In this document: in pieces, positions 1 to 54,805 of the stretch
How positions within the stretch are numbered: position 1 is the first letter of the stretch
How the letters are laid out: every line of letters starts with the position of its first letter
DNA from: Methanocellales archaeon
GTDB lineage: Archaea; Halobacteriota; JAWCLZ01
Assembly: GCA_038850285.1 (NCBI GenBank)
Contig: JAWCMA010000005.1
Coordinates: forward strand, 1-54,805
Reading direction: 5' to 3'
Length of the DNA stretch: 54,805 bases
Translations under genes and position numbers: made by a program
Notes under the pieces: model-generated
The model's database searches: none
Told to the model about the DNA's origin: nothing
The model's input: the letters and a program-made list of their open reading frames with translations, nothing else

Positions 1-117
1 AGGGAGCTAGGTGCTGAACCAATCGCTCTAGGCGGGGTGAGCGATCACATTCATTTGTTAGTGCGCTTCCCCAGCTCGCTTGCGTTGGCCCGACTTGTCC
101 AAGAAGTGAAGGGCGCT
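1..117 (+). mobile_element. tnpA: IS200/IS605-family HUH (Y1) transposase fragment, cut by the window edge and truncated at its 3' end
   Basis: Frame +1 reads RELGAEPIALGGVSDHIHLLVRFPSSLALARLVQEVKGA. The HUH motif DHIHLL and the downstream LVxxVKG are typical of TnpA. The sequence then switches abruptly into the antisense of a radical SAM gene. Confidence 0.75.
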
Positions 118-308
118 ATGCAGCGCAAGCAGCAGCCTGCAGCATATCCAGTGGCAATTCCTCTATATACTGGAGCGGAATAAATACCAATGTATTTCCT
201 CTCCAAGCCATCTTTCCCCTGCCTGGTTACTAGTTTCTCAGTTTCTCCAGCAAGTTCAAGGGGATCAAATGGCTTGAATTCAGGGGTTAGAAAACGCTGA
301 TAAACCAT
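117..308 (-). pseudogene. Truncated radical SAM protein (N-terminal part only)
   Basis: ...YRGIATGYAAGCCLRCI breaks off inside the CxxxCxxC motif before the third Cys. The rest of ORF 51..308 is antisense transposase sequence. Confidence 0.7.
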
Positions 309-337
309 AATATTAATATTTTTATATTATATTTATA

Positions 338-1051
338 TTATATCAAGGTTAGGTATACTCTTCTATTGTTCTTCCCTTTGTTTTCAGCTTTCAGAAGCTT
401 TAAATGCCCCACTTCCCTTAGATTTTTAACATGCGTTCCACCATCCGCTTGCTTATCAATACCAACTATTTCAACTATACGCAAGCGAGGTAAATCTGGT
501 GGAGAAGCCCCAGCCATCTTTATAACCCCTGGGATTTTAAGAGCTTCTTCTCTAGATAGCTCATACCACTTCACCTCTATGTCTTTCTTGAATAACTCGT
601 TGGCTTTCTCGATGTACTCTTCAAGTATTCTTCTATCGAATTTTTCTAAATTAAAATCGAAGCGAATCTTGTCCTCTTCAAGTTGATTCCCAGTTATAAG
701 TGCACCTGTACCTATGCATAGAAGGGAGCCAAATACATGGGCAGCTGTATGGCTTCGCATAAGTTTATATCTCCTCTCCCAGTTAAGAATGCATTTAACT
801 CTATCGCCTTCTTTTAAACCCACTCGATCCACCTCGTGAACAATTTCACCGGAGTAATTCACTACCCCAACTACCTTAAAAACTTCATCTCCCTTTCCCT
901 TGATCATGCAACCAGTATCCCAAGGCTGCCCCCCTCCCCTGGGATAGAAGATGGTTTGATCTAAAATTGCATATTTCCCATTCTTAACCGAGAGAACTGC
1001 GCTATCGCATTCCTTTAAATAGCTATCCATTAAAAATAATGCTCGAGTCAT
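338..1051 (-). CDS. alaXM: Alanyl-tRNA editing protein AlaX-M
   Basis: LDQTIFYPRGGGQPWDTG, MRSHTAAH (HxxxH), DGGTHV (CxxxH-equivalent), KGKNNRR. Confidence 0.92.
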   Translation of the reverse strand: MTRALFLMDSYLKECDSAVLSVKNGKYAILDQTIFYPRGGGQPWDTGCMIKGKGDEVFKVVGVVNYSGEIVHEVDRVGLKEGDRVKCILNWERRYKLMRSHTAAHVFGSLLCIGTGALITGNQLEEDKIRFDFNLEKFDRRILEEYIEKANELFKKDIEVKWYELSREEALKIPGVIKMAGASPPDLPRLRIVEIVGIDKQADGGTHVKNLREVGHLKLLKAENKGKNNRRVYLTLI

Positions 1052-1071
1052 AAAATTATTTTATGGTGAAG

Positions 1072-1788
1072 CTAATCAAAAACCTTTGCCCCTATGCAGA
1101 ATCTCTCGAATTTCTCATGCTCCAGCAATTGCTTAGGAGTGCCTTGGAAAACAACTCTGCCATTAATGAGCACATATGCATAATCGCTTATCTCCAGTGC
1201 TTTTTTAATATTCTGCTCCACTATTAAAATCGTTAATCCAAATTTCTCTTTCAATTCCAAGATTTTCTTAAAAATGGCGCTGGCAAACTTGGGGGAGAGC
1301 ATTGCACTAGGTTCATCGAGCATGAGCAAATCCGCTCTTCTTATAAGTGCACTTGCTAAAGCTAAGAACTGCCTTTCTCCACCACTCAAGGTACCTGCGT
1401 TTTGCTTTAGCCTAGCTTTAAGGTCTGGAAAAATCTCCAGCGCTAGGTTTCTGCGCTTAATGTATTCCCCTTCTTCTAAAACATAGCCAGCCATTCTCAA
1501 GTTCTCCTCAACCGTTAAATTGATGAAGATATTATCCACTTGAGGGAGATAAGCTATCCCTATTCTAGTCTTATCATGAGGCTGGAGTTGAGTGATATCT
1601 CTATCTCGATAGAGAATTCTCCCTGAATGTATAGTGGCTAAGCCAAAGACTGCTTTTAAAAGAGTGCTTTTTCCACTCCCATTTGGACCTGCAATAGCAG
1701 TTATTTTTTCACTCTCCAGTGAAGCATTTACCTCAAATAGGATGCGCAGTTCTCCATATCCCGCGGATAGATTTTCAACTTTCAGCAC
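1072..1788 (-). CDS. livF: Branched-chain amino acid ABC transporter ATPase (LivF-like)
   Basis: Walker A GPNGSGKST, LSGGERQ, LLMLDEPS, VEQN. Confidence 0.9.
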   Translation of the reverse strand: MLKVENLSAGYGELRILFEVNASLESEKITAIAGPNGSGKSTLLKAVFGLATIHSGRILYRDRDITQLQPHDKTRIGIAYLPQVDNIFINLTVEENLRMAGYVLEEGEYIKRRNLALEIFPDLKARLKQNAGTLSGGERQFLALASALIRRADLLMLDEPSAMLSPKFASAIFKKILELKEKFGLTILIVEQNIKKALEISDYAYVLINGRVVFQGTPKQLLEHEKFERFCIGAKVFD

Positions 1789-2545
1789 CTAGATACACCT
1801 CTATGACCTCTGGATTTTCAATTACCTCAGCACCTTCCCCTTTAGCTATAATTCTACCACTTGCCATTACATAAACGCTATCCGCATATTCCAAAGCAAC
1901 ATCCAAGCGATGCTCAACTATAAGGAGAGAGATTCCTTTACTTGCTAGTTCTTTTAGCTTTTTGAATATCACGTGGGATAAATCAAGTGCTACACCTGCT
2001 ATAGGCTCATCCATTATTATTAACTTAGCTTCGCACATCAATGCTCTGCCTATCTCCAGCAGTCTAAGCTGTCCTCCACTTAGATTCTGAGCTTTTTCAC
2101 GCCAGAGGTGCTTCATACCTAAAAATTCTAAAATTAAGAGAGCTTTGCTTACAAGTCCTTCTTCTTTCTCAACCCACTTTCTTGAGAAGCTCTGCAATAT
2201 ACCCTCGTGGCTACCTTCAGTTATTAAAAGATTCTCAAGCACGGTTAATTTCTTAAGAGGCTGAGAGGTTTGAAAGGTTCTCACTATTCCCAGTTTAAAA
2301 ATCTCGTGAGGGGGGAGATTTGTTATATCCCTCCCCTCAAATAGCACTTTACCTTCATCTGGGCTTAAGAAGCCTGTAACTACGTTTATAAGTGTTGTTT
2401 TCCCACTTCCATTTGGTCCAATTATCAAGGTCAAGCAATTGCCTGCATCTAGGCTAACACCATCAAGCGCTTTGAATTCACCGAAGTACTTAGTGAGATT
2501 TCGAGTGGCTAGCTCCACTCTATTCTGTTGGTCGCAAACTTCCAT
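1775..2545 (-). CDS. livG: Branched-chain amino acid ABC transporter ATPase (LivG-like); start uncertain
   Basis: GPNGSGKTT, VRTFQ, LSGGQ, MDEP, VEH, EVYLG. Confidence 0.9.
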   Translation of the reverse strand: MEVCDQQNRVELATRNLTKYFGEFKALDGVSLDAGNCLTLIIGPNGSGKTTLINVVTGFLSPDEGKVLFEGRDITNLPPHEIFKLGIVRTFQTSQPLKKLTVLENLLITEGSHEGILQSFSRKWVEKEEGLVSKALLILEFLGMKHLWREKAQNLSGGQLRLLEIGRALMCEAKLIIMDEPIAGVALDLSHVIFKKLKELASKGISLLIVEHRLDVALEYADSVYVMASGRIIAKGEGAEVIENPEVIEVYLGAES

Positions 2546-3774
2546 ACTCCTACTTCTTTCCAATTACCCTCATAGACTGCATAAATTCTATATTCAGAGC
2601 CAATTCTATCATTGTATTCATTTAGCTTTACCTCGCCGCTCACTGGGGTGATATTGCCATATATACCTGCGCTGTAATTCACCGCTATCTTTGGCACCTT
2701 TTCCGCCATTGCATCTTCATCATACTTACCAAGTGTGCTATGCACTTGAGCATAGGAAAGCGCTAGCACCCAAGCAGCATCATAGGCATTTAAGCCATAG
2801 CTCTTAGGCGTGGTATTTTTACGCTGATAATAAGTGCTATTCAATTCCTCAAAGGTTTTTCCCCCTCGAGTTTCTGAAACTGTGCTATAAAGCTTAATTT
2901 TACTTGCCTTTGGAGCAACATCAGTAATCACTTTGCCGCTCTTAGCTGTGCCATCGCATCCAATCCAAGTGACATTGAGCAATATTGAGCTATCCTTTAT
3001 CTGAGCAAGCATTGTGGCAACTTCTTCATAGCTAAATGCAACCACTGCAACTTCTCTAGCTGTGTAGTTCTTCAAAAGCTCATTCACCTCTCCCTCAAGC
3101 GTAGCTGTATAAGGTGTGAAGTCAGCTGGCGGTGGATCTGGATATTCCACTGAGCTTTTAACCAAGATCTCGAGCTTCTCAAACTCTGCTCTACCGAATT
3201 CCTCTAGACCCTTGCCCCAGGCATTGCCTATATATGTTACAACAACTCCTTTTATACCTAGGTCTTGAGCGAGCTTTGCTATTGCTTTGGTTTGGAAGGA
3301 ATCCGTGGCTACAAATCTAAAGACATATTTCTTCTCCTCAGGCTTAGTTACCCCAATATATTTAGTTTCTGCAGTTGAAGAGGGAGAGGCTACCACTATT
3401 TTATTTGACCTTACATATTCAATGATATTCTTAAGCTCTCCACTTCCCATTGGACCCACGATGACTTTAACGCCTTTGCTATGCAATGCCATAACTTTGT
3501 CCAAGCTTATCTTGGGATCAACCTTGGTATCTTCAACATAAAGCTTGACTCTATAGGGCTTTCCCTCTTTCTCAAAGTATTTATTTAAATTTTCACTGGC
3601 AATTGTAACCGTGGTTTTAATATCATCGCCATAAGTAGTTAGAGGGCCGGATAGATCCACTAGTACCCCAATTGGAATTTCCACTTCCTTGGGCTTCTCA
3701 GGAACTTGAGCGCATCCCGCGAAGATTGCAGTTAATACAACCACCACTAGAAGCAACTTTATCTCTATCTTCAT
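2509..3774 (-). CDS. livK: ABC transporter substrate-binding lipoprotein (LivK/LivJ-like)
   Basis: Signal peptide with lipobox FAGC; IGVLVDLSGP, VIVGPMGS, AYDAAW type-1 periplasmic binding fold motifs; liv gene context. Confidence 0.85.
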   Translation of the reverse strand: MKIEIKLLLVVVVLTAIFAGCAQVPEKPKEVEIPIGVLVDLSGPLTTYGDDIKTTVTIASENLNKYFEKEGKPYRVKLYVEDTKVDPKISLDKVMALHSKGVKVIVGPMGSGELKNIIEYVRSNKIVVASPSSTAETKYIGVTKPEEKKYVFRFVATDSFQTKAIAKLAQDLGIKGVVVTYIGNAWGKGLEEFGRAEFEKLEILVKSSVEYPDPPPADFTPYTATLEGEVNELLKNYTAREVAVVAFSYEEVATMLAQIKDSSILLNVTWIGCDGTAKSGKVITDVAPKASKIKLYSTVSETRGGKTFEELNSTYYQRKNTTPKSYGLNAYDAAWVLALSYAQVHSTLGKYDEDAMAEKVPKIAVNYSAGIYGNITPVSGEVKLNEYNDRIGSEYRIYAVYEGNWKEVGVWKFATNRIEWS

Positions 3775-3871
3775 TTCATTTTAACCCCCTTTTCCTTTTT
3801 TCAAATTAAACAATTCCCAAATAGCATACATAAATATAAGGCTTTGAATATATACTTTGTCTGGAGGTACC

Positions 3872-4789
3872 ATGGCTGTTTTAGAAGGGGCAGTTGTTTA
3901 TGCCAATTTACTAGTTCTCCTCAGCATCGGCTTGACGATTACCTATATCACCACAGCTGTCCCAAATTTTGCCCAGGGAAGCATGGCGATATTTGGCTCC
4001 TATCTCTCTCTCACGTTATGGCTTTTATTTAATCTCCATCCCTACTACTCTCTTCCACTTTCATTCATCTCAGGAGGCGCAATTGGAGTTGCCATCTATG
4101 TTTTCATCCTTAAGCCTATGATTAAAAAGGGAATTAGAATTGTTACACTTATGATCGCTACTCTTGCCGTGGATCTAATATTCCTAGGAAGCCTTGGGGC
4201 TTACTCTGAAACCCTCAGTGGCTTTACGGGAAGAGCGGCGAAAAAATTTATCTTCACCCCCCTCGACTTTGAATTACTTGGAGTGGATGCAATACTCTGG
4301 ATTTCCAGCATTGCAATCTTTCTACTGCTTTTAAATTTATTTATACTGCTCTATAAAACTAAATTTGGAATAGCATTGCGCGCCTCAATGGAGAACCCTG
4401 CGCTAGCGGAAATAATGGGGGTGGATGTTGAATATACTCGTTTATTTTCTTGGTTTCTCTCAGGCTCGCTAGCTGCAGCTGCAGGAAGCTTGCTGCCATT
4501 TCGCCAAGAAATAGTCCCTAGTACTGGAGCCTTAATAATTGTATCCATTTTTGCAGCAAGCATAGTAGGGGGCTTGAGGAGTATAAATGGTGCTTTAGCT
4601 GGAGGGTATATCATTGGAATTTCAGAGTCACTCATAACCTTCTATCTCTCTAACCTCTTAGGCCCAGGCGTGCTGGTATATAGTAAAGTGGTCTCGCTAG
4701 GGGTATTAGTAGCGGCTTTGATATTTGCACCAACTGGAATTGCAGGAATAAGGAGGAATTTGAAGTGGCCCATGAGTACTTCATATTAA
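3872..4789 (+). CDS. livH: Branched-chain amino acid ABC transporter permease (LivH-like)
   Basis: GLTITY..VPNFAQG, KTKFGIALRASMENP, multiple TM helices; SD GGAGGT before ATG 3872. Confidence 0.88.
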   Translation: MAVLEGAVVYANLLVLLSIGLTITYITTAVPNFAQGSMAIFGSYLSLTLWLLFNLHPYYSLPLSFISGGAIGVAIYVFILKPMIKKGIRIVTLMIATLAVDLIFLGSLGAYSETLSGFTGRAAKKFIFTPLDFELLGVDAILWISSIAIFLLLLNLFILLYKTKFGIALRASMENPALAEIMGVDVEYTRLFSWFLSGSLAAAAGSLLPFRQEIVPSTGALIIVSIFAASIVGGLRSINGALAGGYIIGISESLITFYLSNLLGPGVLVYSKVVSLGVLVAALIFAPTGIAGIRRNLKWPMSTSY

Positions 4790-5793
4790 ATATTATAATT
4801 GGCTTCGCAATTTACCTAATAGTTGCCCTTAGCTTGAACCTTGAATATGGCTATGCTGGAATTCCCAATTTCGGACATGCTATGGCAGTACTCATTGGAG
4901 CTATAGCAATTGGAAGCATAATGAATCGCATTTTAATGCTACTCCTAGGTATAACTGGCGAGCTAATTGAGGCAAGTGGAATGGTTAAGAGCACTGTGAA
5001 TTCAATGTTCTCTCAAAATCCATATTTGAGTTTAGCTTTCATGTTAATCTCGCTATTAATTGCTTTTTCAATGGGAGTTTTTGCGGGTGCTGTTTCTATT
5101 CTACCAAGTGCCAAGTTGAAACATGAATATCTAGCAATAACTCTACTTGCAATAAGCGAGGTGCTCTATCTAGTTTCCAATTACAATACCTCCATAATAG
5201 GTGGCTACTATGGCGTTACCATACCTGATATCTTAGCTTGGATTCCAGGCGAGCAGCGTTTATTTGTCTTTGCAATCTTGAGCTTGAGCTTAGCATTAAT
5301 TGTTTTTATCTCAGTGGAGAGACTACTTGCTTCTCCTTATGGCAGGCTTTTAAGGGCAATGCGAGAGAATGAAGATGTAGTTAGAGCTTATGGCAGGGAT
5401 ATTTTTAAGCTTAGAGTAAAAACCGTGGCATTGGGATCAGGCATAGCTGCTCTAGCTGGGGCTCTCTATTCTTTTTACAGTGTAAATGTAATTGCTTCAG
5501 TTTACTTTCGAGTTGAATGGACTTTTTTCCCAATTCTCATGCTCCTATTAGGCGGTATGGGTAATAATAGAGGCGTTGCAGTTGGTGTATTTTGCTTCAT
5601 CCTCGCAAAGGTTTTCCTAGCGGTTTATAAATTTGAGATAAAAAGCCTTCTAAATTTACCATTTGAAGCCACTTGGCTGGAGTACATTTTCTTCGGAGTT
5701 TTGATGCTGCTTATCCTCTACTATAAACCAGAGGGATTGATCGAGGAGAAAGCGATTATAACCCCTCCGCTGAAGCGGGTTGCAGAGCTTTAA
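4765..5793 (+). CDS. livM: Branched-chain amino acid ABC transporter permease (LivM-like)
   Basis: LSLNLEYGYAGIPNFGH, YLAITLLA, SPYGRLLRAMRENE, KPEGL. Confidence 0.88.
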   Translation: MAHEYFILNIIIGFAIYLIVALSLNLEYGYAGIPNFGHAMAVLIGAIAIGSIMNRILMLLLGITGELIEASGMVKSTVNSMFSQNPYLSLAFMLISLLIAFSMGVFAGAVSILPSAKLKHEYLAITLLAISEVLYLVSNYNTSIIGGYYGVTIPDILAWIPGEQRLFVFAILSLSLALIVFISVERLLASPYGRLLRAMRENEDVVRAYGRDIFKLRVKTVALGSGIAALAGALYSFYSVNVIASVYFRVEWTFFPILMLLLGGMGNNRGVAVGVFCFILAKVFLAVYKFEIKSLLNLPFEATWLEYIFFGVLMLLILYYKPEGLIEEKAIITPPLKRVAEL

Positions 5794-5797
5794 TTTA

Positions 5798-6808
5798 TTA
5801 CCATTGATTAAGTGTTCTTTGCTTGAATGTTTCTCTTAGCAAGCTCAATCTCTCCAGTATTTTATCGATTCTTTCCTCGGAGAAGCTATGTTCTTCGCAG
5901 AGGAATTGCTTTATTTCCCTGCTATTTGGAGGATTAAATTTTATTTCATAGTCAGAAGTTACCTGGGGATGGAGGAGATACTCCTTTATTTCCCTCCAAT
6001 TTGCTATACTTTGATTCAATTCCTCAAATACTCCTTCGATGGAGCCATGCTTCTTAATCAATTTCAAGGCTTTCTTTGGCCCTATGCCTTTTATTCCTTC
6101 ATTGTAGTCTGTGCCAATTAAAATTCCAATTTCTATAAGCTGCTCCCTTGCGATCTCCAGCTGCTTCAATACCTCCTGCAGTTCTATTCTCTCAGGCTTG
6201 ACCTCTACATAAATATTCTTAGATGGAAGCTTTCGCTTCCCAGTTATGGTTAAATTTCTCACTAGCTTGGGGGAGCCAAATAGCAATGAATCATAGTCTT
6301 GAGAGGCAGTATAGTCCGCATCGCCATTGAGCACGATATAAGATGCCTGCGCTTCTCCCTCGGATGGTGCTTGAACAACTGGTATGCCTAGGTATTTAAG
6401 CAAAGTCTTTGCTTCCCCTATCATTTCTTGAGTCAATCTCGAGGCTGCTTGAGCATATTTAAAGCCTTCAATGCCATATGCTTTAGCCTCTATCCAAGCT
6501 GCTTCAGCTTTCTGTTTAATTAAACTGCGCTCCTCAAGAGCTATCTGCTTAAACTCAGGGGGTTTGCCGTCGAAAACAAAAACTGGCTTTATTCCCATTT
6601 CCATCAAATTAGTGGTGCGATAAATCAATCCAGAGAGATGAGAGGTAATCCTGCCCTTGGAATTCATTAGAGGCGTGCCATTAGGCTGTCTTATGATGCT
6701 TAAAAATTGATAAAGGGTATTATGAGCATCGATGGCAACTATGCAATTAGCAAGTTCATCGAGTTCGATTTCTTCTCGCTTAATTAAATCGCCCAAGTCA
6801 ACCCCCAT
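5798..6808 (-). CDS. fen: Flap endonuclease FEN-1
   Basis: MGVDLGDL, AIDAHNTLYQFLS, EGEAQA, SQDYDSLLFG, GTDY, C-terminal PIP box QRTLNQW. Confidence 0.97.
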   Translation of the reverse strand: MGVDLGDLIKREEIELDELANCIVAIDAHNTLYQFLSIIRQPNGTPLMNSKGRITSHLSGLIYRTTNLMEMGIKPVFVFDGKPPEFKQIALEERSLIKQKAEAAWIEAKAYGIEGFKYAQAASRLTQEMIGEAKTLLKYLGIPVVQAPSEGEAQASYIVLNGDADYTASQDYDSLLFGSPKLVRNLTITGKRKLPSKNIYVEVKPERIELQEVLKQLEIAREQLIEIGILIGTDYNEGIKGIGPKKALKLIKKHGSIEGVFEELNQSIANWREIKEYLLHPQVTSDYEIKFNPPNSREIKQFLCEEHSFSEERIDKILERLSLLRETFKQRTLNQW

Positions 6809-6934
6809 TATTTATACCTCCAGCATGCATTTTCCCCTTCAGATACAAATTTTTATCCATTGAAGGAGAAAAAAGATGAGAAAGTGAGAAAGATAGAGAT
6901 AAAGATTAAATCTAGGTTTATTGATTTTTTTACT

Positions 6935-7120
6935 ATGGCTTATATTCAAAGTGGTGATATTAAAGAGATCCGCTGCGATCGCTGTGGGCTTGAAATGCGA
7001 GTTGAGTTTCAAGATGTCCCTTGGTCAAAAAGCGTGGTAGATTTGATCTGTCCCTATTGTGGAGAGCAGCGACTTTCTGAGGAGAGCGAGGGGTCAATTG
7101 AATTCCAATTTGAGGAGTAA
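6935..7120 (+). CDS. Small zinc-ribbon protein (CDRC...CPYC)
   Basis: Two CxxC knuckles. ATG 6935 is more plausible than the TTG at 6860. Overlaps the 3' end of the convergent gene. Confidence 0.55.
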   Translation: MAYIQSGDIKEIRCDRCGLEMRVEFQDVPWSKSVVDLICPYCGEQRLSEESEGSIEFQFEE

Positions 7121-7776
7121 TCTCTAAAGCTAAGCAGGTGATTCCACATATACCTGGGTCTCCAATGGCGCGTGGCTTGGAAATAGTTTTTTTCATAGAG
7201 AGAGTTGAAGTCCACGATATAGATTTTACCCTCGATTTGGGCTTCAGCCCAAGCGTGTCTACCTATGCTGCCATCATTTTTTTCCACATATCCTAGAATT
7301 GCTATGGTATCATAGCCTTTTGCAAGTAATATTGAAGTCATTGCAATTGCAGCATCCTCGCAATCTCCGGAGAGGAGTTTGCCTTTGTAAGTGTGGGCTA
7401 AGTAATAAGAGGGTTTTATCCAATAATCTTCAACTCCAAATTGCTCTTGATCTCGAACATAATTAGAGCTTAAAGGAGTTCCATCTTCATATTCTATGAG
7501 GTAAATGCTTTCATTTATCTTTTTCAATTTAGTATGTTTAGCATACCACTGTACTACTTCATCGCCGGGAGTTATATATTCCGAGGGATCAACTGCGCTC
7601 CAGATCTCGGTGGATTTATTAGCTTTATAGTCGTTAAGCATTGGTTTGAAGTTAAGAGAGATGTTAACCGCGCTTGCAGTGCTATTTTGAATATTTGAAT
7701 TTGCAGAGTTATCCGAGGCGATTAATACCAATGAAAGAAATATAATTAAGAAGAATATATGTAATTTACCAAACAT
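7054..7776 (-). CDS. Secreted or membrane-anchored transglutaminase-like cysteine protease domain protein
   Basis: N-terminal hydrophobic signal; GDCEDAA (Cys), HAWAE (His), IVD (Asp) triad; several NxS/T sequons. Confidence 0.75.
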   Translation of the reverse strand: MFGKLHIFFLIIFLSLVLIASDNSANSNIQNSTASAVNISLNFKPMLNDYKANKSTEIWSAVDPSEYITPGDEVVQWYAKHTKLKKINESIYLIEYEDGTPLSSNYVRDQEQFGVEDYWIKPSYYLAHTYKGKLLSGDCEDAAIAMTSILLAKGYDTIAILGYVEKNDGSIGRHAWAEAQIEGKIYIVDFNSLYEKNYFQATRHWRPRYMWNHLLSFRDYSSNWNSIDPSLSSESRCSPQ

Positions 7777-8010
7777 TCAATAATTAATTTAATATTTCAC
7801 CAATAAATATTTTATTATTGGTAAATTTTTTTCAAAAATTAATTAAAAATTTAAAAATCATCATAATAATCATAATAATGCATTGATTGCTTTAAATTTT
7901 TTAGATAACGGCTTAATTAAAAACCCCAAATCAAAAAACTGGATAAAAATCAGTTCAATAGGCGAAAGTTTTTTATAAACATCCTTTAAACTTAAACAGG
8001 GTGAAAAACT

Positions 8011-8232
8011 ATGCCTAAAGAGTTAGAATTGCCAAATGCCCCTATGGCTAGGTTAATGAAAGCCGCTGGAGCAGAGCGAGTGAGCGATGAAGCTTGCATA
8101 GCTCTAGCCGAGGTCTTAGAAAAATATGCTTTGAAAATCTCTCAAGAGGCAAATTTATTAGCCAAGCACGCTGGTAGAAAGACCATTAAAGCCGCAGATA
8201 TTGCCCTAGCAGTGGAGCGAATAAGTAGATAG
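8011..8232 (+). CDS. Archaeal histone (HMf family)
   Basis: ELPNAPMARLMK..GAERVS, AKHAGRKTIKAADI. Confidence 0.96.
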   Translation: MPKELELPNAPMARLMKAAGAERVSDEACIALAEVLEKYALKISQEANLLAKHAGRKTIKAADIALAVERISR

Positions 8233-8304
8233 GGCTCGTGGTCTAGCGGTTATGACATCGCCTTTACACGGCGAAGGCCACCGGTTCAAATCCGGTCGAG
8301 CCCA
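8232..8304 (+). tRNA. tRNA-Val(TAC)
   Basis: Acceptor stem GGGCTCG/CGAGCCC, anticodon arm TCGCC-TT-TAC-AC-GGCGA, T-arm ACCGG-TTCAAAT-CCGGT. Confidence 0.96.
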
Positions 8305-8363
8305 TTTAATTTGAAATGAAACTTATATAGAAAGTTATATAGAAAGGAATATTATCTACAACC

Positions 8364-9599
8364 ATGCACGAGGTTCATCCCGCTTTTGATATAAAAGCAG
8401 CGAAGGCAAAAACTTTGCTTGGGAAGAAAATTGTTTTAGGAGTTACAGGGAGCATTGCAGCAGTTGAATGCATTAAACTTGCTCGTGAATTAATTCGCCA
8501 CGGCGCTGAGGTTTATGCAGTCATGAGCAAAGAAGCCACGCGCATTTTGCATCCCAATGCACTTGAATATGCCACTGGACATAAGGTTATAACTGAGATC
8601 TCAGGAGCGGTTGAGCATATTGAGCACTGTGGAGAGCGGGAAGCTAAAGCTAGCTTGCTTTTAATTGCACCTTGCACAGCTAATACCATTAGTAAAATCG
8701 CTTGTGGAATAGATGATACCCCTGTTACCACTTTTGCTACCACAGCTCTAGGCTCAAAAATTCCCATAATGATAGCTCCAGCTATGCATGCTTCAATGTA
8801 TTCTCACGCGATTGTAGGTGAAAATATTGAGAGACTTCGGAAAATAGGAATTAAATTCATATCCCCTAGAATCGAGGAGGAGGCCGCAAAACTTGCAAGT
8901 GTGGAGGAAATAGTTATTAATGTAGAGCGCGCCCTCGGTGCTAATGAACTAGCTGGCAAGAAAATTTTAATAACAGGAGGGGGCACGGCTGAGGCACTTG
9001 ATCCCATTAGAATTTTAACCAATCGAAGCTCAGGGAGAACTGGTGTTGAGCTTGCAAATGAAGCATATCGCAGGGGTGCGAGTATTACCCTTGTCCATCG
9101 CTCTAATTTAAACTGCACTTCCTCGGAGATAAAAACAATTTACGTTGAGAGCGTGGAGGAAATGATCAATGCCGTTATGAAAGAGCTGGAGAGCGAGAAA
9201 TATGATATATTAATAAGCGCAGCAGCCATCTCAGACTTCACCCTCGCGAGAAGTGCTACGAAGATTAAATCAGGAGAGCCGGTTTTACTTCGCTTGAAGC
9301 CAGCTCCAAAGCTCATTAAAATGGTTAGAGAGAAATATCCGGATTTATATTTAGTGGGTTTTAAAGCTGAAACATATGTTTCTGAGGAGGAGTTAATTAA
9401 ACGGGCTAAATTTGCCAGGCAGCGCGATCGCCTTAATCTGATAGTTGCAAATGACGTTGGCAGCGGGGGGATGGGCGGTGAAAGCAATGTAGTTTTTATA
9501 ATAAGTGAAAAAAACGTTGAAAGAGTTTCTGGTTTAAAGCGGGAGATAGCGGCAAAGATATTTGAGGCAGTATTGAGAGATTTAAATGCTAATTGGTAG
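8364..9599 (+). CDS. coaBC: Phosphopantothenoylcysteine decarboxylase/synthetase
   Basis: GVTGSIAA, APCTANT, PAMH, LITGGGTAEALDPIRILTNRSSG, VGFKAE, IVANDV. Confidence 0.95.
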   Translation: MHEVHPAFDIKAAKAKTLLGKKIVLGVTGSIAAVECIKLARELIRHGAEVYAVMSKEATRILHPNALEYATGHKVITEISGAVEHIEHCGEREAKASLLLIAPCTANTISKIACGIDDTPVTTFATTALGSKIPIMIAPAMHASMYSHAIVGENIERLRKIGIKFISPRIEEEAAKLASVEEIVINVERALGANELAGKKILITGGGTAEALDPIRILTNRSSGRTGVELANEAYRRGASITLVHRSNLNCTSSEIKTIYVESVEEMINAVMKELESEKYDILISAAAISDFTLARSATKIKSGEPVLLRLKPAPKLIKMVREKYPDLYLVGFKAETYVSEEELIKRAKFARQRDRLNLIVANDVGSGGMGGESNVVFIISEKNVERVSGLKREIAAKIFEAVLRDLNANW

Positions 9600-10431
9600 A
9601 GCTTTTGCTCCAGCGCATATAACTGGTTTTTTCGAGATCTGCGAGGATAGCAATCCTAGGAAAATGGGTTCAAGAGGCTGTGGATTTACTTTAAATGTAG
9701 GGGTAACAACTGAGGTTAAAACTGGCTCTGAAACCTATATAGAATTAAATGGAAAGCGAGAGGAAGCTGAGACTAGTAGATGGGTTGTTAATGCCCTTGC
9801 CTCGGGAGTGCAAGTTGAGGTGAGATCCAAAGTTGCGGTTCCAATTGGCTTCGGCCTTGGGGCAAGTGGTGCTGGAGCGCTTAGCACTGCCTTTGCATTG
9901 AATCAAGCTTTAAATTTAAGAAAGAGTTTCAATGAGCTAGCTTTAATTGCCCATATCGCTGAAGTGGAAAACCGCACTGGACTTGGGAGTGTAACTGGGC
10001 AGTGCTATGGAGGGGTGGTTATAAGAAAGCAGCCTGGGGCAATTGGATTTGGAGAGGTAGATAGAATTCCAGCTAGAAGGGTTCAAGTTTATTATATAGC
10101 AATGGGCGCTATTCCCACTAAAGAGGTTATTACAAGCTCGATGGCTAAGAAAAAGATAAATAGCTCAGGTAGAAGGGCTTTGAAGGCTCTTTTAAAAAAA
10201 CCCACTTTTGAGAATTTCATGGCCCTTTCCCAGAAATTCTCCTATGAAACGGAATTATTGAGCAATAGAGCTAGAGATATAATTGAAGCTGTTGAAGCGC
10301 AAGGAGGACTTGCGAGCATGGCTATGATTGGTGATACTGTTTTTGCATTGAATATCGAGGAAAAATTTTTAAGGAAATTTGGCAAAGTTGAAAAAGCTAG
10401 CCTTGGATTTGAAGGTATACATTTAATATAA
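9586..10431 (+). CDS. pok: Pantoate kinase (GHMP family)
   Basis: AFAPAHITGFF, GSRGCG, PIGFGLGASGA, AHIAEV..RTGLG; directly follows coaBC. Confidence 0.88.
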   Translation: MLIGRAFAPAHITGFFEICEDSNPRKMGSRGCGFTLNVGVTTEVKTGSETYIELNGKREEAETSRWVVNALASGVQVEVRSKVAVPIGFGLGASGAGALSTAFALNQALNLRKSFNELALIAHIAEVENRTGLGSVTGQCYGGVVIRKQPGAIGFGEVDRIPARRVQVYYIAMGAIPTKEVITSSMAKKKINSSGRRALKALLKKPTFENFMALSQKFSYETELLSNRARDIIEAVEAQGGLASMAMIGDTVFALNIEEKFLRKFGKVEKASLGFEGIHLI

Positions 10432-10457
10432 AAAATAAATATTATTATAAATATAAA

Positions 10458-11711
10458 TTATTCCTCTAGCGTGGTTTGAGTGAAGTTCTCAAGCAAAGGC
10501 TGAGTTTTTATGCCCTCAAGCATTCTCAAGCGAAGGTCTTCAAGTATAACCCTTCTTGTGCTATCTCGAGGCACGCTCATTGTAATTTCCTTAGTTCTAC
10601 CATATCTCCCTTTGCTTACTACTATTGCATTTATTATACCAAGCATGTCTAATTCAGATATTAAATCTGTTATCCTCCTTTGAGTAAGTACCTCTGCATC
10701 GATCTGCCTGCATAGCTTCCTATATACATTAAAAACTTCCCCTGTAGTGGCATTCTTTGTACCTGCCTCCTCCAGTAAAATCATGCTATATAGCACTAGC
10801 TTGCTTTGAGTGGGAAGAGTTCTCACTACTTCAGTAATTCTATCAATTTCGATTTTATCTTGGGCTTGACGCACGTGCTCTTCAGTCACCATTGATACCC
10901 TCTGCCTCTCAGCAAGCTCCCCAGCAACTCTCAATAAATCTAGTGCTCTCCTTGCATCGCCGTGCTCCTGCGCTGCTATCGCTGCGCAGAGGGGGATTAC
11001 TCCATGTGCAAGTGCTCCTTTTTTAAAAGCCATTATTGCTCTTTGCTCCAGTATATCTCTAAGCTGATCTGCATTATAAGGGGGGAAGATAATCTCCTCC
11101 TCCCCTAGGGAGCTTTTGACTCTAGGATCTAGAAATTCTGTGAATTTCAAATCATTGGTAATGCCAATGATACTTACCTTTGCTCTCTTAAGTTCAGTAT
11201 TAATCCTAGATAAATTGTAAAGAACGTCATCGCCACTCTTTTTTATTAATTTATCAATTTCATCAAGGATAATTATAATCGCCTGCTCTTGGGAATCAAG
11301 AGCTTCTTTAAACTCTTTATAAACATGATCCGTGGGCCAACCAGTGAAGGGCACTTCTCTACTGAAGCGATTCGCTAAATGCGCTAGCACCCGATATTGA
11401 GTATCTATAACCTCGCAGTTTAAATATAACACTGTACATGGAATACCTTTAGCTGCACCTGCCCTCTCCAATTCTTTGCCTACATATTTAGCGGTAGCTG
11501 TTTTCCCAGTCCCAGTTTTCCCATATATTAAAACATTAGAGGGCGTTTCATTTCTAAGTGCAACTACCAAAACGCTTGCAAGTGCTTCAATTTGCTCCCT
11601 TCTATGAGGTAAATAATCGGGCGTATAAGAGGGGCGAAGAATTTCCTTATTTTCAAAAAAAGATTCCACTTTGAGCAAGTGATCAAATATCCCGCCTTCC
11701 AAATGCCACAC
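10458..11711 (-). CDS. cdc6: Orc1/Cdc6 replication initiator
   Basis: YTPDYLPHR, GKTGTGKT, ILDEID, GDARRALDLLR, winged-helix SKGRYGRT. Confidence 0.97.
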   Translation of the reverse strand: MWHLEGGIFDHLLKVESFFENKEILRPSYTPDYLPHRREQIEALASVLVVALRNETPSNVLIYGKTGTGKTATAKYVGKELERAGAAKGIPCTVLYLNCEVIDTQYRVLAHLANRFSREVPFTGWPTDHVYKEFKEALDSQEQAIIIILDEIDKLIKKSGDDVLYNLSRINTELKRAKVSIIGITNDLKFTEFLDPRVKSSLGEEEIIFPPYNADQLRDILEQRAIMAFKKGALAHGVIPLCAAIAAQEHGDARRALDLLRVAGELAERQRVSMVTEEHVRQAQDKIEIDRITEVVRTLPTQSKLVLYSMILLEEAGTKNATTGEVFNVYRKLCRQIDAEVLTQRRITDLISELDMLGIINAIVVSKGRYGRTKEITMSVPRDSTRRVILEDLRLRMLEGIKTQPLLENFTQTTLEE

Positions 11712-11730
11712 CCCACAACATATAGAAATC

Positions 11731-12023
11731 CTGCACTCGAAAACATGGCTTATTTAATATTAAAAATTTTGGTTAACGTTTACTTGCTTGTGATCTCACG
11801 GGCTAAAATTTTAATTAGCAATTTAAATTGCAATTAAATAACTAAGTAGCCAACCCCTATATTTCGATTGGAACTGTATATAGGATATTTAGACTATTAT
11901 CCTAAAATAGCTATAAAGGATTGTTGTTAGTTATAAAATTACACATATATATATATTTCTATAGACATATTTTAGATGTTTATTGCTATAATCCAACGCT
12001 ATATTGCATGGGAAAAAAAGGGG
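11731..12023. other. oriC: Probable replication origin (ORB elements plus AT-rich unwinding tract)
   Basis: Minus-strand GTTCCAATCGAAATATAGGGGTT at 11852-11874 matches the ORB consensus with a G-string. Weaker ORB-like copies lie at 11731-11749 and 12004-12023 (+). The tract is very AT-rich and directly upstream of cdc6. Confidence 0.72.
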
Positions 12024-12112
12024 AGCTAATTGAGGGAAATGTATATATAGAAGTGTTCATCAATTTATATGTCTAGTTGCTCGGTTAGTTAAGTTTAACA
12101 TGAGGTGGTTAA

Positions 12113-13741
12113 ATGGCTCAGCAACAAGCTGTGCAACCTATTTTAATCTTAAAGGAAGGGAGCCAGAGAACCAGAGGCAAAGAAGCGCAGAGCATGAATA
12201 TTCTCGCAGCAAGAGCAGTAGCAGCCGCTGTGCGAACTACACTGGGACCGAAAGGCATGGATAAAATGCTTGTGGATAGCTTAGGAGATGTAGTGATAAC
12301 CAACGATGGAGTAACCATTTTAAAGGAAATGGACATCGAACATCCAGCTGCAAAAATGATGGTAGAAGTCTCAAAGACGCAAGATCAAGAAGTCGGAGAT
12401 GGCACAACCACAGCTGTGGTAATAGCGGGAGAGCTACTAGGCAATGCTGAGAAATTAATTGACCAGAAGATCCATCCCACAGTTGTAGTATCAGGCTATA
12501 AGATAGCCGCGAAGAGAGCTGAGGAGGTATTGAAAAATATAGCAATTGATGTGGATATAGGCAATGAAAAGCTTTTGAGGCAAACCGCGCTCACTGCAAT
12601 AACTGGAAAGGGAGCTGAAACAGCTAAGGAGGAAATCTCAGAGATCTGCGTGCAAGCAGTCAAGGCAATTGTGGAAAATGGGAAGGCAGATATTGAAAAT
12701 ATACAGATACAGAAAATAGAGGGAGGCAGCACCACAGATTCAAAGCTTGTTCAAGGAGTGGTAATAGATAAAGAAGTGGTGCATCCCCACATGCCAAAGA
12801 GAGTAGAGAATGCAAAGATACTGCTCTTAGACGTAGCACTTGAATATAAGAAAACCGAAGTAGATGCAGAGATTTCAATAACATCTCCAGATCAATTAAA
12901 AGCATTCTTAGATGAAGAGGAACGCATATTGAAGAACATGGTTGATAAAATTGCAGCAACTGGTGCAAATGTAGTGCTCTGCCAGAAGGGCATAGATGAT
13001 ATAGCGCAGCATTACCTAGCAAAAGCAAACATCTTAGCAGCTAGAAGAATAAAGGAAAGCGACATGGAGAAACTAGCGAGAGCTACAGGAGCAACCATAG
13101 TCAAAAGCTTAGAGGGAGTATCTGCTAAAGACCTAGGCAGCGCTGGACTAGTTGAAGAACGCAAATATGGCGAGGATGAAATGATATTTGTGGAGCAATG
13201 CAAGAATCCAAAGGCAGTCACAATAATACTCCGAGGAGGCTCAGAGCACGTTGTAGATGAACTAGAAAGAGGAGTCAACGATGGCCTGCGCGTAGTTGAA
13301 GGAGCAATCGAAGATGGCAAGCTCGTGGCAGGGGGAGGAGCAGCTGAAGTTGAAGTAGCCCTTCGCCTGCGAGAGTATGCGGCAAGAGTAGGGGGAAGAG
13401 AGCAGCTTGCAATTGAGGCTTTCGCAGACGCTATTGAGGTTATTCCAAAGACACTTGCAGAGAACGCTGGCTTAGATCCAATTGACACCATCGTAGATCT
13501 AAGAGCGGAGCACGAGAAAGGCAATAAACACGCTGGACTCAATGTATACACAGGTAAAGTAATAGATATGTATAAAGAAGGCGTGGTCGAGCCATTAAGA
13601 GTAAAAACTCAAGCAATTCACTCAGCCTCAGAAGCTGCAACGATGATTCTGAGGATCGACGATGTAATTTCAGCGGGCAAGCTTGAGAAAGAAGAAAAGA
13701 AACCACCATCCAAGGGCGAGGAGTTCGAATCAGAATATTAA
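12113..13741 (+). CDS. ths: Thermosome subunit (group II chaperonin)
   Basis: [32 protein letters not shown]. Confidence 0.97.
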
Positions 13742-13793
13742 ATTTTTTTAACATTTAACATTTTAATATTTTTTAATTCTCAGGTGAAAGAAT

Positions 13794-14363
13794 ATGGAGC
13801 TTGAGAAAGAGCCTGCATTGGAAAGAAATAAAGTAATGGAGGTAATGCAAACTCAAGAAGCAGAGCTAGCCAAGTTAAAAGTGGAGCTAGAGGAGAAAGC
13901 TAAAGAACTTGAGGAAAAAAAGAAAGAGCTTATGGAAAAAACTAAGCTTGCAGATGAATACTACATTCAGCTGCAGTATTTAAGGGCTGATATTGAGAAT
14001 TTGAAGAAATTTGCCGAAAAAGAAAAAATGGAATATATAAAATTTGCTAATGAAGAGCTGGTTAAAAAAATGCTGCCGGTATTAGATAGCTTTGAAAGTG
14101 CTTTAAAAATGAAATGTGAAAATAAAGGAATAATTGAAGGAATGGAGAAAATATATCGCCAGCTATATGAAATCCTCGAGAAAGAAGGACTTAAATTTAT
14201 TTCAGCAGTTGGCGAGAAATTCGATCCATTTAAACATGAAGCAGTAGCCCAAATTGAAAATAAAAATGCTGAGGAAAATACTATACTAGAGGAACTTCAA
14301 AAAGGATATACCTTTAATTCCAAGGTAATTCGCACATCTAAAGTTAAAGTCTCAAAGAGGTGA
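13794..14363 (+). CDS. grpE: Nucleotide exchange factor GrpE
   Basis: [29 protein letters not shown]; precedes dnaK. Confidence 0.95.
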
Positions 14364-14367
14364 GAAA

Positions 14368-16239
14368 ATGGCAAAGATAATTGGAATCGATTTAGGAACA
14401 AGTAATTCAGCTGCTGCAGTTATGATGGGAGGCAGACCAACTATAATTCCAAGCTCTGAGGGTATAACTCTAGGGGGTAAAGCCTTCCCAAGCTATGTTG
14501 GCTTCGCAAAAGATGGACAGATATTAATTGGCGAGCCCGCTAGAAGGCAAGCTGTAAGCAATCCCGAGGGCACTGTTACTGCATTTAAAAGAAAGATGGG
14601 CACGGATTATAAATATAGAATTCATGGCAAAGAATATACCCCTCAAGAGCTCTCTGCATTCTTACTTCGCAAGATAAAGCAAGACTCTGAAGCTTTTCTT
14701 GGGGAAAAAGTGGAGAAAGCAGTTATAACTGTGCCAGCTTATTTCAATGACAATCAGAGGCAGGCAACTAAAGACGCGGGTAGAATAGCCGGCTTAGAAG
14801 TGGTTCGAATAATCAATGAACCTACAGCAGCCAGCCTTGCCTATGGAATTGATAAAGCAGGTAAAGAACAGCGAATAATGGTCTTCGACCTAGGCGGCGG
14901 CACATTGGATGTCACCCTCCTGGAATTTGGAGGGGGGGTTTTTGAAGTAAAAGCCACTTCAGGGGATACTCAACTCGGCGGCACAGATATGGATAATGCC
15001 TTAATAGACTACATTGTTCGAGAATTCAAGCGCGATACAGGCATAGATTTAAGGAATGATAAAATGGCAATGATGCGCCTTAAAGAAGCCGCGGAGAAAG
15101 CCAAAATCGAGCTCTCAACCTCACTTACAACCGATATTAACTTGCCCTTCCTCACAGCGGATCAAACTGGACCTAAGCATCTCACGATGACCATTACTAG
15201 AGCAAAGCTCGAGGAATTAATAGCTCCCATAATAGATCGCTGCCGGGGGCCAATGAGGCAAGCTCTAGCTGATGCCAAGCTAGAGCCAAAGGATATAGAT
15301 AAAGTGATTCTAGTGGGGGGTCCAACGCGCATGCCAATTGTACAACGCTTCGTTGAGGAATTCATGGGCAAAAAAATAGAGCGAGGCATAGACCCAATGG
15401 AATGCGTTGCAATGGGAGCAGCTATCCAAGGGGGAGTACTCGCAGGGGAAGTTAAAGACCTAGTGCTATTAGATGTAACCCCTCTTTCACTTGGAGTTGA
15501 AACCCTAGGCGGGGTTTTCACTAAATTGATAGAGAGAAATACAACCATTCCAACTAGAAAGAGCCAGATCTTCACCACCGCTGCTGACAATCAAACAAGT
15601 GTAGAGATACATGTTCTACAGGGAGAGAGACCAATGGCAGCGGATAACACCACTCTCGGTCGCTTCCATTTAATAGGCATACCACCTGCTCCCCGCGGCA
15701 TTCCCCAGATCGAGGTTACCTTTGACATCGATGTAAATGGCATCCTCACAGTTTCAGCTAAAGATCTCGCAACTAGCAAGGAGCAAAGAATCACTATAAC
15801 TGCACCACATAGACTCTCGGAAGAGGAAATTCAGCGCAAGATCAAGGAAGCTGAGAAATATGCTGAGGAGGATAAAAAGAGAAGGGAAAAAGCAGAGCTT
15901 AAGAATCAAGCGGATTCATTGATTTATACCTCGGAGAAAACAATTAGAGAAGCCGGGGATAAAATAAGCAAAGAACTTAAGGATAAAGCAGCTCAAGCCA
16001 TTGAAAAACTCAAGGAAGCGGTGAAAAGCGAGGATGTAGCTAGAATAAAAGGGGAGATTGAGAATACAACTAAAGTACTACATGAAATTGCAACCCTAAT
16101 GTATCAGCAAACCGCGCCGCCAAAGGGGGAAGAAGCAAAAGCAAGGGGCGATCAAGCTAAAAGTGATCAAGCTAAAGGCGATCAAGCTAAAACAATGGAC
16201 GCTGATTATAAAGTGGTGGATGAGGATAAAGAGAAATAA
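14368..16239 (+). CDS. dnaK: Chaperone DnaK (Hsp70)
   Basis: [33 protein letters not shown]. Confidence 0.98.
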
Positions 16240-16244
16240 AAGCG

Positions 16245-17420
16245 GTGTTGGCATTGGAAAAAGAAAAGCGGGATTACTATGAAGTGCTAGGGGTTAATAG
16301 AAATGCCACTAAGGAAGAGATCAAGCAAGCTTATCGAAAACTCGCTATGCAGTATCACCCAGATGTAAGTAAAGATCCTAATGCTGAGGAAAAATTCAAG
16401 GAAATCTCTGAAGCCTATGCAGTGCTAAGTGACGATGAAAAGCGCGCTCAATATGACCGCTTTGGACACGCTGGAATGGCTGGATATACGCAGCAAGATC
16501 TATTCCGCGACTTCGACTTCGATATCTTCAGAGACTTCGGCTTTGGAAGCTTTGACTCCATTTTTGATATTTTCTTCGGCCGAGACTTCGGCTCACGTTT
16601 TCGACAAACCTATGAACAAGTATATCGCCCTAGGCGCGGGAATGATATTTTATATACCCTTGAGATAAGCTTGAATGAAGCTGCTTTTGGAGCTGAAAAG
16701 GAAATCGAGGTCCCAAAGCAAATCCCCTGCTCAGCTTGCGGGGGCACAGGTGCTAAACCTGGCACTGGTCCAAGGAAATGCCCAGCTTGCAATGGCACTG
16801 GTCAAGTTAGACATGCGCAAACCCGAGGCTTTACCCAATTCATAAGAATTGAAACCTGCAGCGCCTGCAGAGGACGCGGTACATATATCGAAGTGCCCTG
16901 CGGTGAATGCAGAGGTAAAGGAATTGTACAGAGAACTCGCAAGCTATCGATCAAAGTGCCCAAGGGAGTGGACACTAGTTATCGCCTGCGCATAAGAGGA
17001 GAGGGTGAAGCTGGAGAGAGTGGCGCTCCACCTGGAGATTTATATATCGAGGTTAAAGTCAAGCCCCACGCTTTCCTCGAGAGGGAGGGAGATGATTTAA
17101 TTTGCAAGATACCAATAAGTTATCCTCAAGCAGCACTTGGCTGCGAGATCGAGGTCCCCACTCTCTATGGAAAATCAAAGTTGAAAATACCCCCGGGCAC
17201 GCAGAATGATACTCTCTTTCGATTAAAGGGCAAGGGAATGCCTCGCTTGCAGGGATATGGAAATGGTGATCAAATTGTACGCATTTATATAACCATTCCA
17301 ACTAAATTGAACAAGCGGCAGAGAGAACTGCTGGAGGAACTAGCAAAGCTAGAGGAGCAGGAGAAAGAGAGGGAGAAGGAAAAAAGTTTTTTCTCAAGGA
17401 TATGGAAAGACGTGGAATAA
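16245..17420 (+). CDS. dnaJ: Chaperone DnaJ
   Basis: DYYEVLG, HPD, G/F region, four CxxCxGxG repeats. Confidence 0.97.
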
Positions 17421-17426
17421 GATAGG

Positions 17427-17984
17427 ATGGATAATATGATATTAAGCGGGAAGGAAATTGAAAGAGAAGCAGTGCTCTTAGTAGCGAAGCTCATGTTGAA
17501 TTCAATTCGCACAGCACCTAAAGCTCTAGGTAGAGATACGATTTACTCTGCAATATTGCTGGATGAAGATTTGAAAAAAATTGCAGTGGAAATGCGCCAT
17601 CAAGCTAAAACCCGAGGCACAGGCTGGGAGCGAGATGCTGCAAATGTGGAGCAATCAAGTGCACTTTGTTTGATAGGTGTGAAAAGCGAAGCCTCAAATT
17701 TAGACTGTGGAGCATGCGGCTTTAAAACTTGCGGGGAACATAATAAAGCTATTCGCACCCAAGGTCTTGACTTCGAAGGGCCTACCTGCATAATCAAAGC
17801 CCTAGACCTAGGTATTGCTCTAGGCTCAGCGGTGAAAACAGCCTCTATCCATAATGTGGATAATCGCGTTTTCTATCGCGCGGGTGCAGCAGCTAAAAAA
17901 CTGGGGTATTTAAAGGAAGCCAGTCTAATAATAGCAATTCCCCTCTCCGCCACTGGCAAAAATCTATACTTCGACCGTAAATAG
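17427..17984 (+). CDS. Ferredoxin-domain protein (DUF2148-like)
   Basis: RTAPKALG, DCGACGFKTC, DLGIALGSA, VDNRV, GKNLYFDR. Confidence 0.75.
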   Translation: MDNMILSGKEIEREAVLLVAKLMLNSIRTAPKALGRDTIYSAILLDEDLKKIAVEMRHQAKTRGTGWERDAANVEQSSALCLIGVKSEASNLDCGACGFKTCGEHNKAIRTQGLDFEGPTCIIKALDLGIALGSAVKTASIHNVDNRVFYRAGAAAKKLGYLKEASLIIAIPLSATGKNLYFDRK

Positions 17985-17994
17985 GAGCACTATA

Positions 17995-18660
17995 ATGCTA
18001 GCCTCCATAGTAGAGTGGCTCTTCAATCTCACCACTAGCTATGGCTATATAGGTATTTTTGCCGCGAGTTTCCTAGGCAATCTCCTTCTCTTCATACCCC
18101 TTCCTTATTTAATAATAGTCTTCGCATTCAGCAATCCAGCCTTCGGTCTCGATCCAGCTTTATTAGCAATTGCAAGTGCCCTCGGAGCAGCGATTGCGAA
18201 GTTGATAACCTATAGCATTGGCTATGAAAGCAGGCATTTGCTTGCGGAGCAGCGCCGTAGAAAACTTGAATATGCACGTTGGTTAGTTGAACGGCGTGGA
18301 ATGTTAATTATATTCCTCTTCGCAGCCACCCCCCTCCCTGACGATGTACTCTATATTCCTCTTGGGATAATGAATTACTCCCCTCTTAAGTTCTTTACCT
18401 CGGTGCTAGCTGGCAAGGTAATTTTAACTTTAATAGTGAGCTACAGTGGTCACTACTCAATTGAATGGCTCACTATCTTATTAAATGGAGGCTGGCTAGG
18501 TGTAATTTTAACAGCAATTTTCATTCTCCTCTCAATATATCTAACTTTGAAGATCGACTGGGAAAAACTCTGCCTCACTTTCTTCAGCGATAAAGTGGAG
18601 AGCTTGAGGTATTTACTGGATGAGTTTGAAAGAGAGAAAGAGGAAAAAGGCTATCGATAG
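17995..18660 (+). CDS. DedA/VTT-family membrane protein
   Basis: YGYIGIF, FAATPLPDD, multiple TM helices. Confidence 0.8.
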   Translation: MLASIVEWLFNLTTSYGYIGIFAASFLGNLLLFIPLPYLIIVFAFSNPAFGLDPALLAIASALGAAIAKLITYSIGYESRHLLAEQRRRKLEYARWLVERRGMLIIFLFAATPLPDDVLYIPLGIMNYSPLKFFTSVLAGKVILTLIVSYSGHYSIEWLTILLNGGWLGVILTAIFILLSIYLTLKIDWEKLCLTFFSDKVESLRYLLDEFEREKEEKGYR

Positions 18661-19880
18661 CGCTTAGCTGCCTCTATTAAAGCTATGATTCCAGGCATCC
18701 TCTCTCCAGCGAGATAGTCCATGCAAGCCCCCCCTCCAGTGCTCACGTGAGCGACTTTACTTTCAATTCCCAGTTTCTCCACAGCTGCTGAAGTATGCCC
18801 CCCTCCTAATACTGCAAATTTGGCTCTAGTGCAGGCCATTAAAAGCTCATTGGTTGCTATAGCAAAATCTGGAACTTCATTAACTCCAGCTGGGCCGTTG
18901 AAGACCACAACATCTGCATTTTCAATCTCTTTTTTAAATCTATCTATAGTCTCAAATCCAATGTCCCAGATTTGATACTCCGAGGGAATTTGATGAATGG
19001 ATACTTCCACGCGAGTATTATTCTTGGAAAGAGCAATGTCCACGGGTAGCATTATCTTCATGCGGTATTTAAGAAGCAATTGCTTAGCATTCTCAATCTC
19101 CCCCTCAAAGCCTTCATCGCGTATGAACTTAAAATTCCTCTCCCCTATGTTAACTCCATTTGCAGCTAGGAAAACATTTGCAACCACGCCTGTGACTAAT
19201 ATTTTATCAGCACTGCCTCTTTCAAGCACATTTTTCATAACTTTAATGGAATCAGTGACCTTCGCTCCACCTAAAACAAAAACAGCTCCCCCGGTTTCTG
19301 ATCGCTCTAAAACCTTATTCAAAGTATCAATTTCCCGCTCCATTAACCTTCCCGCTCCTGAAGGTAGCACTGGTGTGAAGCCAACTATAGAAGCGTGGGA
19401 GCGATGAGCGGTGCCAAAGGCATCGTTTAAAAAGATTTCAACTACGCTTGAAAGCTTTCTAACTAGCTGTGTTTTAGCATGCTCCTGCGCACTTTGCTCA
19501 ATTTGCTCCTCAGAGCAGAAACGCACATTTTCAAGGAGAATTATATCCCCATTTTTCATTGCCTTTATTGAGTTTCGAGAATAAGAACCGAAAACATCAT
19601 CTATATACCTCACTTCTTTTTTTAAAAGCTGGCTCAATCTCTTAGCATGCTCCTCCATAGTGGTGAAGTCCTTCTTACCCGGGCGAGATTGATGCGATAA
19701 TAAAACTGTTTTCGCGCCCTCAAGCTCTTTAATGGTTTTAATATGACTTCGCATACGTTTATCATCGAGAATGGCACTGGTTTTTGGGTCGATTGGAGAA
19801 TTTATATCGATTCTTAAAAGCACGGTTTTATTTTTAAACTCAAAATCATCCATTGTAAGGTAATCCCGCTTGGGATCCAT
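18651..19880 (-). CDS. pgk: Phosphoglycerate kinase
   Basis: LRIDINSP, SHQSRP, LLENVRF, LGGAKV, STGGGA. Confidence 0.96.
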   Translation of the reverse strand: MDPKRDYLTMDDFEFKNKTVLLRIDINSPIDPKTSAILDDKRMRSHIKTIKELEGAKTVLLSHQSRPGKKDFTTMEEHAKRLSQLLKKEVRYIDDVFGSYSRNSIKAMKNGDIILLENVRFCSEEQIEQSAQEHAKTQLVRKLSSVVEIFLNDAFGTAHRSHASIVGFTPVLPSGAGRLMEREIDTLNKVLERSETGGAVFVLGGAKVTDSIKVMKNVLERGSADKILVTGVVANVFLAANGVNIGERNFKFIRDEGFEGEIENAKQLLLKYRMKIMLPVDIALSKNNTRVEVSIHQIPSEYQIWDIGFETIDRFKKEIENADVVVFNGPAGVNEVPDFAIATNELLMACTRAKFAVLGGGHTSAAVEKLGIESKVAHVSTGGGACMDYLAGERMPGIIALIEAAKRYR

Positions 19881-20051
19881 ATTTACCCCTATTTTAATTT
19901 AGCAATACAGATATATAATTGATTTTGTTTAATTATGTAAAATTAAAATTTTTGTTTAATTAGGTCAAATTAATTAGGTCAAATTAAATTCAAATCTCCA
20001 AAAAAAATTTATAGAGCACTGGAGTAAAAATATAGGCACGGCTGGTTTATT

Positions 20052-20552
20052 ATGAGAAACATCAATGAAAAGGATAAAGAGATCTTAAGCATACTGGAAA
20101 ACGATGCAAGAGTTCCAACCCCTGAGCTCGCAACAATGGTTGCGCTATCCGAGGAAGAGGTTATAAAAAGAATGAAGGAGCTTGAGCAGAGAGGCGTGAT
20201 TAAGAAATATAAAGCAGTTGTAGATTGGGAAAAAGCAGGGGTGGAAAAAGTAACTGCAGTGATTGATGTTAAAGTCACGCCGGAGCGAGGCAAGGGCTAT
20301 GATAGCGTTGCAGAGCGAGTAGCAAACTTCCCTGAAGTGCGAACGGTATATTTAGTTTCAGGGGAATACGATTTAGCGGTTGTAGTGGAAGCTAAAACAA
20401 TGAAGGAAGTTTCCCTCTTTGTCTCTGAAAAACTAGCGCCCCTTGAAAGAGTGCATGGCACTAATACCCATTTCATGTTAAAAAAATATAAAGAAGAGGG
20501 AATAGTGGTCTTTGAGAAAGAGGAGAATAAAAGACTGGGGATCTCGCTATGA
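20052..20552 (+). CDS. Lrp/AsnC-family transcriptional regulator
   Basis: N-terminal HTH (ILENDAR), VSGEYDL RAM domain; ATGA-coupled to the aminotransferase. Confidence 0.9.
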   Translation: MRNINEKDKEILSILENDARVPTPELATMVALSEEEVIKRMKELEQRGVIKKYKAVVDWEKAGVEKVTAVIDVKVTPERGKGYDSVAERVANFPEVRTVYLVSGEYDLAVVVEAKTMKEVSLFVSEKLAPLERVHGTNTHFMLKKYKEEGIVVFEKEENKRLGISL

Positions 20553-21730
20553 GATTCATCGCGGATAGCGTTAAAATCGTACCCCCCTCTGGAATTAGGA
20601 AGTTCTTCGACATGGTACTTGGAATGAAAGAAGTGGTATCCCTAGGAGTGGGGGAGCCTGATTTTGTAACTCCTTGGAAGGTGAGAGAAGCTTGTATATA
20701 TGCACTTGAAAAAGGCTACACCAGCTATACCTCTAACTTGGGAATGATCGAACTCAGAGAAGCAATAGCTGAGCATATTGAAAAAGAATATGGTATTGAT
20801 TACGATCCCAAAACCGAAGTGCTCATCACCACGGGTGTAAGTGAAGGCTTGGACTTAGCTATAAGGGCAACCACTAATCCGGGGGATGAAGTGCTCGTGG
20901 TTGAGCCTTGCTATGTTTCATATAAACCAAATGTGATATTTGCAGGCGGCATTCCCGTGCCCGTGCCAACGAGTTTGAAGAATGATTTCAAGGTAACGCC
21001 TGAGGCTATAGTGGAGAGAATAACCGAGAAAACCAAGTCATTGTTAATTAGCTATCCCAATAACCCTACAGGGGCTATCATGACCAAAAAGGAATTAGAA
21101 GCCATAGCGGAGATTGCAAATGAATTTGATTTACTTGTAATTTCAGATGAAGTTTATGATAAATTAACCTACGAGGGCAAGCACTGCTGCTTCTCCAGTT
21201 TAAATGGAATGGAGGAGAGAACAATATTGTTGAATGGCTTTTCAAAGGCATATGCAATGACCGGCTGGCGGCTTGGCTATGCCTGTGGAAATGAAGAGAT
21301 AATCTCAGCTATGAATAAAATCCATCAATATACCATGCTCTGCGCTCCAATAACAGCGCAGATGGCTGCTATTGAAGCTCTTAAAAACGCCGAGGAAGAC
21401 ATGCGCGCCATGGTTAAAGAGTATGATAGAAGAAGGCGTTTAATTGTTGATGGCTTGAATAAACTGGGATTAACTTGCTTCGAGCCAAAGGGAGCATTCT
21501 ATGCCTTTCCCTCTATTAAGAGCACTGGTATGAGCAGCGAGGAATTCGCTGAAAAGCTTTTACTGGAGCAAAAAGTGGCAATTGTGCCTGGGAATGTATT
21601 TGGAGAATGCGGTGAGGGACACGTGCGCTGTGCATATGCAGCTTCAAGGGAGAAAATAAAGATAGCGCTGGAGAGAATAGCGGTTTTTCTGGAGGCACAT
21701 GCTAAGATACCCCAGCGGATGGGTAAATAA
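20549..21730 (+). CDS. PLP-dependent aminotransferase class I/II
   Basis: GVGEPDF, YPNNPTG, SDEVY, GFSKAYAMTGWRLG. Confidence 0.92.
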   Translation: MRFIADSVKIVPPSGIRKFFDMVLGMKEVVSLGVGEPDFVTPWKVREACIYALEKGYTSYTSNLGMIELREAIAEHIEKEYGIDYDPKTEVLITTGVSEGLDLAIRATTNPGDEVLVVEPCYVSYKPNVIFAGGIPVPVPTSLKNDFKVTPEAIVERITEKTKSLLISYPNNPTGAIMTKKELEAIAEIANEFDLLVISDEVYDKLTYEGKHCCFSSLNGMEERTILLNGFSKAYAMTGWRLGYACGNEEIISAMNKIHQYTMLCAPITAQMAAIEALKNAEEDMRAMVKEYDRRRRLIVDGLNKLGLTCFEPKGAFYAFPSIKSTGMSSEEFAEKLLLEQKVAIVPGNVFGECGEGHVRCAYAASREKIKIALERIAVFLEAHAKIPQRMGK

Positions 21731-22552
21731 ATGAAGATCGGGGTTAAGGTAGCGCGCAGCGACTATAAACAAATGCTTGAGCTAAATCCAGAGGCACTTG
21801 AGTTCTCCTTGGAGGAGAGAGATTTAAAGGGTGAATGGGTTGAGGATTTAGATTTAAACTTCTTTTTCTTCGATTTAATTGTCCACGCTCCAATATTCTT
21901 TGAAAATGGCATTTTAATCGATATAGTTGGGGAGAATGCCAAGCTAAGGAGGCAAAGTCTATCCTTGGTTTTAAAAACATTTGAACTTGCAAGAGTTCTA
22001 TATGAAACCGGGTACTTCAAAAATATACCCATAATAATACTCCACCCAGGTGGAATAAATAGGCAAGCGATTGAAATTCCAAGGAAGCGCTTATTGGAAT
22101 CAATGGAGGAAATTTTGAATAAAATAGATCCCTCTCTTTTCATCTGCACCTTGGAGAACATGCCTCAATTTTACTGGTATAAGGGTGAGCAGTATAATGC
22201 AAATCTCTTTAAAGAGAAGGAGGAGATAATTGAAGTGCTGAAGCAGCTTCAAATAAAACTCTGCTTAGACCTATGTCACGCGAAGCTCTACTGCAACTAT
22301 ATAAATACTGATTTTTATGAATATATAGCTAGCTTAGCGCCTTATACCAAGCATATTCACGCTTCAGATGCTGCTGGGGTAAGCGGGGAGGGCCTGCAAA
22401 TTGGAGAGGGGGAAATTGATTTTAAAAGAACTCTAGCTATTTTCAAGCAGAGAGAAATAGCCATAGTGCCAGAGATAAAAAACCGCGATAGAAAAATGAG
22501 TTTTAAAATCGCAATTGAAAGACTTAGAGCCTTGCTAGAGCAAGTTACTTAA
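21731..22552 (+). CDS. TIM-barrel protein, xylose isomerase / AP endonuclease 2-like
   Basis: VHAP, ILHPGG, LENMP, CLDLCH, HIHASDA, EGLQIGEG metal-binding pattern. Confidence 0.7.
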   Translation: MKIGVKVARSDYKQMLELNPEALEFSLEERDLKGEWVEDLDLNFFFFDLIVHAPIFFENGILIDIVGENAKLRRQSLSLVLKTFELARVLYETGYFKNIPIIILHPGGINRQAIEIPRKRLLESMEEILNKIDPSLFICTLENMPQFYWYKGEQYNANLFKEKEEIIEVLKQLQIKLCLDLCHAKLYCNYINTDFYEYIASLAPYTKHIHASDAAGVSGEGLQIGEGEIDFKRTLAIFKQREIAIVPEIKNRDRKMSFKIAIERLRALLEQVT

Positions 22553-22760
22553 GCCATACATCGCATCTTCTCTCCAAGCTATCAAAGGAAAAATTAAGTT
22601 TATTCTCACGCGCCAACCACCCAATTGCCATGTAAACAGTGTTCTTCTCAATCTTGGCTTCAAAGGAAACATCTGAAATTAACTTGGTAATTGGAGTTCT
22701 ACCGTGCTTTTGAAGATAGCGCCATACAATGCCTGCGGTCTCTCCAATCTTGTGCTCCAT
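22545..22760 (-). CDS. Small winged-helix protein (DUF2582-like)
   Basis: IGETAGIVWRYL ... AIGWLARENK. Confidence 0.8.
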   Translation of the reverse strand: MEHKIGETAGIVWRYLQKHGRTPITKLISDVSFEAKIEKNTVYMAIGWLARENKLNFSFDSLERRCDVWLK

Positions 22761-22776
22761 AGCTTAATTGCATGCT

Positions 22777-23979
22777 TTAAATCATCATAAATTTTTTCCC
22801 CTCACCCTTCACACCACCCCTCACAAACACTGCAGCTAATAAAGCTAGTATCATACTTCCTAAGCAAAATTTAAACATAGTGGCATAGTCGTGGAATAAA
22901 TAGCCCAATGAGGATTGAAAGCAAGCTGCACCAAGGAAGAAAAAGATATTCAAGCTTCCAAGCGCTGTCCCAGCGATTTGCTTAGGAAACATTTCCTTCG
23001 CTATGGCAAGCATTATGAAGGAAATTCCAAAAGCGAGTCCCAATGTGAAGCATATTAGGGAGAGGGTGGAAAGGCTCAAACTATTTTGAGTAAAGGCAAG
23101 CGGCAGCCAAGCAATGGTATAGAGAAGCACGCCGAATATAAAAATAGGCCTCTTAGCTAAGTAGCGATCGAGTACTCCACCAAGGGGGCAGCCGATTATA
23201 ACTCCGATGGCAGTGAACATCAAAATACCTCCCGCTGTTGCTTTATCAAATTTATAACTCTCAATTAAAAAAGGCCCGCCCCAGAGGCCTTGGAAGCTCA
23301 TTAATGTGCCATAGGATAGAAATGCTACAATTGCAAGCAGCCAGAACTCCCTTTTTTTAAATATAGTTAAAATCGCATGCTTTACCTCAAAACGCTGAGG
23401 AGCAAAAGAATAGTCAAAGGGAGAGTCACGTACCACAAGCCAAGCAATGGATGTTAAAATCAAGGTAATGCTTGCTATCACTGCAAAAGAACTACGCCAG
23501 CCAAATGCTAGAACTAGAATTGCCAGTGGAGCTGAGGCAACTAAACCTCCTAAGTTTCCAACGGCAACTAGCAAGCCATTTAAAGTGGCAAAATCACTAG
23601 GGAGAAACCATTCAGCTATCACTTTCAAGGTAGGAATAAAAACCCCGCCCACTCCGAATCCAATTAATGCTCTACCTAGGGTTAGTATTTGAATATCGCT
23701 TGCAAATGCAAATAAAATCGTGCCAATGAATGCAATTAAGCTGAATAAGGTAACAGTTTTCCTCGTACCTAGAGAATCCGAGAGCACACCAATTGGAATT
23801 TGCACAATGGCATAGGTGTAGAAATAAGCAGCACTCATCAAGCCAAGAATAGCACTGCTCGCTTCAAATTCCTCCATTAAATCCAAAGCAACTACAGCTG
23901 GAGCAACGCGATGGAAGTAAACCCAGAAGTATAAACTCGCTAGCGAGGCAAAGATATACCAGCGGTGCCAGCGGTGCAT
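22777..23979 (-). CDS. MFS transporter
   Basis: About 12 TM helices; motif A-like GVLSDSLGTRK; GRALIGFG. Confidence 0.9.
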   Translation of the reverse strand: MHRWHRWYIFASLASLYFWVYFHRVAPAVVALDLMEEFEASSAILGLMSAAYFYTYAIVQIPIGVLSDSLGTRKTVTLFSLIAFIGTILFAFASDIQILTLGRALIGFGVGGVFIPTLKVIAEWFLPSDFATLNGLLVAVGNLGGLVASAPLAILVLAFGWRSSFAVIASITLILTSIAWLVVRDSPFDYSFAPQRFEVKHAILTIFKKREFWLLAIVAFLSYGTLMSFQGLWGGPFLIESYKFDKATAGGILMFTAIGVIIGCPLGGVLDRYLAKRPIFIFGVLLYTIAWLPLAFTQNSLSLSTLSLICFTLGLAFGISFIMLAIAKEMFPKQIAGTALGSLNIFFFLGAACFQSSLGYLFHDYATMFKFCLGSMILALLAAVFVRGGVKGEGKKFMMI

Positions 23980-24040
23980 ATATTTGCTCTCGTGCTTAAG
24001 TCTTAAATAACTATTTGTATCAGCAGATAACCTATATGCA

Positions 24041-24412
24041 ATGAATATGAAGCTTGGCGTTGAACTTCAGTTTGATGCAGCCCATAGTCTCCCTAGGTAT
24101 GAGGGCAAATGCAAGAACATCCACGGGCATACCTATACAGCTGAGGTTATAGTTAGCGGCAAGGTGGATGGTGAAACGCATTTTATTTTAGATTACTTCA
24201 TTCTTAAAAAACTACTTGGAGAAGTAATTGCAGAGCTTGACCATAGATATCTCAATGAGATCTTGGAGTATCCAACGAGCGAGAGAATTGCTCAATATAT
24301 CTATAGGAAGATGAGGGAAAAACTCAAGGGATACAATGTAGAGTTAATATCCATAAAGCTATGGGAGGGAAAAGATAAGTGGGTTAAAATTGAGAAGGGG
24401 GATGAGGATTAA
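24041..24412 (+). CDS. queD: 6-carboxy-5,6,7,8-tetrahydropterin synthase QueD
   Basis: FDAAH, CKNIHGH, LDHRYLN, PTSERIA, LWE. Confidence 0.93.
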   Translation: MNMKLGVELQFDAAHSLPRYEGKCKNIHGHTYTAEVIVSGKVDGETHFILDYFILKKLLGEVIAELDHRYLNEILEYPTSERIAQYIYRKMREKLKGYNVELISIKLWEGKDKWVKIEKGDED

Positions 24413-24977
24413 ATTGAAGGTGAAAATATTAAACAAGCGATTGAACTACGATGGCTCTCAGCTCCGAGCCCTTTGGGCACTTGAGGAATTGGGATTGCAG
24501 GGCAGCTCAATAGTGGTATTCAGAGGAGGGATGAATGTAGCTAGAGATCAAATGCGGGATTTAAAGGATAAAAGAGAATTGAGGGAGATAAAGGGGGAGA
24601 ATTTGATTCACTTCATAGTGGAAGTCATAGATCCAAGCGCTGATTTAAGACTTGCTTACTATGCTCAAAGATTGCTGCTCTGCATCGCTAAAGACAAACT
24701 AGAGGAATTCGGAGTGAAGGCAGCTAGAGAAGGCGGAGATTTATATTTCAATGGGAGAAAGCTCAGCGTTAGCATTGCAAATTCCAACTTAAATGGCTAT
24801 AAAATCCATTTAGGTATAAATATCACCTCAAAACAAGCCCCAGAAGGAGCAATTGGCTTGAGGGAAATCCATAAGAAAATAAAGGCAATGGAAATTGCTA
24901 GATCGATTGCGAAGCAATTCGCAATAGAATGCGAGGATATAGAGCGAGATATTGCAAAGACAAGGGCATTTGGATGA
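24390..24977 (+). CDS. DUF366-family protein
   Basis: YDGSQL, FRGGMNV, HFIVE, GGDLY..RKLSVSIA, HLGINI; lies between queD and queC. Confidence 0.8.
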   Translation: MRRGMRIKLKVKILNKRLNYDGSQLRALWALEELGLQGSSIVVFRGGMNVARDQMRDLKDKRELREIKGENLIHFIVEVIDPSADLRLAYYAQRLLLCIAKDKLEEFGVKAAREGGDLYFNGRKLSVSIANSNLNGYKIHLGINITSKQAPEGAIGLREIHKKIKAMEIARSIAKQFAIECEDIERDIAKTRAFG

Positions 24978-25039
24978 AAACTTTATGAAAACTTTATGAA
25001 GGCTTTATGAAAACTTTATGAAAACTTTATGAAGGCATT
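24974..25039 (+). repeat. Six tandem 11-bp units (ATGAAAACTTT / ATGAAGGCTTT); the last one is the queC start
   Basis: Units begin at 24974, 24985, 24996, 25007, 25018 and 25029; pattern AAB-AAB'. Confidence 0.95.
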
Positions 25040-25718
25040 TGTATTGCTTTCCTCGGGTCTTGATTCTACAGTTGCATTTAAAAAAGCATTGGATGAATTT
25101 GAGGAAGTGAGATGCCTCACCTTTGACTACGGTCAAAAAGCAAGACTGCGTGAATTGGAATATTCAAAGAAAATTTGCTCGCTATTTAAAGTAAAGCATA
25201 GCATAATAAAGCTGCCTTGGCTAGCTAAATTCAAGGGAAGTTTAACTCAAAGTAATAAACTGCCTGAACTAAAGGAAGAAGACCTTGATATAGAGGCGAA
25301 GATAAAAGAATCCTCAGCTCAAGTCTGGGTACCGGCTAGAAACACTGTTTTCTTGAGCATAGCAGCTAGCTATTGTGAAAATTTTGAATTCAATGCAATT
25401 GTAGCAGGCTTCGACGCAGAGGAAGCTGCGAGTTTTTCAGATAATTCCGCGCAGTTTATATCCAGCTTCAACGCCATGCTTAAATATGGGGTTAGAAGAC
25501 ATATAGAGGTCATTGCACCTTTAATAGAGATGAATAAAGCGGAAATCGCTGCTTTAGGGATAGAAATAAAAGCTCCCCTGGAGTGGTCTTGGTCTTGTTA
25601 TACTTCGAATAAGTTTCCCTGCGGTAAATGTGAATCATGCGCTAGGAGAAAACGAGCTTTTAAAGCCATTGGGAAAAAAGACCCTCTATTAATAAGACTT
25701 GGAGTGGAGAAACCGTGA
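25029..25718 (+). CDS. queC: 7-cyano-7-deazaguanine synthase QueC
   Basis: LSSGLDS PP-loop, FDYGQ, VPARN, SCY..PCGKCESC. Confidence 0.95.
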   Translation: MKAFVLLSSGLDSTVAFKKALDEFEEVRCLTFDYGQKARLRELEYSKKICSLFKVKHSIIKLPWLAKFKGSLTQSNKLPELKEEDLDIEAKIKESSAQVWVPARNTVFLSIAASYCENFEFNAIVAGFDAEEAASFSDNSAQFISSFNAMLKYGVRRHIEVIAPLIEMNKAEIAALGIEIKAPLEWSWSCYTSNKFPCGKCESCARRKRAFKAIGKKDPLLIRLGVEKP

Positions 25719-26470
25719 ACTTGAACTTGAACTTGAAGGTTACATTTCACTCTGAAAATCAAAGGATATATGGAAATCTGCATATACCCGCTGAAAAAGA
25801 AAAACCCCCTGGTGTTCTCCTGCTCCACGGGCTTGAAAGCAGTAAAGATAGCGGTAAATGGCCAAGTATGGCAAGCAGGCTATGCAGCGAAGGCTATGCT
25901 TGCTTGAGATTTAGCTTCAGGGGCTGTGGAGAGGGAATGGAGAAAAGCGAGGGGGAGTTTGAAGAGGTAACCCTCACAGCTAGAATTAATGACTATCTAG
26001 CTGCTTTGCACTTCTTGCAGGCAATAGATAAAGTGGATATAAATAGACTAGGGGTAATTGGCTCGAGTTTTGGTGGAATGACTGCGATTGCTGCTCAAGC
26101 TATGGGAATAAAAGCCTTGGTAACCATGGGCACGCCTTATAAAATACCTCGCTTTGAAGAACCTCGAATTCCAAAGAAGATAGGGGAATACTATGTGCTT
26201 CCCTCGGGGAGGAGGTTTAAAAAGAACTTCTATGAGGATCTTAAAAAATATGACCTTTTACTAGCAATTAAAAGTGCTCCTCCTATTTTAATATTACACG
26301 GCAGCTTGGATGAAGTAGTTCCACTGGAGCACGCTTACAAGCTCTATGAAGCTGCACTTGAGCCTAAGAAACTCGTAATAGTGGAAGGCGCAGACCATGT
26401 TTTCTCAAAGCATTTAAATAGAGCGATTGATTTGAGCTTGGAATGGTTTGAAAAATACCTAATGCAATAA
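25715..26470 (+). CDS. Alpha/beta-fold hydrolase
   Basis: LLHG, GSSFG nucleophile elbow, HGSLD, GADH. Confidence 0.88.
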   Translation: MNLNLNLKVTFHSENQRIYGNLHIPAEKEKPPGVLLLHGLESSKDSGKWPSMASRLCSEGYACLRFSFRGCGEGMEKSEGEFEEVTLTARINDYLAALHFLQAIDKVDINRLGVIGSSFGGMTAIAAQAMGIKALVTMGTPYKIPRFEEPRIPKKIGEYYVLPSGRRFKKNFYEDLKKYDLLLAIKSAPPILILHGSLDEVVPLEHAYKLYEAALEPKKLVIVEGADHVFSKHLNRAIDLSLEWFEKYLMQ

Positions 26471-26501
26471 TTTAATAAAATTATATTTATATAATTTGTG
26501 A

Positions 26502-27026
26502 TTAATATTTCTTGGTAGCTTCAAATAGTGATTCCACTTCTTTATCCATCATCTCAATATCGCTTGTTTCCACTTTAATAGCGCCCCTGCAGATCTTCTC
26601 CCCCACTTGAATACTTGGCTCGCTGGACTTCAAACTACCGCGGAAAATTACATTTTCCAACACACTCAATCTCAAGCAATCCACCGAGATCTTCTTCTTC
26701 ATCAAATCCAGGCAAATGGGGCGGTAGAAGCAGCGATTTATCTCAACTCTTATTAACTCATCATTGCCACTCACTCTATCCTCAGGGTGGTTATATCCAG
26801 CTGCTTTGCAGTCTTCAACGTATTTCTTCACAACTTCAAAGGGCTTGCCAATCTTTATTTCAATATTGGATCGCTTCCGCTGAAAAGTCAGCCAAAAAGA
26901 ACCAGCCCAGGAGAGCAATTGAGTCCTAGCAACTTGGTCTTCTCGAAGCCCATAATATAATCCATAGGCCCAGGCAAGAGCAGCATTTGCCAGCATTTCT
27001 ACGTGATTAGGTTTCTTTTCAGGCAT
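26502..27026 (-). CDS. Hypothetical protein, possibly V4R-like (Cys-containing)
   Basis: Intact 174-aa ORF; RCFYRPIC...CLR...C spacing is reminiscent of V4R/ATC-hydrolase-like folds (weak). Confidence 0.5.
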   Translation of the reverse strand: MPEKKPNHVEMLANAALAWAYGLYYGLREDQVARTQLLSWAGSFWLTFQRKRSNIEIKIGKPFEVVKKYVEDCKAAGYNHPEDRVSGNDELIRVEINRCFYRPICLDLMKKKISVDCLRLSVLENVIFRGSLKSSEPSIQVGEKICRGAIKVETSDIEMMDKEVESLFEATKKY

Positions 27027-27075
27027 AGCATGGCATATAATTCAATTGCTAATAAAACCTTCCTCGCAAACTCTT

Positions 27076-27633
27076 TTAACCCCCCTCCATCCTTCTCATA
27101 TAGCTATCTTTAACTCCTGCCCTCTCAAGTTCTAAGAGAATCTCTCCCTCGTTCCCCCCTCTTTTAATTATATGTTTAATGGTCTCAGAGATTTCCCAGG
27201 GGAAGACAACCCAAGCACTGGTTTCAACGCCATAGAGATCAGGTATAACTTTTGACCTAGGCTTTTTCACAATAGTAACTGTTAAAATCTCTCCAGCTTG
27301 GTTCTCCCTCAAATGACTTTGAGCTAGCTCCAAGCTCTCTCCCGTGTCAGCGATATCATCAACGAGTAAAACTCTCCTGCCCCTTAAATTTAAAGGCAGG
27401 GGATAAACTATCATCGGCTTCTTAGCTCTTTCATCGATAGAGGTATAGAATTTTATTCTCATTGTGAATAGCTCATCTATATCAAGTAAATCTGAGAGAA
27501 TGCGAGCAGGCACCCAGCCCCCTCTAGCTATGCCAACTATAACCTCTGGCTTAAAACCTCTTTGCTTTATCCTTCTATAGAGAACTTCACAATGCCTCTC
27601 AATATCCTCCCAAGTCAGCCTTAAGTATTCCAT
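27076..27633 (-). CDS. Purine-type phosphoribosyltransferase
   Basis: LTWEDI, GIARGG, LLVDDIADTGES, WVVFPWE. Start moved to ATG 27633 to avoid overlap with queE. Confidence 0.88.
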   Translation of the reverse strand: MEYLRLTWEDIERHCEVLYRRIKQRGFKPEVIVGIARGGWVPARILSDLLDIDELFTMRIKFYTSIDERAKKPMIVYPLPLNLRGRRVLLVDDIADTGESLELAQSHLRENQAGEILTVTIVKKPRSKVIPDLYGVETSAWVVFPWEISETIKHIIKRGGNEGEILLELERAGVKDSYMRRMEGG

Positions 27634-27700
27634 TGCGAATTCGAATAAGAGGGCAAAGTACTTTATTTTATCGCTTGTAAATAAAAATCGTGAAGCTAGA

Positions 27701-28462
27701 ATGAAGCAAGAAAAAGCCATTATTCGAGAGATATTTAATAGCATACAGGGAGAAGGCATATATCTTGGGACTAGACAGGTATTCGTGCGCTTCCAAGGCT
27801 GCCCCCTGCGCTGCAGCTACTGCGATTCAATTGAAACTTGGAACTATGAGCTTGAGAGCTGTAGAGTTGAAAAAACACCTGGAGCTAGAGATTTCTATAA
27901 TGTTAGCAATCCTCTAAATGTAAATGAGCTTGAGAGGATAGTTAAAAAACTCTGGCTGCCTAGTACAAAGCACCTCAGTTTAACAGGTGGCGAGCCCCTG
28001 CTCTATGCAAGCTATATAGCAGAACTTAGCTCCAACCTAGATAAAAAACTCTACTTGGAAACAAATTCCGCCCTACCAGCTCAAGCTGAGCAAATTAAGC
28101 ATTGCATAGACATTGCCTCCTGCGATATAAAACTGCTTGAGCACGGCAATTTCGATGATTATGACCAGCTTTTGAAAGATGAACTTGAAACTCTAAGGAT
28201 CTTTTACAAAGCCAAGGTAGATTTATTTGCAAAAATCGTGATTTTAGCGGAAACAACACCAGCGAGTTTATCCCCTGCAATAGAAGGCATAGCTCGAATT
28301 TCAAAGGGAATTCCACTTGTGCTACAGCCTGTAACTCCCACTAGAAAAATAAAAGCCAAGCCCGCGCCTATGAAACTACTTGAACTCATGGAGTATGCAG
28401 GGAGAAAACTTTTAGATGTAAGAGTGATCCCTCAAGCTCATAAAATCACAGGCTTTCTTTAG
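27701..28462 (+). CDS. queE: 7-carboxy-7-deazaguanine synthase QueE (radical SAM)
   Basis: EIFNSIQGEG, FVRFQGCPLRCSYCD, LTGGEPL, LETN, LQP, PQAHK. Confidence 0.93.
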   Translation: MKQEKAIIREIFNSIQGEGIYLGTRQVFVRFQGCPLRCSYCDSIETWNYELESCRVEKTPGARDFYNVSNPLNVNELERIVKKLWLPSTKHLSLTGGEPLLYASYIAELSSNLDKKLYLETNSALPAQAEQIKHCIDIASCDIKLLEHGNFDDYDQLLKDELETLRIFYKAKVDLFAKIVILAETTPASLSPAIEGIARISKGIPLVLQPVTPTRKIKAKPAPMKLLELMEYAGRKLLDVRVIPQAHKITGFL

Positions 28463-28587
28463 CGCGTGAGAATACTTGAATCGACCTAGATGTAATCTCC
28501 AACCTCGAGTAATCTCCAGTTCCCTTGGTCTATTAGGTTTAGGTTTATATAGTGACTATCAAGTTTGTACTTTCTACTTTAGCTTTC

Positions 28588-29121
28588 TTACTTTAGCTTT
28601 CTCCACCAGAATTGCTCGGGCATTGGGAATGGAAGCGCTGCTTCTCCATATTTCTCCAAAACCTCTTTAGCATTTGCCCTCAATATTTGATCAATTGCTT
28701 CCAAGCGCTTTTCTAATTTCAAGCTATCTCTTTTGCCCTTTAACTCCATTAGTTCATATTGAATGCGATCTCTAGTTTCAAGTAATTGTAAATAACTCTC
28801 TGGGTCGTTTTTAAAGAGATATTTAAGGTAGGCTTCATATTTATTCAAAAGTCTTATGAGGTCGTGTTCAATGGCATTTAAATAGCCCTCGCTATTTTCG
28901 CTTACCATTTTAATGAAACGCTGATCTAGTCTTTTAACTCTATCTCTGAGATTTTTAAGTCGTAAATCATGTTGAAAGGGAAATTTATTGAGATAGCTTA
29001 AAATTAGCTTTAATTCATTGAATTTCGAGACCACTATTCCAATTGCCTCGGTATCGAAGTTTTTTGAAATATTATTCAAGTTCTCCTCATAGCTCTTGAG
29101 GTAGTCCTCAACTATCCACAT
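28588..29121 (-). CDS. Hypothetical alpha-helical protein
   Basis: Intact 177-aa ORF at the end of an operon; ends PEQFWWRKLK; no family recognised. Confidence 0.6.
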   Translation of the reverse strand: MWIVEDYLKSYEENLNNISKNFDTEAIGIVVSKFNELKLILSYLNKFPFQHDLRLKNLRDRVKRLDQRFIKMVSENSEGYLNAIEHDLIRLLNKYEAYLKYLFKNDPESYLQLLETRDRIQYELMELKGKRDSLKLEKRLEAIDQILRANAKEVLEKYGEAALPFPMPEQFWWRKLK

Positions 29122-29145
29122 TAATTCTTCATAGGTAGCTGCTAT

Positions 29146-30321
29146 CTACGACCCTCCTATTGAACTGCTATATTTAAAATTGAATACATTTCTCTTAACA
29201 ATTGCTTTTGGTTTAATTTCCACTTCTGGCCAGATTAATACATTTGAATGCACTGTGGCACCGCTTTTAATAATAACTCTAGGTCCAATTACAGCCCCAT
29301 TTTCAATTATTGTGTTATTCTCAATAATAGTATTGTTATCTATGATCGATCCCGATATCGCTATATTACTTCCAATTTTCACTCCTTCATAGATATAGGA
29401 GGAGAAAATTTGAGAATTGGCTCCAATTTCACAGTTAGAGCCAATTGAGGTATAGGGACCTATTAATACATTGTTGCCTATGGTTGTGTTATTGCCTATT
29501 ACCACAGGACCCACGACTTCAGATTCCTTTCCAATTGAAACATTATGGCCGAGTACGAGCGGTCCTTTAATTCTAGCATTTTTAATATCCACCCTTCCTC
29601 TAATCTCAGTGCCTAGAAGCTGTTCCAGCATCCATCTGCATGCTTCACGATAAGAAGCAGGATTGCCTATATCTGTCCAGTGCCCGCGGGCTAGCCAGCC
29701 TGTGATCTTCACCCCTTTTTTAAGCAGCTTGGGAAATAGATCGCGAGCGAAGTCAAATCTGCCTTTAGGAATGTAATCAAGCACCTCTGGATTGCAAGCA
29801 TAGATACCTGTGCTAGCTAGGTTGCTAAATATCTCCCCAGCACTTGGTTTTTCAGCAAATCTTTTAATTTCATATTTAACATTCAAATCCACTATGCCAA
29901 ATGCTCTTGGATCATCGATGCAAATCAATGCAATGGAGATCATATTTCCCTTCTCTTTATGGAAATCCATGAATTCTCTTAAATTTAAATCTAAAACGTG
30001 ATCCCCTCCCACCACTAGAAATGGTTCGTCATTTAAATAACCCTCAGCGTTTTTAATACTTCCAGCAGTACCCAGTTTCTCTTTTTCATAAGAATATTTC
30101 ATGCTAACTCCAAAGAGCGATCCATCGCCTAGATATGCTTCAATTTGCTCCCCTTGATACCCAAGAGTAGCTACCACTTCATCGAAGCCTTTAGCTGATA
30201 AATGCTCCACTAAGTGTCCAATTGAGGGTTTATTTAAAATAGGTATAGCTGGCTTGGGTCTCTCGAAAGTAAGAGGTCTTAAACGCGTGCCTACACCTCC
30301 ACACATTATGCAAGCCTTCAT
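29146..30321 (-). CDS. NDP-sugar pyrophosphorylase with hexapeptide-repeat domain
   Basis: GGVGTRLRPLT..PKP, LGTAG, EKP, WTDIG, left-handed beta-helix repeats. Confidence 0.9.
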   Translation of the reverse strand: MKACIMCGGVGTRLRPLTFERPKPAIPILNKPSIGHLVEHLSAKGFDEVVATLGYQGEQIEAYLGDGSLFGVSMKYSYEKEKLGTAGSIKNAEGYLNDEPFLVVGGDHVLDLNLREFMDFHKEKGNMISIALICIDDPRAFGIVDLNVKYEIKRFAEKPSAGEIFSNLASTGIYACNPEVLDYIPKGRFDFARDLFPKLLKKGVKITGWLARGHWTDIGNPASYREACRWMLEQLLGTEIRGRVDIKNARIKGPLVLGHNVSIGKESEVVGPVVIGNNTTIGNNVLIGPYTSIGSNCEIGANSQIFSSYIYEGVKIGSNIAISGSIIDNNTIIENNTIIENGAVIGPRVIIKSGATVHSNVLIWPEVEIKPKAIVKRNVFNFKYSSSIGGS

Positions 30322-30338
30322 CTCTAGCTAGCACCCCT

Positions 30339-32462
30339 TCAGAGTAGCATTTGAAAGTTGAGATAGGGATCGCACCACTGCGACCACCATTGCACTGGAT
30401 TCTTCACCGGTATCAATTTTTCTTCCCCTGAGCTGAATAGCTCGCTATTATAGAAGATTGCAGCTTCAGTCATTTGATGCTCTAAATTTGAAATTAAAAT
30501 TTGCTTAATCATTTCCACTTCACCTGTTTTTTGAAGCAGGTGAATTAAATAAGGTGTATCCCTAGGCCATACGACTCCCTCGTGATATTCATTGTCATCG
30601 AAGTAAATCCTTCGCAGGGAATTTTTCAAAATAACTCCAAAGGGCTTTCCATTTCTATATGCGAGTAATGAACTCTTGATGTTTTCCATAAAAGCTTTTA
30701 TTTCATCCTCGCTGAATATATTTAAATCTACTAGCAGTGCCATTGCAGTTAAAGCAAGAGAGCCAACTATGCTATCCTTTTTACCATGAAGGGTTATAGC
30801 ATTGTAAAGTAAATTTTTGCTCCAGAATAATTCTCGAAAGCTATATTTGGCTTTTGTTAATAATAATTCGCAGCTCTCCCTCAAAGCTCTATTCCTAGCA
30901 TTATCTGGAGCGAGCTTTGTAATTTCAACTATAAAAGCTAATGCTTTAATCCACTGGGCATTGATCTCAGGCAGGAAGAATTTTGGCTTGCAGGCCTCGC
31001 TCTCGGCATTTTTACCGAATTCTTGAATTAAGTTGATTGCCATTTCCTCTGAGAGGCGAGTTGGCATTAATGCTGAAATGCCCTCAACTTGATACCATCT
31101 CTTGCTATCACACCAAGAATGCCAAGCTGGTATTGAGATCAAGCCATTTTCATGTAGAACTGGCGTGCCATTTACAGTCTCCAAATTAGCTTTCATATAG
31201 CCTTTAAGAGTTGCTTCAAAAGCTCTTAAAATTAAGCTCGCGAGTTTTTTGTCTCTAACTATATTCAAGTACCTCCCAGCGGTGATGTATAGCAATAGAG
31301 TTGCATCTGCACCATTATAATCCACTTCTCCATATGGAGTGATTCTATTTGGCACTTGTCCATTTTCATTGAGGTAATCTAGAGCAAGGAGTATGCATCT
31401 TTTTATCTCAAGCTGCTTGTCCAAGATTAAAAGAGTCTCGAGATTGCTAAGCAAGCCCTCGAAGGTATCTCTAAACCAAGGACTGCGGAACCAGAAATCC
31501 CCGGCTTCCTGTATTTTAACCTCCTTTATGTACATTCCAAAGCTCAGCATTGCAAGTACTCTAGAAATGATAGCTCTGAGATTCTCTTTAGAGGTGCTTT
31601 TTAGATCTAGCTTGTGAATTACCTCTGCAGCTATCTCGCGCTCAATTGCTTCATTTTCATTATATTCTCGACTTGCCCTCTCAAATAGCTTCAACGCTGC
31701 TTCTCGAGATTTACCGCAGGTTATTATCAATATAATTTTATTTCTCCAGGAAAACTCCAGCTCACCTAGGGAAACAATTTGCTTGCTCTCGCCTTTGAAT
31801 TTTATCTCACCATTTCTAAGCTCTCTAAAACCTGATCCAAGTTTATACCACCAGTTAATGCTTTCCTTCCACTCTCTTAACTTTGGCATTAAATCAACTG
31901 CGCCTACAACTATGCACTTTTCAGCTCTCCTTATCAATAATTTTCCATCCTCAACAGCGCCTTGATGTGCTTCGGGATTGGAGGCTTCATACATATGGCG
32001 TATATCAGCATAGGGCTCTATATCTATTGCTATATCCTTGGAATATTCCTCAGGTGCTTGCAGGGTTAATAGAACTCTTGCAGCGCCCTCACTCATTTTT
32101 TCATATCGAAGTAAATAATAGTCTACATCGAGCTTGAAATTCTCACCTATATAGCGATAGATCATCTTCCAAGGGTAAAGTAATACTGAGCTTGCTTCCA
32201 AGGGTAGATAGCGGCCCTCTTTTTTAATTCCAATAGCAATGCCATCTAAGAACTTCCAATTCTCCCCATTGATTAACGTGTGAAGGCCTTGATAGGGATA
32301 ATCTCTATTGGGAATTACTTTATCCTCAAAGCAGCATGAGAAAAGCGATTGAGACCAAGTCGCTTGAGGGCGCTTTAAAACAGCTTGCTTTATAAATGCA
32401 CCACTGTAACTTAAATCTTCAACTGCGGGTAATTCTAATGCTAAATCCTCCGTAGAAATCAT
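30339..32462 (-). CDS. Amylo-alpha-1,6-glucosidase / glycogen debranching-like protein
   Basis: AGDFWF..WFRD, VPN, ADATLL, EINAQW, YHEGVVWP, SELF, QWWS. Confidence 0.78.
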   Translation of the reverse strand: MISTEDLALELPAVEDLSYSGAFIKQAVLKRPQATWSQSLFSCCFEDKVIPNRDYPYQGLHTLINGENWKFLDGIAIGIKKEGRYLPLEASSVLLYPWKMIYRYIGENFKLDVDYYLLRYEKMSEGAARVLLTLQAPEEYSKDIAIDIEPYADIRHMYEASNPEAHQGAVEDGKLLIRRAEKCIVVGAVDLMPKLREWKESINWWYKLGSGFRELRNGEIKFKGESKQIVSLGELEFSWRNKIILIITCGKSREAALKLFERASREYNENEAIEREIAAEVIHKLDLKSTSKENLRAIISRVLAMLSFGMYIKEVKIQEAGDFWFRSPWFRDTFEGLLSNLETLLILDKQLEIKRCILLALDYLNENGQVPNRITPYGEVDYNGADATLLLYITAGRYLNIVRDKKLASLILRAFEATLKGYMKANLETVNGTPVLHENGLISIPAWHSWCDSKRWYQVEGISALMPTRLSEEMAINLIQEFGKNAESEACKPKFFLPEINAQWIKALAFIVEITKLAPDNARNRALRESCELLLTKAKYSFRELFWSKNLLYNAITLHGKKDSIVGSLALTAMALLVDLNIFSEDEIKAFMENIKSSLLAYRNGKPFGVILKNSLRRIYFDDNEYHEGVVWPRDTPYLIHLLQKTGEVEMIKQILISNLEHQMTEAAIFYNSELFSSGEEKLIPVKNPVQWWSQWCDPYLNFQMLL

Positions 32463-32551
32463 AGTTACCTATTAATGCTGAGAATACTTAAAATTTGTTT
32501 TTAATTTCTCGTGCTATGCTGTATAAAAGAAAAGGGAAAGGGAAGAATTTC

Positions 32552-33583
32552 TTACTCCACTTCCTGTCCTGGCCACATTAGCTTTCTAAGTTTCTTCCCT
32601 GTTACTTCAAATTTATGCTTGCTTGCCTTCTCCAGCGGCTTCCCAAAGGCTTTCCTTCCTTCTTTCTGCCACACAGCGATCCATTCCTTGGCAAACTTTC
32701 CACTTTGGATTTCTCTAAGTCTTTGCTTCATAGCTTTTTTAACTCCATCGCCATAGATAAGCGGGCCTCGGGTTAAGCTGCCGTAGCGAGCGGTTTCACT
32801 ACAGGCATTCCACATTCCCACAAGTCCCTTTTGAAACTCTATATCCTCAAGTAGCTTGCGTTCATGTCCCACTTCAAAGTATGCAACCTCCGGTTGAAAG
32901 CCAGCTTCTATTAATACCTCAAAAGCAAGCATCTTTATAAATGGCGCGGCGCAGAGGAAAACTTGCTCCCCGAATAAATCAGTCTCAGTTTCTTCTTTAA
33001 AAGTAGTTTTAACCACACCTGGTTTAGTTGCCCCTATTCCCTTAGCGATGGCAAGCACCCGCTCCCAAGCTCTACCTGTGGCATTTTGCTTCACAGCAAC
33101 CAGTGCGGGAGTGCCAAAGCCATCTAAATAGGTTTGGCGAATTTTATCACCAGGCCCCTTTGGCGCGACCATTATAACATCCGTTGTTTTAGGAGGCCTT
33201 ATCTGCTTGAAATGAATGTTAAATCCATGTGCAAAATCAAGTGCTTGACCGCTGCGTATATTGGGAGCAATATGACTTTGATAGACAGAGGGAGCTACCA
33301 TATCTGGTACAAGCAGCATGAGAATATCAGCTTTTTTCACCGCTTCAGCGATGGGATAAACCTCGAAGCCCTCTTTCTCAGCTTTCTCCCAGCTGCTCTC
33401 TTTATCAGGATGTCTTTTTCTAGACTCCTCTTTCGGCTCAGCTCCAACTATTACTTTAAGCCCCGAATCCCTCAAGTTAAGTGCTTGAGCATGTCCCTGC
33501 CTCCCTCCAAATCCAATCACAGCTATCTTTTCATTTTTAATTGGATCGAGAATGACATCCTTGTCATACCACATCTTAGCCAT
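32552..33583 (-). CDS. ilvC: Ketol-acid reductoisomerase (divergent)
   Basis: QGHAQALNLRDSG, FAHGFNIH, APKGPG, EETETDLFGEQ, TARYG. Confidence 0.92.
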   Translation of the reverse strand: MAKMWYDKDVILDPIKNEKIAVIGFGGRQGHAQALNLRDSGLKVIVGAEPKEESRKRHPDKESSWEKAEKEGFEVYPIAEAVKKADILMLLVPDMVAPSVYQSHIAPNIRSGQALDFAHGFNIHFKQIRPPKTTDVIMVAPKGPGDKIRQTYLDGFGTPALVAVKQNATGRAWERVLAIAKGIGATKPGVVKTTFKEETETDLFGEQVFLCAAPFIKMLAFEVLIEAGFQPEVAYFEVGHERKLLEDIEFQKGLVGMWNACSETARYGSLTRGPLIYGDGVKKAMKQRLREIQSGKFAKEWIAVWQKEGRKAFGKPLEKASKHKFEVTGKKLRKLMWPGQEVE

Positions 33584-33823
33584 AGAAACCACCTAATTTG
33601 CGCAATTATTCTTTTATTGTATTAAAATATTCCGCATGCTCCAGTTCTTTGCTCTTCAACTTGGTTTAAAGATTGAAATGAAATATTATGAAGGGAGCTG
33701 AGGATTTATGGAGATGAGGACTAAGAGTTAAAAACTTAGAACTTAGCATCCATTATCCATTAAAACCAAGCATAGAATGCTTTTAAATAGACGCAGTTTA
33801 AAACTACTAGCGGGTGAAGTAAT

Positions 33824-35008
33824 TTGAGTAAGGTAGTGCTAGCTTACTCAGGGGGCTTAGATACCTCAGTTTGCATTCCCCTGCTACGGGAGGAATATAA
33901 GTTTAAGGAAGTAATCACGGTCACAGTGGACGTGGGACAGCCTGAGAGTGACATTAAGCAAGCTGAGCTAAGAGCTGCTAAACTTGGGGCTCGCCACTAT
34001 ACTATAGACGCTAAAGAGGAATTCGTTCGGGATTATATCTATCCATTGATCAAAGCCAATGGCTGCTATGAAGGCTATGTACTTGGCACGGCTATAGCTA
34101 GGCCTTTAATAGCTCGAAAAACCGTGGAAGTAGCACTTAAGGAAAAAGCAGATGCATTGGCGCATGGTGCAACTGGAAAGGGCAATGACCAGCTTAGATT
34201 TGATGCAGTATTTAGAGCCACTGGTTTAAGAATAGTAGCACCAATGAGAGAACTCAACTTAACTCGAGAGTGGGAAATTGAATATGCTAAGCAGAAGGGC
34301 ATAGAGGTGGAAGCAACTAAGGCAAAGCCTTGGAGTGTTGATGAAAACATCTGGAGCCGGAGTATAGAGGGAGGCGAGCTAGAGGATCCAAGTTATATTC
34401 CACCTGAGGAGATCTATGAATGGACGGTTTCAGCTGAAAAAGCACTTGATCAAGCTGAAGTGGTTGAAATTCAATTTGAAAAAGGTATACCAGTTGCGCT
34501 AAATGGTGAGAGAAAAGCTGAAGTGGCTTTGATCAAAAAACTCAATGAAATAGGGGGAAAACACGGCGTGGGTAGAAAAGATTTCATAGAGGATAGAGTA
34601 CTTGGATTGAAAGCTAGAGAAAACTATGAACATCCAGCTGCTACTATTTTGCTCACAGCACATAGAGATTTAGAGCAGTTAGTATTATCCAGGAGCGAGC
34701 TTCGCTTTAAGGCAATTGTGGATCAAACTTGGGCTGAATTGGTATATCAAGGCTTAATCGATGAACCCCTCTTCCTAGCTCTCAATGCATTTATAGATAA
34801 AACTCAAGAGAGAGTAACAGGAATGGTGAAGCTCAAGCTTTATAAGGGCAGCGCTAGGGTTATAGCTAGAAGCTCGCCATATGCACTCTACAGCAGAGAA
34901 CTCGTTTCCTTCGACTTAAAAACATTTGACCAGAGAGATGCAGCTGGTTACTCTAAATTCCACGGTTTTCAAGCTAGATTATATAAGCAGTTTGAGGGGA
35001 AATTCTAA
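33824..35008 (+). CDS. argG: Argininosuccinate synthase
   Basis: [37 protein letters not shown]. Confidence 0.97.
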
Positions 35009-35889
35009 AAAGGCGTGCCCTCTATTTCAGTAAGGCGCTTGAAGCCCTGCATCAATTGCTTAGTTACTTCACCGGGCTTGCCATTTCCAATCACCCGGCC
35101 ATCGATCTTAACCACTGGAGCAATCTCAGCAGCCGTCCCTGTTACGAATACTTCATCTGCGGTGTAGAGGTCAAAAAGCCCTAAGTTTTTCTCCACTACC
35201 TTCAAATTAAGCTGATTTGCAACCTCGATAGCAGCTTGCCTAGTAATGCCCCTTAAATTATTAAGCGTGGGGGGAGTGTAAATTACTCCATCTTTCACTA
35301 TGAAGATATTATCCCCGCTGCCCTCAGATATATTGCCCTGGATATCTAGAAAGATAGCTTCATCCCCGCCCTTTTCATTTGCCTCTATCTTAGCCAGCAC
35401 ATTATTCAAATAATTCAATGATTTAATATTAGGTGGAAGCGCATCAATGGGATTCCTTCTAATCCCAACGGTTACTGCCCTCAACCCCTTTTCATAGAGA
35501 TTGCCATATAGTGCTCCCCATTCTTGAGTTATCACAATCACACTTGGCTTTATGCACTTGCGAGGATCAAGACCTAGATCTCCAACTCCCCGGGTTATAA
35601 TGGGCCTAATATATGCATCCTTCAATCCATTTCTACGCAAGCATTCTAGGATAACAGCCTTAAACTCTGACTTAGATAGAGGTGGGGTTAAGCAAATTGC
35701 CCTCGCGGAATCGAATAAGCGATCGATGTGCTCATCCAGTCGAAAAACCTTGCCATTATAAGCACGTATGCCTTCGAAAACGCCATCGCCATATAGAAAG
35801 CCATGATCGTAGACTGAGATCTTGGCCTCGTTCTTCCTATAGTAATTACCATCGATGTAGATAAATAAATCAGCATTGGAGGAGCTCAT
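35005..35889 (-). CDS. ilvE: Branched-chain amino acid aminotransferase
   Basis: [32 protein letters not shown]. Confidence 0.95.
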
Positions 35890-35958
35890 ATTTTCACCTA
35901 TCTGCGCTGATACTAATACTTACAGCTTATTTAACCTTTCTTTAAAGAAGCAGCTTAG

Positions 35959-36039
35959 GGGAGCGGTGGGCTCCATTTTTAGGAGTCCCAGTGGTAATCG
36001 AATCTCAAGCCGCTGTAGATTTCGATGTACCCCGCTCCC
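35959..36039 (-). ncRNA. Unassigned GC-rich three-way-junction structured RNA (strand inferred from a promoter-like sequence)
   Basis: P1 GGGAGCGG/CCGCTCCC, P2 TGGG-CTCC/GGAG-T-CCCA, P3 GGTA-ATCGA-ATCT/AGAT-T-TCGAT-G-TACC; minus-strand TATA-like TTTATCTA at 36063-36070. Confidence 0.55.
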
Positions 36040-36094
36040 AATTTAAATATTGAAATTTCAAATAGATAAAGCTTGTTTTTAAAAAATAAACCAG

Positions 36095-36526
36095 TTAGTC
36101 CTTGAACCAAGGCGGGTTTAATATTTCATCCATATCTATACTTATCCATCTATTTTTATAATATATTCCCTCCTCTAGCAATATTCTTATGAAGGTTATT
36201 GAGAAGCAATTGTAGCAGTAGAATTCAAAGAACTTCCCATTAAGAATCTTAGCTTGCTCAACTCCAAGGTCGATGTTCCTGCCAGCTTGAATATCAATTA
36301 TTTGAATCTCCCCATTCTCCCTCGCTACTTCAAGTAGAAATTCCTCCGCATAGCTAGCTAGCTCTTGAAATATGGCTATCTCTTTGAAGTATATATTAAC
36401 AGTGCCAATGGTATATTGCTCTGCTCGTTCAATTTTAAAGCAAATTGGTTTTTCCAGTCTGCAGTCGCCTTTAAATTTCCCTTCAATTGCACTGCAGAGC
36501 TTTAAAATAAGCTGACACATCTTCAT
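36095..36526 (-). CDS. Hypothetical protein
   Basis: 143-aa ORF with protein-like composition; no family recognised. Confidence 0.45.
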   Translation of the reverse strand: MKMCQLILKLCSAIEGKFKGDCRLEKPICFKIERAEQYTIGTVNIYFKEIAIFQELASYAEEFLLEVARENGEIQIIDIQAGRNIDLGVEQAKILNGKFFEFYCYNCFSITFIRILLEEGIYYKNRWISIDMDEILNPPWFKD

Positions 36527-37404
36527 TCCCCTCGCTAGAAAGCTCTTTGAAGGGTTTCAAAATCAAATAAACCCCTGATATAACTGCTAATAGGAAGATT
36601 AAAATAGCTGGGCCTATCTGAAGTCTCCCCGCCGTGGGGATTGAATGAAAACTGCGTCTCTCCTCGAATGAGAAAAGTGGAGAAATGCAAAAGAGCCGTG
36701 GCAGTAGTATGCCAAGATTCATTTAAACTCCAATTTGAGGTATTTAAATTTAAATTAAAGCTTATTTTATATATGTATTGTGCAGGATATAAATGCTTCA
36801 AGAAGTTAAGATGAAAAGTTTATGAATACCAGGATTTACAGCCAAAGGGTAATGTATTAACCAAGTTATACCCTGCTTAATTCTAACAGGATTATTAACC
36901 TCGATAATCATACAGCTTGCCGCCTGGAGCGAAGTTAAATCTAACTTCCACCTTATCCCACGCTCCCCCTCACTTCTCACCAGGTGGAATGTGAAGGAAC
37001 TTGAAATAAAGCGAATTCAACATTATACCAAAAATAAAAAAGGTTAGGATTCTAATTATTGATGTACAAATAATGAAAAATAGGAACTCGCATCTAAGGC
37101 GTAGAAGAACTCTATGAACTATATCTCTAATGATGCGCATTCTCTGCCAAGTACTGTAACCTCTATACCTAAATAAAGAGGAAGGCCTTGTTTGTTCTTC
37201 CATTCCTATCTCAAAGAGGAAGTGGCAAATAAATTGAAAAAGCCTTTTTATACTAAGATAGAGCTTGCAAAGTTAATCATTAAAGCTTCTGCCTCTCTCC
37301 TAAGTCTAGCTTCCTTATATTCGATGCTTGGTACTTCGCTAAGGATATTAAATATATTAAATATAATATAAATATTTCTGATAATTGGAGGTTATAAATT
37401 AAAG

Positions 37405-37623
37405 CTAACCCCCGCTGACCACTCTTAAAATCTTGAGCTCACCATCTCTCTCGATTTCTTCATCAAGTGCAATTGGATTTCCATCTCTAAGCACCACATA
37501 TACCTCGGGATTTAAATTTAAAAAAAGAAGTAAGTCTTCATAGGTCTTAGTTTTAGCCTCATCCACTTCGATCTCTTGCACATAGGTGCGGTCTGAAAAA
37601 ATTTTTGCCTTAAGTCTAATTAT
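37405..37623 (-). CDS. Ubiquitin-like sulfur carrier / SAMP (ThiS/MoaD fold), apparent ATA start; missed by the ORF track
   Basis: Translates (M)IRLKAKIFSDRTYVQEIEVDEAKTKTYEDLLLFLNLNPEVYVVLRDGNPIALDEEIERDGELKILRVVSGG*. C-terminal GG; SD-like GAGGGGTG upstream. Confidence 0.82.
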   Translation of the reverse strand: MIRLKAKIFSDRTYVQEIEVDEAKTKTYEDLLLFLNLNPEVYVVLRDGNPIALDEEIERDGELKILRVVSGG

Positions 37624-37742
37624 ATTTCAACACCCCTCGGGTTTTTCAAATCAAGCAAGTTCTCAGCAATCAATTTCTCCTCAAGAGCCCTCATCTTCTT
37701 AGTTCCCTTACGCTGCAGCTCACGCTTGCGATATTTCGCCAT
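37620..37742 (-). CDS. Small basic 40-aa protein
   Basis: MAKYRKRELQRKGTKKMRALEEKLIAENLLDLKNPRGVEI*; its TAA overlaps the putative SAMP start (ATAA). Confidence 0.5.
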   Translation of the reverse strand: MAKYRKRELQRKGTKKMRALEEKLIAENLLDLKNPRGVEI

Positions 37743-37795
37743 TTTCAATCCCAACATTTAATTGCCTTGAGAGCTATTAATATTTTTGATCCAAA

Positions 37796-37881
37796 GCCGA
37801 GGTGGCAGAGCGGTCTAATGCGGCAGGCTCGAGACCTGTTGCCTCGCCTGAGGCGCTTGGGTTCAAATCCCAACCTCGGCG
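37796..37881 (+). tRNA. tRNA-Ser(CGA)
   Basis: GCCGAGG/CCTCGGC acceptor, GCAGG-CT-CGA-GA-CCTGT anticodon arm, long variable arm, TTCAAAT T-loop, G discriminator. Confidence 0.95.
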
Positions 37882-38316
37882 TAAATCTCTCGTTTAACGC
37901 TCTTTTCTAAAAAAGGGCATATAGTTTTTTGGTTATATGCTCATAAAAAATGCAAGCATTTTGATTTTAATCTGAGGAGGTATCAAGCTTGTTGCCTATC
38001 CCGATTGCCCTCTTGTGACTTCAAATATCATTGTGGCAATTTCATCGGCATCATTACTTCTGATCTCCATCGCGAATCTCTCACGCCTTCGCGTTAGCGT
38101 GAGCTATTTTATTTCAAATGAATCATTATAGATGGCATCTGCCTTTTGCACTGTAAAGCAGAATCTAGCTCCCCTGGTAGGATTAAAGGAAACGAGAAAC
38201 TTAATGACTGGCAGAATCTCGTAGAGAGATAGATTAAAGATCCAAACTAAATCTAAATCAAAATAAATTAATATCATTGTGATCATTGTTTCAATTAACT
38301 TCTTGGAGGAATAGTT

Positions 38317-38685
38317 TTGGCAATTGAAGATTTGATTAGGCTCTCGGTAGAGAAGTTATCGGAAATGGTAACGAGCGAGACAGTTGTTGGTAAAGAAATC
38401 AAAGTGGGAGATAAGTCAATAATCCCTCTGGTCAAAGTCTGCTTTGGTTTTGGAGGAGGCGGTGGGGAAGGAGAAGCTCCAGAAAAGACAGCAATTAAGA
38501 AAGGATTTGGAGGAGGTAGTGGAGCAGGTGCAACGATAGAGCCGGTAGCCCTCCTTCTAATAGATGGTGAAAAAATAGGTCTGCTACGCGTAGGCGCCAT
38601 CCCAGGTACTCTTGAAAAACTGATCGAAATGGTTCCAATGGTGATTGAGAAAATCAGAGTACCTCGAGAAGAAAAGGAAAAATAG
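38317..38685 (+). CDS. GerW/YtfJ-family protein
   Basis: ETVVGKEI..IIPLVKVCFGFGGGGG ... GGGSGAGATIEPVA. Confidence 0.88.
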   Translation: MAIEDLIRLSVEKLSEMVTSETVVGKEIKVGDKSIIPLVKVCFGFGGGGGEGEAPEKTAIKKGFGGGSGAGATIEPVALLLIDGEKIGLLRVGAIPGTLEKLIEMVPMVIEKIRVPREEKEK

Positions 38686-38731
38686 TCCTAATAATAGAAT
38701 CAGGGAATCAGGTTGATCAAGAGTGATTTAA

Positions 38732-39319
38732 TTGATGCAGCTACTGCTTTTTTTGTTTATTATTTTTATTTTTGCAATAATTCTATTCCTCATTCTATTT
38801 CTCCCCATCGATTTAGATTTTGAGATAATCTCCACGCCTAAGAAGAAGGAAAGGAAATACTTTATTAGCTGGCATATATTTCGAAGACAAATATCAATAG
38901 CGAAAAAAGAATCTAACGTGGAAAGGAAATTTGAATTCAAATTAGAGTATTTAGAATTCATGGGGCCAATCTTTGGCTTTATTCAAGAAGCCAAAAGGTC
39001 ACTTGTTATTAAAGACTTTACACTTTCAATATATTTTGGCACGTCAAATCCAGCATATACAGGAATGATTTTTGGCTACCTAAGCGCCTTACAATATGCT
39101 GCTATGGAAATGTTTCCTAAAATTTCATTCAATATCTCCTCAGACTTCTCAAAAGAAAGATTTGATTATTATTCAAAAGGAAGCATATCTCTAAAGCCAT
39201 ACCTCTTGCTTTCTGCCTTAATTAAATTCATGCTTAGAAAACCAATTCGCACGCTAATAAAAAATGAAATCTCAAGAAAATTGACCATCCATAGAAAAAC
39301 TATTTCACTAGGAACATAA
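38732..39319 (+). CDS. DUF2953 / YtfI-like membrane-anchored protein
   Basis: N-terminal TM anchor, FGTSNPAYTGMIFG motif, usual partner of YtfJ. Confidence 0.72.
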   Translation: MMQLLLFLFIIFIFAIILFLILFLPIDLDFEIISTPKKKERKYFISWHIFRRQISIAKKESNVERKFEFKLEYLEFMGPIFGFIQEAKRSLVIKDFTLSIYFGTSNPAYTGMIFGYLSALQYAAMEMFPKISFNISSDFSKERFDYYSKGSISLKPYLLLSALIKFMLRKPIRTLIKNEISRKLTIHRKTISLGT

Positions 39320-39339
39320 ATCCAAATAAAAAATTTGTA

Positions 39340-39498
39340 TTAAGATGATATTGTTGGAGTAATTTGAGCAATGGCGATGGAATAAGCGCTCCAATGAGGC
39401 TGGCAACTTGAGATCACCCCCACAGCTCTTTCTATATCTTCCTTCGTAGCTTTATCGAAGTCCTTGGTAAGCGCTCGCAAGCATTTGCGATAGGCTTT
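39340..39498 (-). pseudogene. Possible remnant of a tyrosine-integrase N-terminal (SAM-like) domain
   Basis: Start-less frame KAYRKCLRALTKDFDKATKEDIERAVGVISSCQPHWSAYS immediately 3' of tRNA-Thr; resembles the KxFxxATKEDI segment of archaeal integrases. Confidence 0.4.
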
Positions 39499-39504
39499 AA
39501 ATTA

Positions 39505-39591
39505 AGCCTCGGGCGAGATTTGAACTCGCGACCTGCTGATTTCTTGCTTTTGCTACAAGTCAGCCGCTCTACCCGGCTAAGCCACCGAGGC
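39505..39591 (-). tRNA. tRNA-Thr(TGT) with a 13-nt intron at 37/38 (39541-39553)
   Basis: GCCTCGG/CCGAGGC acceptor; GCTGA-CT-TGT-A^GCAAAAGCAAGAA^A-TCAGC; BHB motif with a CTTG/CAAG central helix. Confidence 0.94.
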
Positions 39592-39623
39592 ATTTTTCTT
39601 ATAATAGAAATTTTTGCTTTGAT

Positions 39624-41057
39624 TTAAAGCTTCCCCTCCATTTTCATATACCATTTTGAACCTGAAGGTGTATCCTCAATTATTATGCCCACATCCCTCA
39701 ATTTATCTCTAATCTTATCAGCGGTCCTCCAGTCCTTTCTATCTCTAGCCTCTTGCCGTATTTCTAATAAAAGTTCAATTAAATCTTTAATCATCCCAGT
39801 GCTTTCCCTGGGCATCTCTTTTTCAATATATTTATTAAATAAGTTCAATATTCCCCCGAGCTCTCTATATGTGCTTATTATCTCATCCGCAAGCTTTTTA
39901 TTTACCTCGCCATGTTTAGCTAGGAATTTATTTATCTCCCCGGTTAATTTAAAAAGACTTGCAAGTGCTTTAACTGTATCGAAGTCATTATCCATATTTT
40001 CTAGAAACTCTTCCCTTGCAGCTTTAATTTTCAATTGCAAATCGCGCTCGCTCTCGCTTATTTCCCTTTCTCTTGCTTGTGAAATAATACGTTTTAAAGT
40101 TCCATAGATTTTCTCCAAACTAGCTTTAGCTTGCTCGAGCTTCGCATAATCAAAATCAATGGGACTTCGATAGTGAGCTGAGGCGAAGAATAGCCTTATC
40201 ACCTCGGCATCGTAACGCTTAAGTAGATCTCTCAGCAAGACGAAGTTACCTAGCGACTTGGACATTTTCTTACCTGCAACCTTTAAAAAACCAGTATGAA
40301 CCCAGAATCTAACAAATTGCCTCTCAAGGAGAGCTTCTGATTGTGCAATTTCATTCTCATGATGAGGGAAAATTAAATCCACTGCTCCACCGTGGATGTC
40401 AATTTCACTGCCAAGGAACTTCGAGGCCATCACGGAACATTCAATGTGCCAACCGGGTCTGCCTCTCCCCCATGGGCTATTGAAGCCAAAGTCATTATTT
40501 TCCACGCGCTTCCAGAGGGCGAAATCCGCGAAGTGGCGCTTTCTCTCGTCGATTTCCCCCCTCACTCCTGCTTTTATCTGCTCCAAGGATAGCTTTGAAA
40601 GCTGGCCGTAGTCCTTGAACTTTGAAACATCGAAGTAAACATTTCCCTCCACTTCATAAGCAAAGCCTTTTTCAATTAAAAGCTGAATTGCTTTAATTAT
40701 ATCTGGGATATTCTCCGTTACCCTTGGATAAATATCTGCTCTCGCGATTCCAACGCTTTCTAAATCTCTCAGTCCCTCCTCACTGAATTTCTCGGTCAGC
40801 TTGAGGGGATGAATCCCAAGTTCTCTAGCTCGATTAATTATCTTATCATCCACATCGGTGATATTCTGAACATAAAAGACTTTATAGCCTTTGAACTGTA
40901 AATAACGTCGAATAATATCAAAGGCAAGATAAGTTCTAGCGTGCCCGATATGCACGTGGTCGTATACCGTTAATCCACAGACATACATCTTTACCTCAGT
41001 CTTTGAATTAAATTCCTCCAACCGATTGCTCATTGTATTGAAAATCTTCAGAGCCAT
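39624..41057 (-). CDS. cysS: Cysteinyl-tRNA synthetase (class I)
   Basis: MYVCGLTVYD, HIGH, PGWHIECS, HHENE, KMSKS. Confidence 0.97.
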   Translation of the reverse strand: MALKIFNTMSNRLEEFNSKTEVKMYVCGLTVYDHVHIGHARTYLAFDIIRRYLQFKGYKVFYVQNITDVDDKIINRARELGIHPLKLTEKFSEEGLRDLESVGIARADIYPRVTENIPDIIKAIQLLIEKGFAYEVEGNVYFDVSKFKDYGQLSKLSLEQIKAGVRGEIDERKRHFADFALWKRVENNDFGFNSPWGRGRPGWHIECSVMASKFLGSEIDIHGGAVDLIFPHHENEIAQSEALLERQFVRFWVHTGFLKVAGKKMSKSLGNFVLLRDLLKRYDAEVIRLFFASAHYRSPIDFDYAKLEQAKASLEKIYGTLKRIISQAREREISESERDLQLKIKAAREEFLENMDNDFDTVKALASLFKLTGEINKFLAKHGEVNKKLADEIISTYRELGGILNLFNKYIEKEMPRESTGMIKDLIELLLEIRQEARDRKDWRTADKIRDKLRDVGIIIEDTPSGSKWYMKMEGKL

Positions 41058-41083
41058 TACTTTGATATTCAACTTAACTTAAC

Positions 41084-42205
41084 TTAACTTTTCCCAACTT
41101 CACCGCAATAGGCACTTGCTATTTCCCTCTTGAATTCTAAAAATTCCCCATTTAAGATTGCCTTCCTAGCTTGGGATAGTAATTCTTGCAGGAAGAAGAG
41201 GTTGTGCATGGTTACAAGCCGCATGCCAAGCATCTCATGCACCTTCAATAGATGGTGGATGTATGCTCGAGTGTAGCTCTTGCAAGCAAAGCAGTTGCAT
41301 TTTCTATCGATGGGTGAAAAATCCCTCGCATATCTCCCTCTCCTCAAGCTAAATCGCCCTTTATTGGTATAAACGGTGCTGTGTCTAGCATTCCTAGTGG
41401 GATAAACACTGTCAAATAAATCTATGCCCATGGAAATGGAGTTCAAAAGATCAAGGGGAGCGCCAACTCCCATAAGATATCTAATTTTTTCCTCTGGAAT
41501 TAAGGGTACTGTATAGCTAAGTACTTCATACATTACTTTCTTCGGCTCGCCAATGCAAAGCCCGCCAATTGCATAGCCTTGGAAATCCATTGCACTCAAT
41601 GCACAAGCGCACTCCCTTCTTAAATCGGGATAAGTACCGCCTTGTATTATGCAGAATAGGACTTGATCTTCTCTTCGATGTGCTTCTTTGGTAATTTTTG
41701 CCCATTCAATTGTGCGCTGAGTAGACTTTTTCACGTATTCATAATCACTTCCATAGGGCGGGCAGTCATCGAGTACCATTGCCGCGTCTGATCCAAGTTC
41801 CATTTGCACCTCTATGCATTTAAGAGGTGTAAATCTATGCTTAGTGCTATCAAAAGGACTTTGGAAAACAGCGCCTTTATTGCTTACCTGCAGTAATAGT
41901 TTATCATTGAGCATTTGAAATCCACCGCTATCAGTGAATATCGCTCCTTTGAAATTCATGAATCCATGAATCCCCCCTGCCTCTTTTATAACCTTCACCC
42001 CTGGCTTTAGATATAAAATGAAGGCATTGGAAATGATTGCTTGAACATTGATTGCATACAATTCCTCGGAGCTAAGTGTTTTAACACTCGCCTTAGTGGC
42101 AACTGGCATGAATGCAGGGGTATCCACTATTCCATGCTTGGTATGCAGTCTGCCTACTCGTGCAGCGGTTTTTTCATCTTTACCCAGCAATTCAAACATC
42201 TTCAT
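41084..42205 (-). CDS. tgt: tRNA-guanine transglycosylase, bacterial (preQ1, position 34) type
   Basis: TPAFMPV, TDSGGFQ, LDDCP, IQGG, GGLCIGE, YLMGVG, FDSVYPTRNAR, CxCxxC...H zinc site; 373 aa with no C-terminal PUA domain. Confidence 0.92.
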   Translation of the reverse strand: MKMFELLGKDEKTAARVGRLHTKHGIVDTPAFMPVATKASVKTLSSEELYAINVQAIISNAFILYLKPGVKVIKEAGGIHGFMNFKGAIFTDSGGFQMLNDKLLLQVSNKGAVFQSPFDSTKHRFTPLKCIEVQMELGSDAAMVLDDCPPYGSDYEYVKKSTQRTIEWAKITKEAHRREDQVLFCIIQGGTYPDLRRECACALSAMDFQGYAIGGLCIGEPKKVMYEVLSYTVPLIPEEKIRYLMGVGAPLDLLNSISMGIDLFDSVYPTRNARHSTVYTNKGRFSLRRGRYARDFSPIDRKCNCFACKSYTRAYIHHLLKVHEMLGMRLVTMHNLFFLQELLSQARKAILNGEFLEFKREIASAYCGEVGKS

Positions 42206-42207
42206 CC

Positions 42208-43203
42208 CTATTTCAAAATCAACATTGCATCTCCAAAGCTATAAAAGCGATAGCGCTGTGCTATTGCTTGTTCATAAGCCCTTAAAATCTTCTCTCTCCC
42301 AGCATAAGCGCAGACTAGCATAAGCAGCGTGGAACGGGGTAGATGGAAGTTGGTTATCAATGCATCGATTTTGGCTTTGAATTCATAGCCTGGATATATG
42401 AATAAATCTGTTAATCCCTCGAAGGGTTGAATTTTCCCATTTATGCAAGCGCTCTCAAGTGCTTTAACTACAGAGGTGCCCACTGCAACTATCTTTCCTT
42501 TAGCACTATTCAATATATTCGCAGTTTCCTCTTGAACTCTGCAGTATTCCCCTTCCATTTTATGCTGCTCGATACTCCTAACTGGCATAAACGTGCTTAT
42601 TCCAATATGCAGCGTGATAAAGACAACATTAACCCCCATTAACTCCAACTCTTTGAGAAGTTCAGCAGTGAAGTGAAGCCCCGCGGTGGTTGAAGCTAGA
42701 GAGCCATTTATCCTTCCATAAATAGTTTGATATCGCTCTTTATCACTGAGCTCTTTTTTAATATAAGGCGGGATTGGTAAAGAGCCAATTTTAGCCAGCA
42801 ATTCTTGTGATACCTCGCGATTGAATTTAACTATAAATCTCCCAAGTCCAAGATCCGCTATTACTCTGCCTTCCAGTTCTTTGAAAATTAGTTTTTTTCC
42901 AGGCTGTAAATTTCTTCCTTTAATAAAGCATTCCCAAGCATCCTCAACCTTTTTTATGAGTAAAAGTTCTACTTTTCCACCTGTGGTTTTTCTACCTTCA
43001 ATTTTAGCTGGTATAACTCGAGAGTCATTCAATACAAGTATGTCTCCACTTCTAAGGTATTCTACTATGTCCGAGAACCTGCGATGTGCAATTTCCTGGC
43101 TCTTGCAATTTAGAACTAAAAGTTGGGAAGCACTTCTGGGTTCAACTGGGGTTTGTGCAATTAAGGCTTTTGGAAGTGGATAATCAAAATCCTCAAGCTT
43201 CAT
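42208..43203 (-). CDS. queA: S-adenosylmethionine:tRNA ribosyltransferase-isomerase
   Basis: FDYPLP..LIAQ, NDSRVIPA, PPYI, YQTIY, TAGLHF, TNFHLPRSTLLMLV, YRFYSFGDAMLI. Confidence 0.95.
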   Translation of the reverse strand: MKLEDFDYPLPKALIAQTPVEPRSASQLLVLNCKSQEIAHRRFSDIVEYLRSGDILVLNDSRVIPAKIEGRKTTGGKVELLLIKKVEDAWECFIKGRNLQPGKKLIFKELEGRVIADLGLGRFIVKFNREVSQELLAKIGSLPIPPYIKKELSDKERYQTIYGRINGSLASTTAGLHFTAELLKELELMGVNVVFITLHIGISTFMPVRSIEQHKMEGEYCRVQEETANILNSAKGKIVAVGTSVVKALESACINGKIQPFEGLTDLFIYPGYEFKAKIDALITNFHLPRSTLLMLVCAYAGREKILRAYEQAIAQRYRFYSFGDAMLILK

Positions 43204-43257
43204 TATAATTGAGATATGCATAATATCTTAATATACCTTAACCCAGATTAATTTAAG

Positions 43258-44202
43258 ATGATTGGCATAACTGCTCTCATTCCCCCTGAGGTAATATATG
43301 CCTGCGGCGAGCGCGCTTTAGATCTTAATAACTTCGTACCGCATTCAAAGTTGAATCCTCGAGATAAACTTTGTGCGTGGACTGCTATTTGGCGTGATTT
43401 AGTGTTAAGCGGTGAGGTGAAAATCGATGCTTTAGTGGTAATCGCAGGGGGTGACTGCAACAATGCCATAGTAGATGGAGAGAAGCTTGAGCTAGCTGGA
43501 ATTAGAACTCTATATTTAATGTATCCTTTCGATGGTTCAAAGAGGCTTATGCGCATGCAAATTGAAAAGCTGCTGAATTTCCTAGGCGGGATTAAGGATA
43601 GAAGTGTATTTAAGAAAATCAACAAGCTTAAGAAGCAGGCCATGAGGCTTGATGAACTTCGAGTTAGAGGTAGAGCAGCAGCTAAAGATGTATTTCAAAT
43701 TGAGATTTCCAGCAGCGATTTAATAGGTGATTTGGAGAAATATGAAGAGGCATTAAATAGAGTGGTTGAGCAAAAATTGAATTATAAATATCGCATTGCT
43801 TTACTGGGAACCCCGCCGATTTATCCTGATTTCCATGATTATCTGCAATCAATTGGCTTGCACGTGGTATATGATGAAATGCCATATGAATTCATTCGCC
43901 TTGAGGGTAAAAATTTAGAGGAGATAGCTGCTAACTATAGAAACTATACTTTCGCTAGGAATATAAAATTCAGATTGAAATTCATTGAGAATGAAATTAG
44001 AAGAAGGGAAGTTCAAGCTATTATTCATTTTCAACAATTTGCTTGCCACCACAAGCTTGAGGATCCAATTTTAAGGCAATATTTCAATAAAGAACTAGGC
44101 ATTCCCTATATCACCATAGAAGCTGATCTGCCTGGCAAAATACCCGAGCAGGTAAAGCTCAGGCTTGATGCATTTGCAGAGCGCCTTGGAGGGAGGCTGT
44201 AA
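43258..44202 (+). CDS. 2-hydroxyacyl-CoA dehydratase / benzoyl-CoA reductase-like Fe-S subunit (stand-alone)
   Basis: PPEVIYA, three Cys motifs LCAW / GGDC / QFAC, C-terminal IPYITIEAD...RLDAFAE typical of the HgdA/HgdB family. Confidence 0.78.
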   Translation: MIGITALIPPEVIYACGERALDLNNFVPHSKLNPRDKLCAWTAIWRDLVLSGEVKIDALVVIAGGDCNNAIVDGEKLELAGIRTLYLMYPFDGSKRLMRMQIEKLLNFLGGIKDRSVFKKINKLKKQAMRLDELRVRGRAAAKDVFQIEISSSDLIGDLEKYEEALNRVVEQKLNYKYRIALLGTPPIYPDFHDYLQSIGLHVVYDEMPYEFIRLEGKNLEEIAANYRNYTFARNIKFRLKFIENEIRRREVQAIIHFQQFACHHKLEDPILRQYFNKELGIPYITIEADLPGKIPEQVKLRLDAFAERLGGRL

Positions 44203-44922
44203 TTGCTCATAGGCATTGACATTGGAAGTATAAGTGCCAAGGGAATATATTACTCCAATGGCACTTATACTTGGCAAGTGGTTGATACTCATAATTGGAG
44301 GGAGTTGCTTGCTGAGAGAAAAAAGGAAGATATCGTGATTGCAACTGGATATTTCAGGAAAAAAGTGCCTTGTGATGAAACTGTGACTGAAATAACCTCT
44401 GCTATCTATGGAGTGAAACATTTTCTTAAAAAAGAAATCGAGGTCATCGTTGACATAGGGGGGCAGGATATTAAAGTAATAGATCTACGGAGCAATGACT
44501 TTAGAATGAATGATAAATGCTCAGCTGGGACAGGTGCTTTTCTCGAACTAGTTGCTAGATATTTTGATTTAAAGGTTGAGGAGCTTGAGAAATATCATTT
44601 CAAGGCGGAGAAATATGCTGAGATTAATAGCACTTGCTCGGTTTTCGCGCTCTCTGAAATTGTTTCAAAACTTGTTGAGGGGTTCTCCAGAGAAGAGATT
44701 ATTAAAGGAGTTCACTTTGCCTTTGCAAATAGAATTGCCCAACTCATACCAATCGACGCGAAGAAAATAGCTTTGATAGGTGGCATAGTTAAAAATCGAG
44801 GAGTAGTGGATGCTCTTGAAAGAGTTTTGAATAAAAATGTACATGTGCCTAGTGAACCGCAAATTGTAAATGCGATTGGAGCAGTTGAATATTATCTTTA
44901 TCTAGCTAAAGATATTTCTTAA
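44203..44922 (+). CDS. ATP-dependent Fe-S activator (HgdC/BadF-BadG ASKHA family)
   Basis: GIDIGS, ATGY, DIGGQD, MNDKCSAGTG, NSTCSVFA. Confidence 0.9.
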   Translation: MLIGIDIGSISAKGIYYSNGTYTWQVVDTHNWRELLAERKKEDIVIATGYFRKKVPCDETVTEITSAIYGVKHFLKKEIEVIVDIGGQDIKVIDLRSNDFRMNDKCSAGTGAFLELVARYFDLKVEELEKYHFKAEKYAEINSTCSVFALSEIVSKLVEGFSREEIIKGVHFAFANRIAQLIPIDAKKIALIGGIVKNRGVVDALERVLNKNVHVPSEPQIVNAIGAVEYYLYLAKDIS

Positions 44923-45295
44923 TTCTCGCTTCAAGCAGCTCTCTTGATAGTGCTCCAGTTACTCGATCTATCAATTTTCCATTTTTGAAGAATAACAGCG
45001 TGGGAATAGCATTGATTCCAAATTTCAAAGCTGTATTGATATTTTCATCGGTATTTAATTTGCCGAACAACACTCTTCCCTCATAGTTTCTAGCTAGATC
45101 TTCTATTACAGGTGCAAGCATTCTACAGGGCATGCACCAAGGTGCCCAGAAGTCAACTATTATGAATGGATATTGCTCTATAACTGCTGAAAAGTTCTCA
45201 TCCGATATTTCTATTACTCCTAGGGGGTTTTTTTTAGATAATTTCTCAATCAATTCCTTCATTTTCTTGGCTTTTATTTCTTCGATTTCACTCAT
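44906..45295 (-). CDS. trxA: Thioredoxin
   Basis: VDFWAPWCMPC, IPT. Confidence 0.93.
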   Translation of the reverse strand: MSEIEEIKAKKMKELIEKLSKKNPLGVIEISDENFSAVIEQYPFIIVDFWAPWCMPCRMLAPVIEDLARNYEGRVLFGKLNTDENINTALKFGINAIPTLLFFKNGKLIDRVTGALSRELLEARIKKYL

Positions 45296-45449
45296 CTGAA
45301 TCATCTGAATCCTTATAATTTATTTTCTATTTAATTTTAATTTATCCTCTACTATAAATTTTTGCACGATTTTGGCAAAAATGAATATATAACTAATCGA
45401 AATGCTTTTTATTAGATGGCATAAATATCTTTGAAAGGAGGAGTTTGAA

Positions 45450-45806
45450 ATTACCGAGAAATTAATTAAGCAAATAGAGAAAAAATGGGGTAAAATTCCA
45501 CCAACCGTGAAAGTTTTAAATGCAGCTAATCCAAAGGCGATGAAGCGCTATCTAGCTCTGAGGTCTGAATTTATAAAAGGCGGCAATTTACCGCTTAAAA
45601 CCAAGCGCTTGATACTTGTGGCAGCAGCTGCCGCTGCGAAATGCCAGCACTGCGTGGAAATGCATACCATAGAAGCAATAAAAGAAGGCATTCCAGAGCA
45701 AGAAATCATTGAGGCAATCTCACTCGCATATCTCGTAGGAGGCGCACCAGCATTGGTAGCTGGGAGCAAAGCATTAGAGGTATTTGAGAGAGAGATTGTT
45801 TATTGA
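45450..45806 (+). CDS. Carboxymuconolactone decarboxylase / AhpD-family protein, apparent ATT start
   Basis: LPLKTKRLI...CQHCVEMH, EIIEAI. The open frame extends to ATT 45450 behind SD AAGGAGG; the ORF track starts at GTG 45507. Confidence 0.8.
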   Translation: MTEKLIKQIEKKWGKIPPTVKVLNAANPKAMKRYLALRSEFIKGGNLPLKTKRLILVAAAAAAKCQHCVEMHTIEAIKEGIPEQEIIEAISLAYLVGGAPALVAGSKALEVFEREIVY

Positions 45807-46226
45807 CTATTTTACAATGAGCACTGGCACAGTTGAATGATGGCTAATTTTATCTGAAGTTGCACCTAGATGAAATCTTTCAACCTTGCTGCGCCCTTTG
45901 CTGCCAACAACAACTAAATCAAAGTTGCCCTTACTAGCGAATTCAACGATTTTATCAGCCGGGTGACCGAATTCAATAACTGATTTTACCTCTACTCCAT
46001 TTGTTCTACCAATTTCCATAAGTTCCTCTTGAATGCGTGTGAATTGCTTCATTAAATCCTGCTCAAGTGCTTTGATTTTTCTAGTACGCTCAAGGTAATC
46101 AGGCAAATTGATAACGCTTATAATAGTTAAAATAGAGTTATACTTCTTAGCAAGGCTAATGGCAAAATCAAATGCCTTTTGAGCTTGGGAAGAGCCATCG
46201 ACTGCCACTAGGATTCTATCTATCAT
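45807..46226 (-). CDS. Universal stress protein
   Basis: ILVAVDGS, DLVVVGSKG, LGATS, PVLIVK. Confidence 0.92.
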   Translation of the reverse strand: MIDRILVAVDGSSQAQKAFDFAISLAKKYNSILTIISVINLPDYLERTRKIKALEQDLMKQFTRIQEELMEIGRTNGVEVKSVIEFGHPADKIVEFASKGNFDLVVVGSKGRSKVERFHLGATSDKISHHSTVPVLIVK

Positions 46227-46276
46227 GGCAATAGATATATTTCACTCAAGCACTACATCTTTTTTGTGGTTGCGAA

Positions 46277-47050
46277 ATGTCTTTGAGAAAGATTTTAGAG
46301 AGGCTTAAAAAACACGAGGTAAGCGTAGGAGAAGCTGAAAAGCAGATTAAGCTATTGAGCTTTAAAAAACTTGAAAAAATCGCCAAGCTCGATATACATA
46401 GAGAAAAAAGAACAGGCATCCCAGAGGCCATACTTGCTGAGGGAAAAAGCATAAAAGCATTGATTAAAATTGCAAAAGCTCAGCTTCAAAGCGAGGGAAA
46501 AGCAATTATAACTCGCTTGAGCGAAGCGCAGCTTGAACCTCTAAGGAAAATCTGCAGAAGAGGGGTAAAGCTAGAATGGTATGAAAATGCTCGAATTGCA
46601 ATTCTAAGGAAGGGGAAAAAACCAGAGCGAAGCGGTGGAAAAGTTGGAATAGTCACAGCTGGAACCGCTGATATAGCTGCAGCGGAAGAAGCTAAGGTTA
46701 TTGCAGAGGAAATGGGCTGTGAAGTGCTAGAGATCCGCGATGTAGGAGTGGCTGGTATACACCGCCTTTTCCCTGAATTAAGCAAGCTCGTGGAGTTTGG
46801 AGCAGATGCTGTTGTCGTAGCCGCTGGCAGAGAAGGGACTTTACCAGCGATCGTAGCAGGCTTGCTAGATGTACCAGTAATAGGCTTGCCAGTTTCAACT
46901 GGCTATGGAAAAGGCGGCAGTGGAGAGGCTGCATTACTCGCGATGCTTCAATCCTGCTCCGCTCTAGCTGTGGTGAACATTGATGCGGGCTTTGTAGCAG
47001 GTGGAGTTGCAGCGAGAATTGCAAATAAAGCAGCTGAGGGTAGAAAATAA
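46277..47050 (+). CDS. larB: LarB-like (AIR carboxylase superfamily) protein
   Basis: REKRTGIPEAILAEGK, TAGTAD, DVGVAGIHRL, AGREG, PVSTGYG, VVNIDAG. Confidence 0.88.
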   Translation: MSLRKILERLKKHEVSVGEAEKQIKLLSFKKLEKIAKLDIHREKRTGIPEAILAEGKSIKALIKIAKAQLQSEGKAIITRLSEAQLEPLRKICRRGVKLEWYENARIAILRKGKKPERSGGKVGIVTAGTADIAAAEEAKVIAEEMGCEVLEIRDVGVAGIHRLFPELSKLVEFGADAVVVAAGREGTLPAIVAGLLDVPVIGLPVSTGYGKGGSGEAALLAMLQSCSALAVVNIDAGFVAGGVAARIANKAAEGRK

Positions 47051-47531
47051 ATCCTAATCCTAATCTTAACTAAAGGATTTTAAAAATTCTGGATACTAAT
47101 TAATAAATTCTAGATTCAAATATATAAACTCTAAAGTAAGTGTAGCTATGTATTTAAAGGAAGTTTGTTATTTAAATTCATTACTTTTTACTTTTACTTT
47201 TTAAAATCATCTATCCAGTCTTAAGCCCTTCGTGATCTGCGCGGTAATACTTCAAGTGCCCAGCGATATGCAATAGTGCGAGACTGCTTGTGAAGAGGGC
47301 TCTAATAGGATATTAAAGTATATTTGTAAGCAGCGTCAAGCTCATCCAGTAAAAGCCCCTTCATGGTTTGAATGGGGATGTATTGCGCTATTCCCCAGAG
47401 TTTTTTACCAGTTAAGCTGTTTTTCAGTTGCCAAAGTCCTCTACTTTTTTCCATTCCTCGCTACTTAGGATGCTTTTCGCATAGCTTAAAAAAACGTTGG
47501 ATAATTCTCTTACGAATGCGATGTCTTCATC

Positions 47532-48680
47532 TTAAAAATCCCAGTTTTCAATTGCTTCTTTCATTCTCCGCATGCCCTCAATTATATTCGCCTTTGAAGT
47601 TGCATATGAAATTCTTATATAGCCCTCGCTCTCAGGCCCAAATGGTGCTCCAGGGGTTACTGCTATATGGGCTTTTTCAAGCAGCTTCTCCGCAACTTCT
47701 GGAGAACTTCCCAAGTGAGCTATGTCCACGAATGCATAGAAAGCTCCCTCGGGTTTAATATAGCTGAGCTCCATTTCCTCAAGGTACTCAATTATTAGCT
47801 CTCGCCTTGCTTTGAATTCAGCAACCATTTCCTTAACGCATTCTTGACTTGAGGTAAGTGCTGCTAGTCCGCCATATTGTGCAAAGGAAGTGGCACTGCT
47901 CACCGAATGCTGCTGTATTTTAAGCATGCTTTCAAATATCTCCTTTGGAGCAGCAGCATAGCCAAGCCGCCAGCCGGTCATTGCATAGGATTTGGAAAAA
48001 CCATTTATGGTTATGGTTCTCTCCTCCATTCCATCCAATGAGCCTATGCTGAAGTGCTCCCTATCATATATGATTTTCTCATAGATCTCATCAGAGAGTA
48101 CATATAGATCGCGATCTATAGCGATATCCGCTATTGCCTTCAAATCTTGCTTAGATAGCACTCTTCCACTTGGATTGCTTGGGCTGTTTATCACAAGTAG
48201 CTTTGTTTTATTTGAAATCTTCTCAAGCAATTGATCTATCAAAGAGTTGCGATAAGAGGAAGCCCAGATTACTTTTGCTCCACTTAGTTTAATAATCGCT
48301 TCATATGAAACCCAAGCTGGGTCGAAGAGTATTGCTTCGTCCCCCTCTTCAAGTAAGCTCATTGCTGCTTCATAGATCGCTTGCTTTGTGCCTGGGGTTA
48401 CAATTATATTGCTTGCTTGCACCTTCAAATGATTCTCAACTTTGAGCTTCTCAGCAATGGCTCTGCGTAGCTCTGGTATTCCAGCGCTAGGTACATAGTG
48501 AGTATAACCTTTATCTAATGCTTGCTTTGCAGCCTCAGAGACATGCTTAGGCGTAGTGAAATCAGGCTCTCCCAAGCCGAAGTTTATGACCTCTATGCCT
48601 CTTCGCTTCAACTCACTAGCTATTTCAGAGATCTTAATAGTTGCAGATTCCTCTATCTCTAGAAGTCTTTTTGCTACCAT
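47532..48680 (-). CDS. Aspartate aminotransferase-like (class I/II)
   Basis: GEPDF, NSPSNPSG, SDEIY, GFSKSYAMTGWRLG. Confidence 0.92.
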   Translation of the reverse strand: MVAKRLLEIEESATIKISEIASELKRRGIEVINFGLGEPDFTTPKHVSEAAKQALDKGYTHYVPSAGIPELRRAIAEKLKVENHLKVQASNIIVTPGTKQAIYEAAMSLLEEGDEAILFDPAWVSYEAIIKLSGAKVIWASSYRNSLIDQLLEKISNKTKLLVINSPSNPSGRVLSKQDLKAIADIAIDRDLYVLSDEIYEKIIYDREHFSIGSLDGMEERTITINGFSKSYAMTGWRLGYAAAPKEIFESMLKIQQHSVSSATSFAQYGGLAALTSSQECVKEMVAEFKARRELIIEYLEEMELSYIKPEGAFYAFVDIAHLGSSPEVAEKLLEKAHIAVTPGAPFGPESEGYIRISYATSKANIIEGMRRMKEAIENWDF

Positions 48681-49090
48681 TATTCTCTCAACCGCTTCAC
48701 CATTTTCACAGCTGATTCCACTGCTCGCTTTGCATAGTCTATTCTCTCATGCGCCTCCATTCTACTCATCCCAGGGCCAGAGATTCCTAGGGCAACAGGT
48801 TTGTCGTATTCCACTGATAGATCTATTATCTTTCTAGCAGCATGCTGCATTATAACTTCATCATGTTCAGTGGCGCCCTCTATTACGCAGCCAATGGTGA
48901 CGACGGCATCTATATTCTTATCCTTAAGCAGTTTTTTAATGGCAAGCGGCATGTCATATACCCCTGGCACCATTATTGTTCTCTCCACATTTGCACCTAA
49001 AAAACTTGCATGCTCTCTACCCACGATTTCCATTTGATAGGTTAAATCTCGATTGAACTCCGAGACCACGAAACCTAGATTTATCTTCAT
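48680..49090 (-). CDS. ribH: 6,7-dimethyl-8-ribityllumazine synthase
   Basis: VVSEFN, VPGVYDMP, GCVIEGATEHD. Confidence 0.94.
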   Translation of the reverse strand: MKINLGFVVSEFNRDLTYQMEIVGREHASFLGANVERTIMVPGVYDMPLAIKKLLKDKNIDAVVTIGCVIEGATEHDEVIMQHAARKIIDLSVEYDKPVALGISGPGMSRMEAHERIDYAKRAVESAVKMVKRLRE

Positions 49091-49101
49091 ATTCTCCTCT
49101 C

Positions 49102-49563
<462 letters not shown>

Positions 49564-50706
49564 TCAAGTCTCCTTTAAAACGCGCTGCGCTACTTCTACT
49601 CCGCGTCCAAATTCAGCTATTGCATTGAATTCCCTTAAAGTTAGCTCCACTGCTTGCACCGCGGTTAAAATCTCTTTAGAGGTGAAGTTGCCCATGCTGC
49701 CTATTCTAAATATTCTACCGCTTAATTGCTCTTGCCCCCCTGCAATTATAACTCCCTTCTTTCTAACAGCTGCTCTGAAATCTTTATCACTCACTCCCCT
49801 CGGGAGCTTTATGGCTGTTACAGTATTTGAATAGCTGCTTATGGCATTTAATTTGGGGAATAACTCCAAGCCCATTGCAACTGCGGCTTCTCGCAGTGCT
49901 TTAGCAGCTTGTCTATGGCGCTTTATCCGCTGCTCCAGTCCCTCTTCTTTTATAACCCTGCAAGCCTCTTGCAAGGCGAAGAAAAGCGGTAGTGCAGGGG
50001 TATAGGGTGTTTGAGATTTAGCGCGGGATTTCTTATATGCTCTTAAATCTAAGTAATATCTCCTAGGCTTTTCATTTATCACACTCCACGCTTTCTCGCT
50101 CACTGATACCATCGCTAAACCAGGTGGCATTCCTAAGCATTTTTGAGAACCGCAAATTGCTATATCCACTCCCCATTCGTCGACGCATACATCATCTCCC
50201 CCAATCGAGGTAATGCCATCCATTATGAAGAGAGCGCCGTGCTTTCTAGCTAGTTTAGCTATTTCCCTCGCTGGATTTAAAATACCTGTGGAGGTTTCAT
50301 TGTGGACTAAAGTTACCGCTGTTGCTCCACCTTCAAGAGCTTGCTCCACTCTCTCCAGCTCTATGGAGCTGCCCCATTCAAATTCAACGCTTGCAGTTTT
50401 TCCATATCTCTCTCCTATTTCTTTGAAGCGCTCTCCAAATTTTCCATTCACCACGCATATTAGTTTATCATTTCTATCTATAACATTGCATATCGCTGTT
50501 TCCATCCCAGCGGTGCCTGAACCGCTTATTATAAAAATATCATTCTTGGTTTTAAATACCTCTTTCAAAACCTCTTCGCACTCAGCTAGTATTGAAGCGA
50601 ATTCTGCTAGGCGATGATGTATCATTGGCTTGGACATAGCTCTGAGAATCCTAGGAAGCACAGGCACTGGCCCTGGGATCATGAGCAGCTCATTTTCATA
50701 ATTCAT
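49564..50706 (-). CDS. Class V aminotransferase (serine-pyruvate / alanine-glyoxylate type)
   Basis: MIPGP, GSGT, HNETSTG, DGITS, GSQKCL, FRIGSMG. Confidence 0.92.
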   Translation of the reverse strand: MNYENELLMIPGPVPVLPRILRAMSKPMIHHRLAEFASILAECEEVLKEVFKTKNDIFIISGSGTAGMETAICNVIDRNDKLICVVNGKFGERFKEIGERYGKTASVEFEWGSSIELERVEQALEGGATAVTLVHNETSTGILNPAREIAKLARKHGALFIMDGITSIGGDDVCVDEWGVDIAICGSQKCLGMPPGLAMVSVSEKAWSVINEKPRRYYLDLRAYKKSRAKSQTPYTPALPLFFALQEACRVIKEEGLEQRIKRHRQAAKALREAAVAMGLELFPKLNAISSYSNTVTAIKLPRGVSDKDFRAAVRKKGVIIAGGQEQLSGRIFRIGSMGNFTSKEILTAVQAVELTLREFNAIAEFGRGVEVAQRVLKET

Positions 50707-50746
50707 AAATGTGTGCCCTCCCTTTTAGGTATAGCGAGCTTTATTT

Positions 50747-51346
50747 TTATTTAAAGCCTTCTTTTTTGATGCTGAAGATCGTTGGATCTCTTGCGATTAA
50801 ATCCTTAATGGTTTCAACACTTAGTTTCAATTCCCTTGAAATTTCTATAATTGCTTTTCCATTGAATTCCAGAAATTTAGTGGCGAGAAATCTATCAGCT
50901 CCATAAACTCTTCTTAAATGAAGTATTAAGTCCAAGCGACTTGGATAGCTTGAGGTATTCACAGCTAAAATTTCCCTCCCACTCTCTGCTTTCTCAAACT
51001 CTAGCTTTGGTTTTTCAATTTCCACTTTTTCCTCCCCCTCTTTTCCCTTTATTGCTTTAATATTTCTCTTCACCAAGGAATGTATCAACAATGGATTTGC
51101 CGCTGTGGATATAAGAATTACAAGTAGCTTGCCTTTTAAATTGTATATCAAAATCTTGCCTAATTCGCTCTCATGAATGAGATATTCAAATGAGGTGTTT
51201 TTATATGTTAGATTTATAGTTTGAAAAAGCCTTTGAGCTACTTCCAAGCTTAATTCGAGAGAGCTGCTTGCTATCTTGCCATTTTCAATTATAAATGAAC
51301 CAATTACCCCTTGCTTGCTCTGCAGTTCTTTTAATAGAGCCTCCAT
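50747..51346 (-). CDS. Roadblock/LC7-like domain protein with C-terminal helical/HTH extension
   Basis: LKELQSKQGVIGSFII..GKIASS, GKILIY, LLVILIS..ANP roadblock pattern; C-terminal IIEISRELKLSVETI is HTH-like. Confidence 0.6.
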   Translation of the reverse strand: MEALLKELQSKQGVIGSFIIENGKIASSSLELSLEVAQRLFQTINLTYKNTSFEYLIHESELGKILIYNLKGKLLVILISTAANPLLIHSLVKRNIKAIKGKEGEEKVEIEKPKLEFEKAESGREILAVNTSSYPSRLDLILHLRRVYGADRFLATKFLEFNGKAIIEISRELKLSVETIKDLIARDPTIFSIKKEGFK

Positions 51347-51397
51347 TGCTTACTATTATACCTTAAGCATTGTTTAAGCTTTTCCGCTCATTTAAAT

Positions 51398-52495
51398 TCA
51401 AGGCAGGAAGCGCTTTTGCTCTATTTTATTGGGGAGATAAACATTTGCAGTGAATTCAATGGATTTAGCAACAAGTGCATCTTGCTCTATTTTATAGCCT
51501 CCTGCTTTTAAGTCCCTGAGTTCTTTCTGCCATTCCTTAGTGGAGAACCACTTATAATTGGAAAGTTCTTCGATTCGAGCATAATCTTCAGCATCAAGCT
51601 TTATGAGCGAGCTAGGTGGGAAGTCGTATTCCACGCGGTCGCTAGTTGTAAGCCCTAAAAACTTTGCATTGGGACAAGCTGCTTTTTCTGAGAAATAAGC
51701 AAGGGTAATTGAGCCTTGCTTGTAAACTGAGTATATATAATAGCCCCATGGATCCATATCGGTGAATATATAAATGGGGAGTTTAAACTCGCTTTCAAAG
51801 CGCTTTAGAAGGCGGCGCTCAGCTCTCGCTGGCTGTCCTTTGCCTGTTAATAGCAAGCAATTGTGCTTTTTCCAGTATTTCTGTTGATTCAAGAGATTCC
51901 AAACTGCATATTTCTCAACCACTAGTATATAATCCGCGCTGCATTCCTTTATATTAAAAAAGTCTTTCTCAACTATTGGTGGAATTGCCCCTCCAGCTGA
52001 GCCCATTTTGCTAAAATCCAATATATCCCCAGTTTTATCCTCCACCATTAGTGGTCCAGCGAGTACGCCTTTTGGGGTTGCGATCAATCTCAATTGCTCT
52101 CGGAGGGAATTGGTTAATACTTCTATGTCTTCTATAATTGGATCGGATTCCTCTTGGGTTTCAAAGGTATTCTCCCCTGTGCCTTTGATCTCATGTTTGA
52201 GCATGTAAAATAGCTGCCTTATATCCAAGGGGGGTTTATCTTCATCAAGCAGCCATTTTATTTGCTTTGCCACAAGCAATGTTTGCAGGAACTTCTTAGC
52301 TTGAGCTATGTTGAAGTAATATCGCCTTTGAGTATTACTTCCGAGTTTTATCACGCCTGCTTTTTCATCATAGTAAACATTATCGAGAGACCTAACTAGG
52401 ATTTCAAGCGAGGGATTTTTTCCTAGGTCTATATCCTCAAGTACTTTTTGTCCTATGTTTTGAAGATTCTTAGCTATTACTTCTACTTTATTCAT
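51398..52495 (-). CDS. top6A: DNA topoisomerase VI subunit A
   Basis: RQLFY catalytic Tyr, VVEK, GKGQP, DMDPWG, EQDAL. Confidence 0.95.
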
Positions 52496-54081
52496 TCTTC
52501 ACTCTCCAAGCTGCCAATTCGCTTGTCTAGAATCTGCAGCAGCTGTTTCTCTATATCCTTAGCAGGTCTGGAGGTTAAGCCTTGAAGGGCATCGGCAAGT
52601 AGAGGGGTATAGGCTAGAAAGATATTCTTCTTTTTACTTGCCTCAATCATTCGCCGCTTCTTAGCTAAAAAGCCGCTGAGCTTCCTTGCTAGTTCGCGAA
52701 GCGCGAGTTCAACTTCTTCCATAATTTCAGGTATACTTGCTATTGCATCTTTTGACTCCGAGGTAAATGGCACTTTTGTGGAAGCTATGTGAATCAAAAT
52801 CACGAATGGCCCTGATGGCAGGCTTGAGTTATTCGCTTGCTCTATACCATAGTATTTCCAGTTTATCTTTTCAATCGCTTGTGTTATTGCACAAGCCCCT
52901 TGCTGATAGAGTAATGGCACGCGATTGGCAAAGCGCAAAATCTCAATGCGCTCAGCATTGTTGATATCCCCTCCATATGCCAGTCCTGCTTCTGCAATGA
53001 AAGGATTGCCAGCATATACTCTCGCAGCTCGAGTAGTTGTAGCTATGAAATCTGGTTTAAATTCTCTCTCAAGGCTTCTGTAAATCAATTGCTCGGTAAT
53101 TGGAGAGAGGCAGTCTAAACTTGGAGCATTGATTTTAACGTTTTTAAAAGCCATTAAAAGCCTTTTGGCCTCTTCAAGTGTTACTTCCCAAGGCGGTTTA
53201 TTTATATCTAGCTTTGCTTCTCTGCAGATATTACGAGCTGTATGCTGTCCTATGCTTTGGAATTCGTTGATTAAAAAAGTGCCCAGCTTTCTATTATTAG
53301 AGCGCTGCAGCATCTTCATCAACATGCCAATATCGATACCGCGGGGATGGGGCTTTACCTCGATGGATTGCTTGGGAAGTTCATGGGTTAATCTTTCATA
53401 TAGGATTTCAGTGCCATTTGGCTCAATCAAGCGAATTCTAGCGTGGGGATTCACTATAGAGGTTGCCTTTAGATATTCCTGCACCGATTTCTTGCCCCTT
53501 ACATATGTGCCCTCTATTTCCAGTTCAATTCTAGTGCCAGTTTGATACCATTCAATGGTTTTTTCAACTACAATTTCAGGTTCATTTGTTTGAGTATTGA
53601 TGAAGAGCTCGAAATAATAAGCAGGTTCATTACTTGCGATTTTAGAAATTATCTTAACTGGTTTGCCTGAGGTAATTTGAGCATAAAGCACTGCAGCGCT
53701 AATACCAAGTCCCTGCTGCCCCCGGCTTTGTTTCAAAGTGTGAAAGCGACTTCCATATAATAGCTTGCCGAAAACCATTGGAAGTTGAGATCTAATTATT
53801 CCAGGGCCGTTGTCCTCGACTGCTATTTTATAATTCTTCTCATCAATCTTCTTAATCTCAACCCAGATATCTGGTAAAATACCTGCTTCTTCGCAAGCAT
53901 CAAGGCTATTGTCAACTGCTTCTTTAACACAGGTAATAAGGCTCCTTATTGGTGATTCAAAGCCCAAGATATGGCGATTCTTCTCAAAAAACTCAGCCAC
54001 GCTTATTGAGCGCTGTTTCTTCGCTAGCTCTGCAGCAATTGGGATATCTTTTACCGCTGAATTTGCAATAGCCAATTCCAT
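52492..54081 (-). CDS. top6B: DNA topoisomerase VI subunit B
   Basis: [36 protein letters not shown]. Confidence 0.96.
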
Positions 54082-54148
54082 CCCCTGTTATATAATTGGA
54101 ATCGTGAGAAATAAAACTTGCGTTTAAAATAGGGAATAGGAATTTAAA

Positions 54149-54391
54149 TTACATCTCTGCTCCCACGATTGTCTGCGTGGATGTCACGCCTTCGATTTCT
54201 CGAATTTTATCCACTATTTTATTTAGCGTGCTTAATCCCTCGACATCTATAATTGTAACGAAGTCGTATTCACCGAATACGTGAAATACATCTTTAACTC
54301 CCTCTATTTTTATAAGCTGCTTGTACACTGCTTTTTCCTCTCCTGGCACTACGTTTACCATTGTGACTCCTATTACCATATTTCTCACCAT
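54149..54391 (-). CDS. Stand-alone Lrp/AsnC ligand-binding (RAM) domain protein
   Basis: [19 protein letters not shown]. Confidence 0.85.
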
Positions 54392-54507
54392 TTATAAATT
54401 GCCCTCACCCTTTTTAATGCTTTCCCCTTTTTAGTTTAATTCTAAAAATCCTAAAAACAATAGATTAAAATAGCTAATTTTGAAATAGCATTAATAGGCA
54501 AGATAAA

Positions 54508-54805
54508 ATGGTTTATAGAACTCTTGGCAAGATAATGACTTCTTTTGTGCTCAGTGCAATTGCTACGCTTCTATTCATAATAGTTGTTGGACTCATTATT
54601 CCCTCTGAAGTTCCACCCCAGTCTATAGATGCTGTGCTTTTTACTCATTTTTTAACCGTAGGTGGCTTTACCGTGAGCGTGCTTATGTTTGGAAGATGTT
54701 TATTTGCCACTGTGATGAAAACTGGCTTGGGAGACTGGAGAATGCTATCCTATGGCACTTATTTGCTTTTCATCTTCGGCTGCGCTAATATTGCTGAGCA
54801 CTTCT
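54508..54805 (+). CDS. Membrane protein, partial (runs off the window)
   Basis: Open frame MVYRTLGKIMTSFVLSAIATLLFIIVVGLII... with about 3 hydrophobic segments and no stop. Confidence 0.55.
   Translation, partial: MVYRTLGKIMTSFVLSAIATLLFIIVVGLIIPSEVPPQSIDAVLFTHFLTVGGFTVSVLMFGRCLFATVMKTGLGDWRMLSYGTYLLFIFGCANIAEHF

Follow-up and report, generated by a model that had tools for sequence, protein, structure and literature searches.

The window, a 54,805-nucleotide stretch of a contig assigned to a Methanocellales archaeon, likely carries a functional, horizontally acquired bacterial-type queuosine (Q) module in a true archaeal chromosome. By analogy with the established bacterial pathway, its tRNA guanosine(34) transglycosylase (TGT) would swap G34 of GUN-anticodon tRNAs (ARAGORN finds genes for tRNA-Tyr(GTA) and tRNA-Asn(GTT)) for a 7-deazaguanine base, most likely preQ1, QueA would then attach an epoxycyclopentanediol from SAM, and QueH, encoded elsewhere in the genome, would convert epoxyqueuosine to Q by reduction. 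A canonical branch would run in parallel, in which FolE2, QueD, a QueE-like protein and QueC lead to preQ0, and arcTGT and ArcS lead to archaeosine at G15. The two branches would thus draw on a common preQ0 pool.

The queA-tgt-cysS array and its archaeal chromosome

The gene for QueA, the tRNA preQ1(34) S-adenosylmethionine ribosyltransferase-isomerase, occupies 42208–43203 on the minus strand within an open reading frame that extends to 43221 (337 aa), and its start is likely the ATG at 43203 ('MKLEDFDY'). The product scored 410.2 bits against NF001140 (cut-off 324), 376.1 against TIGR00113 (cut-off 267.45) and 400.6 against Pfam PF02547, with model coverage from position 1 to 343 of 346. It is followed after 2 bp by tgt (41084–42205, minus strand; 373 aa) and, after another 11 bp, by the third gene of the array, cysS (39624–41072, minus strand), encoding cysteine--tRNA ligase (TIGR00435, 545.1 bits; cut-off 340), whose true start may be a downstream ATG. 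The sequence-only reading had placed queA and a 373-aa tgt at 41084–43203 in such an array, in agreement with the open reading frames and with the ATG at 43203. The queA-tgt order is that of E. coli. On the other side of queA, a 54-bp divergent intergenic region (43204–43257) separates it from an HgdB-like gene, and an AT-rich TTAATATA element at 43228–43235, about 26–29 nt from both start codons, is a putative shared archaeal TATA box as read from the sequence. Intron-bearing tRNAs also occur, and a tRNA gene whose anticodon loop carries a 13-nt intron (39505–39591, minus strand; Rfam RF00005, 58.7 bits) lies 32 bp downstream of cysS; ARAGORN recovers it only in intron mode, and by our own reading its anticodon is UGU if the intron is placed at 37/38.

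The window TGT scored 460.2 bits as a whole protein against TIGR00430, well over the curated equivalog cut-off of 306.75, while the arcTGT model TIGR00432 gave 168.3 bits, below its cut-off of 350. Pfam TGT is the sole domain (residues 14–366 of 373), with neither a PUA nor another C-terminal extension, and the earlier assignment to the bacterial type without PUA is thereby borne out. The closest solved structure is T. maritima TGT 2ash (357 bits); bacterial TGTs in the PDB ranged from 309 to 357 bits, eukaryotic QTRT1 reached about 280 and arcTGT 1iq8 107. The sequence contains DSGGFQ at 92, LDDC at 145–148, GGLCIGE at 214–220, FDS at 264, CxCxxC at 303–308 and His334, and residues D92, D146, C148, L216-C217-I218, E220, D265, C303, C305, C308 and H334 align with their counterparts in E. 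coli and T. maritima. We take the roles of the catalytic Asp pair, the 7-deazaguanine pocket and the CxCxxC...His zinc site to be those described for Z. mobilis. All of these catalytic, pocket and zinc residues are identical in the three relatives of the class (3/3). At the position where a bulky residue (the 233-equivalent) had been noticed, Ile218 aligns with the Val of E. coli GGLAVGE, and T. maritima TGT likewise has Ile there. With Asp, Cys, Ile and Glu at the aligned positions, the alignment supports a pocket of the preQ1 type, as had been proposed. As a DNA 7-deazaguanine transglycosylase (DpdA) the protein was rejected: it matched no PADLOC model at E<=0.01, a collection that we assume to include DpdA models, and its neighbours are queA and cysS rather than dpd genes.

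That the genome is a metagenome-assembled genome (MAG) of 1.28 Mb in 39 contigs (93.3% complete), with an estimated contamination of 1.5%, and that the family is bacterial in origin, raises the question of whether queA-tgt came from a bacterium and entered an archaeal MAG by mis-assembly or mis-binning. However, archaeal markers flank the array on both sides of a single contig, namely Orc1/Cdc6 (10458–11711, minus strand; NF001625, 682.8 bits, cut-off 501) and a thermosome subunit (12113–13741, plus strand; NF041082, 836.3 bits) on one flank, and DNA topoisomerase VI subunits A (51398–52495) and B (52492–54081) on the other (51398–54081, minus strand; NF003333, 536.2 bits, and NF003218, 723.2 bits). 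The queA-tgt-cysS order is kept in three other species-level MAGs of the class (loci L016, L017 and L018), across which identity is 81–90% for TGT and 69–85% for QueA, and the HgdB-like pair stands alongside the array, divergent from queA, in two of the three relative MAGs (G002 and G003). GC content is even over the window and the genome. Logan contigs from three runs of one study, which may include the source sample and so are not independent, span the cysS/tgt, tgt/queA and queA/HgdB-like junctions. Finally, all 13 organism-named sequences among the best 120 TGT homologues listed are archaeal. Such an artefact is therefore scarcely credible, and the description of the flanks as unmistakably archaeal holds; the contig is not a chimera. 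Against the three relatives, dN/dS was 0.069–0.097 for tgt, 0.075–0.132 for queA and 0.076–0.091 for cysS; tgt and queA are intact and under selection comparable to that on cysS.

Distribution and descent of the archaeal TGT/QueA pairs

TGT and QueA are present in all four genomes of the class. In a sample of 401 genomes of the phylum, QueA occurs in 7 and the bacterial-type TGT in 63, while 45 of the 111 genomes of one related order, and 28 of 29 Methanoperedens-like genomes, carry QueA. The view that Q, or QueA, is only rarely predicted in archaea has to be qualified in light of the 63 genomes with TGT, the 45 of 111 in a single order and the 34 archaeal genomes given in the main text of Castelle et al. 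2021 (PMC8204110).

In a quick maximum-likelihood tree, the window TGT fell into a 41-row clade (SH-aLRT 92) together with sequences of families f30 and f34, all 12 archaeal-named matches and unnamed sequences, separate from 32 bacterial rows (97). Given that a single phylum supplied the bacteria, apart from E. coli and one row each of Clostridia and Chlorobiota, the tree shows neither the donor nor the direction of transfer. Within the sample, the clade of TGT/QueA pairs holds archaeal-named and unnamed sequences only, the named ones being Hydrothermarchaeales, Methanoperedens, Thermoplasmata and Pyrohabitans. In the pocket, each of the 12 members examined has Asp rather than Glu at 147 and Ile rather than Val at 218, a signature of the clade's own. 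Among the bacterial TGTs aligned, 32 of 33 have Val at the 218-equivalent; the exception, from Chlorobiota, has Tyr and Ile in a divergent motif and sits on a long branch.

Supply of preQ1 and the gene pair beside queA

The genome holds a preQ0 synthesis set and an epoxyqueuosine reductase (FolE2, QueD, QueC, a QueE-like protein that stays below cut-off, and QueH). In the window, queD, for 6-carboxytetrahydropterin synthase (24041–24412, plus strand; TIGR03367, 97.9 bits, cut-off 89.25), is followed by a DUF366 gene (24390–24977, plus strand; Pfam PF04017, 205.4 bits), whose position is kept in G001–G003, and by queC, for 7-cyano-7-deazaguanine (preQ0) synthase (25029–25718, plus strand; TIGR00364, 191.4 bits, cut-off 150.3). 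A radical-SAM protein at 27701–28462 (plus strand; Pfam Radical_SAM and Fer4_12) is matched by five QueE models, all below cut-off (best 64.6 bits), and is probably a 7-carboxy-7-deazaguanine synthase. These genes lie about 13–17 kb from tgt, as the sequence-only reading had it. A FolE2 homologue is found at C2:72867–73793, and arcTGT (616.8 bits) and ArcS (628.9 bits), for which a search had been advised, are both encoded on contig C39, with a matching pair in G002 and G001. QueH, likewise suggested for a search, is present in two copies elsewhere in the genome (about 196 bits, above the equivalog cut-off, in a search in which T. maritima and L. lactis control genomes scored positive), while QueG had no match above cut-off in the genome; QueH was not found in class member G003 (92% complete). 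The earlier alternative of queuosine or epoxyqueuosine as product can accordingly be narrowed, since two QueH genes predict Q rather than epoxyqueuosine. ARAGORN did not find genes for tRNA-Asp and tRNA-His among the 28 tRNAs of this 93%-complete MAG.

The earlier suggestion of synthesis de novo fared less well, as the known enzymes leave a gap. QueF was matched in the genome by neither TIGR03139 nor TIGR03138, a search of the six-frame genome with an HMM built for the purpose from archaeal QueF domains yielded no match at E<=10, and none of 12 QueA-positive archaeal genomes tested (the window genome and 11 others) had QueF. Because QueF is absent, the conversion of preQ0 to preQ1 is the one step without a known enzyme. 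Neither YhhQ (QPTR, PF02592) nor QueT (PF06177) was matched in the genome, so known genes do not account for the supply of substrate to TGT and QueA.

The gene divergent from queA (43258–44202, plus strand) encodes a 314-aa HgdB/DCCP-like iron-sulfur protein (Pfam HGD-D, 93.8 bits), a candidate partner of the Q pathway. Its stop codon abuts the start of a gene for a BcrAD/BadFG-type ATPase, or activase (44203–44922, plus strand; TIGR00241, 178.2 bits, cut-off 125.4; Pfam PF01869, 117.1 bits), and the two adjoin in 68 of 80 metagenomic loci. An AF2 model of the HgdB-like protein (pLDDT 95.5) was compared by Foldseek and resembled HadC, the Bzd/Mbd benzoyl-CoA reductase subunits and DCCP 6eno (TMq 0.77–0.80, probability 1.00), while at the sequence level it is barely similar to them (phmmer E about 0.003). 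In 40 homologues, C39, C67, C263, H193, H257, H264 and H265 are invariant, and with three Cys an Fe site would stay open. By fold, adjacent activase and Cys ligands it belongs to the ATP-dependent reductase/dehydratase superfamily, and with 35.9 bits against the NF040772 cut-off of 350 it falls outside the DCCP equivalog.

Three explanations of the supply can be weighed. A real possibility, if short of probable, is that preQ1 from neighbouring bacteria is imported by an unrecognised transporter and that only TGT, QueA and QueH are used, the cell's own preQ0 going to archaeosine alone. The absence of QueF would fit, as would the mixed community indicated by the hot springs metagenome labels of the runs with the sequence, and according to PMC11130926 preQ1 transporters form a varied set that is still growing and includes the MFS, ureide-permease and hemolysin-III families. 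Next to queD, and divergent from it, lies an MFS gene (22777–23979, minus strand) whose adjacency is kept within the class and which might, as speculation only, encode a precursor importer. However, the adjacency is not kept outside the class (in G227 and G262), the protein has only sub-threshold MFS matches, the transporter families YhhQ and QueT are missing from the genome, and nothing connects any transporter to the pathway. We regard as quite improbable a different solution, in which TGT inserts another base, for example preQ0 from the archaeosine pool, so that position 34 would carry preQ0 or a new derivative and QueA and QueH would act on a different substrate or be idle. The cell makes preQ0, whereas no source of preQ1 is known; the TGT of E. 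coli can use preQ0 in vitro, and the clade has its own Asp147 and Ile218 signature. By contrast, the window TGT retains Asp, Cys and Glu in the pocket as preQ1-type enzymes do, QueA chemistry depends on the aminomethyl nitrogen of preQ1, and maintenance of QueA and QueH under selection like that on a housekeeping gene would make little sense without formation of their substrate.

The third explanation, which we offer tentatively and consider rather unlikely, is that archaea with bacterial queA-tgt never gained queF and that the HgdB/DCCP-like protein and its activase replace it non-orthologously, as an ATP-driven low-potential Fe-S reductase that would turn the preQ0 nitrile, free or in tRNA, into the preQ1 aminomethyl group and so join the archaeosine pool to Q synthesis de novo. 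The modelled superfamily fold and the possible open Fe site are consistent with such a reaction. The divergent arrangement with queA recurs in genus g93 of family f34 and in eight metagenomic contigs (L084–L086, L088, L106, L107, L116 and L104), of which L104 has a TGT that groups with Thermoplasmata-named sequences; folE2 (PF02649, 281.5 bits) lies upstream on the same strand in 9 of 80 metagenomic loci, directly so in L122, and in G227 and G525, and queH lies near in L126. Separate lineages thus have the gene next to either queA-tgt or folE2. In the phylum sample the pair is found in 7 of 401 genomes, precisely those that carry QueA, and in the order sample in 45 of 45 QueA-positive genomes, with 5 genomes having the pair without QueA (four of them 61–84% complete) and 61 having neither. 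Since queA and the HgdB-like gene are non-adjacent in most genomes, this profile does not reflect one mobile block. However, the co-occurring genomes belong to few lineages (f1; f30, f34, f38 and part of f39), and shared ancestry alone could give the profile. Moreover, queA is next door in only 8 of 80 metagenomic loci, where other neighbours vary (a PNPOx-like gene in 20 loci, an unnamed 125-aa ORF in 19, and TetR, ABC transporter and amidohydrolase genes); bacteria make up 71% of the members listed in the family's Atlas cluster, Q genes were not seen at more distant loci (42–47% identity), and folE2 serves pterin synthesis too. A homologue also occurs in one Methanosarcina barkeri record, while QueA was found in none of 28 genomes of family f2, which we take to include Methanosarcina. 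We found no paper linking an HgdB/DCCP-like protein with the queuosine pathway.

Significance and comparison with known systems

In textbooks, queuosine and archaeosine serve as markers that set Archaea apart from Bacteria and Eukarya. A free-living lineage of archaea in which selection maintains both systems makes the presence of Q in archaeal tRNA directly testable, and Methanoperedens-like archaea are available as enrichment cultures. The pathway hole seen in all 12 genomes comes with a concrete candidate gene pair to fill it. If the HgdB/DCCP-like protein were the reductase, a known step would gain a new enzyme through non-orthologous displacement of QueF, the radical-enzyme superfamily would gain a new type of reaction and ATP-driven Fe-S reductases a new substrate class, and this would be the first Q synthesis de novo outside Bacteria; if the candidate fails, archaeal salvage from bacterial neighbours becomes the default reading, with a new cross-domain micronutrient dependency. 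For comparison, recent specialist papers still restrict Q synthesis de novo to bacteria (PMC11130926) or deny archaea the ability to synthesise Q (PMC5372724).

Archaeal QueA/QueH/Tgt sets are not unprecedented, having been known since Castelle et al. 2021 (PMC8204110), whose main text gives the three families in 34 archaeal genomes, 12 of them DPANN, where the genes are co-localised, with some Methanosarcinales, and reads them as bacterial import into archaea. The window lineage has the same three families but is a different one, a class positive in 4 of 4 genomes, with QueH not co-localised and with its own preQ0 and archaeosine genes. QueF, preQ1, preQ0 and QueC do not occur in that main text, and the lack of QueF in 12 of 12 genomes and the HgdB/DCCP-like pair in every QueA-positive genome of both samples go beyond it.

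Compared with the last steps of the bacterial Q pathway (E. coli queA-tgt; TGT 2ash of T. maritima and 1enu of Z. mobilis; QueH/DUF208), the families match above equivalog cut-offs, and QueH does the last step in T. maritima and L. lactis as well; the host, however, is an archaeon with arcTGT and ArcS in addition, and it is without QueF, QueG, YhhQ and QueT. In E. coli yajC-secDF follows tgt, whereas cysS does so here. Bacterial TGTs have the catalytic Asp residues, the zinc site CxCxxC...H and the Asp/Cys/Glu pocket in common with the window TGT, and differ from its clade in Glu instead of Asp at 147 and, in 32 of the 33 sequences aligned, Val instead of Ile at 218. With the archaeosine system (TgtA and ArcS) the window system has in common the TIM-barrel TGT superfamily and the preQ0 precursor pool, whereas its TGT scores far below the arcTGT cut-off, lacks the C-terminal/PUA domains and is paired with QueA. 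QueF, an NADPH-dependent preQ0 reductase of the T-fold, does the step needed here in other organisms. The ATP-dependent [4Fe-4S] superfamily (DCCP 6eno/7yyl, HadBC 3o3m and class I benzoyl-CoA reductases 8s02/9gai) resembles the HgdB-like protein in fold and in the adjacent BcrAD/HgdC-type activase; the HgdB-like protein differs in being shorter (314 aa vs 373–438), in having a single catalytic gene rather than an alpha/beta pair, and in its set of only three invariant Cys.

The queA-tgt-cysS array and its TGT

Three tightly packed genes on the minus strand form the array: queA (42208-43221, with a probable ATG start at 43203; 410.2 bits against a cut-off of 324 and 376.1 bits against one of 267.45), tgt (41084-42205; 373 amino acids; 460.2 bits on TIGR00430 with a cut-off of 306.75) and cysS (39624-41072; 545.1 bits), with gaps of 2 bp between queA and tgt and 11 bp between tgt and cysS. 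With both queA and tgt above their family cut-offs and archaeal markers on both flanks, the sequence-only reading of this array as bacterial-type genes amid archaeal ones holds. The TGT reached only 168.3 bits on the arcTGT model (cut-off 350), and its top match among solved structures was the T. maritima TGT 2ash (357 bits), followed by E. coli-type and Z. mobilis enzymes (309-328 bits), eukaryotic QTRT1 (about 280 bits) and the P. horikoshii arcTGT (107 bits). It matched none of the PADLOC defence models, among which DpdA is represented. On family scores, structure matches and the PADLOC negative, an arcTGT or DpdA identity of this protein is rejected. Given that Pfam finds a single TGT domain (residues 14-366) and nothing else, the protein has no PUA extension, as had been proposed.

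The DSGGFQ, D-x-C cysteine and GGLCIGE motifs named in that reading are all present, at positions 92, 145 (as LDDC) and 214, together with FDS at 264, CxCxxC at 303 and His334. Alignment with the E. coli and T. maritima enzymes and 30 sequences of one bacterial phylum showed identical catalytic and zinc positions. The pocket departs from the bacterial sequences at two places only, with Asp147 where they have Glu and Ile218 where they have Val, and T. maritima has Ile at the second of these too. The bulky pocket residue claimed earlier corresponds to Ile218; Val233 and Cys158 are Z. mobilis numbers, and queuine-using TGTs, as a rule, carry a small residue at the former position.

The gene next after cysS is an intron-containing tRNA gene (39505-39591, minus strand) that was found by Rfam and missed by default ARAGORN. 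The intron mode of ARAGORN calls it Ser(TGA), yet it is without a long variable arm, while the anticodon becomes UGU (Thr) if a canonical 37/38 intron of 13 nt is assumed. A sigma-70 promoter and terminator scan of 39300-45400, the model of which is not archaeal, returned 13 promoter-like sites versus 16.1 expected and 5 terminator-like sites versus 4.9.

Archaeal host and distribution

The genome (1.28 Mb in 39 contigs; estimated 93.3% complete and 1.5% contaminated) contains the window as an entire 54.8-kb contig (C5), on which the array is flanked by Orc1/Cdc6 and a thermosome subunit upstream and by topoisomerase VI A and B downstream. GC content is even in both the window and the genome. 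The gene order queA-tgt-cysS is kept in three further MAGs, deposited as Methanocellales archaea, with TGTs 81-90% identical, two of the three also share the divergent neighbours of queA, and bacterial-type TGT and QueA were found in all four genomes covered from the GTDB class. Values of dN/dS against relatives lie in the same range for tgt (0.069-0.097), queA (0.075-0.132) and cysS (0.076-0.091). Logan contigs bridge the cysS/tgt, tgt/queA and queA/next-gene junctions in three runs, all from a single study and carrying the label hot springs metagenome; such bridging indicates local consistency only, and the study may be the window's own source. One sediment run (X5) covers just conserved cysS stretches (90-95% identity), which says nothing about habitat. 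Taken together, archaeal flanks, synteny in relatives, even composition and bridged junctions exclude a chimera or contamination for practical purposes. A bacterial-type, preQ1-type queuosine (Q) machinery is fixed in an archaeon.

The same contig carries another bacterial import, in which genes for DnaK (908 bits) and DnaJ (459 bits), both of bacterial type, lie at 14368-17420 (plus strand) directly 3' of the thermosome gene with a 189-aa ORF (13794-14363) in between. Contigs of two runs (X2 and X4) have a 14-nt insertion after position 38681, a strain difference in a stretch that is intergenic or holds a short ORF.

Of 401 genomes sampled from the phylum, 63 had a bacterial-type TGT above cut-off and only 7 had QueA. 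The 7 comprise G227 of family f30, G262 and G342 of family f34, and all four genomes from this class. The earlier description of the trait as rare in archaea needs correcting, since the trait is in print already and common in certain orders: QueA was found in 45 of 111 genomes of the order containing G227, distributed as 28/29 in f30, 15/20 in f34, 1/1 in f38, 1/6 in f39, 0/27 in f37 and 0/28 in f2. Among the 120 nearest TGT matches, the 13 that carry an organism name are all archaeal, including Hydrothermarchaeales, Methanoperedens, Thermoplasmata and Pyrohabitans, and QueA gave the same protein-database pattern with the bacterium Thermanaeromonas (56%) at its edge. A quick ML tree of 91 TGT rows with arcTGT as outgroup placed the window TGT in a 41-row clade (SH-aLRT 92) with f30, f34 and all 12 archaeal-named sequences included, and separated it from 32 bacterial rows (97) and a QueA-less archaeal clade (100). 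With an unresolved backbone and bacteria sampled narrowly, from one phylum plus E. coli and single rows of Clostridia and Chlorobiota, the tree allows no donor to be named. The nearest bacterial QueA, that of Thermanaeromonas, and the nearest bacterial TGT among GTDB species, from a Thermoanaerobacterales MAG (51%), serve as a hint only.

The QueA-less archaeal clade is a second group of bacterial-type TGTs, present in 56 of the 401 genomes with 426-589 bits on TIGR00430 and always with QueA absent. Its 16 sampled members are about 37% identical to the window TGT, form their own clade, and come from loci L059-L073 and L075 in families f4, f10, f21 and f31 of the same phylum. The 16 aligned have GG-SLG and then K, N or Q in place of the GGLxVGE pocket motif, so that the Glu is replaced, and these TGTs may use another substrate. 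Four of the second-clade genes hold in-frame stops, TAG in each and TAA too in one. QueF-like domains with the conserved Cys motif occur in family f4, mainly in genera without bacterial-type TGT, at the C-terminal end of 245-460-aa frames with an unrelated N-terminal domain ahead (L055-L058, in G104, G120, G249 and G384). Of the 63 TGT-positive genomes, just 7 gave a QueF match of any kind, and all 7 lack QueA.

Queuosine and archaeosine pathway genes in the genome

The archaeosine enzymes are present as well, with arcTGT (616.8 bits) adjoining ArcS (628.9 bits) on contig C39 and a matching pair in relatives G002 and G001. For preQ0 synthesis, the window encodes QueD (24041-24412), QueC (25029-25718) and a QueE-like radical-SAM protein (27701-28462), and a FolE2-type GTP cyclohydrolase is found on C2. 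A DUF366 gene (24390-24977, plus strand) overlaps the end of queD and precedes queC, a placement kept in all three class relatives, and its product is probably tied to preQ0 or archaeosine synthesis.

QueH is encoded twice (C1:139337-139843, L015, and C33:830-1333, L014) by genes 92% identical, which reflect either a true duplication or a bin that mixes two strains; a geranylgeranyl reductase gene lies beside one copy and a methylmalonyl-CoA mutase gene beside the other. G001 and G002 have one QueH each, and none was found in G003 (92% complete). QueG gave nothing above cut-off in the genome, the best being a partial 63-bit match on C21 (model positions 130-208; cut-off 200). Neither NCBIfam model detected QueF in the genome, and a custom HMM of archaeal QueF domains from the same phylum returned nothing there at E<=10.

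Among the genes that the sequence-only reading had marked for a genome-wide search, arcTGT, ArcS and QueH were thus recovered, and QueF and QueG were not. These results indicate a recognisable gene for every step from GTP to Q34 except that from preQ0 to preQ1. The proposal of de novo synthesis needs correcting, because QueF is absent. Because QueH is present, the predicted end product is Q, and not the epoxyqueuosine that had been offered as another possible outcome.

The preQ0-to-preQ1 step and known systems

Divergent from queA across 54 bp lies a gene for an HgdB-like protein of the HGD-D family (43258-44202, plus strand; 314 aa), followed directly by a BcrAD/HgdC-type activase (44203-44922, plus strand). 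The spacer holds one AT-rich element, about 26-29 nt from each start codon, that may be a TATA-like promoter. An AlphaFold model of the HgdB-like protein (40 homologues; pLDDT 95.5) superposes on HadC, class I benzoyl-CoA reductase subunits and the double-cubane cluster protein with TMq of 0.77-0.80, but barely resembles them in sequence. Its homologues share three invariant Cys and four invariant His. An Atlas search returned generic HGD-D clusters only. Searching metagenome contigs with the HgdB-like alignment gave 80 loci (42-62% identity), with the activase gene adjoining in 68. In Methanoperedens-like genomes and contigs, FolE2 genes lie shortly upstream of the pair in the same orientation (L114, L118, L120-L122, L124, L129, L132, L135, L200 and L207). 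Just past the activase gene are a thioredoxin-like gene, judged by eye (44906-45304, minus strand), and a gene for LarB of nickel-pincer cofactor synthesis (46277-47050, plus strand; 240 bits, cut-off 175), both conserved in class relative L016.

QueF was found in none of 12 QueA-positive archaeal genomes (this genome, six more of the phylum sample and five high-quality ones of the order, one of them single-contig). That the HgdB-like protein and its activase act as a preQ0 reductase filling this gap is an unlikely but specific reading. Several observations link the pair to the Q pathway. The HgdB-like protein (E<=1e-15) occurs in the 401 genomes wherever QueA does, 7 genomes in all, and in no other; in the order sample it occurs in all 45 QueA-positive genomes and in 5 QueA-negative ones (four of them 61-84% complete, all from families with QueA), with none in the remaining 61. 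These genomes represent few lineages, however, and the profile may reflect shared descent. It does not follow one mobile block, as the gene is not beside queA in most genomes and, within the order sample, coordinates put the two genes side by side only in genus g93. Of the 80 metagenomic loci, 8 have queA as a divergent neighbour, 7 of them together with tgt; the queA-adjacent loci fall in at least three separate subclades of the protein tree, and the TGT of one of them (L104) groups with Thermoplasmata-named sequences. By contrast, 72 of the 80 have no queA nearby, and other neighbours include a PNPOx-like gene (20 loci), a 125-aa ORF (19 loci), and TetR, ABC transporter and amidohydrolase genes.

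Further links are that 9 of the 80 loci have a FolE2 gene (PF02649, 281.5 bits) upstream of the pair in the same orientation, directly so in L122, and that G227 and G525, both Methanoperedens-like, have one some 0.5 kb upstream, although folE2 feeds pterin synthesis too. One locus has queH at a distance of 4.5 kb. Homologues with an organism name are exclusively archaeal, and their taxa are those of the TGT/QueA clade, a link as well, plus ANME-2, Methanosarcinales and Methanomassiliicoccales. One of them is a Methanosarcina barkeri record that counts against or limits the reductase reading, as do the Atlas cluster of the family (71% bacterial as listed) and the absence of the protein from all three bacterial genomes tested. 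Salvage of preQ1 through an unrecognised transporter is a serious possibility, if short of probable; the known precursor transporters YhhQ and QueT had no match in the genome. The remaining probability falls to other unknowns, including other TGT substrates.

De novo Q is stated to be confined to bacteria in the introduction of PMC11130926, and archaea to be unable to synthesise Q in the discussion of PMC5372724. The literature searched held no report of Q in archaeal tRNA and no paper joining queuosine with Methanoperedens. The main text of Castelle et al. (2021; PMC8204110) makes no mention of QueF, preQ1, preQ0 or QueC, and its supplementary tables may list gene neighbours discussed here. 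That paper reports 34 archaeal genomes, 12 of them DPANN and some Methanosarcinales, that carry all or part of the bacterial Q pathway (QueA, QueH-like, Tgt), so that the archaeal occurrence of these genes is already in print. Archaeal Q genes themselves being known, this genome represents a further case, to which our analysis adds the consistent lack of QueF and a concrete candidate for the missing step that can be put to the test.

Follow-up and report, generated by a model that had tools for sequence, protein, structure and literature searches.

The 54,805-nt stretch analyzed here (contig JAWCMA010000005.1 of assembly GCA_038850285.1, from a Methanocellales archaeon; hereafter the window) carries a two-gene unit encoding a lone HGD-D-family protein (the HGDD protein) and an HgdC-type activase. 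We consider it quite likely that this pair is an ATP-dependent Fe-S reductase that converts preQ0 to preQ1, and thus a non-orthologous stand-in for the NADPH enzyme QueF. This role, which an earlier examination of the DNA letters by themselves (the sequence-only reading) had favored, is supported by gene linkage, by co-occurrence with queA and by the exclusion of QueF. The pair would probably represent a previously unrecognized family within the HgdAB/BCR/DCCP superfamily, one that makes preQ1 by ATP-driven, low-potential nitrile reduction at a [4Fe-4S] cluster. Our literature search, largely of openly available main texts, returned no link between HGD-D/activase proteins and preQ0 reduction, nor did targeted queries of PMC13329287 and PMC11130926.

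The HGDD-activase pair and the queuosine genes of its host

Table 1. Features of the pair and of the queuosine pathway, with positions in the window.
Feature	Position	Strand	Evidence
queD (6-carboxytetrahydropterin synthase; preQ0 supply)	24041..24409	+	PF01242, 117.6 bits
DUF366 protein, between queD and queC	24390..24974	+	PF04017, 205 bits
queC (preQ0 synthase)	25029..25715	+	PF06508, 201.6 bits
queE-like radical SAM enzyme (7-carboxy-7-deazaguanine synthase)	27701..28459	+	Radical_SAM, Fer4_12 matches
tgt, bacterial type (tRNA guanosine(34) transglycosylase)	41084..42205	-	TIGR00430, 460.2 bits (cut-off 306.75)
queA (tRNA preQ1(34) S-adenosylmethionine ribosyltransferase-isomerase)	42208..43221	-	NF001140, 410.2 bits; PF02547, 400.6 bits
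queA/HGDD divergent intergenic spacer	43204..43257	no strand	AT-rich; sequence read
HGDD gene (lone HGD-D-family protein, 314 aa)	43258..44202	+	PF06050, 93.8 bits (cut-off 28.4)
HgdC-type activase ('archerase'), 239 aa	44203..44922	+	TIGR00241, 178.2 bits (cut-off 125.4); PF01869 (BcrAD_BadFG), 117.1 bits

The HGDD gene ends with TAA (44200-44202) and the activase gene starts with TTG directly after it (44203), with GGAGG just upstream; the junction is as originally read and couples translation of the activase to that of the HGDD gene. The 54 bp first given for the divergence from queA hold if queA starts at Met-7 (43203), where the queA family models begin to align, but the distance from the first ATG (43221) is 36 bp.

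A PF06050 search of the whole host genome (1.28 Mb, 93.3% complete) returned a single HGD-D gene, and the activase gene is likewise the only one in that genome. By sequence reading, the activase has Cys106 in a DKCSAGTG context and Cys145 in an STCSVFA context, which, by analogy with HgdC, are its putative [4Fe-4S] ligands. Pfam matches for the 56 ORFs scanned in the window include no CoA-transferase, acyl-CoA, hydroxyacid (e.g., 2-hydroxyacid dehydrogenase) or amino-acid fermentation genes. The initial picture of one dehydratase-family subunit with three Cys motifs, an HgdC-type activator, and no second subunit, CoA-transferase or acyl-CoA gene nearby is thus confirmed by the family scores (Table 1), by three invariant Cys (C39, C67 and C263) and by the searches of genome and window.

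Family matches also bear out queD, queC, queE, tgt and queA as named from the letters, and tblastn ties the queE-like gene to queE of another archaeal locus (L014) and of bacterial operons. A second TGT-family gene of the host (contig C39), 26% identical to the window tgt, is probably the archaeosine enzyme. QueA requires the aminomethyl group of preQ1. No match to QueF was found in the host genome (93.3% complete) with three models (PF14489, TIGR03138 and TIGR03139), and QueG is below cut-off (best 63 bits vs. 200), while two QueH genes are present (197 and 196 bits, contigs C33 and C1). The window, as first read, has neither reductive enzyme; across the genome the lack extends to QueF but not to QueH, which occurs twice outside the window. 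These two copies rule out, for this host, the reading of the pair as a QueG/QueH substitute, so that QueF is the sole gap in the pathway.

Gene neighborhoods and co-occurrence in Archaea and Bacteria

In archaea, queA and/or tgt adjoin the homologue (50-90% identity) in 12/73 loci, which span Methanocellales-labelled MAGs, Thermoplasmata, ANME-2/Methanocomedens and a Methanobacteriota MAG. The head-to-head queA/HGDD order recurs in L006, L007, L018-L024, L034 and L075; in L077 the two genes lie about 2.6 kb apart, and in one additional archaeal locus (L014) queC-DUF366-queE-queD is located 2 kb from the homologue. The activase adjoins the HGDD gene in 59 of the 73 loci. Sixty of them, including most from Methanoperedens and Hydrothermarchaeota, have no que genes in the flanks fetched.

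A bacterial sister clade with ~30% identity and the same three Cys occurs in Clostridia, Halanaerobiales and Fusobacteria. A scan with a single Fuchsiella protein yielded 4 loci only, and an alignment-based search reached more. The activase adjoins the HGDD gene in 76/80 bacterial loci, and at least one of queC/D/E is directly downstream on the same strand in 54 (all three in 46), the usual order being HGDD-activase-queD-queE-folE-queC. Neither tgt nor queA stands beside the bacterial pair (0/80 loci), and 26/80 loci have no que gene in the flanks fetched. Recurrent linkage to que or tgt genes, one of the checks proposed for the sequence-only reading, is thus found in both archaea (12/73) and bacteria (queD-queE-folE-queC operons, 54/80).

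A conserved element resembling the PreQ1 riboswitch precedes the HGDD gene on its coding strand in 45/80 bacterial loci; in 4 of these 45 the pair stands without que genes, and two further bacterial loci have a second copy ahead of a separate queD-queE-folE-queC unit. The element aligns with the whole Rfam PreQ1 model (RF00522, positions 1-45) at 24.2-26.3 bits (E = 0.008 in a targeted 401-nt scan), which is below the gathering score of 39 bits, and its stem is invariant and therefore offers no covariation support. An Rfam scan of 11 bacterial loci gave no PreQ1 riboswitch at the gathering threshold; only a permissive scan combined with a descriptor search revealed the element, which is absent from the archaeal loci and from the window. 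These matches suggest an element that acts in the manner of the PreQ1-I riboswitch family or is one of its variants, while scoring below formal membership.

These neighborhoods bear on the form of the substrate. Tgt might insert preQ0 at tRNA position 34, with the Fe-S pair then reducing preQ0-tRNA to preQ1-tRNA before QueA acts: the archaeal pair is linked to the tRNA-level genes tgt-queA (12/73 loci) and to queC/D/E in a single locus, and bacterial Tgt accepts preQ0 in vitro. However, the bacterial pair resides in the base-level folE/queD/queE/queC operon (54/80) and never with tgt or queA (0/80), the element before it resembles a riboswitch for the free base, and the 314-aa protein has no recognizable RNA-binding domain (Pfam: HGD-D only). 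We consider reduction on the tRNA unlikely, and favor the free base over tRNA-bound preQ0 as the substrate.

Co-occurrence was determined for 50 of the 72 archaeal carrier genomes; queA is above cut-off in 46 of these 50 and QueH is present in 44, while QueF is found in none. In a sample of 301 genomes from the host's own phylum, the protein and queA occur in an identical set of 6 genomes and nowhere else. QueF is present in 3/6 other queA-positive archaea that lack the homologue. Weak PF14489 matches (21-26 bits, ORFs of 188-218 aa), one of them 1.5 kb from queC, were rejected as QueF and are probably FolE, also a T-fold protein. Among bacterial carrier genomes, QueF is above cut-off in 0/4 and 0/50, and queA is present in 4/4 and 49/50. 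All carriers seen belong to anaerobic lineages; many of the sampled genomes are MAGs, and relatives among them are not independent samples.

The QueH counts also decide on the second role that had been suggested, in which the pair would take the place of QueG/QueH as a third kind of enzyme reducing epoxyqueuosine (oQ to Q). The pair does adjoin queA, whose product is epoxyqueuosine, and no host QueG exceeds the cut-off (63 bits vs. 200). Against this, the host has two QueH genes, 44/50 carrier archaea have QueH, and the bacterial operon context is preQ0 synthesis rather than tRNA-level steps. Host and carrier QueH largely refute this role, which we regard as extremely improbable.

Within a sample of 200 Clostridia genomes, 12 have the HGDD protein and 16 have QueF; QueC is absent from 2 of the 12 carriers. 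Of the 18 QueC-positive genomes, the HGDD protein alone occurs in 9, QueF alone in 8, both in 1 and neither in 0. The Clostridia genome with both (G579) combines an intact HGDD-activase-queC-queD-queE operon with a divergent, stand-alone QueF-like gene (66.8 bits). The mutual exclusion with QueF anticipated by the sequence-only reading is therefore near-complete (QueF in 0/104 carriers; Clostridia as above). QueF-less, queA-positive genomes without the HGDD protein exist as well (11/20 bacteria, 2/6 archaea), so that a missing QueF can also be met in other ways, e.g., preQ1 salvage.

The pair could instead have another role in 7-deazaguanine metabolism, delivering low-potential electrons to QueE or QueH, or making or recycling a different deazaguanine intermediate. 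Linkage to que genes and preQ1-type regulation fit any role in the pathway, and activases by nature inject electrons. Such a role would nevertheless leave unexplained both the complementarity with QueF in the 18 QueC-positive Clostridia (9/8/1/0) and the lack of QueF in all 104 carriers. QueE and QueH function with no such pair in organisms that have QueF, and the preQ0-to-preQ1 step would stay unfilled in 95/100 queA-positive carriers. We judge these other pathway roles to be quite unlikely.

The family is discrete, with 168 of the 172 matched ORFs in the loci fetched scoring at least 250 bits on its profile; the remaining matches are a truncated member (L073, 225 bits) and three paralogues (22-44 bits). 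Fusions of HGDD and activase are found in 15 of 18 long family representatives, and no que-domain fusions occur among these 18. Two contexts point elsewhere: in Desulfosporosinus the pair adjoins methylaspartate ammonia-lyase and citrate-lyase genes, and in a Thermodesulfobacteriota MAG (L258) the HGDD gene follows a classical two-subunit dehydratase, with one activase common to both. L258 is the only locus with a neighboring pair of classical HGD-D genes.

These que-free contexts, and the public annotation of all members as '2-hydroxyacyl-CoA dehydratase', would fit an ordinary dehydratase-type or DCCP-like small-molecule enzyme whose proximity to que genes is coincidental. Such an enzyme is hard to reconcile with the single subunit gene in the genome, with the lack of CoA-transferase, acyl-CoA and hydroxyacid genes nearby, or with the discreteness of the family. 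Nor is chance sufficient to account for linkage to two different que gene sets across two domains together with near-perfect queA co-occurrence, and we hold this explanation to be very improbable.

The DUF366 family is also found in the control methanogens M. jannaschii and M. acetivorans, both of which lack queA, and in 0/80 bacterial loci. Its link is probably to archaeal preQ0/archaeosine synthesis, with no specificity for queuosine. DUF366 was rejected as a partner of the pair on these two observations, and the earlier suggestion of a DUF366 helper is abandoned with it.

Predicted structure, cofactor and mechanism

The HGDD protein belongs to the HGD-D / FldB-C superfamily (PF06050, IPR010327; 93.8 vs. 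28.4 bits) and has its two-domain Rossmann-like fold. An AF2 model (pLDDT 96.1) has HadC, MbdN, DCCP and BzdN as fold neighbors (TM 0.76-0.80). The protein has Cys at positions 16, 39, 67 and 263, of which only 39, 67 and 263 are invariant among 31 aligned homologues; the other invariant residues are the D22-x-N24-N25 motif, W41, D66, N69, D154, E207, F212, Y227, Y230, R239, H257 and Q260. With only three invariant Cys, the expected cofactor is a [4Fe-4S] cluster with an open iron site, and not a double cubane. The double-cubane cofactor, implied by the kinship drawn at first to double-cubane proteins, was rejected, with three invariant Cys vs. a 7-Cys motif and an NCBIfam double_cubane score of 35.9 bits vs. 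350.

The HGDD protein is predicted to form a homodimer (ipSAE 0.81 vs. 0.00 for the best control; at least 97% of contacts shared between runs; partner pLDDT of 93 or higher), with an interface patch that includes residues flanking all three invariant Cys. In the calibration of the dimer score, 20/30 solved same-chain pairs and 1/23 single chains reached the mark, and resemblance to the DCCP and HadBC dimers already solved may account for the pass of this model.

We infer the reaction, cluster type, substrate binding and ATP stoichiometry of the pair as follows. The activase would be a homodimer bridged by a [4Fe-4S] cluster, in which an electron from ferredoxin or flavodoxin is pushed to very low potential by ATP hydrolysis and passed on to the [4Fe-4S] cluster of the HGD-D-type homodimer. 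Held by Cys 39, 67 and 263 only, that cluster would leave one iron open, to which the preQ0 nitrile nitrogen could bind like the thioester carbonyl in 2-hydroxyacyl-CoA dehydratases. Four successive electron/proton steps would then take the nitrile via the imine to the amine, with D22, N24, N25, W41, D66, N69, D154, E207, Y227, Y230, R239, H257 and Q260 as candidates for holding the deazaguanine. Downstream, the bacterial-type Tgt would put preQ1 into tRNA, QueA would add the epoxycyclopentanediol and QueH would complete queuosine. QueF reduces the nitrile without ATP, so that the energetic rationale for an ATP-driven pair is tentative.

Implications and comparison with known systems

To our knowledge, no enzyme other than QueF is credited with the reduction of a nitrile to an amine. 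If our assignment is right, the pair would be a second biological nitrile reductase, mechanistically unrelated to QueF, and a second solution to nitrile reduction would be of interest for tRNA-modification biology and biocatalysis. It would also be the first member of the HgdAB/BCR/DCCP superfamily with a nucleobase substrate, and would give a 'lone subunit plus activase' system its first physiological substrate; we know of none for the lone-subunit members DCCP and YjiM. The assignment would account for de novo queuosine synthesis in strict anaerobes that lack QueF (many Clostridia, Halanaerobiales, Fusobacteria, Geomonas) and in archaea with an acquired tgt-queA-queH set (Methanoperedens, ANME-2, Thermoplasmata, Hydrothermarchaeota and the host lineage), thereby filling the missing step of the bacterial-type queuosine pathway in archaea.

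The accessible part of PMC11130926 describes a classification of queuosine 'maker versus user' that relies on QueF. Such schemes would call these Clostridia, Fusobacteria and archaea non-producers, and 9/18 QueC-positive genomes in the Clostridia sample carry the pair instead of QueF. The label '2-hydroxyacyl-CoA dehydratase' may be wrong for more than 5,000 database proteins that now bear it.

Co-localized QueA, QueH-like and Tgt are described for 34 archaeal genomes, including DPANN and some Methanosarcinales, in the accessible text of Castelle et al. (2021, PMC8204110), and the window is another example of such archaeal queuosine genes. QueF has 0 occurrences in the main text of that source, which does not address the origin of preQ1 there.

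The 2-hydroxyacyl-CoA dehydratases (HgdAB/HadBC/FldBC, with activators HgdC/HadI) have the same fold as the HGDD protein (HadC, 3O3N_B, E 1.5e-14, TM 0.76) and the same type of ATP-dependent activase (TIGR00241). The 3xCys clusters of the superfamily leave a unique iron, which is substrate-binding in HadB according to the available portion of PMC7317905. These dehydratases differ in being heterodimers of two paralogous subunits, where the host has one subunit gene, and in acting on CoA thioesters in a redox-neutral dehydration that recycles the electron, whereas the pair is predicted to reduce a nucleobase by a net four electrons.

Class I benzoyl-CoA reductases (BcrABCD, BzdNOPQ, MbdONPQ) provide further fold matches (BzdN, 8S02_B, TM 0.80; MbdN, 9GAI_B). 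In these enzymes, as predicted for the pair, stoichiometric ATP hydrolysis drives the very-low-potential reduction of a conjugated substrate. They have four subunits, two of the HGD-D type and two different ATPases, whereas the host has a single gene of either type; they act on aromatic CoA thioesters, which they reduce by two electrons. BCR equivalog models are far below their cut-offs on the host pair (96 vs. 380, 89 vs. 578 and 60 vs. 313), and the clusters of BCRs are a [4Fe-4S]-OH2 and an [8Fe-9S] cluster, as stated in the accessible part of PMC11971306.

The best PDB sequence match to the HGDD protein is DCCP with DCCP-R (6ENO, 7YYL; E 7e-14, TM 0.80), which resembles the pair in having one HGD-D-type subunit that is served by a dedicated activase and lacks a partner subunit. 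DCCP forms a homodimer, as is predicted for the HGDD protein, and carries out a net ATP-driven reduction, as predicted for the pair; its reduction of acetylene is reported in the part of PMC7317905 available. The same part gives the DCCP motif as CX19CX18-19CX29CX166-170CX32-34CX32C, with 7 Cys, six of which ligate an [8Fe-9S] cluster. The invariant Cys of the HGDD protein align with the 3rd, 4th and 7th Cys of this motif (counted from the alignment and the motif spacing), and its invariant D-x-N-N motif is located in the loop where DCCP has extra cysteines. The HGDD protein is also about 100 residues shorter than DCCP.

QueF (T-fold, PF14489) resembles the pair in pathway position and in the predicted reaction, the four-electron nitrile reduction of preQ0 to preQ1, which the accessible text of PMC7317782 calls biologically unique for QueF. 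The HGDD protein has no sequence or fold relation to QueF, and the pair would be a functional analogue only. In B. subtilis, a queCDEF operon is under the control of a preQ1 riboswitch; the pair holds the equivalent place in que operons behind the PreQ1-like element, and the two are almost mutually exclusive. QueF forms a covalent thioimide on Cys and uses 2 NADPH, with no metal cluster and no ATP, whereas Fe-S clusters, ATP and low-potential electrons are predicted for the pair.

The gene pair beside queA and the queuosine genes of the genome

ORF calls, family scores and the intergenic junction confirm the divergent pair that the sequence-only reading had placed next to queA: an HGD-D-family gene (HGDD) and an HgdC-type activase gene (see table), the TAA stop of HGDD running without a gap into the TTG start of the activase, with GGAGG upstream of the TTG. 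The spacer between queA and HGDD is 54 bp when measured from queA Met-7, where the family models begin, and 36 bp from the first ATG. The 3' end of the activase gene shares 17 nt with a convergent thioredoxin gene, a layout retained in only the three closest relatives (L006-L008).

Genes for Orc1/Cdc6, thermosome, topoisomerase VI and archaeal riboflavin synthase mark the window as archaeal. In this small archaeal genome a bacterial-type GrpE-DnaK-DnaJ operon directly follows the thermosome gene, and two adjacent genes a little before the cysS-tgt-queA block, on its upstream side, encode homologues of sporulation-associated YtfJ (PF09579) and DUF2953. The genes queD, DUF366 and queC and a queE-type radical SAM gene occupy 24-28.5 kb of the window. 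The DUF366 gene lies between queD, whose end it overlaps, and queC; its family is also present in M. jannaschii and M. acetivorans, which suggests an uncharacterised archaeal protein of the preQ0/archaeosine pathway. The same queC-DUF366-queE-queD neighbourhood is found in a Hydrothermarchaeota locus (L014).

Features of the window (plain coordinates), of other contigs of the genome (C33, C1) and of bacterial loci (L-numbers)
Feature	Coordinates	Strand	Remarks
Thermosome gene	12113-13738
GrpE-DnaK-DnaJ operon	13794-17417		bacterial-type
DUF366 gene	24390-24974
Alpha/beta hydrolase gene	25715-26467		between queC and queE
Phosphoribosyltransferase-domain gene	27076-27756	opposite to queE	between queC and queE; overlaps queE start
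YtfJ and DUF2953 homologues	38317-39319
tgt, bacterial-type	41084-42205	-	far over equivalog cut-off
queA	42208-43221	- (opposite to pair, head to head)	far over equivalog cut-off
HGD-D protein, 314 aa	43258-44202	+	Pfam HGD-D, 93.8 bits
HgdC-type activase, 239 aa	44203-44922	+	TIGR00241, 178 bits vs cut-off 125
Thioredoxin gene	44906-45304	convergent with activase
QueH (DUF208)	C33:830-1333		full-length, 196.8 bits
QueH (DUF208)	C1:139337-139843		full-length, 196.1 bits
Thermodesulfobacteriota MAG	L258:3043-7997		two-subunit HGD-D pair, one activase, Que-type HGDD, RNA 3'-phosphate cyclase RtcA
PreQ1-I-like elements	L180:5875-5921, L185:5870-5916, L189:5860-5906		13-15 bits under gathering threshold

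The assembly (1.28 Mb, 39 contigs, 93.3% complete) has no match to the QueF models PF14489, TIGR03138 and TIGR03139, and QueG is matched in its ferredoxin part only (63 bits vs 200). Two QueH genes lie outside the window, so the last reductive step is covered; most carrier archaea have one. The sequence-only reading, which had offered the pair as an Fe-S stand-in for QueF (favoured) or for QueG/QueH and depended on these enzymes not being encoded elsewhere in the genome, thus stands for QueF and is rejected for QueG/QueH. The genome encodes a single HGD-D protein and a single activase, and hence no hidden partner subunit. A second TGT-family gene on contig C39, 26% identical to the window tgt, is probably the archaeosine enzyme, in which case preQ0 would supply two pathways.

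Gene neighbourhoods in Archaea and Bacteria

The HGD-D protein has 146 database relatives, and every named one is archaeal; the homologue of Methanosarcina barkeri is 50% identical. In 73 archaeal loci from species-representative genomes, compared with the window proteins by tblastn, the activase adjoins the homologue in 59 and queA and/or tgt immediately adjoins it in 12. These 12 comprise two relatives that are 90% identical, four Thermoplasmata, five ANME-2/Methanocomedens/Methanosarcinales and one Methanobacteriota MAG, the last three groups having homologues of 50-57% identity. One Hydrothermarchaeota locus among the 73 carries queC-DUF366-queE-queD 2 kb upstream of the homologue. Each of five Thermoplasmata genomes without an adjoining activase encodes activases elsewhere. 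In a locus titled ‘uncultured delta proteobacterium’ (L169), a CetZ-type tubulin gene adjoins the HGDD homologue; the genome (G372, 1.3 Mb) may actually be archaeal. The archaeal QueA proteins have their nearest relatives in Chloroflexota (Anaerolineae) and Bacillota (L089-L160).

Relatives of a bacterial sister clade, with 31-32% identity, occur in four QueF-less genomes labelled bacterial, among them Fuchsiella alkaliacetigena, in which HGDD is first in the operon HGDD, activase, queC, queD, queE. The 80 bacterial loci retrieved with the family alignment belong, among others, to many Clostridium species, Tepidibacter, Peptoclostridium, Oceanirhabdus, Vallitalea, Caloramator, Halanaerobiales, Fusobacteriaceae (Ilyobacter, Psychrilyobacter), Geomonas and Ammonifex. 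HGDD has an adjoining activase in 76. In 54, one or more of queC, queD and queE lie downstream in the same orientation, and 46 of the loci have the full set of three there. In the commonest gene order a 600-bp gap is filled by folE, so that the unit HGDD-activase-queD-queE-folE-queC holds the whole preQ0 pathway plus the pair. None of the 80 loci has tgt, queA or DUF366. The check proposed with the sequence-only reading, recurrent linkage to que/tgt genes, therefore comes out positive in both Archaea and Bacteria, each with its own set of neighbouring genes. Some contexts do not fit: a Desulfosporosinus pair lies beside glutamate-fermentation genes, and in a Thermodesulfobacteriota MAG (L258) a Que-type HGDD follows a classical dehydratase pair, an arrangement which suggests that one activase is common to both. 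QueC is still encoded by four of five carriers that are more distant and lack que neighbours.

A permissive Rfam scan gave full-length (1-45) matches to the PreQ1 model RF00522 in three of five bacterial loci, each on the coding strand and roughly 90 nt before HGDD. Their scores (24-26 bits) are below the gathering score of 39, and a scan of 11 bacterial loci at the gathering threshold returned no PreQ1 match; with a 401-nt target, the E-value is 0.008. Across genera of Clostridia and Fusobacteria the element hardly differs, and its stem, being invariant, yields no covariation evidence. A descriptor search placed it within 400 nt upstream in 40 of the 80 loci, with two matches elsewhere in 953 kb (both strands). 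By regular expression it occurs in 45 of the 80, on the coding strand every time (41 of 54 que-linked loci, 4 of 26 whose pair has no que neighbour), and is absent from the archaeal loci and the window. Where 2 kb separates the pair from queD-queE-folE-queC (L201, L221), each unit is preceded by its own copy. This PreQ1-I-like leader may be a riboswitch variant overlooked by routine annotation. For a role of the pair in preQ0 reduction, the bacterial preQ0 operon and the riboswitch-like element favor the free base as substrate, while the archaeal tgt-queA linkage hints at tRNA-bound preQ0.

Distribution relative to QueF

Fifty of 72 archaeal carrier genomes were searched (those omitted are mostly further Methanoperedens): queA is over cut-off in 46, QueH is present in 44, and QueF is over cut-off in none, with two matches at about 21.7 bits. 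Nor is QueF over cut-off in any of the four bacterial carriers or of 50 of the 80 that were hand-picked before results were seen, while queA is present in 4/4 and 49/50. An even sample of 301 genomes from the archaeon's own phylum contains the protein (E ≤ 1e-10) in six genomes, representing about three lineages rather than six independent events, and queA in exactly those six; the remaining 295 have neither. In a reverse test on six further queA-positive archaea, found via QueA, three without a relative have QueF (112, 76 and 116 bits), one without QueF has a bacterial-type relative 5.6 kb from queA, and two have neither.

In a controlled sample of 200 scored genomes from the class of Clostridium lundense, the protein (E ≤ 1e-50) is found in 12 genomes and QueF over cut-off in 16. 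QueC occurs in 18 of 201 genomes of this sample, of which nine have only the HGD-D protein, eight only QueF, one both and none neither; each preQ0-capable genome in the sample thus has a candidate reductase. Genomes without QueC include two carriers of the protein and seven with QueF. The mutual exclusion with QueF proposed at the outset accordingly holds with one exception among QueC-positive sample genomes. An intact HGDD-activase-queC-queD-queE operon and a QueF-like gene were seen together in one genome only, G579 (L260, L261), whose QueF-like gene is divergent (145 aa, 66.8 bits), stands alone and lies beside an SMR transporter gene. Among 20 queA-positive bacteria, 11 (mostly Chloroflexota) have neither QueF nor the protein, so other routes, such as salvage, exist; the Chloroflexota lacking both may use either preQ1 salvage or yet another route.

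The simplest reading of these comparisons is that the pair is a non-orthologous displacement of QueF: QueA acts on the preQ1 amine, so that the pathway needs preQ1, genes for all other steps are present, the pair is tied to que genes in both domains, and its distribution complements that of QueF. Public annotation labels every member a 2-hydroxyacyl-CoA dehydratase. A link between the family and preQ0 reduction was not found in full-text literature that covers few subscription journals, so prior notice is possible, nor by targeted look-ups in a 2026 QueC-family paper (PMC13329287) and a 2024 queuosine-salvage paper (PMC11130926). QueA, QueH and Tgt were reported in 34 archaeal genomes, with QueF unmentioned in the main text (Castelle et al. 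2021, PMC8204110).

Fold, predicted cluster and relation to activase-dependent enzymes

The family is discrete: among 172 matching ORFs in the fetched loci, 168 score at least 250 bits on the family profile, the others being a truncated member (L073, 225 bits) and three paralogues (22-44 bits). At E ≤ 1e-30 it is matched by 144 clusters among 1.84 billion representatives. HGDD-activase fusions account for 15 of 18 long family representatives; fusions P0317 (968 aa) and P0289 (826 aa) have N-terminal extensions of ~360 and ~160 residues that match no Pfam family.

The AF2 model (pLDDT 96.1) has TM scores of 0.76-0.80 to HadC, MbdN, the double-cubane cluster protein (DCCP) and BzdN, and the family profile remotely matches solved structures of DCCP (7YYL/6ENO, E about 1e-13), HadC (3O3M_B, 8e-13) and BzdN (4e-5). 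A homodimer model reached an ipSAE of 0.81 (best of three controls, 0.00), with at least 97% of contacts agreeing between runs and partner pLDDT of at least 93; the symmetric predicted interface takes in residues flanking all three invariant cysteines. The tool's mark was reached by 20 of 30 solved same-chain pairs and 1 of 23 single chains, a calibration that applies only roughly since our own alignment was supplied. Because DCCP and 2-hydroxyacyl-CoA dehydratase (HadBC) dimers are already solved, the pass may come from likeness; the model supports, but does not show, homodimerization.

By analogy with HadBC, benzoyl-CoA reductase (BCR) and DCCP, the activase would supply low-potential electrons to the HGD-D subunit, and the preQ0 nitrile would bind the unique iron of a [4Fe-4S] cluster. 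We reason that a conjugated nitrile, if reduced by single electrons and without covalent catalysis, should require a very negative potential, which would rationalize ATP coupling.

C39, C67 and C263, but not C16, are invariant across 23 archaeal-type and eight bacterial-type members, as are D22, N24, N25, W41, D66, N69, D154, E207, F212, Y227, Y230, R239, H257 and Q260. As described in the DCCP review PMC7317905, a double cubane requires a 7-Cys motif, while dehydratase and BCR subunits hold [4Fe-4S] clusters by three cysteines, the unique iron binding substrate in HadB. Counted from the profile alignment, the third, fourth and seventh cysteines of the DCCP motif align with C39, C67 and C263; DCCP has extra cysteines where the HGD-D protein has a D-x-N-N motif. 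The three invariant cysteines, their alignment to the DCCP motif and the three-cysteine precedent lead us to expect one [4Fe-4S] cluster with an open iron per subunit. On comparative evidence only, preQ0 reduction would be a new functional variant among activase-dependent Fe-S enzymes.
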